Assembly: GCA_964187785.1 (NCBI GenBank)
Contig: OZ076409.1
Coordinates: 61,878,001 to 61,942,000 of the forward strand
Direction of reading: 5' to 3'
From: Amphiscolops sp. MND2022
Lineage: Eukaryota
DNA: 64,000 nt
Both the position numbers and the translations under genes were made by a program. The notes beneath the pieces were generated by a model, which did no database searches, was not told where the DNA came from, and was given only the letters and a program-made list of their open reading frames with translations. Of this stretch, positions 1 through 64,000 are shown in pieces (positions within the stretch are counted from its first letter, which is position 1; every line of letters starts with the position of its first letter).

Positions 1-2
1 TT

Positions 3-599
3 GAGGACAATTTCCGAGAAGAGCGATTACTGCCGGACGAAGAAATTGTCATTCCGCAGGACGATTTGTACACAATTACGTGGGAAACAAACTTTGGTGA
101 ACAACTAGCTACACGAGGCAGCGAGCCTATTCCGGCTAGCTTGCCGAATGGCGAAAGACTGACTACGGCAAAAGCGAACGCAGATAACGCAAGCGAGAAT
201 GAAGCGGATTACATAATCACGACTGATCGTCCGAATGACGTCAACGATACAGTGCACAGCCGAGATAAAAGAATGAAAAGTGACGTCAGCAATGCAAATG
301 AAGATAGTGATGCTACTAGAAATGAAAACTCTGATTGGCCGGATTCGGCCGTTTACCACAAAAACCCAAAAAAATCTTTGCCGGATCTCTCCGAAAGACA
401 AGGAAACGATGCAAATTTTTCAGAACGAAATTCTGCTAATGATAGCGATGCACAAAAGTCTCCAAAAAAGGGGGGTGATATTATCGTGCCCGAAATATCG
501 CAAAATGATGAAGGAAATGAAAATCGGAGTCCTAGAGGTGGAAGATATAATCTGAGACCTAATCCTAATCCAAACTACTCGGAAGACTTCAGATACTAG
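3..599 (+). mobile_element. 3' end of Gypsy-like LTR retrotransposon pol ORF (low-complexity tail after integrase), truncated by window start
   Basis: Frame open from base 3 (EDNFREERLLPDEEIVIPQDDLYTITWE...) to stop at 599, ending GGRYNLRPNPNPNYSEDFRY. The RYNLR motif is typical of Gypsy pol C-termini. Followed downstream by an LTR. Confidence 0.6.
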
Positions 600-1953
600 G
601 AAAAGATTAATAAGCGTCCAAGAAGGAACACTGCTCTCTTTTCTTCTTTTCCTTTTCATTTTTAAAGTCCTTCCTCCCTCTGCTTCTACCTCTCCTTCTA
701 CTTCTCCTCCTACTGCATCTACCCTTCTTCCTTCTTCGTCCTTTGTCTCTTGGTCGCCATGAATGATTCAGCGACCTGTGACCCTTCTAGCAATTGGAGC
801 ATGGAGTCTGACCTTTTCGTCAGCGTAAGCTGTAACATCAACACTGTCAGTACTACTTGGGGACCTCTCTACTCTAAGAGGAGGAAACAGGGGCGGTGAA
901 AACACAACAGCATAACCTGTACCCACGGGTGAATTGGGATCTGGTGTTCGAGTAGTCTCTTTGTTCTGATTCTATAAACAGAAAGAGATGAAATTTGGCG
1001 GTTAGCTTCCTTGAAAGAAATCCATTTTGCCGCGTCAGAAATCTTTCGAAAGTGTTCTAAAAATTTGAATGAAACGTGTTATCACGTGTTTAGTGATGGA
1101 AGCAGGAAGCATTTTGTGAACAAATTTTAACCCTGATCAAGTTAAATTAGTTCAAAATAAAAATCCAGATCAACTTGTGTTTGAAGACATCCTGCAGTGA
1201 TGGAAACTCCTTCTGGGTAACCGTCCTTATTCGGCTGGTGAAGTTGGGGAAAGTGGCCGAGCTCGGCTGAAAAGGGGAAGATGCTCCGGAATACTCCGAG
1301 GAAGATGTAGTCAGCAACAAAGTTGAAGTCAGAGAGAGATGGACGTCGTAAAGATGAATTCAAATGAACAAAAATCCAAATAAAAAAAGGAATTAGAATA
1401 ATGATACTCAAAATTGAAAAGTTGGAGTTCGTGGCTGAAGAGATTACCGGGTTAATATTTTATGGCTATTTACGAATTTAAAACTGTGCAAGGAGTCTGC
1501 CAGCGAAATGTACAGAAGAGTGCTCATTATTTACAAATTAGTTAGTTAGAAGCCGATTATGGCCATTTACCTTGTTCCGTTTTGCCGTTTTGTTCCGTTG
1601 CCCTTATTACCATTTAGTTAGAATTTCCGCATTCTGGATTATTTTAGTTATTATTTTCACCATTTTACTATCCAATTTCCATTTTATCGAAAGTCAATTT
1701 TGATTGGCTAAAACCATTTTAAGAGAAACCTTTGGTGCGTGCCGTTAATTGCCTCCAAGCGACTCGTTAATTACCCACTTGAGACGAGTGTATTTGATAT
1801 TAACAACTTGAGCATTGTTCACACCTATTCTGATGACGGGAGTGGTAAGGAGATCAACACCAAGAGGTGAACCGGCCTACGTCACAGCAATGATGAAGGA
1901 AGCTTATTTGAAAAGACTGAATGCAGGGTCGTTTTTATTTATTCCACCCGCAG

Positions 1954-4146
1954 TGTCGCAGGCTGCCTCCTGCAAATTAACCAATCACAGTGCAGTATAG
2001 CTAGTATTAGCATTATCTCTCAGCAATACATTATTTGGCCGGTTATGGCCGCTTGCCTAATCTAACTACTATGCTCGCGAACGCTGGTCCAATGGCCGGT
2101 TCCGGCCTATTTAGCTTTTATCAAGTAATCTGTGCTATTTAATCAGTAGTGCTGTGTATTTTCTTGGAAAGTACTTGAAGCTGTCTTAATACGTCAGATG
2201 CCATGATTAAAAGTGTTAGAAGAAGTATTGGTAATTGTTTTAATTATAGTTGCTATTGATAAAATCCCGTACCAGATACGTCACTTGAGCACGCGGCCTT
2301 GTCCAATCAAATTACTCCATTTGCTACGCAGTTAATACTTCCATTCATTATTGGCCGAATACGGCCTGTGGACATAACTTCGCTACTTTTAATAAATATC
2401 CAGTCAGACGGCCGGTTCCGGCCATTTCACAAAAAGCGCAATTGTGATGCTAATTATTCTCACACTTAACCAGGATTCATGTGCTTGTACTCTTAGGCTG
2501 AATAACCCCTCTAGTGCAGTATTAACTAACTACACCACAGACTTAGCTCTTTCAGACGGTTAAGGCCGTTTGACCAGTATTTTAATAATGTTTACTTAAT
2601 ACCAGGCAATTAGCCTATTCAGGCCAGATTGTGTAAAAGCGCTGTACACGTTTTTAATTGATTGGCCGTATATGGCCACTTGACGTTATATTAGATTGGT
2701 AATGCAGGACAAAAGGCAAATGGCCGGTTTAGGCCATTTTGCTTATTATTATTAGAGATGCTTTTAAGCATGAATGAGTTTGTTTTACAGTCATGTAAGA
2801 TTATATTTATATACTTGAAGATGTTAATGAGCTTTTTAAATCCAATTAGTGCAATAATAACGACCAGTAGTAGCAATCCGAATACCCGTCACCTGTCCTA
2901 TTCCGGCCTTCACTATTGGCCAGCTCCCAAGTCCAATGGCCGTATTAGGCCATATTGCTATATTATGTTCATTTCTATTGCATGAAACTGTGTCTTCGTT
3001 TTGTTGATTCTACGCACGTGTGTAGGCACGTGCCGCTAAATAGTTTACATTCCTCTCACTGTAAACAATTTGAAAGTATTAGTTTTGATGTTTGGTCAAA
3101 GTGTTGTTTGCCTAATATAATAAGGCTAAATTCCTCCGCTCCCCTTTGATGATAGTATTTGCAGTTAGAAAATGCATTTGAGTGCATTCCATATTTTATG
3201 TAAACTTTAAATGATTTTGCTGCGAATGAATTAGGTATGAATTCCCTTTGGCCCTAACGGGACAAATTCCTAAAGTGCTTTGATGCAGTTGACGCCGCTG
3301 AAAATGAATGAATGTTAGTGGTCACCCGCCATGGTCATTTGCCCTTTATGGAATTTGTAAATAGATTGTCATGCAAGGAATGTGAGTGTCACCCTCTCAG
3401 GGGTATATATATTAGTATTTTTCATGAGAGGGACACAATTGTATTTTGCTTCTCCAAGTTTAGTTTGATATACCTGTTTACGATACAACGTACAAAAGCC
3501 TATTTTCCGAATAAAACCTAATTCACTGTTTTACCTCGGACTTTCTTTCTAATGCCTACAACAAGAAAGCAGAAGAAAACCAGAAAATCTAGAGGAGTTG
3601 AGATAATTTCGGACATTGAAAATGTAGATATGATGCTCGGAGAAAATCATTTCAGTAGAAATGAGAGAGATGAAAGCCTCAGTAGTAATCAAACCAGAAG
3701 ACCTGAAAGTACTTTTGGTGATCAATTTGAAAATAATGATGAAAACAGGTACTTAAATTCAAGAAATGACGGACTTAGTCCAAATGCCGATTACGGCCAA
3801 AACTCTGCTGGAGGTAATTCTAGTGCTGAGATAAATAGACTGTCGAGTGAATTGAATTCCCGAATATCTAGAGAGATGGACGAGATGATGAATAGTGTCA
3901 GTGTTCAGATACAGAGAGCCATAAATGATGCAATTAGCAATCAGGTTTTACCCCAGATTCAAAATGCCATTGTGGCCGGATCGGGACATTTGACCAGAGA
4001 AAGATGGAACGTTCCGGCCGAGAGACCGGAAGGATATTCCGAAGTTCTGCGAAACTCAGATTCCAGAGATAACTCGAGAAGTAAGCCATTTATGGACTGT
4101 CAGAAAGACGGTCCAACTACATCCACAAACGCGCGTGCTTACGACA
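1954..4146 (+). mobile_element. 3' LTR (~2.2 kb) of the Gypsy-like element
   Basis: Starts TGTCGCAGGCTGC, the same start as the solo LTR at 8348. Ends ...TACGACA, giving inverted termini TGTCG/CGACA. Contains the gag-like ORF start. Confidence 0.7.
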
Positions 4147-4184
4147 CATGCAGACGAAAAAAATACACTGGAAATTTAACGTAG
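3552..4184 (+). CDS. gag-like N-terminal ORF embedded in LTR; last ~12 codons read into flanking DNA
   Basis: 210-aa ORF MPTTRKQKK... with predicted coiled-coil (INRLSSELNSRISREMDEMM). Similar to degenerate ORF at 9293 and in N-terminus to ORF ending at 60643. Confidence 0.55.
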   Translation: MPTTRKQKKTRKSRGVEIISDIENVDMMLGENHFSRNERDESLSSNQTRRPESTFGDQFENNDENRYLNSRNDGLSPNADYGQNSAGGNSSAEINRLSSELNSRISREMDEMMNSVSVQIQRAINDAISNQVLPQIQNAIVAGSGHLTRERWNVPAERPEGYSEVLRNSDSRDNSRSKPFMDCQKDGPTTSTNARAYDTCRRKKYTGNLT

Positions 4185-4783
4185 GGTGGGGCCTCCCCAA
4201 CAAAGCTTGTTCACAAGCTACGTATAATGATAGTGAAAATTTTTTACAAGCAAACTCTATAAACCAAAGCTTAAATTCAAAAAAAATCAGAATCGAAAAC
4301 CCAAATGAAAATCAATCTTGCCTTGAGGAAAAGTCCATTTTGGGAAAATTTTAAACGTTGATTTTGGTTTTGGATCTAACTCAATTTTGTAGAACTTATC
4401 ATTATTATTATTTGTAGATTTACTGCCCGATTTTATTCTTCTTTAGATTTATTTTAACCACCAGGCCAAAGCCTGTATGAATGAACTCTGAAAAAAGTGG
4501 ACCTTTCAGATACATACGACGATTTGACGAGGAAAAACTAGTCTCTAATAGTTGGGAACATTTCTTACAAAATGCGCCTATTCATTTGGCTGGCTGATCA
4601 TTCCCCGCAGTAATCTTGCGTCTAAAACGCTCTTTTGTTTGTTTCCTATCGATCTTAGCTATGGAACTTTAAAAAATGTTTTCAATATCTTCGGATCTTC
4701 AAAAACTTTAAGCCAAACTAACAGAATGTTCACTTGAAGTGAATAGTATTGAATAATGAAATTGACTGCGCAATTTTTGAAAG

Positions 4784-7700
4784 AGCACCACATCGACACA
4801 ACGAGCTATGTGGCAGGGGGTATCTGGCTTCCGCTGGGTACCTTTGGACCAGAAGCAGATCACATGTTGCCCCAAATAAGAGACTGGTTTTTGGAGACCA
4901 GAGAATATTTCCAGAAGCTGATAGGTGAGTTGTCAAATTTGATTTAAAAGCATTTATATCGATATTTTTCCCTCCAAGTATTCAATAAGTGATTGTTCAT
5001 CAGAGTAATGTCTGATCATCGAGTTTCTCGGCTAGAGTTGGGCATTCACTGAATGATGCTTCCGATGACGAATTGCAAATTTCTTTTTACGCAGTTTAAA
5101 GTGCTCGGCAAAAATATCCCCCTAATTATACGGGATCACTCGAAAACCCATCTTCAAATATAACACCACAAACCTATGAATATTCTGGAAAGGATGTCGT
5201 TTCACAGATCTGTTGCAGGGGCAAAGATGAAACTTTGGTTACATGACATTTCGTCATTTGCAATTTCAACCTATGCCCTTTCAACCGTTGCCTTTTCAAC
5301 CGCTCGCAATTTCAACCTATTGCATTTTCAACCGTCCGCCGTTTCGACCTAAACTAATTTTGGCTATTTAGTCTTAATTCGGTTGAGCTATTCTTTCAGT
5401 GTAATAATTACTAATGAATCAAACAGCCTTAATTAATTGTAATTATTCATGAAAAAGCCAAAAAGTATCGAAACTGGCGTAAAAATTAGCACATTTGAAT
5501 TTAGAAATGTATGAAAGTTAAAACCACCACAATAATTATGTAACTAATTAGGATCCATTACCTAAAATTAGTTTAGGTCGAAATTGCGAACGGTTGAAAA
5601 TGCAATAGGTTGAAATTGTGAGCGGTTGAAATGGCAATGGTTGAAAGTGCATAGGATGAAATGTCCTGACACCGAAACTTTGTGGGAGAGAAGAAAAGAC
5701 ACTAAACTTAATTTTATCACTTCGTTTCAGCAACAGGCGAGAGCAGCGAAAGAGGAGTTTCTCAATGCTTCGCGGTTGATTTTGTCTCTGAAACGAAATC
5801 TAAAAGTTCTGGAATCAAAGAAATTTTCTTGCCTGTTAGTGAAATTCATTGCCTTTTGTATTACACGCTAACGAAAGCCTCGCACACGCAAGGATGAAAC
5901 GCATTAAAAACCGTTCAAAACCATTACCAGATGTACCTCTGAAAGACACATCTGATGAACCTGTATTTCAATTGGTCTCAACAGAATCTACTAGAACTTC
6001 CAACGTTTTCAATTTAGCAGACAAAGAGTTGCCAAAAGTAGGAATTGACACTTGTGGGCATCTCTTCAGAGCTAATTTTCAAGCATTTTTTGAGAAGTCA
6101 CGATTAAACAATATCTTTCAGCAGCACTGGTAGAATTATTGTAGAAAATTTCAACTGAAACTTCTTTCTACATCAAACTCTCGATCATTTTGCTTTCATA
6201 GGAAACCATATAAAAAAACTGAGATGCGTTAAATTAAAACTTGAAAAAGGGAATTGTCAAGCTGCCAAATTTCAGACTTTGGTATTTTTAAACAATTTGA
6301 ATTTCAAACTACTCGGTACATCACATATTAAGTAAAATTGCTTAGAATATCATCTAATTCACAGTTATGGTTCTTTCGTAAAAATTGACAATAACTCGGG
6401 ATGTTAGCGATGCCCAAAATTGCTCCGAGTTTGAGATTTTCATAAAATTTCGACTGTTTAGATCACCGGACGCTTAGAAAATTGATAGTCAATGAAGTCG
6501 TGTGATTCTACTGAATCCATTGATGTGCTTTTCACGAAAATCATCGCATGGAAAAAAGATTTCTCATTTTCTGTACTAAACCAACTGTTTTCAGATCCTG
6601 CCCTACGTCAAAGAAGTGTCGAAAGAAGACCTAAGTAGAATGTACCCTCACGTTGATTTGAACGGGATAGCTTTTGGCAACCTGATCAGTTCGTTCTCCT
6701 GCAGACCTGCTATTTACCTGAGATGGCTGGAGAGAGAGATTGGGAAACTAGGAGGAACTTTTTGTTATGGTAAACATATAAACCACCTATCCACACTGAA
6801 GACTGAGTATGACTTAGTTATAAACACGGCTGCTTTGGGAGCAACGGAAACTGCCAAAGATGAAGATATGATACCAATCAGGGGACAAGTAAGTCTGTTA
6901 TGCTCTTTGCAATTTTTTATCCATTTCCAAATTTAAATTATTTGTATGATAATGGTCGAAAATTGAGCCCCTTTTGCTCCGGAGATCTTTTTTGTTAATT
7001 GCAATTCAAAAAAACAGGTGAAAAAATCCATTTGTTTCTTTTTAAGCTGGCGTGTCCTTCATTCTATGAATAACTAGTTTTCCAACTTCCAGTATGGAAG
7101 CAAAACAGTGTCATTCCTTTTTCTACAATAAGTTAATTTGCTCGATTTGCCAAAAGTTGGAATAACATCCAATTTCGTCAAAGTAACAAACGTTACTGAT
7201 CTGCAATCATTTCTTCGTTTTGACTTCTAATTTGCCAAGAAATCTTCAATTGCTGCTCTCATAAATAGTTTTTTTTAGATTTTGGGTTTCTTCAAAAACT
7301 AAATGCAACAAATATTTTTGACACTTTTTGAGTACTTTTGATTTACCTTTGGACTTGAAAAAGATTCCTTTAAGTACCTCGCTGGAAAGGTTTACCAACG
7401 TAGATTTGATACTTTTAGAGAAGAATTTGGAAGCCGTTTTCAAAGAGTGCGGTTAACGAAATTCTATTGTGAAGACCAAACAAGCCGCAACGGCATCCCA
7501 TTGAAGAGCATAGAGAGCAAAGACTTTTGAATATGCTCAAAGAAAATCTTACAGAAAATTACAGAAAACTCTTGAGACCCATTGCTTCAAAAAAGGAAAA
7601 ATTCCCTTAATTCCAAAAAACCGAGGACCGATTGGTCTTGACTTGTTTTGTAGGCATCGACAATTTCAGTGATTGGCGGGATATGAACCCACATAGACCT

Positions 7701-10700
7701 GCTCCCAAGCCACACACTTCATCCAATATGCCAAGTGGCAACTGAATAAAACAAAAGGAAGAATTTCATGTAAGTCATGAATTCCGTTAGCTCGAGTGGT
7801 CCGAGAGAAATGAAAAGTCAAGTTATAGTCTGCATTTTCCGTCGAAACCGCCGGCTATTTAAAACACCAAAGACGAGACCCGGCGTTTTATCTCCTAATT
7901 ATTCAGATGTAAACCTAGACGAACCACCAACCGATCGTTTGGCAGAACAACATACCATTTTTTTCCCTACAACAAATAATGAAGAGTCGAGCGTGGCCAT
8001 TGAATTTATGTCAGCAAGACGTTTCAAAACTTGCACAATTATTCACAGATTTAAAAATTGCAATTTTCTGGATCATTTCAGAAACATCTTCGAAAGATTT
8101 AAGTTTTTCCTTTGAAAAAAGTTGATCGTGAAGCAATTTGATTTGATCGCTGTGCTCTGTTATCATTCATGCCATAAAAACGACAACTGCAATAAAAGCA
8201 GTTAGGAGTGGGTGAAAAAACAGTAGAGTCAAGTTTTTTGAAATTTATTCAGTGAAATTTGATTGAAATAGGCAGACTGCAACGAAGACCTTGCAAAGCA
8301 GCATTTAAGTAATAGTACTTTGTAGGAACACTTTTTGGTGGACGATCTGTCGCAGGCTGCTACCTGCGACGGGATTGTTTATTCCATTCATCACATCTAA
8401 CAGATAGCGCTGCTGCAAACGATTCCATTAAACTAGACCTGCCAATTATTCAACAAACTATTTTCATTTTGTTGCTTTTTACGTTTCAAATTTTGTAAAC
8501 GTTATATGTGTTGCTATGTATTATGTTAGAATACCGATATTAGACACCAAGCGTACAAGCGAGAAGGAAACGTGTTCCAATGACTTCTCGCTTGGCATGG
8601 CGGACTCCCAGTCCGGAGTTATATTTAGCTAATCAAGGCACAGCATCATTATGAATAAAGGTGCTATTTGAACATTTTGGTACAGCTAACTAAGGCCTTG
8701 CTCTAAAATTTTCATTAAATAGAGGATGTTCTGTCATAATAGAATTTGGACGCCTTTATTCGAATCTCCTTCGATTAGATGCTGAAAATGCGCTGTGCTT
8801 ATGTAACTAACATGGATATTAAACCCCCGTGCTTCAAAATACCTAGAACAGTAGCTTCAAATGTGATTCTGCTGTTTCTTAGCGTGAATATAGCCCTTAT
8901 GGCCAAACGCCCTCGACCATTTAGACACATGTAGTATCACATATGTTATTTTACATGTAGTCCTGTCGTTCGAAACATGTTGAGTTGTTTTACTCGAACA
9001 TCAAAATAGTGCTACTCTTTCCGTACACTCCTCAAGCCAAATAGGGCAGTGCGGCGTCATATAGCTTTGATGTTATTTTTAGAAAGTGACGATGTGATTT
9101 TTAGATATACAAGGTGCTAAATTTAAATTGTTGCTATTTTGACTGACATCCCCCCGGAGTTTATAAAGTTAGTCCCGTAGGGCTCTGACACAATGATTTG
9201 TTTGTTAAACTTGATCAAAATACATTCTGTTGAACGTTGAAAAAACTAATAATACAAGTTCAGGAAATACAGCTTCACCTTCTTGACTGATTTTGATGTA
9301 TTCAACAAGAAGACAGAAAGCCAACACTATGCGTTCTAGAGAAATGGACAAACTGTCTGATTATATTACCTTGCACGTGATGCTAGGTTGTGAAAATATT
9401 AACTCCATTGAGAGAAAATTAGCTAAAACCATGAATGGCCCAGCTAGTGATAACAACACTGAGGCCCTTTCTCAAGGGGAATTTCATCACAGGAGAATGA
9501 AATCAGGATTACAAACAGCGAAATTGAAATTGCTAGATATGATGGATTGTTAGAATCTATGGAAATCTCTTCAAATGAAACAAATTCGAGACTTTCCAAG
9601 AAAATGGGCTCTCTGATGAACATGATGAACATTCTCAGATTAACAGGGTCATAAGCTCTGCATTTAGCGACAGAGTTATTGCTGAAATACAAAATATTAT
9701 GAGTTCGCTGTCTTCGGGACAATGGGACACTGAGATAATCAATTATCATCTTTTCATCGATTCTCAAACATCATCTATTAATAATCAAGATACTAGCGAA
9801 AAAACAAACTGGTTGAAGACAAAATTAACAAAGAAGGATTTCACGTCTACAGTTGATCTAAAGGACACTGAGGACCTTAGTTTTTACACGATCGATTTCG
9901 GATTCATTATTTCGACGTCTCCGGAGCTTCAACTTTCTCGTGAGCAACACCCCTTAGGAAATAAACTGGATGAAGTTGAGCAGTTTGAGCGATAAGTGTC
10001 AAAAGTTCATGCTTTAGAATCACTTGTCTGAAGTGTAGTCAACTACTTGAACCAAAACGCCATTTTATTATAATACCAATAACTCAACGGTAGAAATACA
10101 ATATCGGCAACTCTTGTTATTGCTGAAATTGCGAAATAGCAGAGAAATTAGTAAACAAGCAATCCTATAAGAATCCTACTTTTTTATTCGTCCATCCAAT
10201 TCCATTAGATGTATGGCCACTCTTTGTTCTGTAGATTGTGTATGTGGACGCCCCGTGGGTGAACACGGCACTGTTTTTTGGACACAACACCTATATAATT
10301 CCTGGGGGAGATGGTTCGGTGAGTCTTGGTGGGTGCTGGCAGAAGGGCAACGACGATACTTCCATAGACCCAGACATGAAGAGGGGAATATTTGAAAGGT
10401 GCTGCAAACTCATTCCTTCACTTAAAGTTAGTTTTCTATCTAAATACACTGTCTGTTTCTATTTGTCTTTCCAGCAAAAAACTTGCGTAAACTTTTTACT
10501 GAAAACTATTTGGGAGAAAAAAGCGATAAATTGATTCATAAAAACGTTGATTGACATTTTTGTGAGAAAAAAAAACAGCTACCAAAAATAAAGTGACAAT
10601 TTCAGGCCTCGATGACAACAATGGTTGTTTTGAAAAATTCTTACCAAACCGTAGTTTCGAAGTTACTCAATTTTGACTTTTAGCACAAGCACTCTACAGT

Positions 10701-11271
10701 AAATTATTGAGTGATTCATCATCAAATAAATGTGGAGACTGCTGTTCATTAAATCGAAAAACCCCGCAATTTCATTCCTCAGATCTCCATTCGATAGTCT
10801 AATGGATGAATTGGAACTTCGCACAATTTTCCTATATCTGAACATTTATACATCTAACCATCTAACGACATTATAACATCACGTATGGGGAAGTCAACAA
10901 ATCGTGACAAAAGGCATTTTGAAAAAAAATCATTTATACCAAATTTTGGGTCTATAAAAATTATGGTCGACGAAATTGGATTCGATCTTCAAATTCATGA
11001 GTAAAATGGAGCTCCTGTCCAACTGATTGCAATGGTAAATTAAAAAATTGATACACTGTTGTTTAAGAATGCCAGATATATCCGGGACATGGTTGGACTT
11101 CGTCCCTACAGAACTGGAGGTCCTCGAGTTGAACTGGAACAACTGGCAGATTCCAAGCTGGTTATAATTCATAACTACGGACACGGATCTGAGGGGTATG
11201 GTTTACATTGGGGCACAAGTGGCAAGGTTGTTGAGCTCTTCAAGGAATGGAAGTCGAAGAATGCTGTTTGA
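4784..11271 (+). CDS. D-amino-acid oxidase / D-aspartate oxidase family gene, 5' partial; exons ~4784-4924, 5731-5834, 6595-6888, 10235-10426, 11068-11271
   Basis: Motifs TTSYVAGGIWLP, YLRWL, DLVINTAALGA, PIRGQ, YIIPG, VGLRPYR and signature IIHNYGHGSEGYGLHWG. GT-AG introns with compatible phases (1,0,0,0). The GxGxxG exon is not seen and is probably upstream of the window. Confidence 0.88.
5245..5665. mobile_element. MITE / foldback element with long TIRs made of TTTCAACC subrepeats
   Basis: 5245-5360 is the approximate reverse complement of 5563-5665 (GACATTTC...GAAATGTC). Lies in a DAO intron. Confidence 0.75.
7666..7743 (-). pseudogene. tRNA-derived (SINE-head-like) degenerate sequence
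   Basis: Minus strand has A-box-like TGGCATATTGG and B-box-like GGTTCATATCC at tRNA spacing. No clean cloverleaf. Confidence 0.4.
8348..9888 (+). mobile_element. Solo LTR with 5-bp TSD CGATC
   Basis: TGTCGCAGG...TTTTACA flanked by CGATC at 8343-8347 and 9889-9893. Contains a decayed gag-like ORF (MYSTRRQK...MLG) similar to 3552-4184. Confidence 0.8.
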
Positions 11272-12539
11272 GGCCGAACTGATCACTTAAACACGGGCAA
11301 CATATAAACCCTCAATAGCCCAACCATCTAGTTTATTGCGTGGAAGATACAGTGTTGTGAAATATATCGAACTAACAAATTGATCTTTCAAATTTACATC
11401 CACTTTTCCCAAAAAAAGAAGCGAAATCTCTGAAGAATTGGACATTATAAGCAATTATACAACAAAAAGTGCTATTTTATAAAAACTGAAACATTTACGT
11501 ATCAAATAGAAAAATTTAAACTAATTCCAACACTTCGCATTTGAATTTTCAAACACTTCTCTAATTGATAGTCTGTAATTATTCGCCGAGCTTGTACCGA
11601 AAATTATTGACGAGTTAAGTTTCGGCTGGTTTTCCGCCTACAATTTATTTTTCACGAAATTCCTCATATCGAAGAGTAACAAGTCCCTTTTTACCAGTTG
11701 CAGTTTATTATTTACAACTTGTATGTCATTTGTCAAATTCGGTCTTGCAAAATTTGATTTTTTAAAAAAACTAGAAACTAAACAGCAAGTCTTGAGAAAC
11801 TGTCAAACGATTGTAGCTCAGAAAACTACCACTCAACTAGCCTATTGATCAGTTGGACGACAATCAGCTTCTTCGAAAAAAAATTGCTTGCATGAACTTT
11901 GCTGACAAAAACAACTTTTGTGTGATTAGAAAATCATTCCCCGACGTATTTCAGGCTCCATTTTCTTGCCTAGTTAGTCGATAATTTTGAGAAACATCAA
12001 AAATGAAATTTTCTTAGACTTCATCTAGTTATCATTTGTGGTTTTTAAAATGATCAGAGGAAAAAAGAGTTCGCTAACTTTCATCGAATATGATACTTTT
12101 TTGCCGATTTTCTAGTGCTTGAATGTTTTATATACTTTTTCGGCAAATTTCACACTCGATGAACAATGTAGAGTCCATTGAACTCATGAAAATTTTGATT
12201 TCAAAAATGATCAACTGCAAAATGTGACCATTATACGGTTTACATGTATCAAGACTGATATTCAAGTTCTGCGATAGAAAAAAGGGATATATTCTTTCAT
12301 TCTGAAGCTCAAAAAATACGACTAGAGTCTAGACTGCAGAATCCTTTAATTATGAATTATGAAACTTCACGACGGATTTCCAAAATTTGCTCAAAACTGG
12401 GAAACTATCAAAGACGTTTTCCTGCGTCTGATATTTTACATATTGTACCAATCAAAATTAAATGTGAGAGCTAATTACAAATTTTAATTATTTAATTCGA
12501 GCTGACAGACCGTCGAACAATGAAATCTCGGCCCATAGC

Positions 12540-15500
12540 AGTTAGAGACCACATCAAACATGAAGAAGTCTGCATAAATACACTCCCTACCTCAATACAG
12601 AACGCAATGCGAATAATACAACTCAAGGTCCCGAACCGTTATTCATAGGAATCCTCTATATACCTGATAGTAGAAGTCTCTATCGGATACCAGTGAACGA
12701 ACTTAGAGAAATGTTTGCTTTCCTTCGGGAAAACTGTAAGCCAAATCTCATGCTTGTCGGTGACTTCAACATGCCAGATACAACCTGGGCTACCTACCAA
12801 TCTGCAGACAATTACGAGCAACAAGCAATTGCTTTCAAAGAAGACTGTGGGTTGATCCAGATGGTGAACTTCAAAACCACAAAAAGTTCCTGTTTGGACC
12901 TTGTACTCGTAACTGAGGAATCATTCATAGGTGAAATCGCGGAGAAGGCAGGCATGGAAGGCTTCTCAAATCATATCCCGTTAAATCTTGAATTAACTAT
13001 AAATGCACAAGTTACGAAGATGAGTAAAAGTCAATATTTTAGTTACTGCCGTTGCGACTATGATTCTCTGCTAGCTGAAATGGCTGTTCAAGCTTTCCGG
13101 CCATTTTGTTATAGTAATGTTGATGTAATTGTAAATCTATGGTACCATTGAATTTATTCAATGGTAGATAAATATACTCCAAAAAGGACAAAAAAAACAG
13201 AAATACCCCCCATGGGTATCAAATGAAACATCACACGTGCTGAATAAACTGTAAACTGCTAGACGAAGTCAACGAAAGAAATCTTCTGAGATTTCGAGCA
13301 AAGTAATCCTTCTGGAGGCTAAATGTATGGAACTACAAAAAAGACATAAAGGACTACGAAACAAACCTTTTTGCTGAGAAAAGTGGCGAAAGAATTTTCA
13401 AGTACCTGAAGAGCTTGAAAAAAAACTTTCTCTCGAGGATAGTAAATAACGAAACAAAAGAAATTGCAACTAGCGATTACAACAAAGCAGAACTTTTCAA
13501 AAAGTATTTTGTCTCTTGTAACCGATCCTAAGCAAGTGGAATTTGGGAACATAACCTATATCGATGAACTTGAAATCAGCAAAGATCTACATAGGTTCAA
13601 CGTCAGTAAAAGTCGTGGAGCCGATGGACTTCCCCCAGCCTTTCTACGAGAGACCAGAATAGACATAACGCGGTCGCTGAAACTCTTGTACTCGAACATA
13701 AAAAGACTATCTAAGTTTCCGACTAAATGGAAAGAAGGAATTGTTTCGCCAATCCACAAAGAAAATGAAAGAGTAAATGTTAAAAACTATTGTCCTGTAA
13801 CACTCCTGAGCATAGTTTCGAAAATATTTGAAAAAATCTTGTTTCGGTCAATTGCACCTGCGTTCTTGAACTTCGTTAGCGAATTCCAGTACGGTTTTTT
13901 GCCCAGAAAATCTGTTGTCCTTCAGCTAATTACAAGTCTCTCAAGAATTTATGGAAATTTGAACACTGCCGGCCACGTGAACTTGCTAGCTCTCTTCGAC
14001 TTCTCCAAAGCATTTGATAAGATCAAGCAGGATATTGTACTCAAGAAGTTGACAACTCGGTGTTTCTGAGAAATTTTTTCACTTGCTCCGAGACTACCTA
14101 AACGGCAGAACTCAAAGGGTTAAGATCAACAACAGTCTTTCAGACAAGATGTCCATCACGTCGGGCGTGCCTCAAGGTTCAATTCTGGGACCACTCTTTT
14201 TCCTGATTTACATAAACGACCTACCAAGTGTTGTGTTTTCTCCAGTGGCACTACTGTTTGCGGATGACTTGAAATTGATATATAGTGGTAGTCCAGAGCA
14301 ATTGGAACGCCTGCAAAGTGACATTGATAATTTACTCTCCTGGAGTACCCAAAATTGTCTCCTGTTTTATGCCAAGAAGTGCTCCGTAATTGAATTCGTG
14401 CCTGGAAAAAACAAGAGAAAAACAAACGGTGCCTTAGTACTGGGAAATGAAATCATGAAGCAAACAAGCCGAGAACGGCCAAAGTCGGCGCCATATCCAA
14501 GGCTCAAAATTTAAATTAAAGGGGGCCCTTCGGGCTTTGTGAAACTCCAGCTGGTTGCAAAAAATTTTAAAAAAATTGAAGGGGGGACCCTTTGGAGACA
14601 TGAAAAAATTTCCCAAAAAAATTTTTAAATGAAATTTTTGAACAGTGTCACAGTGCCGAAAAAGGTAAAAGGGGGACCCTTTGCGATTTTTTGACATCCA
14701 TTGTGTTGCAAAATATCGAAACAAATGAAGGGGGGACCCTCTGGTGCATTCCAAAAAACTTCAAAAAAGTCGCATTGTGCCGAAAAAAGGTGGGGCTAAG
14801 GTGGGATCTTTAGTGTTTTCGAGGTTGTGGACGTCTGTTTTGTTTTTTCTTTTCGTTTTGGACGCGCTTCTGAGGTTGAAGTTGTTGAGGTTTGAAGTTG
14901 TTGAGGTTTGAGTTTGTTGAACAAATGAACAAAAAAGTGGACCTTTCGTGTCTAAAAAAACTACCCACTGTAATAGTCGGGCAAATTTTCTACTAAAATG
15001 CGCCGCCGACTAAAAACGTCCTCCAAAGACGTAGGACTCATCATCAATGAATCACTAAGCTGGAAAGAACACGTGGAGTATCGTATGTCAAAAGCCTTAA
15101 AATGTTTATTTCTTCTGAAGAGAGACGCCCATCAATCACTCACCATAACGGCAAAAGTACACCTTTACAGAGCTATCATAAATCCGATACTGTTGCTTGG
15201 TTCTGAATGCTGACAACTGAAAAAAGCTGAGTACAAATTAATCGGAAATTTCAACGCCAAGGCCCTCAAATGGATCTGTGGCAACATGAATTACATTGAC
15301 TCGCTAATTTCGACGAACTCATTGCCACCACTTTATTACAAGATTCTCAAAGACTTTCTGTTGTACAGTAACATCATTAACGACTACTATACAGTTGACC
15401 TTACCGAGCACTATGGAATCAAGCGTGAAGGAAGACGAGAATCATATTACCGACTACCTTTTACGAAGCACAACGTCAAAACATCTGGTACCGAACTGGA

Positions 15501-15670
15501 TTCAGAATCAATATAAACAGAAACACCTTGACTTTTTTATCCGTCTGAACCTGAAACTGAGACTGCTTACTTTGATGTGGAAGTATCTTATATATTATTG
15601 GGCAGACAACAATCCGTGTACTAGGATTTTTGTGTGCCTATGTGAACCATGTCGTGCTAACCCTTGATTT
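12540..15670 (+). mobile_element. Degenerate CR1/L2-like non-LTR retrotransposon ORF2 (APE endonuclease + RT)
   Basis: LVGDFNMPD, SCLDLVL, FDFSKAFDKI, GVPQGSILGP, LLFADDLKL, KDVGLIINESLSW. Frameshifts and stops; split by an insertion at 14462-15016. Ends approximate. Confidence 0.85.
14462..15016 (-). mobile_element. Non-autonomous Helentron-associated (HINE/DINE-1-like) element inserted in the LINE RT
   Basis: Removing it restores MKQTSSKDVG. Minus strand shows T-tract ends, subterminal inverted repeats AGTCGGCG/CGCCGACT and a 3' stem-loop GCCG-TTCT-CGGC. Internal GGGGGACCCT repeats; related end at ~4494-4580. Confidence 0.6.
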
Positions 15671-16851
15671 AATTACGGGAGTTTCTCCCTGTGGCATTTC
15701 CACGAAGCCATAATAAAAATAATATTTTTTTCCTCAAAATGTCTTGCAAAAACAAACGGGGTAGTTCCAATGAAACAATAAACAAAATGAGAATGCCCGA
15801 TTTGGCACAAGCTTCATGGTTCATTAAGAGCAAAATCTTTCAAATATGCTCAATGATTCGAGAATATTTCAGAATATGGTTTTGTCTTGCCTAATTTTCG
15901 AACAACATAAAAGTATAAATCCGACGCTTTCATTTGACATAAAGGCTGCTGGAGAAAGAAATTTTCTAGGTTTGCCTCTTCATTTTCTGGCAACAAGTAT
16001 TGTGGAAACAACGCTGGCTGACGGTCAGTCAGATGAAAATGAAATGTGAGAAATCAAAGCGAATTTGTGAAGAGAAACCGAAAACGAACATATTGTTTCA
16101 GATTTCAGACAACTCTACCGAAGGCAAAAAATGAATACTGGGGTGCGATAAACCATTCCACGGCCTACCTTATACTGGAGTTTGTAAAAAAATCTGAGAA
16201 TAAGTTTTTAGCAGCAATTTCAAAAGATCATAGACGTTGTTTTTCCTTGACTAAGATTAATCCTAGACATTTTAACCCTAGTCTTCAACCTTCAGACGTA
16301 GTTGAAGGATGGACGAAATTTCAAAAATGCACTTTTTACTCTGGCATTTCACGGTTGTTTATTTACAAGATTTAAAAACGATTGAAGCTTCAAATGTTTT
16401 GTCATCGTTCTGAGAAAATTCTGAAGCTTTAGAATAATCACTTCTTTCAAGCAACTTATTTATTTGGTCGAAGCTTTTTCTGGCGTTTCAAAAGATCGTA
16501 GTCGTTTTTTATTGAATGAGATTAAACCTAGACATTTGCAATCTAAGACCAATTTGCAGTTTTATTTAACTCAAACCGACTGATGTTGATATTGCTACAA
16601 TGAACTTGGAAGCAAAATGAATGCTACTTCCGCATGTATTTTTCGGAGACGAAAAGATAAAATGACATGAATGTCAAATTCGATTCCATTAATCTATTAT
16701 AGTAAAATTTGCCAATAATCTTGGACAGTAATTGAAGAAAAAGTACAGAAATCAACATAGACAAAAACCAATTTCGGAAACAAGAAATACAATAATCAAA
16801 GCTTGGGAATTCAATGTTTTCAATTCCGAAAAACTAAAATTTTGCCCCTGG

Positions 16852-19800
16852 TTAAATGTTTTGTTCGCTCTTAATTTCCATCATCTCAGGTTTGTCCATT
16901 ACGGCTGATGAAATTTGGCTGTCATTCTCAGGTTCTATCTCTTCTGTTTCGATGCAGAAAAAGTCCTTGGCATGTTTAAGTTCCTCAATCTCATTCTGTT
17001 CACGCTCGATCTCTAACTTGCGTTTTCTCTCGACAACCCAGTCGTTGAACAATTTCTTGGAATAGAGCACACAGCACGATATACTGCAGTATCTTCCATC
17101 GCTGCTCCAGAGCGAGCATTCTATTGACTCTTTTGGGCAGTTGAAACAAACTTTCGGCAGCTCTGGTTCTTTTTTGGGCGCCACCGGCTGAGGTGCCGGG
17201 GTTTTAGTAGGTTTAGTAGGCTTCGTCTTCATTGAGGTATGAGACCTAAAGAGGTAGCAAAAACAAAATTCTCTCAACGGAGGCACTTTGGATCTGAACC
17301 AAAAAAAGGGAATTTTCATAACATACACCCTTTGACGCTAAAACCACTGGTGAATTTTCATAGAAATTGACATCTTTACCAAATTATGAGCCGACTTTAG
17401 TGAAATCATGCTCAAGCTTTCAAGAATGTATGCATTAAGTTTTGAATTATACTGAAAAATCAGAAATAAGTATGAATCATTCGGAAATAAGGCTGGAGAG
17501 AATATTTTTATTTGGCACTTCATGGCTACACCTCAGCGCAAAAAGGACCTTACAGCGAACTTCTCTCAAGTCAAATAATGTCTTTTGAGATTTTCACTGA
17601 AATCGTAAGTTGAAATTGGTTATTTACATCATAGCAGGAACTATATTTTTTCAAAATCTGCAACTTTCAAAAACAACCTTGCGAAAGCAACGCAAAATTG
17701 CATCTTATGAACAAGAAGGGGTACTTTTTTTCTGTAGGTGTTTCTCGATGGGTTCATTCTTTAGTAGAACGGGGGCTGTTATTCATAAGACTCGTGATTC
17801 ATTTAATTCACTCCCGCGTTTTTTAGCTCACTGCTTTAGCTTGTTTTACAGGTATGAAGACCCAAGACAAAACAACCCTGAGTAGCTTACCTTTCGTCAT
17901 TGGTTGTTTTCATAATGCTCCGCTTCTTTTTCGCCTGTTCAACTGACGAATCTGAGGACTCCAACTCCGAACCGGAGGAATCTGTACTAGAAGGCAGAAA
18001 ATACTTCGGTTTAGGGGGAGGGGAAGAACTGGCTTTCAGGGATTTCTTTTTCCTAGATTTAATGACAGGGGAGCCGTCTTCACTGCTTGTACTGCTGTCT
18101 TTACTGTCGCTGTTTGAGTCATCGGTCGCGGATTGAAGATCAGCGGCAACTTTGCTCAAAATGCCGACCGGTTCTTCTTTTGAGCCTATAAAGGACACTT
18201 TGGAGCCAACAAGCCACAACTAAGTGAACGTAAATATGCCTCATGTCATAAAGACGCTCCTTCCTGAAAAACCCTCAGAGCTTTTCAAGTTTGAGATGAA
18301 TGGAATCGAACACACCAAAATTTCCACTTGATAACGTACAAGTTAATCTGTAACTCAAGATTTTGAAAGCTTCTAAATTGGCTTCCTTCGCAGTGAACAG
18401 AAAAAAAATTTCCTACCGTCCGATCGCTTTTCACTCTTTGCTTCTTTACTTTTCTTGATCTTCATTTTCTCCTTGTTAGAGCTCTTGTCTTCATTGGAGC
18501 CTGTACTGTTTTTATGGGGACTAGGAGGCAGCGAAATCTGAGACAACTGTCTCGCTTGTTTCTCAAATTTCTCTCTCTGACTTTTGTCGAGACCGAACCA
18601 CATCTGCGTAATGACTCTGGTAATCTTATCAGTGTCAGTTTCGTCGCTTTGCACTGAATCGAGTACGTCTTTATAGTAGAGTCGGAAGGCGGTCGTTTTC
18701 ACATCGTCTGATTCCGTTGATGTTTTGTGACTGCTTGCCGCAGTGGTGGAACTATTATCCACAGTGCCACCACGCTGAGATCTTTCTCTTTTTACCACTG
18801 AAAATAAAAACTGGAAATTATTAGCTGTATTCAGATTTTTTAAGACCAATTCTTCAGAAAGAACCAAACTTGAATAAGCGTACTGACATCATGAGAGTCT
18901 ACATTAAAATTTTTGATCACAAAAGGTCACAGAGAGTTCGTCACTCGAACAGGTAGAAGCTTCATAGAAATTTGGCTCTGCGCAGAAACATGGAAGACCC
19001 AAATACTTATTCGATTGGCAAATGTCGTTAATTGAATGCCAATGTGAACATTATGTTATACAGACGTTGCAATGTATATAATCGGATGATTTTAATGTTG
19101 CAATGTTGGTAAAAGTGACAGTTTTCAACATCTTGAACAATTCTTTCAAACACTAGTTCAAATAGAATTAATTTGCAGTCGAGAGCGAAATAATCGGAGA
19201 ACTTTGGCGCAATGGAAAGATACTTTGACAGAACAGACTAGATTGAAGTAATTTAATGCTTACGGGTATTCAGCACCTCTTCGTCACTAGACTCAGAGTC
19301 GAAAGTTTGTAGTGCCCTCTTGAGAGACTGATCACTACTGGTGGACTTGCAATCATCGTCATCTGAGTCACCCGCGGTTCCACTTCTTCTAGAAGACCTG
19401 CCCTTGCGTTTGGAGACAACACTGGCTGTTGCTGCACCAGAAGCTTCCTTTTTCTTACGCATAGAACTGTCAGTTTCATCCTGCCCTTGGGGGTTCATAA
19501 CCAAATTCAGTCCTAAACATGAAACCAGCGACCATATTTCTCACTCAAGTGCATATGCAAAGTTGCTTTTTTTCCGGATATGATGTTTTAAATCCAGTGC
19601 AGCTTTTGTCCGAAGAACTAATCGGACAAAATTACCATTTTGACAATACTGATAAAAATGTAACAAATTACTATAATGTTAACTACTATAACAAATTATA
19701 ACAGAGGCGAAGCGGTGCTTCGCAACACATGACGAAGACATCGATTATTTTAATATGCGTATATATACTATTTTAATCGCATGCGTATATATTCAACAGT

Positions 19801-22800
19801 TCAACTTCAATAACGTCCCTATGGCACAGTGGCCAACACTTATGCCGTGCAATCGGGAGGCTGCAGGTTCGAATCTCTCGGGGGTTTTGGGGTTTTTCTA
19901 AAAGGCGCTCATCATGAAGTTGACTATAGTGGAAAAAAAACTTACTTAGCTGGACTGCAATGCACAATGACTTCGTCATGTGCAAAAATGAGGAACAAAC
20001 AAAAAAATGAGTACCGAGATTGTATGACAATTCGTGATCTTCATATCCAAAATAGGTGGGCGGTTTTCGTTTGCGTCGTGACCTAGCCTCCACGAAACTC
20101 AACTCCTTCTCACTATTGCCAGATTCACTCCTTCTTTTGCCCACTTCTCGCTCTTTCGATCCCTTCGTGCTGGCTTCCGAAGCATCGTCGCTTTCAGAAG
20201 CCAGTGAAGCATCGTCTCCTGCTTGTTCAAAGTTGGGATCTTTCCTTTCGTCTCCTGGTTCATCTACATCACTGCTACTGCTAATATTGACAACGCCACT
20301 CGAATCGGGCTTTTGTTTCTCAGCACCCGGCGAAGACTGCATTTCAGGCTTGGGAATGACTCTCGCTAATTGCACTTTGCATTCAACTGGAAAATTATCA
20401 TCGCTGGAATCGTCCGACAAATCGACAATACTTCCTCCCGGTTTGACAGGGCATTTTGTAGGACTACCGCTGAAGTCAAGTAACCAGTTGTCTTTGGTTT
20501 TGCCGATTTTATCGAAAAGCGATTCATCTTCATTTTCCTTCGAGTCTTGGGATCTGCAAAAAATGCTTTTGAACAGAAAACTTTTTCCTAATGACATTTC
20601 AACACATAAATTTTGTATAATCATGAGTCCTCGAAAACTTGGTACGAGGAATCTCCAACACTTCATTCATCGTTCACCTGACATTGTAGAACTCAGATTT
20701 TTCATTTTCTTGAATTTGAGATTCCTATGGCTTTATGATGTCGAAGGCAAAAACGAACAGCTCAAAAAAGACCAACACTGAAAGAACAAAGCTTTTGAAA
20801 ACTCAAGAACATTTGGTGATTCAAAAATTACAACGCTTTTTTCAGTTCCCGGTGTTTTTTCGTAGCATTATCTCTAGCTTGTGTTACTGAGTTGAGGTAA
20901 ACTATGTGAACCATCATTAATTTTTTATCATTGAAGGCCGCGGCATTATTGAGTGAATTGAGGGCAAAATATGAATGTCAAGAAAAAATTGATTTCAGAC
21001 TTTATGACGACTTTGAATAAAAATTGCGGCGTGTAATCGAATACGGCTTTTAATTTTTTTTCTCAAACCTTAAAAAAATACAAGGGGTCGTGCGCATCGG
21101 GGCCACGTTTTAGGATGGATGATTTTTAAATGTGTAGCCCGAAATTAAATGGTGGGCAGTCTAGAAATGAAGGGTGGCACCGATACGCTCCAAGCCCGAA
21201 GCCTCCCCAGGTGTCAACGACGACCCCCAATAATTTACAATTTTTAGTAAAAAATTATCAATTGAATTAAGCAAGTGGAGGCTCCTAAATTTATCAAAAT
21301 AAAAATAGCATCAAATATAAATGTCTAGCTTGAAAGCACGTCATGTGAATAGCACTAAGGCATTTTATATTAGATCAGCAGTCTACCTTCCTCAACGACA
21401 GTTCCTATCGAGGCTTCAACTATCCCACGACGACGCAGCGAACGCGAGCCACGGATACACAGAATGGAACTTCGCAAAAGCGCGAAGCTGATTTTTGTCC
21501 GGATATAAGTGATGTCCGAGTAGGAATCCTCCTTTTTGTCGCTCAGTTTTCCTGCTATCCGCTTGATTACCTTTGACGCGGATGGGCCTGCTCCTCCAGT
21601 GCAGGAGAAGACGAGCGGATTGAAGGTGGCATGTTCGACTTCTCGGATTCGTTGTTCGTATTTTAGCTTTTTTATTTTTTAGCTGAAAACTGAGGACAGA
21701 GTATGAATGTTCCAAAAGTTTGGATTGACAGCTAGATACAAATTCTCCTCAAAATGAATTGGAAGGAGTCTTACGCAATGGGGTTCTGACATTTTTGGCT
21801 CTGTTGAATAGTCTCTCCACAATGTTGAAAGTCGGCAGTAGTAAAGAGTGAGCTGAACAGAGGGGTATAAAGTGAGGAGTACATGTATTAAGATTGGTTA
21901 TAGGACTAGAAATCCCTTATTTGGAAATTTACAGAAAAGGAGGAGTTCAACGGCCGCCGCCGCCGCCAACGGAATGCCGCCGCCGCCGCCGCCGCCGGTG
22001 ACAGCTGTTGCCGCCGCGGGGACGGATTAAAGTACTTAGGAATGAAAACAATTGTACTAACGAATTGAAACGATTCAAATTAGAGCAATTTCATTGGATC
22101 ACTTCCCTTTTGGCAGTGCAACGAAAAATTCTCATTTAATTTTGCCCGAACACAATTACTAGCTTGTTCTGTACCTTGCAAGTAATGAAACGAAAAATAG
22201 TTTCCGAAAAATCGAACGATTATCCTCGAACCAGCAAAGGAAAAATGGAACAATCTGAACTCTGTCCAACTCCACATCAATCTCCCAATTTCTCTACCAA
22301 CTTGTTCACAAGTTATGTGGATATTGGACCAGAGGAGACTTTAGACTTCGGCACGCTTGCGGTGGCACCTCAGACTTCCAAGTCTTTATCTTTTGGGAAA
22401 TCAGTTCTGGATAAGTACCGACAAACTGGTTTTCTTGCAGACGCACAATCTTCGACTAAATGCTGGGACTTTTCTTGTATACCCGAAAGAACTTTAAGAA
22501 TTTCTATTCCTGCCACTGAAATAAAACATCCAACCAGTAATTGGATACATATTAAAATCTATAAAGAATTTATGGGACAAATGAAGTTTCATCAGCTTCT
22601 GATTCTCTCCACCTGGGAAATGAGGAGAGTGTTATCATCACTCGATGAGGTTTTGCAGGAAGCTCGAAATTTGTTTGAGGAAAACTCGAATGAAATCATT
22701 GTTACGTCCTATACTGCTGAGAATCCTTATTTGAATTTCCCCACGCCATTAGAAGATTCCAAAAGTTGTGCTAAATTTTGGGAACTTTGTGAAACAGCGA

Positions 22801-25800
22801 GACGAAAGATTTGTGCTTCAATGACTGTCTATGACAAAGAAAACTTCTACCGCTCCTATATTCAATTGAAGTTATACACACGAGTCAACACAGAGGACAA
22901 TTTCGTCAGGAAAGGATGTATCAATATGAAAGTGGGAGAAGTATCTAAGTGTCTGAATTCTAAACTGGAGCTGATGGAAACATTCGTCAGGGAAACACTA
23001 GCATTGAATAAGAAACTGACTACGTCTGTCTCTCTTCCTTCTCTGTTTATGTGAATTTTTGTTGAATGATTCATTTTATATATTTATTGTTTCCATTGTA
23101 ATTCATTGTTTGCTCTTCCATTTCAAGTTTTTTCTCCCAGATCTTCAGTTGATCACAACCAGTTAAAATTGAGATCCTATTCTGAATTTTTCTTACCAAT
23201 ACAAGTGAAAGATATTCACATCTGAACGTTGCTATAAAAAATGGATGTAAAGCTTATCAACGAACTGGAAAAGGAAATATCGAATGATTACAGTTTCAGT
23301 AGGAACACCAGAAGAAAGAATTATTTTTTAGCAGCATGCAAATCACTTGATCCGGAAATAAATCTGTTGCAAATAGATGAACAGTCCCCTTTCGGAGGAA
23401 TTATAGGTATTGACGATTCACCTCTTGATCGTGTTCTATCTTTCTCAAAAGTTTTTCGACTTCATGCAGTTTTACATGATGCCTCGGGCTTCATGAAAAG
23501 GGAATTGAATGTAGGACCAGGGTATTGTTATGTATTCAGATTTGATAACAAGTTTCCCAACTTCTGCTTCCTAGGACATTTAACGGGAATCTCCTATTGT
23601 CTATACTTGAAGTTTTTCTTACCATCACTTTTCGAAACAATTCGAGTTTAAAAGTCATTACTTTGACAACTAATGTTATCATACAGTCGTTCCTGTACAG
23701 CAGATATGCAAAATTCCAATAACCCAGTGGTACATACAAAAGAGATAATTTTCGACGATAATAACGAGGAGCGTCAACCTTGGAACGTGTGCGGACGTAA
23801 GTGTTCGAGATCAGCAAGCCTATTCATTATTCAAAGCAGTGTTGTTCTTATATTAATTGTTACTTCTGTCGTCAGTATTCTACTCTCCTCAAGTTGTGAA
23901 GAAACAACCGTTTGGGTAGCTATTTTATCAAGTGTAGTCGGGTACATACTTCCGAATCCACGTCCTTAGATATGAATAAGTTAATTTCCACGGAAGATAG
24001 AGTTTTCATGTCCTTGGTTGGACCATCTGCTTCAGGGAAAAGTCACCTAATATTTCAGATGCTAAAAGCAGGAACTTTCGTTCCCAAATTTGATAAGATT
24101 TTCTATTTTTATCAATTCTTCCAGAACTTGTATATACGGATGCAGCGAGACATAGAGAACATTGAATTCATCGGTAGCTTAGATTTCGACTTCATTGATA
24201 ACTTACCTAATGATGGAACAAAGTACTTATTAATTTTCGATGATTCTTGTGACGAAATTTCACGTTCCAAGAAGTTCGAGAAACTCGCCACTGCTGGAAG
24301 ACATAGAAATTTGAACTGTATTTATGTTAAACACAACCTTTTTCACAAAGCTTCTACTGGTCGCGACACTGAGTTACAAAACACTCACATCATTTTATTC
24401 AAGTCACCAAGAGATGTACAGCAGATTAATGTTCTTGGGAAGCAGTTAGGTCTGGGATCTGACCTAAAACAGTGGTATTCAGATGCAACCTCCAAACCTT
24501 ATGGTCATATTTTGATAGATTTAACACCAAAGACACCCGATCCACTAAGATTTTGTTCAGATATCACTTCATTTCCAACCGTTTTCTATTTACCAAACAG
24601 TAGGTCGCGAGTAACAGAAATAAATGATCAAAAAACTGGATTACTTTACTCTAAAGCTTCTCCTCGACTCCAGTAAAGATTTACAGAAAAGTTTCCTGAA
24701 ACTTTGTTCGAAAGATTTTGTCAGATTTCTCTGCGAATGTTGTAGAAACCTAGTCCATGGAAACTTGAAAGTTGCGAGCAAGATCAAATTGATTCCCTTG
24801 AAGCAAATCATTAAACAATTGATATCTAAAAAGACTAGTTTGAAACAACGTCGATTCCTTTTGGCTTGTGATAAAGGAATTATACTATTCAGATTCATTG
24901 CACAAGCTGTTTTAGATAAATTTCAACATCTTTTCGACAATGGAAAATAATAAATTTGTTTTGATTCCTCTTCATTTATGGAAAGCAGGGAAAACCAATT
25001 TTCAGACAGACCTTTCATCACCTATAGATGTACAAACAGAATCTACCAACGAAAGAATGAGTTTCTTTAATTCCTTACCACAATCGCTCAAGTCTAATAA
25101 AAAGCACTCCCCTTCCAATGATACTTCCAATGATACTAGAATTGTTCAACCTTCTAATAAGCAGTCCAAACTTAAAGAGTATCTCTTGGATGTTTTCAAG
25201 AAAGATTCCAAGGCCAAGAAAATATTAGAAGAACTGTTTTCCAACCCGTCGATCAAATTTTCTAATGGAAACACAATTGTTGTGAATAATACAGACACAG
25301 AAGTCAATGCTCGGGACTTCGTTTATGATTTGAGACATAAGTCAGCTAATTTCAACCCGAGATATTCTATCATTCTGCAACAATTGAAGCTACCATCAAC
25401 ATACCTTGCCAACAGTACCGCTCTAACTGGTGATGATGACAGTTGGATCACTTTCTCTTTCTGAAAGACTCAAACTTACAAAATTATACCGGAACGGACC
25501 GGCAGCGTTCGGTTCAATATCAAATTTAGTTAGACTTAGTGGTCTCTCACGCACGAAAGTCAAACAATTTCTTGATAGTAAAGCGTCATACACCAAATAC
25601 AAAAATCGAATCCGGAAATTTCCTAGACTACATGTTTTTGCCAGGTTCATTGATGACATATGGTGTTTAGATCTGGCACAAGTTGATAAATTATCCCAAT
25701 GGAATTCTCACACAAAATTCCTAATGGTTTGTGTTGACGTGTTTTCACGCTTTATAAGGGTTGAACCTATGAAGAACAAATCTAGTGAATCAACCAAAAT

Positions 25801-28800
25801 GGCTTTTATCAAATTGTGTTCTAATTCGAACAACTTTGTAATTCCGAAACGATTATGGATTGACAGAGGGAAAGAGTTTTTCGGGGACTTTCGATCCTTT
25901 TGTGAAGATGCTGGAATAAATGTGTATCACACTTTTAGCGAAACGAAAGCTAGTTTTGCTGAACGGGCTATAAGGTCGTTGAAAACAATAATTTACAAGC
26001 ATCTGGAGGAAAGTGGGAACTATAATTATTTCCGTAATCTACCGAACCTTGTTGACTGTTTGAATTCGAGGATCAACAGATCAACAGGACTCGCTCCAAA
26101 CAAGGTTACCAATTCTGACTATCTGAAAGTTTTGTATAGACAAGTGAACTTCAGTGACAAGACACCACCATTCCGGAAAGGGGATTTTGTTAGAATAGCT
26201 AAAGTTACTACTTCTTTTTCCAAAGGTTACAAACCTCAGTTCACAGATGAACTTTTTCGAATAATCAATCTTTCAACCAGACAACCTGTTCCTACGTACG
26301 AGCTGGAAGATTTGGAAGGCGAGAAAATTTTAGGTAAATTTTATCATCACGAACTTTCTAAACATATCTCGAGATAAATTTGACTACAAAAGGAGTTCAC
26401 CATTTGTCGATGGAATCTTTTACAATAGAGTTGTAAGCTCTTCCACTCTTCAGCTTCCGGAAATATATTTCGAACCAATTCTTCAGCATCTTTTTCTAAC
26501 CTATTACCAGAACAGCTACATTTGAGTGGCGAATGGGAAGTAGCTGTGACTGAAATAAGCTATCCATCGAAAATTTGTAACATTACTGAGGGAAGATTTG
26601 AAACGTCTATTGTCAGGAAAGGAGTGAAACATCTGGAATACTTCAATCTACAACCTGGATGCTATGACTCCATAGATTCTGTGGTTATTGCATTGATAAG
26701 TAAGGTCTCACAATCTTCACGATATGTGAACTATATAGACAAAGCTTTGCTTAACAATTTAATCACTTGTGAAATTGATCCTGTATCACAACAGCTGAAG
26801 TTAGCAACGATCAAAGATTTCCATTTGGGATTGATAAGCGATGACCTACAACACATTTTTGGTTTCATACCATCAAAATTCGATGTTTTAATTGATCAGG
26901 TTCCTCGAGTTTCCCCCTTAGCTTTCGACCTACAACGAATCCATTCCATTTTACTTTACACTGATTTTATAAATAGTAATATAGTTGGTGACTCCAAAGT
27001 ACCTAATCTTAAAACGTTTGCGATTGAAAAGACGGAAGAGTCAGGAATACGATCGAAAACTTTCATGCAGCTGGACTTCCGAAGAGTACTCAAACATTCA
27101 ATTCATTCTATTTCAGTTGAGTTGAGATCACCTACGGGTGAACTTATTCCGTTTCTATCTTGTGGATACACACGCCTGAATCTGTTATTCAAAAAAGTGA
27201 AAGACGGGAATAGAATCTAGTTTATTTTCATTTTCTCTTTAATTATCTTACAGGATGGATGGTTTTGACAAAATGAGTTATTTTCGTGGTGTACCGAGAC
27301 AACGTGGGAGAGGATTAGGAGCCTTTGCAGGAACAATTGCTAGGACAACTTTTCCTATTTTACGAAAGTATGTTTTACCTGTAGCGAAGAAGTTAGGAAG
27401 AGATGTCATAGAATCGACGATTCCTGAACTCGATCAAGTTATCAAGGGAAAAGCTTCTATCAAAAAAGCAGTGAAGCGTACTGCTAAAGCCACTGCAAAA
27501 AAACAGTTTGGAGGAGGAAGAGTGAAGAGAAAGTCGAAACAGAGAAGAAAAAGAGGATTGAAGAAAAAAATCATTAAACAGAAAGCTCAGAAACAACGCA
27601 GTCGGGACGATTTTTTTAAAAACGTTACCTAGAATAATGTCCATTCCCAAGACAATGACTCACTCTTCTTTGGATCTGTTCGAACGAGTACCAATTTTGG
27701 AACCAATCGAGTGGTCCAACCTTCAGAAAATATATCCCACAAATTCTCTCAATGAATCTTCACTCGAATTTAATTTTGCAACGGACCGAAACGTCATGAT
27801 TGACTTACAAGAAACTTTCCTATATTTGAAAATAAAAATTGGTAAAGGAACTGCAGACTTAGACGGAACTGACGATGTTATGTTTGTCAACAATACAATG
27901 CATTCGCTTTTCTCCAATTGTGAAGTTTTCTTCAACAACGAACAAGTTTACACATCTAACGGTCTTTACCCACACAAAGCTTTTGTTTCTAATGAGTTCT
28001 CTGGTACCAAGGGAACCAAGGAATCTATATCGTTTTGTCAAGGTTATGACTATGAAAAAGATCCGTCTGCTTTTGGAGAAGAACCTTTTGTCACTAGAAA
28101 AGGGAAAAAGAGTGATACTGTTGCTTTCTACGGGAAGTTATGTGTTGATATTTTCACTTGTGACAAGTTTTTACTCCCTAATGTTAATGTACGGTTACGA
28201 TTGGTTCGTTCGCGACCAATTTTCTATTTAATTTCACAGCAGAATAAAAATTTCATCGGTAAAATCTTGGAGGCGACACTTTTCGTTCGACAAGTTGCTG
28301 TCGAAGATCGAATTTATAAAGATCTCCACAACACTCTCCAGCTACGAGCAGCGCGGTATAATTTTTCTGAAATTTTAGCGAAATCTTTCATAATACCCAG
28401 CGGACAGAACCAGTATATTCATGAAAACATTTTTAATAATGCTCCAATTAGACGTTTAGCAATTGCAATGAATGTCAATACTGCTTTCACTGGAACTTTG
28501 AAGACTAACCCGTTTCATTATCAAAAGTTTGGTCTCAGTTCCTTACGATTGGTTCGAGGAAGCCAGGTTGTTGTCGATTTGGATACTACTCAAAATGTTC
28601 AGTCTTACATCACGTCAATGAGAGCTCTCAGATTCGATGAAGATGGTCCTGGTATTCCTCTTGAGGATTACGATAATCATTTTGTACAAGTATTCGACCT
28701 CACGTCTACCCAAGAAGCTAACGTTCAAATCTATTACCCTGATGTTGTCGCCGCTAGTCTTAGATTAGAATTGAAATTCACAACTCCTATCACTGCAGCA

Positions 28801-31800
28801 ACCGAGGTAGTTATCTTCGGGGAGAGAATTTCTACAATATTTATTGACAAGAACGGTTCAGTTGTTAAAAATGGATAACGATCATTTATCACGAATCATT
28901 TCCAGATTTGGTATTTTGAAGTACAAGTATCTTGGTTCCTTCCCAGCAGATATGATTCCTGAAATTATTCCTCATAATACTTTTTTCATCTGTAACACCG
29001 ACACCAGCAAGAGACCTGGAGTGCATTGGGTGATGGTTGCGAATTGTCGGGGAAAAATTTTTTTCGGAGACTCTCTTGGTAATTTACCAACCTACTACAA
29101 AACTATTCAACTCAATCCTAAGAAATCGATTAAAGTTTTGAATCGTTTAACTCTACAGAAGCGAGATCTCTGCGGACTTTATTGTATCTATTTTGCCTAT
29201 TGTTTGTTTTCTAACTTTTTAATGTATGATGTGAATGATATTTTTATTCTCAAATTCTTTGCAGAAGTTTTATAATGTGTGACGGTTTTGTAAACTTTCT
29301 TCATAAACTGCTATTTAAATTGTCTGTGAACCTTAATTTAACTATTTTCTAAAATTTTTTTTGCTATTCACCAACAGTTGAATTTCTAACGTACAGCACA
29401 TCAATCAATGAAATTAGTTACTCAATAGAACAGTAATAAATACAAATGAAAACTATAAAACAGTTCAAAAGCTATCCTCGCTAATTTCGGAATACCGACG
29501 TCTCCGGCTTGATCTGGGAGCTTGCGGCATCGGGATTTCCACTCTGTTTTGTGGCGTAACTGACCAGTCTTGTCCATGGAGGTCCGTAAATGGCTCGTTG
29601 TTGTGATGGTGGGGTGTTGAAAATAGTAGAGGAATTGTCAGAAAAGAGAATCGGGCTCTCGCTTCTCTCTTCTGCTTCCTCCACTCCCCAGAAGGAACGA
29701 ATCCACTCTCTTTCTTCCAGTTCGTGCTCGACATTCTCCCTGACTTTCTTTCTGTTCAAATGGAACACTGCGAAGTCTTCCCTAATTTTCAGTGGTAGAG
29801 TCCTCTCGTCTCGTACCTTTGTAACATTTAACGAATGTTCCGCAGCATCCCCCGACGTTTTGAACTCCCCTGCTACTTCGGCTCTGACTCCGTTGGGGAT
29901 TTCGTTGCTAGTGTTTAGGTTCCCCAGCCAACGATGTTGCATCCGAAAAAGAGCTTCCGGCAACACACAGCTTTCGACAATCTCTTCTGAGTTATCGTCA
30001 GGTTTAATTGTTAGGATTCGCACTTCCTGCGTGTCAACGTGGAAGTAGATAAATAGATCCCGAGTTTCAAATTCTGTGTTGAGCATTCGATAAACAGGCA
30101 TAATGGTGAAAACTCGGGAGTTAAATATTCGCGATTGAATTTCGAAGCTGATTTACAGACCAAAATTTAGATGATTTGTGAAGATTTGTGAAGAAGTTTG
30201 AGATTGAATTTCGGAGCAGTTGGAGATTATGAATAAATTACCTCCACCAATCACAGTTCGTTGTTGTGATTGTGCGCCATCTAGTTCTTGCAAACCAACA
30301 AACTCATGAAAGGTTCCAAATTTGAAAGTTTGAATGAATTAGGAATAAATTACCTCCACCAATCACAGTTTGTTGTTGTGATTGTACGCCATCTAGTTCA
30401 TGCGAAGTAACAATTCCACGGAAGGCGCCATATTTGAAAGATTGAATAAATTAGGAATAAATTACCTCCACCAATCACAGTTCGTTGTTGTGATTGTACG
30501 CCATCTAGTTCATGCGAAGCAACAATATCATGGAAGGCGCCATATTTGAAAGTTTGAATAAATTAGGAATAAATTACCTCCACCAATCACAGTTCGTTGT
30601 TGTGATTGTACGCCATCTAGTTCATGCAAACCAACAATTTCATGGAAGGTGCCAAATTTGAAAGTTTGAATAAATTAGGAATAAATTACCTCCACCAATC
30701 ACAGTTCGTTGTTGTGATTGTACGCCATCTAGTTCATGCAAAGCAACAAATTCATGGAAGGTACCAAATTTGAAAGTTTGAATAAATTAGGAATAAATTA
30801 CCTCCACCAATCACAGTTCGTTGTTGTGATTGTACACCATCTAGTTCATGCAAAGCAACGAATTCATGAAAGGTACCCAAATTCAAACTTATAAAAATTG
30901 AGGAAATACTTTGGCATGGAATAAATTGAGAATAGAATGGCTTGCGGTAGTCTGGATCTGTTTCCTGCTTTCTTCGAAAAATATATTAAAAATTCGTTTC
31001 TTCTCTTAGTCTCTGATTATCCTATTGACCTCACCGAATTCGAACAATACTCAGTATCAATTCACAATTCAAATTTCTGTAATTCTCCCAATTGTCAGTA
31101 CCATATTCTAGTTTACAGCACACATCTCAGTTCTTCAGATTTATCACTCCAGTGCAATTTCTCTTATCAGAGTGTAGACTGTCTTTTCACGGTCTTCAAG
31201 TTTTATTTCATGAAGATACTAGAATTGAAAGGATTCATTTTCCAAAAACTTTTGTCAGCAATCGACTTCCATAAATATCTCCCGTCTCCAGTCCTAACAA
31301 GTTTCAGTGTGTCCAAAAAAAGACTTCTTCGGAAGAAATTCAAAACTAAGTCTAGAAAATCAACATTGATTTCTCCCAGAGCTCCCGAAACTTGAACTAC
31401 TGCAATTCTTCTCTCCAAAATAAGTTTGATATTGTTATCTAGCAAACGAGAAGAATTACTTGAAACTATTGATCGGATATCCAAATCTTTATAGTTTCTC
31501 AAAATGTCTCATAGAGAACTAAAACAATGTCCCATTTGTTCCAAGTTTGTTGGAAGCAATAACTTTGCACGTCATAAAAAGATTCATCAGTTTCAATGTA
31601 GCAAATGCTCCTCATCGTTTGCCAAAGAGGAGAAACTTTCTCGACACTTTCTTGCTAAACACTCAACGTCTAGTTTCGTGTGCTCTATCTGTAATTTACC
31701 GTTTCTTACGTTCAACCGTTTGAGTTATCATAAACGTCAAGTACATGGAAGAGTGGGAAAAATACCAATCGATCAAATTGATTTATCTGAATTTGGTGAG

Positions 31801-34800
31801 GAGGATCCAAAATTATTGGAAGAACTTCGATCTGTGCAACATTTCCTGGTTGATTCAAAATTGAAGTTGAAGAAGAAAACGATTTACAATTTCCGATTAA
31901 CAGAGTTCAATCCTATCTTGATTAATGAGAAACTGCGAGAAGTATTCCTGAATCTGAACTGTGCAGTTAAGTTGAATCTATCTTTTGGATTTGTTCTCCA
32001 TGACAGAATTGAAAGTGGTGAATACAGATACTACTATGCAGCTGACAATAACCCTATTTTTCAAACACCTATTACTCTTGAGAATGAAAGTGATTTATTG
32101 ACATTACAGAGTCGAATAGAACAGGAAAATTTTCTCCATGATTGTGTCGTGCATCGTCCGAATACCAAATGGAAGTTTGCTCTCTTAACAAACTTGACAG
32201 TTTTTCTTTATCATTTAGAGAAGATTCCCCTTGGTTGTTCGGTAGTTAACCTTCCTCAAGCAATAATCAAAAACCCTAACATTCGAACGTTTCTGGTAGA
32301 TGGAAACAAAAAACCTTATGATGACAACCTGTGTTTCTTCAGAGCGGTTGCGTTCGAAGTATTTGGAAAAAGAGATCTCGTCACCTCTACGAATTCTTTA
32401 GTCTCGACTTTCTTATCTCGAATTGGTAAAGAAATTGTTCATTTCAAGGGGATACAGACAAATGAAATTCAAGTTGTTGAGAACATTATTGGAATGAATA
32501 TTTCTCTGTTCTCAATTTCTTTTGATGAGCAGGGTAATCTCGTCGGTACTTTATCTTATCGTTCCCTGATGTCGTATGAGAAGTCTTTTTCTTTACTTCA
32601 ATACGATAATCATGTTTGCTGGGTTAAAAACATTGATCAATTTTTGAAGAAGTACCGATGTGATCATTGCGATAAATTTTTCCCGAAAGTCTCTAACTAC
32701 CAAAGACATCTCACTGTTTGTACTGATCGAGTTTCTCATCGTTATCCTAAAGGACCTTATCAATTGAAGGAGACTATTTTCGAAAAATTGACAAACTTGG
32801 AAATTCCAGTTCAAGAGTTTCTGTACGAAAATTTGGTCGTATTCGACTTCGAATCTATTACTGTACCTGATTCTACACTCCCTAACTCTGAGATGACTCG
32901 TTATATTGGAAAACACGTTCCTATTAGTGTATCAATTTTCTCCAACTTGTTATCAGAACCTATATTCATATGCAATTCAGATCCTCGTCTCCTGGTAAGC
33001 AAATTCATCGAGGAATTGGTAATTCTTTCACGATCTAGTTCCCAACAACTCCGTCAATTATTTCAGAAAAACTTCGAAGCTTTAGATGAGAAACTACAAA
33101 TTAACGAGTGTAGTTCTGACGACAGTCCGGGAGAAGACAAGAACAGTAAAAAAGAGAAGAATCTTCTCCTTCAAGTCAAGACCGATTTAATTGTATATTG
33201 TGATAATCTTCCTGTATTCGGATTCAACAGTTCACGTTACGACCTCAATCTTATCAAAGAACCCCTTCTCGATATTCTTCTGAATGATTACCAGTGCACT
33301 CCGTCGGTCATCAAGGTTTGCAACAAGTACATTGGTATGAACTTTTTGGGATTACAATTCATGGATATTCTCAATTTTTTGGGAGGCGCAACTTCATTAG
33401 ATAAGTTCCTCAAAGCATACGGCGCTTCCGAGGAGAAAGGATTCTTTCCTTATGAATGGTTAGATACTGTCGAAAAACTCGAAGTGAATCAGCTACCAGA
33501 TATTAGTTCTTTCTATAGTGAGCTTAAGAAAGTGAATGTTCTTGAAGTCGACCAGAAACAGTACAATGAACTTCTTTCTCGTGGAATATGTTCCAAAGAT
33601 GCTCTCAAGAAACTTGGACTGTCATCGGTTCCCAAAGGAAAAGAAGAAAACTATGAAGAATTGCAGAAACTTTGGGAACGGGAAAAAATGCAGTGCTTCA
33701 AAGATTATCTGAAATGGTACAATAACAAGGACGTTGTTCCCACACTCGAAGCGTTACAGAAAATGTTGAACTTCTACCATTCCCAAAACATTGATATGTT
33801 GAAACTGGGTTTGACGCTACCTAATTTATCGAACAGAATTCTCCATTCAACGACTACTGCTAAGTTCTTTCCTTTCAATGAGACTGACAAAATCTACGAT
33901 GATTATATTCGGTCATGGTTAACAGGTGGACCATCCATCATCTTCACAAGATATGCTAAAGTTGGAGAAACACGAATCAGGAACAGTAATAACGTGTGTC
34001 GGTCAATTGTGGGAATTGATGCCAGTCAATTATATCCTTTTTCTATGACAAAAGATATGCCGACTGGTGTTTACACTAAATGGGAAATGAAAACTGAAAC
34101 TGGAAAGTTTCATCCTCGGCGAAACCAGAAAAACTTTCTGGAGTATGTTGTTCTGGAATTCTTACAAATTAAGTATCCAAACTGTAAACTTCGCACACAA
34201 TTCAACCACAAATCCCAGAAACGTATAGGAAAGTACCTTGTAGATGGATACTGTTCTCATTGTCGGACTGTTTTCGAAGTTCTGGGATGTTACTGGCACT
34301 TTTGCAATTGTCAAGACAAAAACCGGCTCTCTTTATCTGCCCTAGAAAATGGAGCAAAACGAAGAAAGTTTGATGAAGTTCGTCGTATTTATCTCACCGA
34401 AGCTGGTTATAATATTAAAGAGGTTTGGGAGTGTGAATGGTGGAAGCAAGTTCGTGAGAATGTTGATGGTGCTGGAGACTTCATGCGACAATGCTATCCT
34501 TATCAGAATCCATTAACCGAATCTGAGATGCTGGAGGATATCAAAACTGGGAGACGCTTTGGTGTAATCGACTGTTCAATTGAGGTTCCCTGTGACTTAC
34601 GAGCTAAGTTCGATGAGTTTCCTCCAATCTTCAAGAATTTTTACGTTGGATTGCAAGACATTGGTGCACATAGAGATTTTGCTGAGAAAAATCATATCCT
34701 GAAAAAACCTCGGAGGATGTTGATTTCAAGTTTTCATTTATCAAAAGGACCACTAATAACTCCACTTTTACAGTTTTATCTAGAAAAAGGACTCGTCGTA

Positions 34801-37800
34801 TCGAATGTTACGTGGTTCATAGAATACACTCCTCGAAAGTGTTTCAAATCTTTTGTTGACACTGTTGTTGAAGCCAGGCGAGAAGGAGACAAGAACAAAA
34901 ATTCTTCGGTGGTGGCAGAAACAATGAAACTTATCGCCAACTCATCGTATGGATATCAAATAATGGATCGTTCGCGACACACTACCACAAAATATGCCAA
35001 CGAAGAAAAGGTGAACAAACTCATTAATGAAAGCAAATTTAAAAGTCTCAATGTACTGTCCGCAAACATTTTTGAGGTTGAACTCATCAAGCCTGTAGTA
35101 GAACATAAAGAACCTATTATTGTTGGTTTCTTCATCCTTCAGTATGCTAAATTGACGATGTTACAATTGTATTATAATTTTTTCCAGTTATTTTGCGATC
35201 CTCAGAAGTTCGAACTTATTGAAATGGATACTGATAGTCTCTACATGGCTTTGGCTGGAGAAACTTTGGAAGATATAATCAAACCCGAAATGAAGTTGAT
35301 ATGGGATTTAAGTAGACAAGACGATTGTCGGGATGATTTTGCTGCGAACGGTCACTCAAACTTTTCCCCCAGGAACTGTTGTAACAAACATTGGGTTTTC
35401 GATCAACGCACACCGGGACTATTTAAAGAAGAGTTCAGATGTACTGAAATGGTAGCCCTCTGCTCGAAAACTTATTGTTGCTTCGATAGTTCCAGTAATA
35501 CAACTAAACTTAGTTGCAAAGGATTGAACAAGCATGCCCTAGTAAATGATGAACCTTTGCAGAAGTATCGTAAGGTGTTACAGAAAGAGTCCGTTGTTAC
35601 CACAAACAGAGGTTTCCGAGTTGTTAAAAACAGTGTTGCCACGTACGAATTGAAGAAGAATGGACTTTCATACTTTTATCCGAAAAGACAAGTGTTGTCC
35701 GACGGAATTCATACGAAAGCATTGGATATTTAATAATTTTGATTAGTTCGTATTTCCTTCATGAATCTTTTGCTGTTTGATTTAAATTTATGTTCCAATA
35801 AAGTTCTTGGTGTGAATTGTTTTTGTTCAGTGAAGATGAATTTTCAACAATGTTTCATAAAATTGATCTTTGTTCACTAAATAAAAACTCATTTTTCACA
35901 GTTTCAGTCCAATATTTCATTAATTATGAACATTTTCGTATACATTTTGACCGTTTTGCCATGAAAAACAACTTTTTTTCGTGTTTTTTGACAATTTGTC
36001 GATAGAAAACGACCGTTTTTTAAAATGAAATTAGATGTTTTCACCAAATAAAAATTCATTTTTCGCTTTTTAGATCAATTTTTCGTTAACTTCACCCACT
36101 TTTTCTTGAATTTTGCCCGTTTTTCTATTAAAAACAACATTTTTTCATGTTTTTCGATAATTTTTCAGTAGAAAACAGCCGTTTTCACCAAATAAAACCA
36201 TTTCCCCCGATTCTTGACTGTTTTTCATGAATTTTGAACGTTTTTTCGTGTTCTCCGATAATTTTTCAACAGAAAACAAACATTTTTTGAATGAAATTTG
36301 ATGTTTTCACCAAATAAAAGTTGATTTTTCTCTATTTTAGACCATTTTTTTGCTATTTTTAACCACTTTTCCATGAATTTTGTGCAGTTTTCCATTAAAA
36401 ACAACCTTTTTTCGTGTTTTTCGATAATTTTTAAATAGAAAACGACCATTTTTTGATTGAGATTTGATGATTTCACCATATAAAAACTCATTTTTCTCCA
36501 TTTTAAACCAATTTTTTGTTAATTTTATCCACTTTTTCATGTATTTTGACCGTTTTTTCATTAAAAAAAAACTTTTTTTCTTGTTCTCCAATAATTTTTC
36601 AATAGAAAACGACCGTTTTTCGAATAAAAATTAATATTTTCACTAAATAAAAGTTCATTTTTCTCCATTTTAGACCAATTTTTGTTGATTTCAACCTCTT
36701 TTTCATGAATTTTGACCGTTTTTTTATAGAAAACAAGCTTTTTTTTTCGAGTTTTTCGATAATTTTTCAATGGAAAACGACCATTTTTTGAATGACATTT
36801 GATGTTTTCACCAAATAAAAGGTCATTTTTCTCTATTTTAGACCAATTTTTTGATAATTTTAACCACTTTTCCATGAATTTTGAGCAATTTTCCATAAAA
36901 AACAACCTTTTTTTCGTGTTTTTCGATAATTTTTCAATAGAAAACGACCATTTTTTGAATGAGATTTGATGTTTTCACCAAATAAAAACTCATTTTTCTC
37001 TATTTTAGACCAATTTTTTGTTAATTTTAACCCCTTTTTCATGAATTTTGACCGTTTTTTCATAAAAAACAACCTTTTTTTCGAGTTTTTCGATATCTTT
37101 TCAATAGAAAATGACCATTTTTGAATGAAATTTGATGTTTTCACCAAATAAAAGTTGATTTTTCTCTATTTTAGACCATTTTTTGCTAATTTTAACCACT
37201 TTTCCATGAATTTTGAGCAATTTTTCATTAAAAACAACCTTTTTTTCGTGTTTTTCGATAATTTTTCAATAGAAAACGACCATTTTTTGAATGAGATTTG
37301 ATGATTTCACCAAATAAAAACTCATTTTTCTCCATTTTAAACCAATTTTTTGTTAATTTTATCCACTTTTTTCATGTATTTTGACCGTTTTTTCATAAAA
37401 AAACAACTTTTTTCTTGTTCTCCGATACTTTTTCAATAGAAAACGACCGTTTTTCGAATAAAAATTAATATTTTCACCAAATAAAAGTTCATTTTTCTCC
37501 ATTTTAGACCAATTTTTTGATAATTTTAACCACTTTTCCATGAATTTTGAGCAATTTTCCATAAAAAACAACCTTTTTTTCGTGTTTTTCGATAATTTTT
37601 CAATAGAAAACGACCATTTTTTGAATGAGATTTGATGTTTTCACCAAATAAAAACTCATTTTTCTCTATTTTAGACCAATTTTTTGTTAATTTTAACCCC
37701 TTTTTCATGAATTTTGACCGTTTTTTCATAAAAAACAACCTTTTTTTCGAGTTTTTCGATATCTTTTCAATAGAAAATGACCATTTTTGAATGAAATTTG

Positions 37801-40800
37801 ATGTTTTCACCAAATAAAAGTTGATTTTTCTCTATTTTAGACCATTTTTTGATAATTTTAACCACTTTTCTATGAATTTTGAGCAATTTTTCATTAAAAA
37901 CAACCTTTTTTTTTCGTGTTTTTCGATAATTTTTCAATAGAAAACGACCATTTTTTGAATGAGATTTGATGATTTCACCAAATAAAAACTCATTTTTCTC
38001 CATTTTAAACCAATTTTTTGTTAATTTTATCCACTTTTTTCATGTATTTTGACCGTTTTTTCATAAAAAAACAACTTTTTTTCTTGTTCTCCGATACTTT
38101 TTCAATAGAAAACGACCGTTTTTCGAATAAAAATTAATATTTTCACCAAATAAAAGTTCATTTTTCTCCATTTTAGACCAATTTTTGTTGATTTCAACCT
38201 TTTTTTCATGAATTTTGACCGTTTTTTCATAGAAAACAAGCTTTTTTTCGAGTTTTTCGATAATTTTTCAATGGAAAACGACCATTTTTTGAATGACATT
38301 TGATGTTTTCACCAAATAAAAGGTCATTTTTCTCTATTTTAGACCAATTTTTTGATAATTTTAACCACTTTTCTATGAATTTTGAGCAAATTTCCATAAA
38401 AAACAACCTTTTTTTCGTGTTTTTCGATAATTTTTCAATAGAAAACGACCATTTTTTGAATGAGATTTGCTGTTTTCACCAAATAAAAACTTATTTTTCT
38501 CTATTTTAGACCAATTTTTTCATTAAAAAAACAACTTTTTTTCGTGTTTTTTGATGATTTTTCCAATAAAAATATCCATTTTTCATAAAAATTGACATAT
38601 TCAAACAAATATAAACTTTTTTTTTCAAATTTTAAACTAAATTTTCAAACTCGTTTTCACGAAAAAAGAGTAAAACCCGTTGTGTTTTATCGAATTTGAG
38701 TACATTGAGTTGATGTCTCTGATGTTGGGAGCGCGGGGGGGCCCCACCCCCTTATATACATGGGGGTGTATACCCCGCGGTCGGCGTGATATGACTGGCC
38801 TATAGCTGTAACGATTAAGACTCATTCCGAGACGTCACGATAACACACCCTTAGCGCTATAGGTTAACATATACTCAATAAAACTTACTTAAGCTTCAAA
38901 ATGGAATTGAACGAGATAAAAGCTATGTGATAGAATTAATCTCTGATTCTTGAAAAATCTAAGTTTTCGATTCTTACTTACATGTTCTTGTTCACTTAAA
39001 AGTATTATGCTCAATACTTGTTCCCACCGGATGTTACTGATAATAGTTTTTCTAAATCGATGAATCTTCACTTACATAAATACTGGTTCGATTATATTAT
39101 ACTAAATTCCTGGCGGAACGAATAACTTTCAATACTAAACTAATTCTTGTTGAGTGAGTTTCCCGTACTTAGCTACTAGTTGCAAAATTCAGCCAGCACT
39201 TGTACTGGATTAAGTGAGTCATGAAACCTTGGGAAGCGTCCTTTACTGGACTACTGAAAGTAACATATCAGCGAACACTTGTGACGGATTGAGTCAACCA
39301 AAACTAATTGAAGAGACACTGCTGACTTTCATTCAACCTACAGTATACAGTAGTAAACTTACAGTAGTAATCCGCGAAAGAGAATATTCATGAAGGGAAT
39401 GAAAAGTGAATGAACGTTTGAGTCGCAGTGAACATGACAGGTTAGACTTACTGATTCTCTAAACTGTCTAGTAAACCGTGAAAGAGATCATTCAATAAAA
39501 TAATTATCGAAAAATATAAATTAATAATAGTTTCATTTAAAAGCTTCCCATGACTTTGAAATGAGTATAAAACTTGTTTATAGCCTCAATTCGCATCAGG
39601 GTAGCCTTTAAAAAGGCTGGGTTTTTGATGATTGAAAAATTATTGGAGGGGATCATAAAGCTGTCCTTCCCTACAATGTGGGCATGAAACTAACATTGTT
39701 CCACACACTTTGGAACAGCAAACTTTCCTACAAGTGGTGCATTGCAACCACTCACACCAACATGCTGAATTGAGAGTCATACATATCCAACAGTGATTGT
39801 GCTTGTTCTGTAAACAGTCATGATGACCAGACTCTCTATGTTGTTCATCTTTCGTAGACAATCTTTCTTTGAATACTGCTGGCATTTTTGGAACAATGAG
39901 GGAACAAATTTCAGACGTTCCCTTATATTCTTCTCAAACACTCCAGATGTTGGATTAGGTCTTTTCATTATCAGGTGTGAAAACTTGCCTTTGAAATAAT
40001 CGCGTACTTAGAGCAACCTACTGTGAAAGTTACTTTGGACTACCTAATTTAATACAATCGATTCTTAGTTAATCATGTTAATACCAATTTTATTCAGCTT
40101 GATACCAAATTAGTACGTTTTGATAATGAGTGATTAGATTTTACGTTGATACAAGTGATAACGCTTGTACTCAATTAATTGTAATTTGGTAAACTTGTAT
40201 ATACTTCAACTAATGTTTACAATATCTTTAATCCGTCCCCGTGGCGGCAACAGCTGTCACCGGCGGCGGCGGCGTTCCGTTGGCGGCGGCCGTTGAACTC
40301 CTCCTTTTCTGTAAATTTCCAAATAAGGGATTTCTAGTCCTATAACCAATCTTAATACATGTACTCCTCACTTTATACCCCTCTGTTCAGCTCACTCTTT
40401 ACTACTGTCGGCGTTTAGACGTATAATAAAGATAGAGACGTTATTCCTGTTTAAAAAGGCTTTCTGAAAATGAAAGTATCAAAATGTGAGGCATATGCGG
40501 TGTATGCACGCTCACCCTCACCGTCGCAAATACCTCTCACATCATACCTCTACAATTTGAATAGTAAGATTTCATGATGTTTTGTATCAGAAGCGAAGAT
40601 TTTCATAGATCTAATAACATGGAGGATCCAAAGGGGGATTACGGCTTTTAAATGGGTGCTGTCATATTACGAATAAATATGGTGCTGTCATCGTCACCTG
40701 TTGATGCAATTTTCAATTACAACATTTTGAAGAATTAAACTTGGAGATTTGAACGAAACATATTCAAACTTCCCTATAACTTACAGTCGACTTCGGCTAA

Positions 40801-42000
40801 TCGAATACTGGCGGGACCGGCGAAAAATATCCGATTCAGCGAAATATTCGATTAAACGAAAACATGCTAGTATATTCTTTACAGCCAGGGATTGAAATTT
40901 TTATTCGTTTACCAGAAATATTGGATTAGCCGATATTCGATTATCCGAAGTCTACTGCATTGGTTTTCTGTCAAGGATTAAAAATTTGACTATTGGATGT
41001 GCTCTGGTACTGATCCGAAATATGCGGTTGTTTTCCGAGGCATAATGAGCTATTTTGAATATAATAATTCACGAAGTTTCAACAAAAATGCCGAAAATAC
41101 GAACTTGATAACTGGTGGGGGAGGTTGGATTACAAGCGACTTGGCAGGGGGTTGATATGTGCGACTAAGCTCAATTTTGGGCACAAGTTTCTTAGGAGGC
41201 TCTTTCTTTTTCGGATTTGATAGCTCTTCATCAAGAGCAGAGAAAATGTTGATCTGAGTAGGAGATGGCTTCGTTGTCTTTTTCACTGTGGTCGCGCCTG
41301 ATTCTGCTTTGCCACCATCCTGATAATTAACAAATATAATGGGCAATTGAAACAATTATTTACGAGAACTTTGACGAGCAACTATGTTGCTCAAAAATAC
41401 CTTCAGTTCCTATTACCACTTACAGGAGCGAAGTTTCAACTTCCCGAGAGATTTCCCAAAAACCCCAAGATTCACTGGAAGTATCTAAATGTTGGACTAT
41501 AAGCTTTGTCACTATTCGACCGATTTTCATGTTTTACCGATATTCCAGCTGACAAAGTTTTAACCTGGGATACGTTTAGAGCAAAGTTTTTGAAATCAAA
41601 AAATTTGATAAAAAAGGATAACGGTTCTCTGATCATGGATACTTACACTTCCTTTTGTAACAACTTTCACCGATCCCCCTGCCGTGAAACGCTTCAAAAA
41701 ATCTTCGGTTCCATGCCTCTCATAAGCCCGACGAGTGGAAACCATAGCTGCGTTTATCGACGTCGGTGCATTAGCGTTCGTAGTTGCTAATGTTTGCGTG
41801 ACGTTGACTTTTCCGGCTGTTGGCGCAGATGGTCGAATAACTTTCGTCACCACAGGATTTTGGTTGCCTGATTTCAGTACAATGTACTTAGTAGGTTTAT
41901 TGCCCTGGAATTTGGTAACAGATGGCGGGCCTGAGTTCCCTGCTCCCTGCATCTGCTTTTTCCAATCAAGGCATGAACTTTGACATTGGAACACGTGAAT
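16852..42000 (-). CDS. TOX-family-like HMG-box protein gene; exons 42000-41647, 41319-41105, 20553-20015, 19485-19264, 18797-18417, 18185-17891, 17245-16852
   Basis: HMG box (TAFRLYYKD...ITRVITQMWFGLDKSQREKFEKQA) and C-terminal CFNC...W..DGRYCSISCCVLYSKKLFNDWV, resembling the TOX4 YCSxECVxxHCRDVFxxWV domain. All six introns GT-AG with matching phases (0,2,1,1,1,2). 5' end uncertain. Confidence 0.7.
19816..19884 (+). pseudogene. tRNA-like pseudogene / tRNA-SINE head in intron
   Basis: A-box TGGCACAGTGG, B-box GGTTCGAATC, imperfect stems. Confidence 0.5.
21370..21682 (-). mobile_element. 3' fragment of CRE-clade (restriction-like endonuclease) non-LTR retrotransposon
   Basis: A frame not in the ORF track reads KKLKYEQRIREVEHATFNPLVFSCTGGAG...RTKISFALLRSSILCIRGSRS to TAA at 21370, the characteristic CRE RLE C-terminus. 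Confidence 0.75.
21837..22032 (+). repeat. Polinton left TIR (196 bp)
   Basis: Reverse complement of 40226-40406 apart from GCC tract lengths and two substitutions. Confidence 0.95.
22185..23054 (+). CDS. Polinton accessory protein, possibly tandem PC4-like ssDNA-binding domains
   Basis: 289-aa ATG-initiated ORF with two internally similar segments (WIHIKIYK...LILSTWEM; YIQLKLYT...KGCINMKVGEV). Confidence 0.6.
   Translation: MKRKIVSEKSNDYPRTSKGKMEQSELCPTPHQSPNFSTNLFTSYVDIGPEETLDFGTLAVAPQTSKSLSFGKSVLDKYRQTGFLADAQSSTKCWDFSCIPERTLRISIPATEIKHPTSNWIHIKIYKEFMGQMKFHQLLILSTWEMRRVLSSLDEVLQEARNLFEENSNEIIVTSYTAENPYLNFPTPLEDSKSCAKFWELCETARRKICASMTVYDKENFYRSYIQLKLYTRVNTEDNFVRKGCINMKVGEVSKCLNSKLELMETFVRETLALNKKLTTSVSLPSLFM
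23241..23651 (+). CDS. Polinton protein with HD dyad, putative phospholipase A2-like
   Basis: 136 aa; PFGGIIG...LHAVLHDASGF...GPGYCY; hydrophobic C-terminus. Confidence 0.55.
   Translation: MDVKLINELEKEISNDYSFSRNTRRKNYFLAACKSLDPEINLLQIDEQSPFGGIIGIDDSPLDRVLSFSKVFRLHAVLHDASGFMKRELNVGPGYCYVFRFDNKFPNFCFLGHLTGISYCLYLKFFLPSLFETIRV
23673..23969 (+). CDS. Small two-transmembrane Polinton protein
   Basis: WNVCGRKCSR + hydrophobic helix + VWVAILSSVVGYILPNP; stop 2 nt before the ATPase ATG. Confidence 0.7.
   Translation: MLSYSRSCTADMQNSNNPVVHTKEIIFDDNNEERQPWNVCGRKCSRSASLFIIQSSVVLILIVTSVVSILLSSSCEETTVWVAILSSVVGYILPNPRP
23972..24676 (+). CDS. FtsK/HerA (A32-like) genome-packaging ATPase
   Basis: Walker A GPSASGKS, Walker B LLIFDD, Arg-finger GRHRNLNCIYVKHNLF. 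Confidence 0.92.
   Translation: MNKLISTEDRVFMSLVGPSASGKSHLIFQMLKAGTFVPKFDKIFYFYQFFQNLYIRMQRDIENIEFIGSLDFDFIDNLPNDGTKYLLIFDDSCDEISRSKKFEKLATAGRHRNLNCIYVKHNLFHKASTGRDTELQNTHIILFKSPRDVQQINVLGKQLGLGSDLKQWYSDATSKPYGHILIDLTPKTPDPLRFCSDITSFPTVFYLPNSRSRVTEINDQKTGLLYSKASPRLQ
24624..24950 (+). CDS. Polinton-type basic hypothetical protein
   Basis: 108 aa; FLCECCRNLVHGNL motif of the kind found next to Polinton ATPases; overlaps both neighbours. Confidence 0.7.
   Translation: MIKKLDYFTLKLLLDSSKDLQKSFLKLCSKDFVRFLCECCRNLVHGNLKVASKIKLIPLKQIIKQLISKKTSLKQRRFLLACDKGIILFRFIAQAVLDKFQHLFDNGK
24940..25464 (+). CDS. Polinton hypothetical protein
   Basis: 174-aa ATG ORF packed between and overlapping adjacent genes. 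Confidence 0.65.
   Translation: MENNKFVLIPLHLWKAGKTNFQTDLSSPIDVQTESTNERMSFFNSLPQSLKSNKKHSPSNDTSNDTRIVQPSNKQSKLKEYLLDVFKKDSKAKKILEELFSNPSIKFSNGNTIVVNNTDTEVNARDFVYDLRHKSANFNPRYSIILQQLKLPSTYLANSTALTGDDDSWITFSF
25433..26377 (+). CDS. Retroviral-like (rve) DDE integrase
   Basis: WCLDLAQ (D), LWIDRGKEF (D), FAERAIRSLK (E); C-terminal KGDFVRI...KGYKPQFTDELF...GKFY. No chromodomain. Confidence 0.95.
   Translation: MMTVGSLSLSERLKLTKLYRNGPAAFGSISNLVRLSGLSRTKVKQFLDSKASYTKYKNRIRKFPRLHVFARFIDDIWCLDLAQVDKLSQWNSHTKFLMVCVDVFSRFIRVEPMKNKSSESTKMAFIKLCSNSNNFVIPKRLWIDRGKEFFGDFRSFCEDAGINVYHTFSETKASFAERAIRSLKTIIYKHLEESGNYNYFRNLPNLVDCLNSRINRSTGLAPNKVTNSDYLKVLYRQVNFSDKTPPFRKGDFVRIAKVTTSFSKGYKPQFTDELFRIINLSTRQPVPTYELEDLEGEKILGKFYHHELSKHISR
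26410..27220 (+). pseudogene. Minor capsid (penton-like) protein, N-terminal frameshift
   Basis: MESFTIEL* at 26410. The homologous continuation SSASGNIFRTNSSASFSNLLPEQLHLSGEWEVAVTEISYP...YTDFINSNIVGDSKVP is in the +1 frame. Confidence 0.8.
27255..27632 (+). CDS. Basic virion core-like protein
   Basis: FRGVPRQRGRGLG motif, QFGGG, Lys/Arg-rich tail; immediately upstream of MCP. Confidence 0.75.
   Translation: MDGFDKMSYFRGVPRQRGRGLGAFAGTIARTTFPILRKYVLPVAKKLGRDVIESTIPELDQVIKGKASIKKAVKRTAKATAKKQFGGGRVKRKSKQRRKRGLKKKIIKQKAQKQRSRDDFFKNVT
27637..28878 (+). CDS. Double-jelly-roll major capsid protein
   Basis: 413 aa; SSLDLF, FVNNTMHSLFSNCEV, LYPHKAF, KFLLPNV, NPFHYQKF, FDLT motifs of Polinton MCPs. 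Confidence 0.9.
   Translation: MSIPKTMTHSSLDLFERVPILEPIEWSNLQKIYPTNSLNESSLEFNFATDRNVMIDLQETFLYLKIKIGKGTADLDGTDDVMFVNNTMHSLFSNCEVFFNNEQVYTSNGLYPHKAFVSNEFSGTKGTKESISFCQGYDYEKDPSAFGEEPFVTRKGKKSDTVAFYGKLCVDIFTCDKFLLPNVNVRLRLVRSRPIFYLISQQNKNFIGKILEATLFVRQVAVEDRIYKDLHNTLQLRAARYNFSEILAKSFIIPSGQNQYIHENIFNNAPIRRLAIAMNVNTAFTGTLKTNPFHYQKFGLSSLRLVRGSQVVVDLDTTQNVQSYITSMRALRFDEDGPGIPLEDYDNHFVQVFDLTSTQEANVQIYYPDVVAASLRLELKFTTPITAATEVVIFGERISTIFIDKNGSVVKNG
28871..29275 (+). CDS. Adenain-like (Ulp1 clan) cysteine protease
   Basis: NTDTSKRPGVHW (His), FGDSLG (Asp), LQ...CGLYC (Gln/Cys); overlaps MCP stop. Confidence 0.9.
   Translation: MDNDHLSRIISRFGILKYKYLGSFPADMIPEIIPHNTFFICNTDTSKRPGVHWVMVANCRGKIFFGDSLGNLPTYYKTIQLNPKKSIKVLNRLTLQKRDLCGLYCIYFAYCLFSNFLMYDVNDIFILKFFAEVL
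29481..30101 (-). CDS. Polinton hypothetical protein on the opposite strand
   Basis: 206-aa ATG ORF, convergent with the structural module and divergent from the pPolB module. Confidence 0.55.
   Translation of the reverse strand: MPVYRMLNTEFETRDLFIYFHVDTQEVRILTIKPDDNSEEIVESCVLPEALFRMQHRWLGNLNTSNEIPNGVRAEVAGEFKTSGDAAEHSLNVTKVRDERTLPLKIREDFAVFHLNRKKVRENVEHELEEREWIRSFWGVEEAEERSESPILFSDNSSTIFNTPPSQQRAIYGPPWTRLVSYATKQSGNPDAASSQIKPETSVFRN
30232..30885. repeat. Tandem array, 6 x 112 bp, each unit with CAATCACA-N9-TGTGATTG palindrome
   Basis: Units start at 30232, 30344, 30456, 30568, 30680, 30792; the last is partial. Confidence 0.95.
30937..31395 (+). CDS. Polinton hypothetical protein, possibly with premature stop
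   Basis: 152 aa with HNSNFCNSPNCQYH motif; frame stays open past TGA to TAG at ~31493. Confidence 0.55.
   Translation: MACGSLDLFPAFFEKYIKNSFLLLVSDYPIDLTEFEQYSVSIHNSNFCNSPNCQYHILVYSTHLSSSDLSLQCNFSYQSVDCLFTVFKFYFMKILELKGFIFQKLLSAIDFHKYLPSPVLTSFSVSKKRLLRKKFKTKSRKSTLISPRAPET
31504..35733 (+). CDS. Protein-primed family B DNA polymerase with N-terminal C2H2 zinc fingers and inserted VSR-like nuclease
   Basis: 1409 aa uninterrupted. Exo I VFDFES, Exo II FNSSRYD, Exo III YNNKDV; motifs A GIDASQLYP, B KLIANSSYG, C EMDTDS. Insert VDGY...FEVLGCYWH...VWECEW. Confidence 0.95.
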   Translation: MSHRELKQCPICSKFVGSNNFARHKKIHQFQCSKCSSSFAKEEKLSRHFLAKHSTSSFVCSICNLPFLTFNRLSYHKRQVHGRVGKIPIDQIDLSEFGEEDPKLLEELRSVQHFLVDSKLKLKKKTIYNFRLTEFNPILINEKLREVFLNLNCAVKLNLSFGFVLHDRIESGEYRYYYAADNNPIFQTPITLENESDLLTLQSRIEQENFLHDCVVHRPNTKWKFALLTNLTVFLYHLEKIPLGCSVVNLPQAIIKNPNIRTFLVDGNKKPYDDNLCFFRAVAFEVFGKRDLVTSTNSLVSTFLSRIGKEIVHFKGIQTNEIQVVENIIGMNISLFSISFDEQGNLVGTLSYRSLMSYEKSFSLLQYDNHVCWVKNIDQFLKKYRCDHCDKFFPKVSNYQRHLTVCTDRVSHRYPKGPYQLKETIFEKLTNLEIPVQEFLYENLVVFDFESITVPDSTLPNSEMTRYIGKHVPISVSIFSNLLSEPIFICNSDPRLLVSKFIEELVILSRSSSQQLRQLFQKNFEALDEKLQINECSSDDSPGEDKNSKKEKNLLLQVKTDLIVYCDNLPVFGFNSSRYDLNLIKEPLLDILLNDYQCTPSVIKVCNKYIGMNFLGLQFMDILNFLGGATSLDKFLKAYGASEEKGFFPYEWLDTVEKLEVNQLPDISSFYSELKKVNVLEVDQKQYNELLSRGICSKDALKKLGLSSVPKGKEENYEELQKLWEREKMQCFKDYLKWYNNKDVVPTLEALQKMLNFYHSQNIDMLKLGLTLPNLSNRILHSTTTAKFFPFNETDKIYDDYIRSWLTGGPSIIFTRYAKVGETRIRNSNNVCRSIVGIDASQLYPFSMTKDMPTGVYTKWEMKTETGKFHPRRNQKNFLEYVVLEFLQIKYPNCKLRTQFNHKSQKRIGKYLVDGYCSHCRTVFEVLGCYWHFCNCQDKNRLSLSALENGAKRRKFDEVRRIYLTEAGYNIKEVWECEWWKQVRENVDGAGDFMRQCYPYQNPLTESEMLEDIKTGRRFGVIDCSIEVPCDLRAKFDEFPPIFKNFYVGLQDIGAHRDFAEKNHILKKPRRMLISSFHLSKGPLITPLLQFYLEKGLVVSNVTWFIEYTPRKCFKSFVDTVVEARREGDKNKNSSVVAETMKLIANSSYGYQIMDRSRHTTTKYANEEKVNKLINESKFKSLNVLSANIFEVELIKPVVEHKEPIIVGFFILQYAKLTMLQLYYNFFQLFCDPQKFELIEMDTDSLYMALAGETLEDIIKPEMKLIWDLSRQDDCRDDFAANGHSNFSPRNCCNKHWVFDQRTPGLFKEEFRCTEMVALCSKTYCCFDSSSNTTKLSCKGLNKHALVNDEPLQKYRKVLQKESVVTTNRGFRVVKNSVATYELKKNGLSYFYPKRQVLSDGIHTKALDI
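35960..38590. repeat. ~167-bp AT-rich satellite (~16 monomers) with higher-order structure, inside the Polinton
   Basis: TAGAAAACGACC anchor recurs at ~167-bp period (36436, 36603, 36771, 36938, 37105, 37270...). Identical spurious 95-aa ORFs lie 666 bp apart. Confidence 0.92.
39640..39885 (-). CDS. Small Cys-rich RING/zinc-finger-like Polinton ORF
   Basis: CWIC-x6-CWC-x4-CTTC-x3-CC-x3-C-x6-CPHC; may join the overlapping ORF 39777-39968. Confidence 0.5.
   Translation of the reverse strand: MPAVFKERLSTKDEQHRESGHHDCLQNKHNHCWICMTLNSACWCEWLQCTTCRKVCCSKVCGTMLVSCPHCREGQLYDPLQ
40226..40406 (-). repeat. Polinton right TIR (181 bp)
   Basis: Inverted copy of 21837-22032; ends ACTACT then TSD GTCGGC. 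Confidence 0.95.
40784..40957. mobile_element. Tc1/pogo-type MITE
   Basis: TA-CAGTCGACTTCGGCTAATCGAATA ... TATTCGATTATCCGAAGTCTACTG-CA: imperfect TIRs, TA-like TSD. Confidence 0.7.
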
Positions 42001-42386
42001 CTGAAATGTTCGACAGATTTCTATACAAACCGGTCTGTAATTGATTTTAAAACTTCTAAACTATCCTGACTCTGGGAAACCCTCAAATCAACAACCAGGC
42101 TCTGATTCGATGGCACTGAAATATCGCGGTAAGGCCACGAAAAATCTGCGGCACAAATTGAAGAGGTAGGTTCCTGGTTGCAATCTCTTTCGGACTAAAC
42201 TGCATAGCAGGGATTGAAATTATGGTATAGCCATTAATTTGATACCTGAATTTTCACTACCATGAATATATCCATATTTTTCTCTTTTTCCATACAAAAT
42301 GACCATGATAGCTATACATATGGTCTACAAAACAAACTTGAAAAAAAAGAAATTTGAAGAGTAAACTTCAGGATTATCAATAAGAT

Positions 42387-42769
42387 TGAAAACTGAGGAC
42401 AGAGTATGAATGTTCCAAAAGTTTTGATTGACAGCTAGATACAAATTCTCCTCAAAATGAATTGGAAGGAGTCTGTTACGCAATGGGGTTCTGACATTTT
42501 TGGCTCTGCTGAATAGTCTCTCCACAATGTTGAAAGTCGGCGTTTAGACGTATAATAAAGATAGAGACGTTATTCCTGTTTAAAAAGGCTTTCTGAAAAT
42601 GAAAGTATCAAAATGTGAGGCATATGCGGTGTATGCACGCTCACCCTCACCGTCGCAAATACCTCTCACATCATACCTCTACAATTTGAATAGTAAGATT
42701 TCATGATGTTTTGTATCAGAAGCGAAGATTTTCATAGATCTAATAACATGGAGGATCCAAAGGGGGATT
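42387..42769 (+). repeat. Dispersed ~380-bp repeat, the empty-site paralog of the Polinton target
   Basis: Nearly identical to 21684-21836 joined to 40413-40640 with a single GTCGGC (42536-42541). Diverged copies at ~43404 and ~45270-45455. Confidence 0.9.
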
Positions 42770-42802
42770 GTATAAACGAACTACATAATTTATATATATA
42801 TA

Positions 42803-43203
42803 TAAACTCAATATCTTTAGAATCAAAGACCAATACACGTCTACAGAAATTTTATAGCGATGAAGAGTAAACCATAGCAGTTCAGTTTTCGTGTTATTGA
42901 ATTCCATTGTATTTGCTTTCGCCCAGTTATAAATCCTTATGAGATCATTCTGGAGTTCAATGAGATCAGCATTTGAGATTTTCGAATCGTCTGCAAAGAG
43001 TAGCATTATTGAATTGACACAAACACAAGGCAAATCATTGATGAATATTAAAAAATAATAAAGGTCCAATAACAGAGCCTTGGGGGACACCACTTTTGAT
43101 TGGAAGGGCAGTTGAGAGACAGTCGTCAATTTTAACTCGTTGTTCACGATCTTCGAGATAACTTTTCAAGAGTTTGAGTATATTGCCACCAATCCCAAAA
43201 CTG
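42803..43203 (-). mobile_element. CR1-like RT fragment (near-duplicate of 44670-45057)
   Basis: LIFINDLP...MLLFADDSKI; ends at the N gap. Confidence 0.75.
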
Positions 43204-43403
43204 NNNNNNNNNNNNNNNNNNNNNNNNNNNNNNNNNNNNNNNNNNNNNNNNNNNNNNNNNNNNNNNNNNNNNNNNNNNNNNNNNNNNNNNNNNNNNNNNN
43301 NNNNNNNNNNNNNNNNNNNNNNNNNNNNNNNNNNNNNNNNNNNNNNNNNNNNNNNNNNNNNNNNNNNNNNNNNNNNNNNNNNNNNNNNNNNNNNNNNNNN
43401 NNN
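43204..43403. other. Assembly gap (200 N)
   Basis: Run of N. Confidence 1.
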
Positions 43404-44024
43404 ACTGAAGACAGATTATGAATGTTCCAATAATTTGATTGACAGATAGATACAATATCTACTCATAATGAATTGGAAGGATTCTTTTACACGAATTTAT
43501 TGCCTCTCCCCAAAGATTTCGAGTTTTCAGTGTAGAAATTGATAGATAGTTATTGTTTCGGTAATCATTTCGGACCGAACTATTTTACGATGTGGCCATT
43601 TTTTCAGAAGTGACAACATGTTTTTGACGCTCAAGTTGTTCATGCAGCGTAAGTTAAAAACTTCTTTTTCAAATCAATGATCGCTTTGTCTTGTTCACAC
43701 AAGTGTGAAACGAAGCTGACTCATGCTTTCTAACATGACTACTATTTTCTGTTCACAACATCGTGCAAACTTGCGAGCAATACGTTTTCATATGTGAAAT
43801 AATCTATTTTTGCGTAGGTGTTATTCTGTGCTGAAATTTTGGGGGACAAATAAACTTTTTGCCAGTAGGCTGGGGGCATTAGCAAACAAGATCCGGATTC
43901 TGTTACGCAGTAGGGTTCTGACAGTAGTGGTAAAAGACTTGAATTCTACTTTTATGTAGATATTAAACAGCCTGATTATTTATTATAGAAAATATAAGAA
44001 CAAAAATCAACAGCAATAGCACTT

Positions 44025-45240
44025 CTAAAACCTTCTACCATCCGATTTATCATAGCCATATTTAAAGTAGTTTCGGAAAATATTTTTCAGTTTAGGCTTA
44101 AATGATGTCGTGTCGAAGAAGACAATCTCGAATTTTGATGATACGAACTTAGCCAGATTAACAACTCTGTTTATGAAAAAGCTGTCGGTGAACTTCAGTC
44201 TTGTTTTCATCTTAGAGAAGTTTTCGTGATGAAAATCGGGTGGCATAATCGCGGGGAGCTCCTCTGTAGAAAAGTCCTGAACATATCGGAGAATCGTTGA
44301 CAATACAATGATGTAGGAAAAAGAGGTCGTTCAACTGAAATAGCAAAGAAAAGGGAAGCAAATTGAGGGCTAATAGCCGATCCTTATAGTCATCTATAGG
44401 TCCAAACGAACGAATAAATTTATTTTGAAAGACTTCTAATTTCGATAAATCAGTCTTGTTGGGAAACCATAGGACTGATCCATAGGTGATTATTGGTAAG
44501 ATATAAAGTTTGTAAACTTGTGATTTTACATTAGCTGGTAAGGTAGTCGGTAAAGACCGCTTTAGCATCATGAATCGCGAGAAACTTTTTTTGATACGAA
44601 CATCGATGTGTGCTGACCATTTCAAATCAGACGTAAAATTGGTACCCAAATCTTTAATAGGGACCGTAGAAAACTCAATATCTTTAGAATCAAAGACACG
44701 TCTACAGAATTTTATAGCGATGAAGTGTAAACCATTGCAGTTCAGTTTTCGTGTTATTGAATTCCATTTTATTTGCTTTCGCCCAGTTATAAATCCTTAT
44801 GAGATCATTCTGGAGTTCAATGAGATCAGCATTTGAAATTTTCGAATCGTCTGCAAAGAGTAGCATTATTAAATTGACACAAACACAAGGCAAATCATTG
44901 ATGAATATTAAAAAATAAGAAAGGTCCAATAACAGAGCCTTGGGGGGAATTGAATGGAAGGGCAGTTGAGAGACAGTCGTCAATTTTAACTCGTTGTTCA
45001 CGATCTTCGAGATAACTTTTCAAGAGTTTGAGTATATTACCACCAATCCCAAAACTGGCAACCTGTTTCAATAAAATCTCATGATCAACACGATCAAACG
45101 CTTTGCTGAAATCAAGATAAACTGTGAAAACTTCATCTCCTCTGTCGAGGTTGTTGTATATGTAATCTAAGTGAATTGACAATTGCGATTGTATCGATTT
45201 GCGTTTCATGAACCCATGCTGTAAATGGGATACCTTTTTC
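44025..45240 (-). mobile_element. Degenerate CR1-like LINE, RT to 3' end
   Basis: QHGFMKRKS, VYLDFSKAFDRVDH, PQGSVIGP, LLFADDSKI, DLKWSAHID, FFINRVV. Confidence 0.85.
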
Positions 45241-46329
45241 GAACAGTGGGGATCCAGTGGGGACCATTCTGGCTCTGCTGAATAGTCTCTCCACAATGTT
45301 GATAGTCGGCGTCTAACAGAAATCGTTTTTTGAGAATAGCGTCTAAAGTTTTAGACGTTATTCCTGTTTCGAAAAAGGCTTAAAGGCTGGAAGCGAAAAT
45401 ATTAAAATGTGGGGCATATCCAATGAATGCACGCTGGCCCTCACCGTCGCAAAGACCAGCTCCCACTACGATCGCTTCGCGATCTCCGTTCCCGCTAGGT
45501 CTTTGCTCCTGTTCTTCCTCTTAGGAAGATGGGAACATAAGCGGCCCCAAGGGGCCGCGGGGCATTAGATGAAATTAGGAAACATCAGAGGCACGTTTTA
45601 TACCTAGTTCAAAATTCGAACACAGTGATTCGAACGTGTTCCGGTTTTTGGAAAGTTCGATCTTAGTCGATTCGAAGTCAAAATTCCAACTTATCCGTTC
45701 GAACTCAATACCGTGCCCACGCTAAGTCTTTGCTCCTGTTTGACCTCGCTTAGCAAGACGGGAACATAAGCGGCCCCAAGGGGCAGCGGGGCACTACAGG
45801 AAATGGGGACATATCTGAGGCACGTTTAAAACTTTGCATCAGTCCTACATTTTTGATTTTTGGTCTCAGGATCTTGTGCGAAGGATGTCCAGTTTGTAGA
45901 TATTGATGATCCAGTTTTTTAGAAAAAAATACACAAACTGGACCTCACTTCTCTACAAACTGGATCCTACAACCTGGTTTTCTACAAACTTCTTCCATAC
46001 CAAGTTATTGATTGCATATCAGTGAGATCGACAATCAGATCTTGTATCTTCAATTTTTCAGAAGGGTACGAGAGGAGCTCAGCGATCACCAGCACATCCC
46101 ATCATAGGAATCATTAGATTTTTAGCAACTGCACGCATCGTTGGATTATCATCTTTCACGTTGAACTTTTCTTCGCTCCTTGTTTTCTCGTAAAACCTAG
46201 GCGTTGGCTCTATGATTATATATATAAAATCTAAGAAAGAATGCCTCTATTTGCAGGCCTTGATTATACAAATATATGAAATTTACAAATGATCAAGATT
46301 TCTTTGCATCAGATGAGTTTTAGTTTTCA

Positions 46330-49300
46330 CAAATTACAGAAACGGGACGATTTTTTGATAGAATCCAACAGGTAAATCTTATCACTATGGCTTTTTTTTC
46401 TTATCAGTTCTGCAAAAGACCCAAATTTTATGTGCTCCTTTCTCAAAATATTGTAGAACTGCAGTAAAAAATAAAATGCGTAGACGTGTCCTCGTGGTTG
46501 CAGATACAGAGTGGTGACGATGTTCTTGATAATTGGTATTGAAAGTCTCGTAATTTGCATTGGTTTGTGAGCGTTTCAATATTCAATTTGGAAGCATGTT
46601 TGCTGAGAGATCTTGGTATCAATGGTTCTGTCGATTCTATTGCAGGGAATTCTGGCAATATATTTCTCAGTCGGCGATTCCATAATTCGAGTCTATTATG
46701 TTCACAGATTTTTTTCGAGTACTTTTCAACCGGGCGATACCTGAAAAATTGGCAAAACTTCGGAGGCTGGATTGTTTTGACCTCGATATTTTGCTATCGG
46801 AGTCTGATAAGACCCTTGAACACTATTCGGAGTCAAAACCGTTTTTATGAGCAAATTTAGCTTGTGATGATTGAATCTCAAGATGAATTGGACATTGACT
46901 ACATATGTTTTCCATTTTGGAGAACTCGTGTTTGTATTTGGTATTTGAAAATTTCGATAATATCTTGTACTATGAGCTGCTTGTTCTGAATGCAATGGGA
47001 TTCGCCCAAATATGACTCAAGAATGTCCACACGGGGATTGCCTCGCAATTCAATAGCTTCAAAATGGTGGAAGGCGTGATGAATTGATTCTGTACGAGAG
47101 GTTCCAAAACTCCCAAGGCTTTTTCTGCATTTCTTGAACATTTCTCGAATTGTGCTCGAAATATCAATTTGTTATTGATTGTGATACCGTGCGCCGTTGA
47201 CTCTGTCCCGAATTTTATCGTGGTTCCTTGCAACACTATATTATTTGTAAATTCTCGGATTTCTTCACGGCTACTTGAAAAAATGACAACTTCTGTTTCC
47301 GGAACCGAGACTTTAAGACGCCACTTTCCAATCCATTTTGTAATTTCCTCGCAATCTTCTGGGAGATAAGAAAGACCTTCTTCCGTATGTGTGTGGAGCC
47401 TGCTGAAACATGTGTGGCGTCATCAGCGTTTTTTTCAGTTTTACCTTTGCATTCTTGGAACATTTCTGCAATATAGAAGTTAAATAAAATTGGAGCGAGA
47501 ATGCTTTCTTGAGGGAGACCAACTTCTGGCTTGAAGCTTTTTGATCGGTTCTCGCCTATTTCGATGTAAACAATTCTGTTTCGAAGATAATAGTCAATGA
47601 TGTTCAGAATGTAGCTGTTTATTCCTGCTTCACGGAGTTTATACATGAGGCCGTCAATCCAAATCGAGTCGAATGCTTTCTTGGGGTCGATGAAAGGAGC
47701 AGCCGCTACTTTTTTGCCCAATATTATTTTGATTACTGCCTATGAGTTTGTAATTGCATCTACCAGTGCCTCTCCGCTTTCTGAATCCTTCTTGGCTGTC
47801 ATCGATGAGCCCTTTTGCCTCCAAGTCATTTCGCAATCGTTTCTCTATTATGCGTTCAAACAGCTTTGCTACGTAGGGAGTGAGTGTATTTGGTCTGTAA
47901 CTGTTTGCGATATTATTGTCTTCTTTGTGAGGTTTTCAAATAAAAATGACTTTTCCTAAATTCCAAATGTAGGTGCCTGCATGTAAACAGAGGTTAAAAA
48001 GCTTGAGACAGGCAATTTTGAAGAAGGTTCCGGTGTGACGAAGCATGAGTGGATGTATGCCATCTGGGTCGGAGGACTTCGTGCTTGTTTGACATTCCTT
48101 CAGAGCTTTGTCAAGTTCTTTTGCGCTTATCTGTATGCTCATAATCCGGATGAAAGTTTGCCGTGAGTTTGTCTTCGACATTTCTCAGCCAAGATTCGTC
48201 AAGCATTTTTCCTTGGAGGTGACTGTCGGAGCAAAACGTAGAGCGAAGATGTTCAAATTTATCAGCGTTACTATATAGAACTTTGCCATTTGAAATCAGA
48301 CATTCCTTTGGTATTGTTTCTCTGGTACGAGTATACAAATATTTGGCTTTCTAGAAATCTGAGCCCTTGCTGGCATTTAGGGTTTCTGCACAAGTTTTAT
48401 AATGCTCAGCTTTGGACTTCATCAAGGTAGTCTGAAAATGTTGTTTGAGGGTTTCAAAATTGAAGGTGTTTATGGGGTCAGATCTGATTTTCGTTCTTTT
48501 CCTCGCTTTTCGCAGTTGAAGTGAAAGCATTTTCAACTCTTCATAAAAATATGGCTTTGAGTGTGAAGTGATTTGCTTGAGATGTATAGTAAGATTGGCT
48601 GCTTCGCTGACACATTTCAGCAAGATGTCCCATAGTCATGTAGCATCATAGCATTCGTCAAATTCAGGCCATCACGTTTAAACGCAATTTTTCAAGGGTT
48701 TCTCTCCTTTTTTCCCAATCGGTTTTCTTGAAGTCTTTTACATGAGTGGATCTGCTGTTTCCTGCGATGTTGAATATGGCAATAACTGGGCAATGGCCTC
48801 TTTTTGGGGCGCCAGTGTACATTTCAGTGTAATAGTCTATTGCGAGGCCGCAAAAAAGCCTGTATAGATTGGCGTTGCATAAAACCAAGTCGATTACACT
48901 TTTTCCGTTTGTGCATATGAATGTGGGCTCCCCATCATTAAGAGCAATGAGTTCTTCTTGTTGTAGGAAATCGTTCAAAATTTCCCCTTGAGAATTGTTT
49001 TGTTGCCCCAGCTTGGGTGTCTTGCATTGAAGTCGCCAAGTAGAAGAAAATTGGACACGCCCAAATCTTCTCCATTTTTTATTGCTAATCTAATTTCATA
49101 GACAACTCTTTTCAAGTCTTCTATACTATTTGAACGGCAGTAAACTCCCCCTACTAGAATGCTTTTCGTCGAGACGTTACAAATTGCCCAAATAGAATGC
49201 TGGATTTCGATTTCAAGATTAAAAACGCTCGGCTTGATGTTGACATCGAGAGCTAAAAGAACTCCCACTGATTGATCAGGGTTTGAAAAAGAATTGTTTG

Positions 49301-52300
49301 GGATGGTTGAATATCCAGGAAAGTAGTGTACTTCTGTATTTTGTTTATTCGTCTCCGTTACGCAGGAGATCTGCACACTCTTCGTTAACATATATTGATG
49401 GACGATTTCATAGGAATGCTTTGAAAGTCCATTTATGTTGACCGAAAGTCCATTTATGTATTCCATTTTGGTGAGCTCGTGTTTGTATTTGGTATTTGAA
49501 GATTTCGATAATATCTTGTACCATAAGGTGTTTGTTGTGGATGCAATGGGATTCGCCCAAATATGACTCAAGAATGTCCACACGGGGATTGCCACGCAAT
49601 TCATTAGCTTCAAAATGGTGGAAGGCGTGATGAATTGATTCTGTTCAAGAGGTTCCAAAACTCCCAAGGTTTTTTCTGCTTTTCTTGAACATTTCTCGAA
49701 TTGTGCCCGAAAATTCAATTTGTTATTGATTGTGATACCGTGCGCCGTTGACTCTGTCGCGAATTTTATCGTGTTTCCTTGCAACACTATATTCTTTGTA
49801 GATTCTCGGAATTCTTCACGGATACTTGAAAAGATGACAATTTTTGGTTTCGGCCCCGAGATTTCAAGACGCTACGTTCCAATCCATTTTGTACTTTCGT
49901 GGCAATCTTTCTGGGGATGCGAAAGAGTTTCTTCTATCGAGTCGCCTGCTGAAACATTTGTGGCGTCATCAGCGTACTTTTCAGTTTTACCTTTGCGTTC
50001 TTGGAACATTCTGCAATGTAGAAGATAAATAAAACTGGAGCGAGAATGCTTTCTTGAGGGTGGCCAACTTCTGGCTCGAAGCTTTTTGATCGGCTCTCGC
50101 CTATTTCGATGCAAACGATTCTGTTTCGAAGATAATAGTCAATGATGTTCAGATTGTAGCTGTTTATTCCTGCTTCACGGAGTTTATACATGAGGCCGTC
50201 AATCCAAATCGAGTCGAATAATTTCTCAAGGTCGATGAAAGGAGCAGCCGCTACTTTTCTTCGCTCAATATTATTTTGAATATTGTCTATGAGTTTGTAA
50301 ATGCATCTACCAGTGCCTCTTCGCTTTCTGAATCCTTCTTGGCTGTCATCGATGAGCCCTTTTGCCTCCAAGTCATTTCTCAATCGTCTCTCTATTATGC
50401 GTTCAAACAGCTTTCCTACGTAGGAAGTGAGTGTATTTGGTCTGTAACTGTTTGCGATATTATTGTCTTCTTTGTGAGGTTTCTGGAGGAAAATGACTTT
50501 GCCTAAATTCCAAATGTAGGTGCCTGCATGTAAACAGAGGTTAAAAAGCTCGAGACAGGCAATTTTGAAAAAAGTTCCGGTGTGACGAAGCATGCGTGGA
50601 TGTATGCCATCTGGGTCGGAGGACTTCATGCTTGTTTGAGATTCCGTCAGAGCTTTATCAAGCTCTTTTTCGCTTATCTGTATGCTCGGTTGTTGCACAT
50701 AATCCGGATGAAAGTTTGCCGTGAGTTTGTCATCGACATTTCTCAGCCAAGATTTGTCAAACATTTTTCCGTGGAGGGGACTGTCGGAGCAAAACGTAGA
50801 GCGAAGATGTTCAAATTTATCAGCGTTACTATATAGAACTTTGCCATTTGAAATTAGACATTCCTTTGGTATTGTTTCTCTGGTACGAGTAAACAAATAT
50901 TTGGCTTTCCAGAAATCTGAGCCCTTGCTGGCATTTAGGGTTTCTGCACAAGTTTTATAATGCTCAGCTTTGGACTCCATCAAGGTAGTCTGAAAATGTT
51001 GTTTGAGCGTTTCAAAATTGAAGGTGTTTATGGGGTCTGATCTGATTTTCATTATTTTCCTCGCTTTTCGGAGTTGAAGTGAAATCATTTTCAACTCTTC
51101 ATTAAAGTAAGGCTTTGAGTGTGAAGTTATTTGCTTGAGATGTATAGTAAGATTGGCTGCTTCGCTGATACATTTCAGCAAGATGTCCCATAGTCATGTA
51201 GCATCATAGCAATCGTCAATTTCAGGCCATCACATTTGAACGCAATTTTTCTAGGGTTTCCCTCCATTTTTCCCAATCGGTTTCCTTGAGGTCTTTTACA
51301 TGAGTGGATCTGCTGTTTCCTGCGATGTTGAATGTGGCAATAACTGGGCAATGGCCTCTGTTTGGGGCACCAGTGTACATTTCAGTGTAATAGTCTATTG
51401 CGAGGCCGCAAAAAAGCCTGTGTAGATTGGCGTTGCATAAAGTCAAGTCGATTACACTTTTTCCGTTTGTGCATATGAATGTGGGCTCCCCATCGTTAAG
51501 AGCAATGAGTTCTTCTTGTTGTAGGAAATGGTTCAAAATTTCCCCTTGAGAATTGTTTTGTCGCCCCAGCTTGTGTTTCTTGCATTGAAGTCGCCAAGTA
51601 GAAGAAAATTGGACACGCCCAAATCTTCTCCATTTTTTATTGCTAATCAAATTTCATAGACAACTCTTTTCAAGTCTTCTATACTATTTGAACGGCAGTA
51701 AACTCCCCCTACTAGAATGCTTTTCGTCGAGACGTTACAAATTGCCCAAGTAGAATGCTGGATCCCGATTTCAAGATTACAAACGCTCGGCTCGATGTTG
51801 ACATCGAGAGCTAAAAGAACTCCCACTGATTGATCAGGGTTTGAAGAAGAATTGTTTGGTATGGTTGAAAATCCAGGAAAGTCGTGTACTTCTCTATTTT
51901 GTTTATTCGTCTCCGTTACGAAGGAGATCTGCACACTGTTCCTTAACATATATTGGTGTACGATTTCATAGGAATGCTTTGAAAGTCCATTTATGTTGAC
52001 CGAAAGTCCATTTATGTATTCCATTTTGGTGAGCGCGTGTTTTTATTTGGTATTCGAAGATTTCGATAATATCTTGTACCAAAAGGTGTTTGTTGTGGAT
52101 GCAATGGGATTCGCCCAAATATGACTCAAGAATGTCCACACGGGGATTGCCACGCAATTCATTAGCTTCAAAATGGTGAAAGGCGTGATGAATTGATTCT
52201 GTGCAAGAGGTTCCAAAACTCCCAAGGCTTTTTCTGCTTTTCTTGAACAATTCTCGAATTGTGCTCGAAAATTCATTTTGTTATTGATTGTGATACCGTG

Positions 52301-55300
52301 CGCCGTTGACTCTGTCGCGAGATTTATCGTATTTCCTTGCAACACTATATTCTTTGTAGATTCTTGGAATTCTTCACGGATACTTGAAAAGATGACAATT
52401 TTTGTTTTCGGCCCCGAGATTTTACGACGCTACTTTCCAATCCATTCTGTACTTTTGTCGCAATCTTTTTGGGGATGCGAAAGAGTTTCTTCCATCGAGT
52501 CGCCTGCTGAAACATGTGTGGCGTCATCAGCGTACTTTTCAGTTTTACCTTTGCATTCTTGGAACATATCTGCAATGTAGAAGGTAAGCAAAATTGGAGA
52601 GAGATTGCTTTCTTGAGGGAGGCCAACTTCTGGCTTGAAGCTTTTTGATCGGTTCTCGCCTATTTCGATGTAAACGATTCTGTTTCGAAGATAATAGTCA
52701 ATGATGTTCAGAATGTAGCTGTTTATTCCTGCTTCACGGAGTTTATACATGAGGCCGTCAATCCAAATCGGGTTGAATGCTTTCTCGAGGTCGATGAAAG
52801 GAGCAGCCGCTACTTTTTTTCGCTCAATATTGTTTTGAACATTGTCTATGAGTTTGTAAATGCATCTACCAGTGCCTCTACGCTTTCTGAATCCTTCTTG
52901 GCTGTCATCGATGAGCCCTTTTGCCTCCAAGTCATTTCTCAATCGTCTCTCTATTATGCGTTCAAACATCTTTCCTACGTTAGAAGTGAGTGTATTCGGT
53001 CTGTAACTGTTTGCGATATTATTGTCTTCTTTGTGAGGTTTCTGGAGGAAAATGACTTTGCCTAAACTCCAAATGTAGGTGCCTGCATGTAAACAGAGGT
53101 TAAAAAGCTCGAGACAGGCATCTTTGAAAAAAGTTCCGGTGTGACGAAGCATGCGTGGATGTATGCCATCTGGGTCGGAGGACTTCATGCTTGTTTGAGA
53201 TTCCGTCAGAGCTTTGTCAAGCTCTTTTTCGCTTATCTGTATGCTCGGTGGTTGCACATAATCCGGATGAAAGTTTGCCGTGAGTTTGTCTTCGACATTT
53301 CTCAGCCAAGATTTGTCAAATATTTTTCCGTGGAGGTGACTGTCGGAGCAAAACGTAGAGCGAAGATGTTCAAATTTATCAGCGTTACTATATAGAACTT
53401 TGCCATTTGAAATCAGACATTCCTTTGGTATTGTTTCTCTGGTACGAGTAAACAAATATTTGGCTTTCCAGAAATCTGAGCCCTTGCTGGCATTTAGGGT
53501 TTCTGCACAAGTTTTATAATGCTCAGCTTTGGACTTCATCAAGGTAGTCTGAAAATGTTGTTTGAGGGTTTCAAAATTGAAGGTGTTTATGGGGCCCGAT
53601 CTGATTTTCTTTATTTTCATCGCTTTTCGGAGTTGAAGTGAAAGCATTTTCAACTCTTCATTAAAGTATGGCTATGAGTGTGAAGTGATTTGCTTGAGAT
53701 GTATAGTAAGATTGGCTGCTTCGCTGATAATTTGCAGCAAGATGTCCCATAATCATGTAGCATCACAGCATTCGTCAATTTCAGGCCATCATGTTTGAAG
53801 GCAATTTTTCTAGGGTTCCTCTCCTTTTTTCCCAATCAGTTTTCTTGAAGTCTTTTATATGAGTGGATCTGCTGTTTCCTGCGATGTTGAATATGGCAAT
53901 AACTGGGCAATGGCCTCTGTTTGGGGCGCCAGTGTACATTTCAGTTTAATAGTCTATTGCGAGGCCGCAAAAAAGCCTGTATAGATTGGCGTTGCATAAA
54001 ACCAAGTCGATTACACTTTTTCCGTTTGTGCATATGAATGTGGGCTCCCCATCATTAGGAGCAATGAGTTCTTCTTGCCGTAGGAAATCGTTCATAATTT
54101 CACCTTGAGAATTGTTTTCTCGCCCCAGCTTGGGTGTCTTGCATTGAAGTCGCCAAGTAGAAGAAAATTGGACACGTCCAAATATTTTCCATTTTTTATT
54201 GCTAATCTAATTTCATAGACAACTCTTTTCAAGTCTTCTATACTATTTGAACGGCAGTAAACTCCCCCTACGAAAATGCTTTTTGTCGAGACGTTACAAA
54301 TTGCCCAAGTAGAATGCTGGATCCCGATTTCAAGATTACAAACGCTCGGCTTGATGTTGACACCGAGAGCTAAAAGAACTCCCACTGATTGATCAGGGTT
54401 TGAAGAGGAATTGTTTGGTATGGTTTAATATCCAGGAAAGTCGGGTACGTCTGTATTTTGTTTATTCTTCACCGTTACGCAGGAGATCTGCACACTGTTC
54501 GTAACATATATTTGTGGAAAATTTCATAGGATGCTTTGAAAGTCCATTTATGTTGACCGAAAGTCCATTTATGTATTCCATTTTGGTGAGCTCGTGTTTG
54601 TATCTGGTATTTGAAGATTTCGATAATATCTTGTACCATAAGGTGTTTGTTGTGGATGCAATGGGATTGGCCCAAATATGACTCAGGTATGTCCACACGG
54701 GGATCACCACGCAATTCATTGGCTTCAAAATAGTGGAAGGCGTGATGAATTGATTCTGTACAAGAGGTTCCAAAACTCCCAAGGCTTTTTCTGCTTTTCT
54801 TGAACATTTCTCGAATTGTGCTCGAAAATTCATTTTGTTATTGATTGTGATACCGTGCGCCGTTGACTCTGTCGCGAGATTTATCGTATTTCCTTGCAAC
54901 ACTATATTCTTTGTAGATTCTTGGAATTCTTCACGGATACTTGAAAAGATGACAATTTTTGATTTCGGCCCCGAGATTTTAAGACGCTACTTTCCAATCC
55001 ATTTTGTACTTTCGTCGCAATCTTTCTGGGGATGCGAAAGAGTTTCTTCCATCGAGTCGCCTGCAGAAACATTTGTGGCGTCATCAGCGTACTTTTCAGT
55101 TTTACCTTTGCATTCTTGGAACATATCTGCAATGTAGAAGGTAAGCAAAATTGGAGAGAGAATGCTTTCTTGAGGGAGGCCAACTTCTGGCTTGAAGCTT
55201 TTTGACCGGTTCTCGCCTATTTCGATGTAAACGATTCTGTTTCGAAGATAATAGTCAATGATGTTCAGAATGTAGCTGTTTATTCCTGCTTCACGGAGTT

Positions 55301-58300
55301 TATACATGAGGCCGTCAATCCAAATCGGGTTGAATGCTTTCTCGAGGTCGATGAAAGGAGCAGCCGCTACTTTTTTTCGCTCAATAATGTTTTGAACATT
55401 GTCTATGAGTTTGTAAATGCATCTACCAGTGCCTCTACGCTTTCTGAATCCTTCTTGGCTGTCATCGATGAGTCCTTTAGCCTCCAATTCATTTCTCAAT
55501 CGTCTCTCTATTATGCGTTCAAACAGCTTTCCTACGTTAGAAGTGAGTGTATTTGGTCTGTAACTGTTTGCGATATTATTGTCTTCTTTGTGAGGTTTCT
55601 GGAGGAAAATGACTTTGCCTAAATTCCAAATGTAGGTGCCTGCATGTAAACAGAGGTTAAAAAGCTCGAGACAGGCAATTTTGAAAAAAGTTCCGGTGTG
55701 ACGAAGCATGCGTGGATGTATGCCATCTGGGTCGGAGGACTTCATGCTTGTTTGAGATTCCGTCAGAGCTTTGTCAAGCTCTTTTTCGCTTATCTGTATG
55801 CTCGGTTGTTGCACATAATCCGGATGAAAGTTTGCCGTGAGTTTGTCATCGACATTTCTCAGCCAAGATTCGTCAAACATTTTTCCGTGGAGGGGACTGT
55901 CGGAGCAAAACGTAGAGCGAAGATGTTCAAATTTATCAGCGTTACTATATAGAACTTTGCCATTTGAAATCAGACATTCCTTTGGTATTGTTTCTCTGGT
56001 ACGAGTAAACAAATATTTGGCTTTCCAGAAATCTGAGCCCTTGCTGGCATTTAGGGTTTCTGCACAAGTTTTATAATGCTCAGCTTTGGACTCCATCAAG
56101 GTAGTCTGAAAATGTTGTTTGAGCGTTTCAAAATTGAAGGTGTTTATGGGGTCCGATCTGATTTTCATTATTTTCCTCGCTTTTCGGAGTTGAAGTGAAA
56201 GCATTTTCAACTCTTCATTAAAGTAAGGCTTTGAGTGTGAAGTTATTTGCTTGAGATGTATAGTAAGATTGGCTGCTTCGCTGATACATTTCAGCAAGAT
56301 GTCCCATAGTCATGTAGCATCATAGCAATCGTCAATTTCAGGCCATCACGTTTGAACGCAATTTTTCTAGGGTTTCCCTCCATTTTTCCCAATTGGTTTC
56401 CTTGAGGTCTTTTACATGAGTGGATCTGCTGTTTCCTGCGATGTTGAATGTGGCAATAACTGGGCAATGGCCTCTGTTTGGGGCGCCAGTGTACATTTCA
56501 GAGTAATAGTTTATTGCGAGGCCGCAAAAAAGCCTGTATAGATTGGCGTTGCATAAAACCAAATCGATTACACTTTTTCCGTTTGTGCATATGAATGTGG
56601 GCTCCCCATCGTTAAGAGCAATGAGTTCTTCTTGTTGTAGGAAATGGTTCAAAATTTCCCCTTGAGAATTGTTTTGTCGCCCCAGCTTGGGTGTCTTGCA
56701 TTGAAGTCGCCAAGTAGAAGAAAATTGGACACGCCCAAATCTTCTCCATTTTTTATTGCTAATCTAATTTCATAGACAACTTTTTTCAAGTCTTTTATAC
56801 TATTTGAACGGCAGTAAACTCCCCCTACTAGAATGCTTTTCGTCGAGACGTTACAAATTGCCCAAGTAGAATGCTGGATTTCGATTTCAAGATTAAAAAC
56901 GCTCGGCTTGATGTTGACATCGAGAGCTAAAAGAACTCCCACTGGTTGATCAGGGTTTGAAGAGGAGTTGTTTGGTATGGTTAATTATCCAGGAAAGTCG
57001 GGTACTTCTGTATTTTGTTTATTCGTCTCCGTGACGCAGGAGATCTGCACACTGTTCGTTAACATATATTGGTGGACGATTTCATAGGAATGCTTTGAAA
57101 GTCCTTTTATGTTGACCGAAAGTACATTTATGTATTCCATTTTGGTGAGCTCGTGTTTGTATTTGGTACTTGAAGATTTCGATAATATCTTGTACCATAA
57201 GCTGCTTATTGTGAATGCAAAGGGATTAGCCCAAATAAGACTCAGGTATGTCCACACGGGGATCACCACGCAATTCATTAGCTTCAAAATGGTGGAAGGC
57301 GTGATGAATTGATTCTGTACAGGAGGTTCTAAAACTCCCATGGCCTTTTCTGCTTCTCTAGAACACTTCTCGAATTTTGCTCGAAAATTCAATTTGTTAT
57401 CGATTGTAATCCCGAGTGCTGTTGATTCTGTCGCGAATTTCATCGTTTTTCCTTGCAATACTATATTCTCTGTAGATTCTCGGATTTCTTCACGTATACT
57501 TGAAAAGATGACAACTTATGATTTCGGCCACAAGATTTCAAGACGCTACTTTCCAACACATTTTGTAATTTTCTCGCAAGCTTTCTGGGGATGAGGGATG
57601 CGAAAGAGTTTCTTTCATCGAGTCGCCTGTTGAAACATGTGTGGCGTCATCGTAGTACTTTTCAGTTTTACCTTTGGAATAATTCTTCAATGTAGCAGAT
57701 AAATACAATTGGAGAGAGTGCTTCCTTGAGGGAGGCCAACTTATGACTTGAAGCCTTCTGATCGGTTCTCGCCTATTTCGATGTAAATGTTTCTGTTTCG
57801 GAGATACTGGTCAACGATGTTCAGAATGTAGCAGTTGGTTACTGCTGCACGGAGTTGTTTATACATGAGACCGTCAATCTAAATCGAGTTGAATGCTTTC
57901 TCGAGGTCGATGAAAATGCAGCCGCTACTTTTATTTGCTCAATAATATTTTGAAAATTGTCTATGAGTTTGTAAATGTATCTACCAGTGGCTCTCCGCTT
58001 TCTGAATCCTTCGTGGCTGTCATCGATCAGCTCTTTCGCTTCCAAGTCATTTCTCAATCGTCTCTCTAATATGCGTTCAAACCGCTTTCCTACGTAGGAA
58101 GTGAGTGTAAATAATTTGTAACTGTTCGCGATATTATAATATTCTTTGAGAGGATTTTCGAGGAAAATGACTTTGCCTAAATCCCAAATAAAGGTGCCTG
58201 CAAGTAAACAGAGGTTAAAAAGCTTGAAACAGGCAATTTTGAAGAAAGTTCCGGTGTTTTTTTCGCTCAATATTGTTTTGAACATTGTCTATGAGTTTGT

Positions 58301-59640
58301 AAATGCATCTACCAGTGCCTCTACGCTTTCTGAATCCTTCTTGGCTGTCATCGATGAGCCCTTTTGCCTCCAAGTCATTTCTCAATCGTCTCTCTATTAT
58401 GCGTTCAAACAGCTTTCCTACGTAGGAAGTGAGTGTATTTGGTCTGTAACTGTTTGCGATATTATTGTCTTCTTTGTGAGGTTTCTGGAGGAAAATGACT
58501 TTGCCTAAATTCCAAATGTAGGTGCCTGCATGTAAACAGAGGTTAAAAAGCTCGAGACAGGCAATTTTGAAAAAAGTTCCGGTGTGACGAAGCATGCGTG
58601 GATGTATGCCATCTGGGTCGGAGGACTTCATGCTTGTTTGAGATTCCGTCAGAGCTTTGTCAAGCTCTTTTTCGCTTATCTGTATGCTCGGTTGTTGCAC
58701 ATAATCCGGATGAAAGTTTGCCGTGAGTTTGTCATCGACATTTCTCAGCCAAGATTCGTCAAACATTTTTCCGTGGAGGGGACTGTCGGAGCAAAACGTA
58801 GAGCGAAGATGTTCAAATTTATCAGCGTTACTATATAGAACTTTGCCATTTGAAATCAGACATTCCTTTGGTATTGTTTCTCTGGTATGAGCAAACAAAT
58901 ATTTGGCTTTCCAGAAATCTGAGCCCTTGCTGGCATTTAGGGTTTCTGCACAAGTTTTATAATGCTCAGCTTTGGACTCCATCAAGGTAGTCTGAAAATG
59001 TTGTTTGAGCGTTTCAAAATTGAAGGTGTTTATGGGGTCCGATCTGATTTTCATTATTTTCCTCGCTTTTCGGAGTTGAAGTGAAAGCATTTTCAACTCT
59101 TCATTAAAGTAAGGCTTTGAGTGTGAAGTTATTGGCTTGAGATGTATAGTAAGATTGGCTGCTTCGCTGATACATTTCAGCAAGATGTCCCATAGTCATG
59201 TAGCATCATAGCAATCGTCAATTTCAGGCCATCACGTTTGAACGCAATTTTTCTAGGGTTTCCCTCCATTTTTCCCAATTGGTTTCCTTGAGGTCTTTTA
59301 CATGAGTGGATCTGCTGTTTCCTGCGATGTTGAATGTGGCAATAACTGGGCAATGGCCTCTGTTTGGGGCGCCAGTGTACATTTCAGTGTAATAGTCTAT
59401 TGCGAGGCCGCAAAAAAGCCTGTATAGATTGGCGTTGCATAAAACCAAGTCGATTACACTTTTTCCGTTTGTGCATATGAATGTGGGCTCCCCATCGTTA
59501 AGAGCAATGAGTTCTTCTTGTTGTAGGAAATGGTTCAAAATTTCCCCTTGAGAATTGTTTTGTCGCCCCAGCTTGGGTGTCTTGCATTGAAGTCGCCAAG
59601 TAGAAGAAAATTGGACACGCCCAAATCTTCTCCATTTTTT
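46330..59640 (-). mobile_element. Head-to-tail tandem array of ~5 defective non-LTR ORF2 units (APE + RT), ~2.56-kb period
   Basis: Junctions at ~49423, 51981, 54538, 57097. Motifs VNINGL, LGDFNARHPSWG, SVIDL, GLPQES, KYADD. Only the last unit has the C-terminal SPLCIC...HFIFYC knuckle. Confidence 0.9.
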
Positions 59641-59977
59641 GGGACACGCCCAAAGCTGTCGTCTCTTTATAATGGAGAAGATTGATCCGACAGCAAATGT
59701 CGTTGCTAAAAGTTCCGGAAAACACCTCGTTTTTGATGGGTATCCGTTTTCCGTTAATATTCAAACTACGATTACCTGGTTTATGGTGTGCACTCCAAGA
59801 TGCAGAACAAAAGTAAGTTTCTTCGAAATGTGAACACAGAAAATCCCATACACTCACATCTATCGAAAAACCGGAAGATGCCCGATAAAAAGTTGAGAGT
59901 TGAAAGTAAAACCGAAAAATTGTACGAAAAGATCCAACGAAAACTGTAGAAACGGTCTGTGAAGATATATGCATCAA

Positions 59978-60643
59978 CTATTTGAATGAAAAGCATCCTT
60001 TCTCGAACACGATCGGAAAAAAAACTGCCAAAAATCCAGAAGATGCCAAGAACTTGCATATTTCTGGAAAAAGCAAATACTGACTGGATAAGAAAAAGTT
60101 CTTATCGAAGCATGACAAAAAGATAAAAAAGTTCCGAAACTTTGCGAATTTTTTTGAGTTTTTCCAACTTTGGAATTTTTCAGAGGTTCTCAACAGTTCA
60201 GTGTCGCAGTAATCGCAACAGAAAAAAAGCTCAATGTTACGACTACTACACGGATCATTATTTTCATTATTTTGAGTAGAGTTTATTCTAACTGACTTAG
60301 TAGGAGTAGAGAAGCTTCTAGTTTCGTTTTCGGAATCTTCATCGGGTTCTTCTCTAACATTGATGTTCGTTTTTGCTTTGAGCAATTTCAGTATTTCCTT
60401 TTGGGAATCTGCTAAACGACTCTTGAGTTCAGACGTTATTTCATCCTTCCAAGAAGTTTTCAAACTCTCCAAGACACTACTTTCAACTCTTGGGGATTTT
60501 GCTCTCGAAGGTCCCGGAGAACCGACGTCCTGGTCAACGGAGTTGTTGTTTTCTGTTACAATTGGTGAAACTAAATACTCACTAACACTTTCAGAGCTCT
60601 CTTGTTGATTGTTCTTCCTTTTCTGACTTCTCGTTGTAGACAT
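59978..60643 (-). CDS. Chimeric ORF: LTR-encoded gag-like N-terminus (~136 aa) reading into flanking DNA
   Basis: MSTTRSQKRK...DPCSSRN up to the LTR end at 60235, then ~85 unrelated codons. Confidence 0.4.
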   Translation of the reverse strand: MSTTRSQKRKNNQQESSESVSEYLVSPIVTENNNSVDQDVGSPGPSRAKSPRVESSVLESLKTSWKDEITSELKSRLADSQKEILKLLKAKTNINVREEPDEDSENETRSFSTPTKSVRINSTQNNENNDPCSSRNIELFFCCDYCDTELLRTSEKFQSWKNSKKFAKFRNFFIFLSCFDKNFFLSSQYLLFPEICKFLASSGFLAVFFPIVFEKGCFSFK

Positions 60644-62609
60644 CTTTGTAAAATTCTCAGTTCCAAGTTTTGTTGATCACTGATATTTTCATCAAAGTTG
60701 AGAATAGGGTTTAGAGGCAATGAAAAAACAAAGCAACTGAATTTCACAAGTGAAAAGGACTGAGTCCCTCAATCAACAAAATGCATCACATTTATACCCT
60801 CCTAACATCTTTTGATCACGGCCATATTCCTAATTTTCCTCGAACAATTAGTCACTCCCTGTCTTTCGAGTAAAAAATTATTATAATCCCAAATTTGCGT
60901 CGACATTTCGTCAAATTTTAAGACACAGCAACACTTTTTGATATTAGTCATTTATTACGAGTATGTTAACATTTCGGCGTCCTTTTTGTTTCCTCCCGAG
61001 CAGGAAGAAATTATTACTTCATTCTGTGAAACCGGAAATGTTTCCCCGTTTTACTGTTTTGGTTCGCGGGAATTTGTCGTGGAGATGACGCTGACGTGAA
61101 CAACTAATACCTGATTTTGATTTTCAACTTGATCAAAATGTAATGACTAATTTCTGAGTTATGATTGTTTGAACGATGCTAGGAAGATATTTAAACAACT
61201 GGAAAGGATGAAATTTTGATCAAAACCAAGGTTTAACATTTATGAACATTAACACATAAATTAACAGCACATCACAATTCTAGCTTTACGCGACAATTGC
61301 GAAAAGTTTCCAAAATTAACAAAGCGCTTCCTTATCATCAACAATTGTTTGGTAATAATAATACAGTGAATTCAAGAAGTAACAACGATAAACCTTCCTG
61401 GAAAAACATGATCACAGCTACAGTTATGGGATATATGTTTGGGGTATTAAGTATGAAAGTACAAACGTACAAAAATACACATCTGGTACAATGTGTGCTC
61501 AATCCGTTTCATTTATGTATATAAAATAAGACTAACATCTATTCATTCACGAAAACTTCATTTGGGTTAGTTCCTAAGATGATTTTAAGTTATTGGCAAA
61601 TTGTCAGACGGAAAGTTCACGCATGTATTAGATACTATTTTCATTTTCTAGTCAGGTTGATTGAGCCTTGAACATACTTTCTAAACCAGGTTCACCCGCA
61701 CAGTATTTGTTTCAACAATCTAGAGGGATTAGAGTAGCTATTTCAGTGAGTTTACGGCATAGTATTGACGAGTTTTCCCAACAAGTTCGACAGATTTACT
61801 CTACTTATCTGATTTCATAAACTTGTCAACATCATGTTAACTAGATTTTTTGGCAGAACTGAGATTTTGACTAGTTTGACACAGTGCTGACGAGTAGTTT
61901 AGAAATGAGTTTCTAGTTTGCTGCCAGCGCCGTGACGTCATACTGGCGGAAAATTGGAATGACTTCTAATAAGGCCATTAATACAGGCGGATAATCGGAA
62001 TGATTTTCTGGTGTGCATGGACGAATCAGTGACGTCACTTAGTATATCTTCAAAACTTGTCTACGTCCTATTGACGACAAATGTACATGTATGCTTATTC
62101 TCACCGCCGCTTTGTTTACTTAGCGCAGTATTGTCGTCCCAAATCACACCAATTGCTGTTCAAAGTGCAATAAAGTCTCTTTTTCTTAGAAGAGGAGTAA
62201 TAATCTCAGTGTGTCAACTCAATGTATTTTCTGTTTTAGATCTAATTGATGTCTTTCCTTAAGGATGATTCAGGTTGTGTTTTTATTTAGATTAGTTTAT
62301 GATTTTCTAATCTAAGACGCAATCTTAGTTCACTTTTCAGGTACCATATGTTTTTATTTTAACGTGACAAAAACGTCTTGCCGGAAATGCGTCAAATTAT
62401 TTTTGGCCTAATTCATTTCCTATTTTCATTTCCAGTTGGAATTTGTGTAAGGTAGTTGTGTATTTTGTTTTTCTAGTCACAGTTTAATTTAAGTTAGTTT
62501 TTAGTTTACCAGTTAAAACACGACTTTGGAAATCTCAAATTACCTCCGTGACCTCTTTCGATTCTCAGTCGTTGACAACCACACGCCAGACCGGGAGCGG
62601 GCTGTGACA
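60235..62609 (-). mobile_element. Solo LTR (2,375 bp) with 5-bp TSD CTCAA
   Basis: Minus strand TGTCACAG...CGTAACA; CTCAA at 60230-60234 and 62610-62614. Confidence 0.85.
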
Positions 62610-64000
62610 CTCAATACTCATGGTGAATGTTCAGCAACTTTGCTCGGCGTGACCTTCAAATTTTGCCCAAGACCATTTTGTCAAGTTTTAACCATTCCTG
62701 ATCGGAAAATGAACCGCCAAATTTTGCTGGCCTCGACATACTTCGAGGGAGAACAACTTCCGACTACAGAAAGGTTTTTTGGATCCTAAAACAGAAATCG
62801 GAGAATTTTCATACCTAAAGCATAATTGGCAACAAGCTCACGACGTTTCCGATTATGAAAGGGCAATATTTCCCGCCGTGGAGAATATTAGGGCTAACAA
62901 AAGCCTACAAAAAAGACGGAATCTTTCGGAAAAGTGCCAGGATGATAACTGCATCTTTGATCGTACCCAAAGTTTTCTATCTATGTGACCTGAATTTGCC
63001 CGAAATGGCAGATTTTTCAAAATTTTTCCTATCGACATTGATAGTAACGTTAAAAACCAAAACTTAGAACAGTTTTCAACGCCCAATTTGCCTTCGAACA
63101 ACGATTTTGTGTGAAAGTTGTTATGCAGTGCTGACTATCATATGCCCACTGTCAACTCAGTTTTCTCAACTACCTTCTGAAGTGACTAATGGAGGAGATC
63201 CTGAGTGAGTCTCTAAGAATTCATTTTCTGATGCTGTTCAAGTTTTGATAGACAGTGTGCAATCGAAAAAAAAACTTTTGGAGGCTCAGGCTTATGTGGA
63301 TGAAATTTCGTCAAGCTTCGAGCAAAACGGGACGCCAGGTGACAAACTATACGAGTTTGGGGAGGCCGTCGAGGGGGCACGCGAAAGACTTGACACGAAC
63401 ACGCCTTGACTAGACATTTGAACAGGTGCCGTAGAAAGGTCTATCCCCTATCGTCAAATTTGAAGGGTCAAACTAGCGTCAATGTCCTCTAATGTCGAAC
63501 TAAAACGGCAAATTCTTAGCTTCAAATAAAAAGTAAACGAACTATTTGTGTCGTAATGCCATAATCTATAGGTGGAACCCATAAAATACATTTTGATGAT
63601 TCCACTAACAGTCTTCTAGACAACGAACGATTCTTGGACCGCGTCCCTACTTCATCAAATGTCGGCAGCCCCGTGGTGCCGATATCGATCGTCTTGCTAA
63701 GCGAGGTCGAGCAGGACCAAAGACTTGGCGGGAACGGAGATGGAAAGGCGAATGTTGTAGAGCGGGTCCTAGTGACGGCAAGCACGAGTGTCATACACAG
63801 CAAAAATCACCCATTTGTTACAAATTATCTACCAGGTACGCAGTATTCAGCCACTATCATGAGCTCCTTTTCAAAACATAACTTTCAATCAACCAATTTT
63901 TATCAGAAATTTATCAGTTCTGATCAACTTGTGTGGTGAGTGTTCCCAAGATCTTCGTTTTTATCAAAATCTCTGAGGATCCTTGTTTCTTGAACTGCTT

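Follow-up and report, generated by a model that had tools for sequence, protein, structure and literature searches.

Whether the Polinton-type element in the window (the whole 64,000-nucleotide stretch of Amphiscolops sp. MND2022 contig OZ076409.1 that was analysed) is a near-intact young virus of an undescribed lineage with an unusual accessory set, as the original prediction proposed, is the question raised by this locus. Our answer is that the element (21837..40406, 18,570 bp) is an ordinary Polinton, recently inserted and slightly broken, and that the most unusual feature lies outside the window: other parts of the genome hold mirror-image derivatives. The predicted ends were found: the element starts with AGTAGT at 21837, finishes with ACTACT at 40406 and is flanked on both sides by a perfect 6-bp target-site duplication (TSD), GTCGGC. 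Its terminal inverted repeats (TIRs) of ~190 bp are 97-98% complementary, the length of their GCC repeats aside. These hallmarks are completed by the polymerase (pPolB), rve integrase, ATPase, major capsid protein (MCP) and protease genes, all five in uninterrupted frames, and the two internal repeat arrays are present as described. The features are as follows.

21831..21836, plus strand: left TSD, GTCGGC
21837..22032, plus strand: left TIR, 196 bp, starting AGTAGT, with GCC repeats of variable length inside
22185..23054, plus strand: ORF1, 289 aa, kept in both other families examined
23241..23651, plus strand: ORF2, 136 aa, a conserved family with an invariant GG-x-G...HD pattern
23673..23969, plus strand: ORF3, small and hydrophobic, likely a membrane protein; 5' end unlike all 12 siblings
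23972..24676, plus strand: packaging ATPase, A32/FtsK-type, 234 aa, with Walker A and B
24624..24950, plus strand: ORF5, 108 aa, kept in the other two families
24940..25464, plus strand: ORF6, 174 aa, conserved
25433..26377, plus strand: rve (DDE) integrase, 314 aa
26410..27220, plus strand: probable minor capsid (penton) gene; in the window copy a frameshift lies close to its 5' end
27255..27632, plus strand: ORF9, 125 aa, basic, between the capsid genes, likely a core protein
27637..28878, plus strand: MCP, 413 aa, double-jelly-roll
28871..29275, plus strand: adenain/Ulp1-like protease, 134 aa
29481..30101, minus strand: ORF12, not found in the four copies examined of the other families
30226..30883, plus strand: 112-bp tandem array, 5.9 units
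30937..31395, plus strand: ORF13, 152 aa in the window copy, upstream of pPolB in all three families
31504..35733, plus strand: protein-primed PolB, 1409 aa, with C2H2 fingers, vOTU Cys/His, Exo I/II, Pol A/B/C and a VSR-like insert
32477..32515, no strand: 9-bp inverted repeat with a 21-nt loop, one of four such repeats within the element; mirror copies C3c and C4b fold back here
35788..38645, plus strand: 167-bp AT-rich tandem array, 13.7 units
39640..39885, minus strand: Cys-rich ORF, 81 aa, with a homologue in family 2
40226..40406, minus strand: right TIR, 181 bp, ending ACTACT
40407..40412, plus strand: right TSD, GTCGGC

Pfam profiles matched the polymerase (DNA_pol_B_2, PF03175, E = 8e-17), the integrase (rve, PF00665, 3e-10) and the ATPase (Pox_A32, 2e-7); the protease match was weak (Peptidase_C5/C48, E = 0.13), with His and Cys motifs present. 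The pPolB motifs (vOTU, Exo, Pol and VSR-like) were located by pattern, and the VSR-like insert gave weak DUF559 and MTES_1575 matches and can be aligned with Haliotis and Asterias proteins. The MCP, for which a sequence search of the PDB was blank, was identified through fold search only, in which its predicted model (pLDDT 92) matched double-jelly-roll capsids. The gene at 26410 to 27220, which the original prediction overlooked, is probably the minor capsid gene, judging from its position one gene before the MCP and its conservation in three families; Pfam, PHROG and PDB searches with it returned no match. It is open in 11 of 12 siblings and frameshifted in the window copy, ORF13 stops early, at 152 aa where 9 of the 12 siblings have 185 aa, and two further small ORFs each have one end unlike that of any sibling. 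The description "near-intact" is thus not confirmed.

The unusual accessory set that had been proposed is not supported either. Many related pPolBs have annotated C2H2 fingers; ORFs 1, 2, 3, 5, 6, 9 and 13 recur in both of the other Polinton families that were examined in the same genome and the Cys-rich ORF in one of them, and some copies in both families have internal arrays of their own. A PC4-like identity for ORF1 found no support, as profile searches of Pfam, PHROGs, Atlas and the PDB were blank and the AlphaFold model had a pLDDT of 38. The invariant pattern of ORF2 is possibly PLA2-like, a resemblance at the level of the motif, and a PDB profile search for PLA2 gave no match. Of the accessory genes that, together with the PolB class, mark alpha and beta adintoviruses (PLA2X or GasderminX/cupiennin), the window element offers this PLA2-like motif only. 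The RING-like reading of the Cys-rich ORF survives as a weak lead, with an Atlas score of 0.90 and recognition below threshold. PLA2-like accessory genes are themselves already described from adintoviruses in portions of PMC8502044.

The element shares its size, (AGT)2 ends, TIRs and 6-bp TSD, together with pPolB, rve integrase, ATPase, protease and double-jelly-roll MCP, with Polintons/Mavericks, polintoviruses and adintoviruses (PMC4028283, PMC8097293, PMC8502044), and low copy number and mostly decayed copies are found here as in Polintons generally. It differs only in its divergence and in the placement of every core gene on a single strand. The closest named pPolBs, from echinoderms and molluscs, are 32-35% identical, and in the pPolB phylogeny (FastTree only; 47 rows, including 39 of the 120 homologues listed) the window pPolB falls in a clade of unnamed sequences, so that "undescribed lineage" stands in a weak sense only. 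A VSR-like insert is also shared with the VSR-containing pPolB2 group of mollusc and marine-nematode Polintons (bioRxiv 2023.08.22.554363), and the window clade, whose nearest named relatives are from molluscs and echinoderms, stands apart from the named sequences of the FastTree phylogeny.

The family of the window element has 17 end-paired copies, of which 14 (this one included) have the normal layout and 3 are mirrors. Normal-layout copies are mostly ~0.3% apart, 10 of 12 siblings differ by 0.26-0.41% over the left 8.1 kb, and every sibling has its own TSD, which bears out the predicted recent integration and supports, from sequence, a young insertion of Polinton/adintovirus type. The TSD GTCGGC is common to the window and C8 copies; their flanks are unrelated past 9 to 10 bases, and we regard the agreement as chance or as a weak preference in the choice of target. 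In each of two normal copies, a new TIR substitution is present at both ends. All 150 listed matches to the 167-bp array, of 215 in the genome, fall within copies of this family. Beyond the assembly, one set of DNA contigs from sequencing runs held fragments only, mostly 85-95% alike, the viral contigs searched held no locus, and the metagenome contigs searched held two short ones.

The three mirror copies (C3b, C3c and C4b) each consist of two right halves placed head-to-head, with integrase and capsid missing, and have 6/6 TSDs and flanks that are not mirrored. C3c and C4b, on different chromosomes, have the same fold-back junction at the 9-bp inverted repeat; the junction of C3b begins at a unit boundary of the 112-bp array (window position 30785). 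The C3c junction is spanned by one contig, on the two sides of which arm-specific variants differ, and the variants beyond the junction agree with the next contig; this locus is thus not a fold-back read. Both arms of C4b carry four substitutions and one indel otherwise confined to one C3c arm, as well as the same deletion, and C4b has a private TIR variant in common with that C3c arm. Self-replication of C3c and C4b is impossible, since the first third of pPolB is missing from both. C4b is a mosaic in which one distal arm comes from a young subfamily. The divergence between the arms of C3b does not exceed that between any two young copies, which does not separate models of its origin; derivation of its arms from two genomes was dropped as indistinguishable from ordinary divergence. 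Mirrors also occur in family 2 (L062) and family 3 (M3).

A separate clade, M4/M5, comprises 17 or more mirror elements, with a typical length of 13-17 kb, Polinton ends, a 6-bp TSD and a Polinton pPolB that is the sole recognised gene, one per arm. It emerged with 150 of the 1,192 pPolB candidates in the genome scored. The M4 and M5 pPolBs form a single clade in the FastTree phylogeny (SH 100). Nine loci chosen solely for matches to both TIRs comprised eight two-arm mirrors and one partial mirror, none with integrase or capsid; one further stretch (L102) missed its TIR match and is uninformative. By tblastn, INT, MCP, mCP, ATPase and PRO were not found in 24 of 26 M4/M5-type stretches, and the same queries readily detect those genes in families 2 and 3. 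The TSD was 6/6 at 15 of 19 mirror-type loci checked. All nine M4 TIR matches at ≥97% lie in five mirror or gap-split elements that are 99.5-99.7% alike. Young M4 copies have open pPolB frames of 1445-1453 aa, the catalytic motifs checked are kept in M4 and M5, and inserted copies are often frameshifted. At C5:768 an M4-like end adjoins a truncated pPolB and capsid-gene fragments, which suggests that capsid-bearing parents may have existed.

The pattern of substitutions indicates that the arms of mirror elements evolve in concert. Between C5 and C3, 55 substitutions lie on both arms (single arms, 48, 37, 8 and 6), and elements in which the two arms are 92-98% alike have arm-spacer-arm centres that are collinear with one another at 79-83%. 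Substitutions on both arms are under purifying selection in one lineage: both-arm pN/pS was 0.24 and 0.20, versus between-arm values of 1.23 and 0.84 (Fisher p ~1e-8). The effect was significant in two of five within-lineage comparisons, a result obtained with longer frames, a test on a partial frame having been not significant. It was not significant for C5/C3 (pN/pS 0.60, p 0.6), M4/C9:3309 (0.64, p 0.14) or M4/M4 (one site only), and recent spread may therefore not need an element's own polymerase.

We hypothesize, with a probability of roughly 70%, that the mirror derivatives arose from strand fold-back, are likely self-copying and would be inserted by the integrase of complete Polintons. 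Protein-primed strand-displacement replication would release single strands, and a strand that stopped early could fold back or switch template and copy its own end, so that both ends of the resulting genome would be identical. Such a genome would keep both origins and, where it has a whole pPolB, could replicate with one arm re-templating the other, presumably outside the chromosome. A helper integrase would recognise the common AGTAGT(A) terminus in trans, and after insertion each arm would decay neutrally. Slightly better than even, in our estimate, are the odds that the mirrors amount to a new class of element: palindromic Polinton satellites, lacking capsid and integrase, that carry a pair of polymerase genes, rely on protein priming for their own replication, maintain arm identity via hairpin intermediates, persist across ~30% protein divergence and hijack the integrases, perhaps also the capsids, of complete Polintons. 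The window family would then record their birth by fold-back, and intermediates of strand-displacement replication would for the first time be traced in a genome for an animal Polinton.

Mirrors could instead have formed in place, by a break in a normal insertion that was mended either through fold-back or with the opposite TIR or an ectopic copy as template. Such repair keeps the TSD, a model of this kind is described for the extension of TIRs in Galileo (TIR1-F1-F1-TIR2; portions of PMC3573991), and it suits C3b, C3c, M3 and L062, each a one-off mirror, as well as C4b, whose mosaic make-up ectopic repair accounts for just as well. Left/right marks in the TIRs that could separate it from an origin before integration, and so exclude it, were sought, and none was fixed. 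It would hardly yield five M4 mirrors that are almost the same, have their spacer in common and lack a full-length sibling among the matches, homologous arm-end positions across ~20% divergence, or both-arm purifying selection beside neutral between-arm changes, and we consider it unlikely as the general explanation. Slightly less probable still is that the mirror clade is fully non-autonomous, using a helper polymerase as well as integrase, its own pPolBs being passengers that were under constraint at an earlier time. The three closest pairs without significant selection, the frequent frameshifts and the incomplete pPolB of C3c and C4b would fit this; the open frames and catalytic motifs of young M4 copies speak against it, as does a both-arm pN/pS of 0.20-0.24 where the elements compared have mirror centres that are collinear. 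Assembly artefacts from palindromic reads or scaffolding are very improbable: several mirrors have a 200-N gap at the centre, an assembly gap lies at the centre of 6 of 19 mirror-type loci, and one M4 element is split within its scaffold, with the same TSD 119 kb apart, but 13 of the 19 have no noted gap, flanks are unmirrored (identity 0.22-0.31 at the 16 loci measured), TSDs agree, arms are 0.2-14% apart, contigs across junctions have variants specific to one arm, and unique spacers are conserved between loci. The mirror centres of C3b, C12:5764 and C3:8051 are free of gaps.

Under the fold-back reading, close parallels include the copy-back/snap-back defective viral genomes, for which portions of PMC13506859 describe inverted end duplication by polymerase fold-back, gene loss and helper dependence; in the mirrors, likewise, one end is duplicated by fold-back and the genes of the other end are lost. 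Those genomes are, as treated there, mainly of RNA viruses and non-coding, whereas the mirrors are DNA, integrated with TSDs, persist as families and carry a polymerase per arm. Galileo 2RT foldback copies are also non-autonomous, with internal sequence duplicated into longer inverted arms, but the arms reported in the same portions of PMC3573991 are at most ~1.3 kb and non-coding, whereas mirror arms reach 8 kb and hold a whole gene, with concerted and partly selected evolution. Linear plasmids and transpovirons have a protein-primed polymerase without virion genes, as the mirrors do, but none is described in portions of PMC11161782, PMC4405056 and bioRxiv 2026.10.13.758929 as an integrase-less, integrating whole-genome palindrome with two polymerases. 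Our literature search found no report of palindromic two-polymerase Polintons; an earlier description is possible, and a passage of PMC3573991 states that expansion of Polinton inverted repeats "has been reported."

We know of no direct demonstration of Polinton replication. Polinton particles are given as unobserved in portions of PMC8097293. Fold-back genomes with TSDs, TIR mutations at both ends and concerted arms are the marks expected of protein-primed strand displacement, and the model of Polinton replication would thereby become testable on host DNA alone, as snap-back, protein-capped linear molecules of predictable size. Polinton screens that demand INT and pPolB together, as in portions of PMC8097293 and likewise in a nematode screen, would overlook mirrors, which, unlike Polintons, lack integrase and capsid, and the mirror clade may thus be widespread and unlooked-for. 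It would link Polintons, defective viral genomes, foldback transposons and capsid-less pPolB plasmids.

The window element is a Polinton by definition and a new member of the group. It is flanked directly on either side by the TSD GTCGGC, and its TIRs (196 and 181 bp) differ mainly in the length of a GCC repeat. The features of the window that concern us are as follows.

21837-40406: the window element (18,570 bp), starting AGTAGT and ending ACTACT
26410-27220: candidate minor capsid gene
32001-32515 (element 10165-10679): breakpoint cluster
43204-43403: 200-N gap
44200-60700 (minus strand) and 12500-14500: decayed reverse-transcriptase/endonuclease (LINE-type) frames in the element's flanks, as serial elements

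The element has uninterrupted reading frames for an A32-type ATPase, an rve integrase, a protease-like protein, a capsid protein of 413 aa and a pPolB of 1409 aa. The model of the capsid protein (56-sequence alignment, pLDDT 92) matched the double-jelly-roll capsids of iridovirus, mavirus and PBCV-1 in a fold search (E 1e-15 to 1e-16). These five frames, the termini and the two internal tandem arrays are as the original prediction described them. In the pPolB, pattern matching located C2H2 fingers, the motifs of vOTU (Cys/His), exonuclease and polymerase, and a VSR-like insert. Its domain layout follows that in the available text of PMC11161782.

Matches to the window TIR in its own 1.07-Gb genome numbered 39, comprising 17 end-paired elements (TSD 6/6 in 16), one extra right end and four unpaired ends. 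Over the left 8.1 kb the window copy differs by 0.26-0.41% from 10 of 12 normal-layout siblings and by 1.2% and 6.0% from the other two, which bears out the proposed recent integration. The copy is less intact than the description "near-intact" implies: a frameshift close to the start interrupts the candidate minor capsid gene, which is open in 11 of 12 siblings; 9 of 12 siblings have a longer ORF13; and the predicted genes ORF3 and ORF12 each have one end unlike every sibling. The minor capsid assignment is probable by position and conservation rather than by fold, because the gene lies one before the MCP, a position noted in the part of PMC4028283 available, and is conserved in three families. 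At G000:C13:26920655-26949431 (L021-L023), the right 8.2 kb of a family copy and 369 bp of flank are repeated in tandem behind it, so that right end and TSD are doubled. Another copy (G000:C3:8282841-8353103) is split within the ATPase/ORF5 region by an insert of ~52 kb, with no Polinton genes in the 34 kb of it examined. The window and L004-L005 (G000:C8:2237689) are unrelated insertion sites with the same TSD GTCGGC and context AAAGTCGGC/.../GTCGGCG, beyond which their flanks are unrelated.

The accessory genes are a weak ground for interest in the window element. At least two more Polinton families of the genome came to light in a search with the MCP, for which 101 of 1,642 candidates were scored. 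The supposedly unusual accessory set is not peculiar to the window family: ORFs 1, 2, 3, 5, 6, 9 and 13 recur, rearranged, across the four copies examined of other families, some of which have their own 145- or 178-bp arrays, and C2H2 Pfam domains occur on many pPolB relatives among the 120 matches listed. The PC4-like label obtained no support; behind the PLA2-like one stands a motif, and behind the RING-like one a weak Atlas lead. The lineage is divergent as judged by sequence (nearest named pPolBs among the matches listed, echinoderm and mollusc, 32-35%), which gives the proposal of a distinct lineage some, if weak, support. Its relatives are present in a marine metagenome, and a marine invertebrate is therefore the probable host. 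In family 2, ~13 same-strand TIR copies form a 34-kb tandem cluster (G000:C11:23642082-23676244).

Three of the 17 end-paired window-family elements (C3b, C3c and C4b) consist of two right halves head to head. ORF1 to ORF12, including the integrase and capsid genes, are missing from these mirror elements, each of which has a perfect TSD and unmirrored flanks. C3b is gap-free (18,563 bp), with its junction at a 112-bp unit boundary and one-base microhomology. The turning point of both C3c and C4b is a natural 9-bp inverted repeat at window 32477-32515, and the window element has four such repeats in all. A scaffold gap interrupts the centre of each of these two mirrors, and contigs from each side cross the junction. 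Past its junction, C3c has the variants of the next contig, unlike those of its other arm. Four substitutions and one indel found in both C4b arms occur elsewhere only in one C3c arm, and two more substitutions and one large deletion are likewise present in both C4b arms. One C4b end has a private TIR variant in common with that C3c arm, and the other C4b outer arm belongs to the young subfamily. In the normal copies C8 and C3d, a new TIR substitution is present at both ends of each, as homogenisation of the ends ahead of insertion would predict. Breakpoints of four independent rearrangements (C3b, C13, C10a and C3c/C4b) lie within ~500 bp of one another in the 5' portion of pPolB, which may be a site of pausing or nicking.

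One-off mirrors were also found in family 2 (L062) and family 3 (M3). L062 (G000:C1:31413927-31421071) and L111 are mirrors in which three or four pPolB segments alternate; such inverted triplications suggest repeated fold-back. Conversely, an 11.15-kb family-2 element with a perfect TSD (L044-L045, G000:C13:6259480-6270632) keeps integrase and capsid genes and has lost nearly all of pPolB; its gene content complements that of the mirror elements.

A search with pPolB, in which 150 of 1,192 candidates were scored, revealed further outward-facing pPolB pairs, among them what appears to be a separate clade made up of mirrors (M4/M5). The M4 elements, a young family, are ~16.3 kb long; each has two 8.0-kb arms that are 99.5-99.8% identical, a 0.6-kb spacer and one 1445-aa pPolB frame per arm. 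All nine M4 TIR matches at ≥97% fall in five mirror-type elements (three complete, one scaffolding-split, one ending in a gap). The 26 stretches fetched for M4/M5-type ends held 17 two-arm mirrors and the split one; the remainder were uninformative or held fragments or single arms running into a gap. Capsid-module genes occurred in two of the 26: as fragments beside a truncated pPolB (C5:768), and as a decayed module, its element of origin not assigned, in a stretch that missed its TIR match. Nine loci picked blind to content, with both TIRs matched, gave eight mirrors and one partial, and no integrase or capsid genes. TSDs at 19 mirror-type loci were 6/6 in 15, 5/6 in three and 3/6 in one. 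The pPolBs of M4, M5 and C4:355a form one clade (SH 100; M4 and M5 72% identical), sister to a group with family 3 and apart from the window family. In one mirror (L114, G000:C4:35859300-35869299, last ~900 bp) the right end gives way to an (AGT)n run of 900 bp or more, which looks like the terminal motif expanded by slippage. Protein P0164 shares 99.65% identity with the M4 pPolB, and the longest public contig for it (17,976 bp) is near one element length, which would fit either a break of the assembly at the palindrome or a free molecule. Formation of mirrors by in-place repair accounts for the one-off cases but leaves such mirror families unexplained, and we regard it as unlikely.

The arms of a mirror change together. 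Between the M5 elements C5 and C3, 55 substitutions are on both arms of one element, with single-arm counts of 48, 37, 8 and 6. C2:9163, C4:355b and C3:8051 can be aligned over the whole of their arm-spacer-arm centres (79-83%), and their arm ends fall no more than ~40 bases apart; within each element, the arms of this region are 92-98% alike. The mirror layout is therefore older than ~20% divergence. M4 and M5 centres do not align, and so the two may have two origins or one old one. In two deep M5 pairs, pN/pS of pPolB was 0.24 and 0.20 for both-arm changes versus 1.23 and 0.84 for differences between arms (p about 1e-8); three other within-lineage pairs gave no significant both-arm selection (0.60, 0.64, and a single site in the third). 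Full dependence of mirrors on a helper's polymerase is consistent with young pairs but at odds with these deep ones, which makes it quite improbable. That the mirrors are an artefact is contradicted by TSDs, flanks and arm-specific variants and is scarcely credible.

The reading we favour, with a probability of about 0.7, is that mirror genomes arise from fold-back products of strand displacement. Replication from protein-primed ends would release single strands, and some of these would change template or turn back on themselves where a short inverted repeat occurs, giving a genome with one end duplicated. Genomes with a whole pPolB would replicate, one arm serving as template to renew the other, and would be inserted in trans by the integrase of a helper through recognition of the common AGTAGT(A) end; their arms would then decay neutrally. 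What the sequences show directly is the structures and the variant patterns; that mirrors replicate extrachromosomally and integrate in trans is our inference.

Published screens demanded either integrase plus polymerase or all of five core genes (PMC8097293, bioRxiv 2023.08.22.554363). The available part of PMC11414722 notes C. elegans loci with pPolB and TIR and without integrase and does not describe mirrors, and that of PMC3573991 mentions expansion of Polinton inverted repeats as reported; related work includes PMC8502044, PMC11131425, PMC4405056, bioRxiv 2026.10.13.758929 and PMC6431247. In the search listings and abstract openings covered, no two-polymerase palindromic Polintons were reported. 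Mirror elements function in the manner of snap-back defective genomes and are similar to those Galileo copies whose TIRs are extended, as these are described in PMC13506859 and PMC3573991, respectively. Because the integrase and capsid genes on which membership is tested are lacking in them, mirror elements should not be filed as Polintons.

Follow-up and report, generated by a model that had tools for sequence, protein, structure and literature searches.

A 112-bp tandem array between divergent genes of an Amphiscolops Maverick as a possible multiplied promoter module

Background

The 72-bp repeat of SV40, the duplications of polyomavirus control regions and the repeats of cytomegalovirus are reiterated enhancers of animal DNA viruses, a type also known from retroelements, in which factor modules lie head to tail in a bidirectional control region and vary in unit length and number. 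CTCF and YY1 have also reportedly been found to control a DNA virus (PMC6219814). Tandem arrays occur as well inside mobile elements, as transposon-borne satellites and minisatellites. To our knowledge, the promoters of animal Mavericks have been little studied. Baculovirus hr regions, as described in PMC4535591, are built from several conserved units that contain one palindrome of about 24-30 bp apiece; they recur at many sites of the genome, serve as origins and enhancers and depend on the IE1 transactivator.

Here we describe a tandem array in the window, the whole 64,000-bp (64-kb) stretch of Amphiscolops sp. MND2022 DNA that was analysed. It lies inside a Maverick/Polinton of the animal, adintovirus type that shares with its relatives the AGTAGT ends, 6-bp target-site duplication (TSD), terminal inverted repeats (TIRs), pPolB, rve integrase and A32 ATPase, as well as the order of the putative capsid and protease-like genes, and that differs in having inside it a 112-bp array flanked by divergent orphan genes. 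The literature listings and abstract openings that were searched describe no array of this kind for animal Mavericks. Among the systems mentioned above, the array would work most like the reiterated viral enhancers, from which it differs in having six copies of 112 bp.

Results and discussion

The host element

The element is an ordinary Maverick (Table 1). Its AGTAGT...ACTACT ends and perfect 6-bp GTCGGC duplication agree with the (AGT)2//(ACT)2 ends and perfect 6-bp TSD by which such elements are recognised in PMC8097293, and a single substitution and two short indels are all that distinguishes its two TIRs (about 195 bp). Pfam searches of 15 element ORFs matched DNA_pol_B_2 (7.7e-17, pPolB), rve (3.4e-10, integrase) and Pox_A32 (1.8e-07, packaging ATPase) and gave no match for a capsid or a cysteine protease. 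The labels capsid, penton and protease are putative ones, given from motifs and gene order; homologues of the capsid and protease lie beside integrase and ATPase genes, in the same order, in related loci.

Eight ORFs of the element were found in clusters of 9-36 near-identical proteins, with at least 24 distinct contigs among the matches listed, and full-length proteins of sister copies (5 capsid and 11 integrase members compared) are 98-99.7% identical, which points to a recent expansion of the family. A sister family has 78% identity in the capsid. The sole organism-named capsid homologue among the 120 matches listed is from the acoel Convolutriloba (38%), and single-protein locus searches with the capsid and with pPolB gave nothing in viral contigs. 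Maverick capsid genes were also seen in bacterial genome bins from invertebrate-associated samples (loci L202-L209), probably as animal contamination.

Table 1. Coordinates of the Maverick/Polinton, the array and the neighbouring features in the window
Feature	Position	Strand	Remarks
Left 6-bp TSD GTCGGC	21831..21836	+	Read from sequence
Whole Maverick/Polinton	21837..40406	.	18,570 bp; AGTAGT...ACTACT ends; Pox_A32, rve, DNA_pol_B_2
Left TIR	21837..22032	+	TATAAA at 21866 and inverted CCAAT inside
Left divergent gene, orphan	29465..30101	-	206 aa here, against 213 aa for the majority of sister copies
Left flank, older degenerate duplication	30128..30218	+	Two GATTGAATTTCG words; 1-mismatch half site TGAGATTG at 30199
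Tandem array	30226..30883	+	TRF: period 112, 5.9 copies, 93% matches
Conserved 57-bp core, unit 1	30231..30287	+	AATAAA, CCAAT, palindrome, CGCCATCTAG; recurs every 112 bp
Palindrome CAATCACA-N9-TGTGATTG	30248..30272 (unit 1); also 30360, 30472, 30584, 30696, 30808	.	
CGCCATCTAG	30275..30284 (unit 1); also 30387, 30499, 30611, 30723	+	YY1-like 7/8, CTCF-like 11-12/14
Second YY1-type word CGCCATATT	30426..30434 (unit 2), 30538 (unit 3)	+	8/8; absent from units 1, 4, 5, 6
CACCATCTAG	30835	+	Unit 6 counterpart of CGCCATCTAG
TATAAAA box	30890..30896	+	Directly after last array unit; 47 bp before ATG at 30937
Right divergent gene, orphan	30937..31395	+	Stops at 152 aa here; 185 aa in 8/12 cluster members
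pPolB	31504..35733	+	1409 aa; C2H2 fingers, three in number, near the N-terminus (residues 9-81)
Right TIR	40226..40406	-	Pairs with left TIR
Right 6-bp TSD GTCGGC	40407..40412	+	Read from sequence

Several other features of the element were recorded. A 167-bp A/T-tract satellite follows pPolB (36241-38520; about 14 copies with 21/42-bp sub-periods), and its presence indicates that the element tolerates repeat expansion. A 136-aa Maverick ORF (23241-23651), which presumably bears a phospholipase-A2-like LHD motif, has homologues of 39-51% identity in the related loci L125, L128 and L135. A penton-like frame at 26370-27250, devoid of an annotated ATG ORF in the window copy, corresponds by homology to the gene that related loci have between their integrase and capsid genes. 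On the minus strand, a Cys-rich 81-aa ORF (39640-39885) is followed, 17 nt beyond its stop codon, by a look-alike of the histone-type 3' stem-loop (39579-39623; 6-bp stem, UUUA loop, then ACCC), which scores 20.4 bits against the Rfam Histone3 family, below the gathering score of 34, and was absent from seven related loci searched with Rfam and from 89 searched by pattern. Outside the element, the window contains about five tandem copies of a 2558-bp unit with reverse-transcriptase fragments on the minus strand (46800-59100), a small foldback element that lies in a host intron and has tandem 16/32-bp arms (5258-5662), and exons of a host gene (6580-6936 and 10235-10534) that we take, from its translation, to be D-amino-acid-oxidase-like. 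The host genes in the window are split by introns, in keeping with an animal host.

The divergent gap

In the initial annotation the array was placed between the minus-strand ORF at 30101 and pPolB; the flanking genes are indeed divergent, but the right neighbour proved to be an orphan ORF at 30937, with pPolB starting at 31504. Both flanking genes are real. The left one has 13 matches among 1.84 billion representatives, two of them near full length (38-39% identity, with the same MPVY start), and the right one has 19 matches among 148 candidates, many of them 45-58% identical and with a MACG start. Both are damaged in the window copy, where the left gene departs from the sister frame after about residue 175 and ends in a C-terminus unlike that of 10/14 members. 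Given that the genes are real and that the start codons of both are kept in a diverged sister family, the 835-bp gap is a true head-to-head region, 79% of which is array.

Neither orphan protein could be assigned to a family or a fold: the structure models were too poor to search with (pLDDT 50 and 45.5), the Atlas matches were leads under 0.9 only (e.g. XLF-like, 0.83), and a PC4-like fold for the left protein was unsupported. An ORF on the plus strand at 29590-30048 was treated as a shadow and is missing from the protein collection. A 13-nt match of the core within the left gene (29595-29607) was rejected as a small-RNA target, given that 9/115 control pieces match as long.

Array units and the conserved core

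The description of the array in the initial annotation, with six 112-bp units, an inverted repeat with an N9 spacer in each, and a following word that varies in unit 6, was confirmed throughout: CAATCACA and TGTGATTG occur in 6/6 units at 30248/30265 plus multiples of 112, followed by CGCCATCTAG in units 1-5 and its variant in unit 6. The more general pattern C[AG]CCATCTAG occurs six times in the 64-kb window, always inside the array. Units differ by 3-15% (mean 8%) and are 82-97% identical as a whole, which argues against a CRISPR-like array with unique spacers.

Also borne out was the claim that the palindrome half is nearly invariant while the other half drifts. Over all units, 3 of the 57 columns from 7 to 63 are variable, as compared with 21 of the 48 columns from 64 to 111, and the corresponding numbers for the internal units 2-5 are 1 and 11. 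When shared changes are counted once, there are 3 distinct substitutions in the 57-column core and 18 in the 49 other columns, with the core boundary picked after the data had been seen. A permutation test in which every possible block of columns was tried and the best one taken gave p = 0.041 for units 2-5, 0.020 for units 1-5 and 0.0002 for all six, the last value being inflated by the ragged ends of the array. These results are consistent with selection on the core, which might also bind proteins and activate transcription.

Stop codons close the frames in every unit, and the four short array ORFs are absent from the protein collection. Four units fold no better than shuffled sequences (z-scores -0.36, -0.86, -0.11 and 0.79; the last partial unit reached -2.74) and no Rfam family matches within the array, which speaks against an array of small RNA or miRNA hairpins.

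The repeat in sister copies and in related Mavericks

In a set of 367 proteins from the collection, four result from frames that run out of the array and on into the right gene; they come from two other contigs, with two proteins apiece. One has a core identical to that of the window over 19 residues, which is no more than the 92% identity of the adjoining part of the gene predicts. Judged by the numbers of residues, the repeat advances in these proteins by 112 bp or by about 100-101 bp, and the shorter step would have been left without one of the two GAATAAATTA words. The read-throughs at other loci thus make the array a family feature with variable unit length, and the mean difference of 8% between units, as against the 98-99.7% identity of sister proteins, indicates that the array predates the family's recent expansion and was passed on during it. 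In the read-through copies the last unit is altered. It has four residue changes in the core, no TATA word and no start codon, implying, if the translations are read back, loss of the CG of CGCCAT, of one palindrome base and of the TATA word, and these copies look decayed.

Capsid-profile scans yielded 89 loci of related Mavericks, one scan contributing the best 80 of 328. Among the 34 loci in which the capsid gene is followed by 750 bp or more, DNA that may include host flank, five had arrays of period 40-300 and 29 had none; among the 55 with at least 750 bp before the capsid gene, a single locus had an array. The arrays of L123, L136, L192, L199 and L204 resemble the unit of the window no more than shuffles do (130-437 of 500). 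Five such arrays in 34 loci show that non-coding arrays are recurrent in Mavericks, being neither universal nor homologous. In the distant Maverick L199, an unrelated 92-bp array (15311-15740) repeats a YY1-type GACGCCAT-TT near an AGTAGT...ACTACT junction. Two different Mavericks, L136 (6081-6360) and L204 (11020-11190), have arrays just after the protease gene with a common repeated word, CACCCGTAAG.

In a pattern scan of metagenome contigs, the palindrome together with CGCCATCTAG gave no match. The palindrome alone was found at 120 or more single-site loci in viral contigs, many of them from one unrelated coding context, GATTG-N-CGCCATCTAG at 98 single-site loci, with a longest alignment to the array of 30 nt, and CCAATCACAGTTCG at none of 307 loci.

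A proposed tandemly amplified promoter or enhancer module

The reading that we tentatively place first is that of a promoter/enhancer module which was amplified in tandem and is recognised by host factors; divergent conserved genes around the array, together with a conserved core, point to a multimerised cis-regulatory module, and to this extent the multimerised enhancer proposed in the initial annotation is supported as the leading reading. A module of about 100 bp, with a CCAAT-overlapping palindrome and a YY1-type CGCCAT word, would have been duplicated head to tail and lengthened to 112 bp by an 11-bp internal duplication. Six sets of sites would thereby lie upstream of the TATA box serving the right orphan gene and pPolB, and the other end of the array, near the start of the left orphan gene, would make the promoter bidirectional. 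Host transcription factors on the repeated cores may then raise or time the transcription of both units, much like the reiterated enhancers of a range of animal DNA viruses.

The YY1-type and CCAAT/palindrome sites are the best candidates for factor sites. Motifs were scored against consensus strings (an IUPAC string for CTCF), and taken one by one the named motifs are weak. The YY1 consensus CGCCATNTT is matched at 7/8 in the core of units 1-5 and at 6/8 in unit 6, but 92/1000 shuffles reach 7/8 too. A perfect match (8/8), which 2/1000 shuffles contain, is located at the second site in the variable half, and in 2/6 units only. All seven matches to CGCCAT.T[TA] in the 18.6-kb element fall in the array, and YY1 is of metazoan origin or older, according to PMC7535936. 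The NF-Y string RRCCAATSR is matched at 8/9 in all units and also in 440/1000 shuffles, the last CCAAT being 83 bp before TATAAAA. The 8-bp palindrome is no more than modestly unusual, being reached by 90/2000 shuffles and 8/248 pieces of the window, and its presence in six units is one event copied six times.

In favour of a promoter module are the position of the array, whose gap is the only one to separate two start codons that the sister family has kept, the conservation of the core (p 0.02-0.04), the age of the array, which is older than the family spread and persisted through it, the confinement of YY1-type words to the array within the element, the TATAAAA that follows unit 6, and the occurrence of the repeat at further loci, together with the YY1-type word of the L199 array. 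Against it are the cheapness of the motif matches (NF-Y, YY1 at 7/8 and the palindrome), the apparently altered core in the last unit of the decayed read-through copies, the 29/34 related loci without an array and the other five whose arrays share no sequence with the unit, and the 167-bp satellite in the same element.

Alternative explanations

The last of these observations is also what one would expect if the array were a neutral minisatellite, an explanation that we consider rather unlikely. Slippage at the GAATAAATTA microhomology, or unequal exchange there, would have multiplied a 100-bp piece of spacer, and short conversion tracts centred on a hairpin would homogenise the palindrome half, which would look conserved as a result. 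The 11-bp direct repeat at the unit junction, the inferred step of about 100-101 instead of 112 bp in read-through copies, the second satellite, the unrelated arrays in 5/34 related loci and a core-conservation p of only 0.02-0.04 all fit this proposal, and transposon-borne satellites are likewise tandem arrays inside a mobile element. The window array seems to differ from them in that half of the unit is selectively conserved and in that it fills a divergent promoter gap, and neutrality does not readily account for a 660-bp insert that persisted in that gap through the family expansion, for changes concentrated in one half of the unit or for a YY1-type word confined to the array.

The perfect spaced palindrome in 6/6 units has the geometry of a homodimer site, and the array could consist of operators for a dimeric regulator that the element itself encodes in one of the flanking orphan genes; the divergent units would then be under an autoregulatory switch. 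Both flanking genes are orphans peculiar to the family and have been conserved along with the element, and a further half site lies beside the left gene, but neither orphan has a DNA-binding family, a solved relative or a usable model, and the palindrome has a chance level of 3-4%; we regard such an array as improbable. We give similarly little credence to its fuller form, in which the six palindromes would be operators of an orphan-encoded dimer in a phage-style bidirectional switch of an integrated animal Maverick. If this were true, a variable number of operators would set the onset of the polymerase unit and the exit of the element from latency. Binding by the zinc fingers of pPolB, another early suggestion, is not supported: three fingers are present, but nothing links them to the palindrome.

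Ten AATAAA hexamers, all on the plus strand and none on the minus strand, raise the question of a multimerised poly(A) signal or read-through stop that would shield the pPolB unit from plus-strand transcription coming out of the capsid block. A density of two hexamers per 112 bp is seen in 16/2000 shuffles, and the conserved block begins at AATAAA, followed by CA and a GU-rich run. The two hexamers nevertheless stem from a single 11-bp duplication, one per unit is found in 280/1000 shuffles, an AATAAA at 29435 already belongs to the capsid block, and one read-through copy is apparently without hexamers at one junction, all of which makes this function very improbable.

The likeness to CTCF sites on which an insulator array between the two transcription units had been proposed did not hold up well. 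The match is 12/14 in unit 1 (3/1000 shuffles) and lies within the conserved core, but it falls to 11/14 in units 2-5, a level reached by 57/1000 shuffles and 14/248 window pieces, and to 10/14 in unit 6, and the leading CC is missing in all six. CTCF is moreover absent from cnidarians, flatworms and some nematodes, as stated in PMC10658182 and PMC8851819, and the literature searched, PMC9680502 and PMC7555945 included, gave no information on CTCF in acoels. An insulator is thus hardly to be expected here.

Least probable of all is that the array is a replication origin within the element, or a packaging signal, comparable to baculovirus hr regions or adenovirus A-repeats: the 25-bp palindrome with 8-bp arms in 6/6 units resembles the hr description in PMC4535591, but the array is a single locus, placed centrally with 8-9 kb of the element on each side, with no second copy in the element or window, no IE1-like Pfam match was found among the 15 ORFs scanned, and the protein-primed pPolB and intact TIRs point to terminal-protein-type replication initiated at the ends.

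Conclusions

The transcription control of integrated animal Mavericks is barely documented in the searchable literature. Should the array be neutral, it would be one more transposon-borne minisatellite. If it is instead a control region, it would provide a compact 57-bp element and two orphan genes at the place where the replication genes switch on, and the sister copies would supply natural variants in copy number and length.
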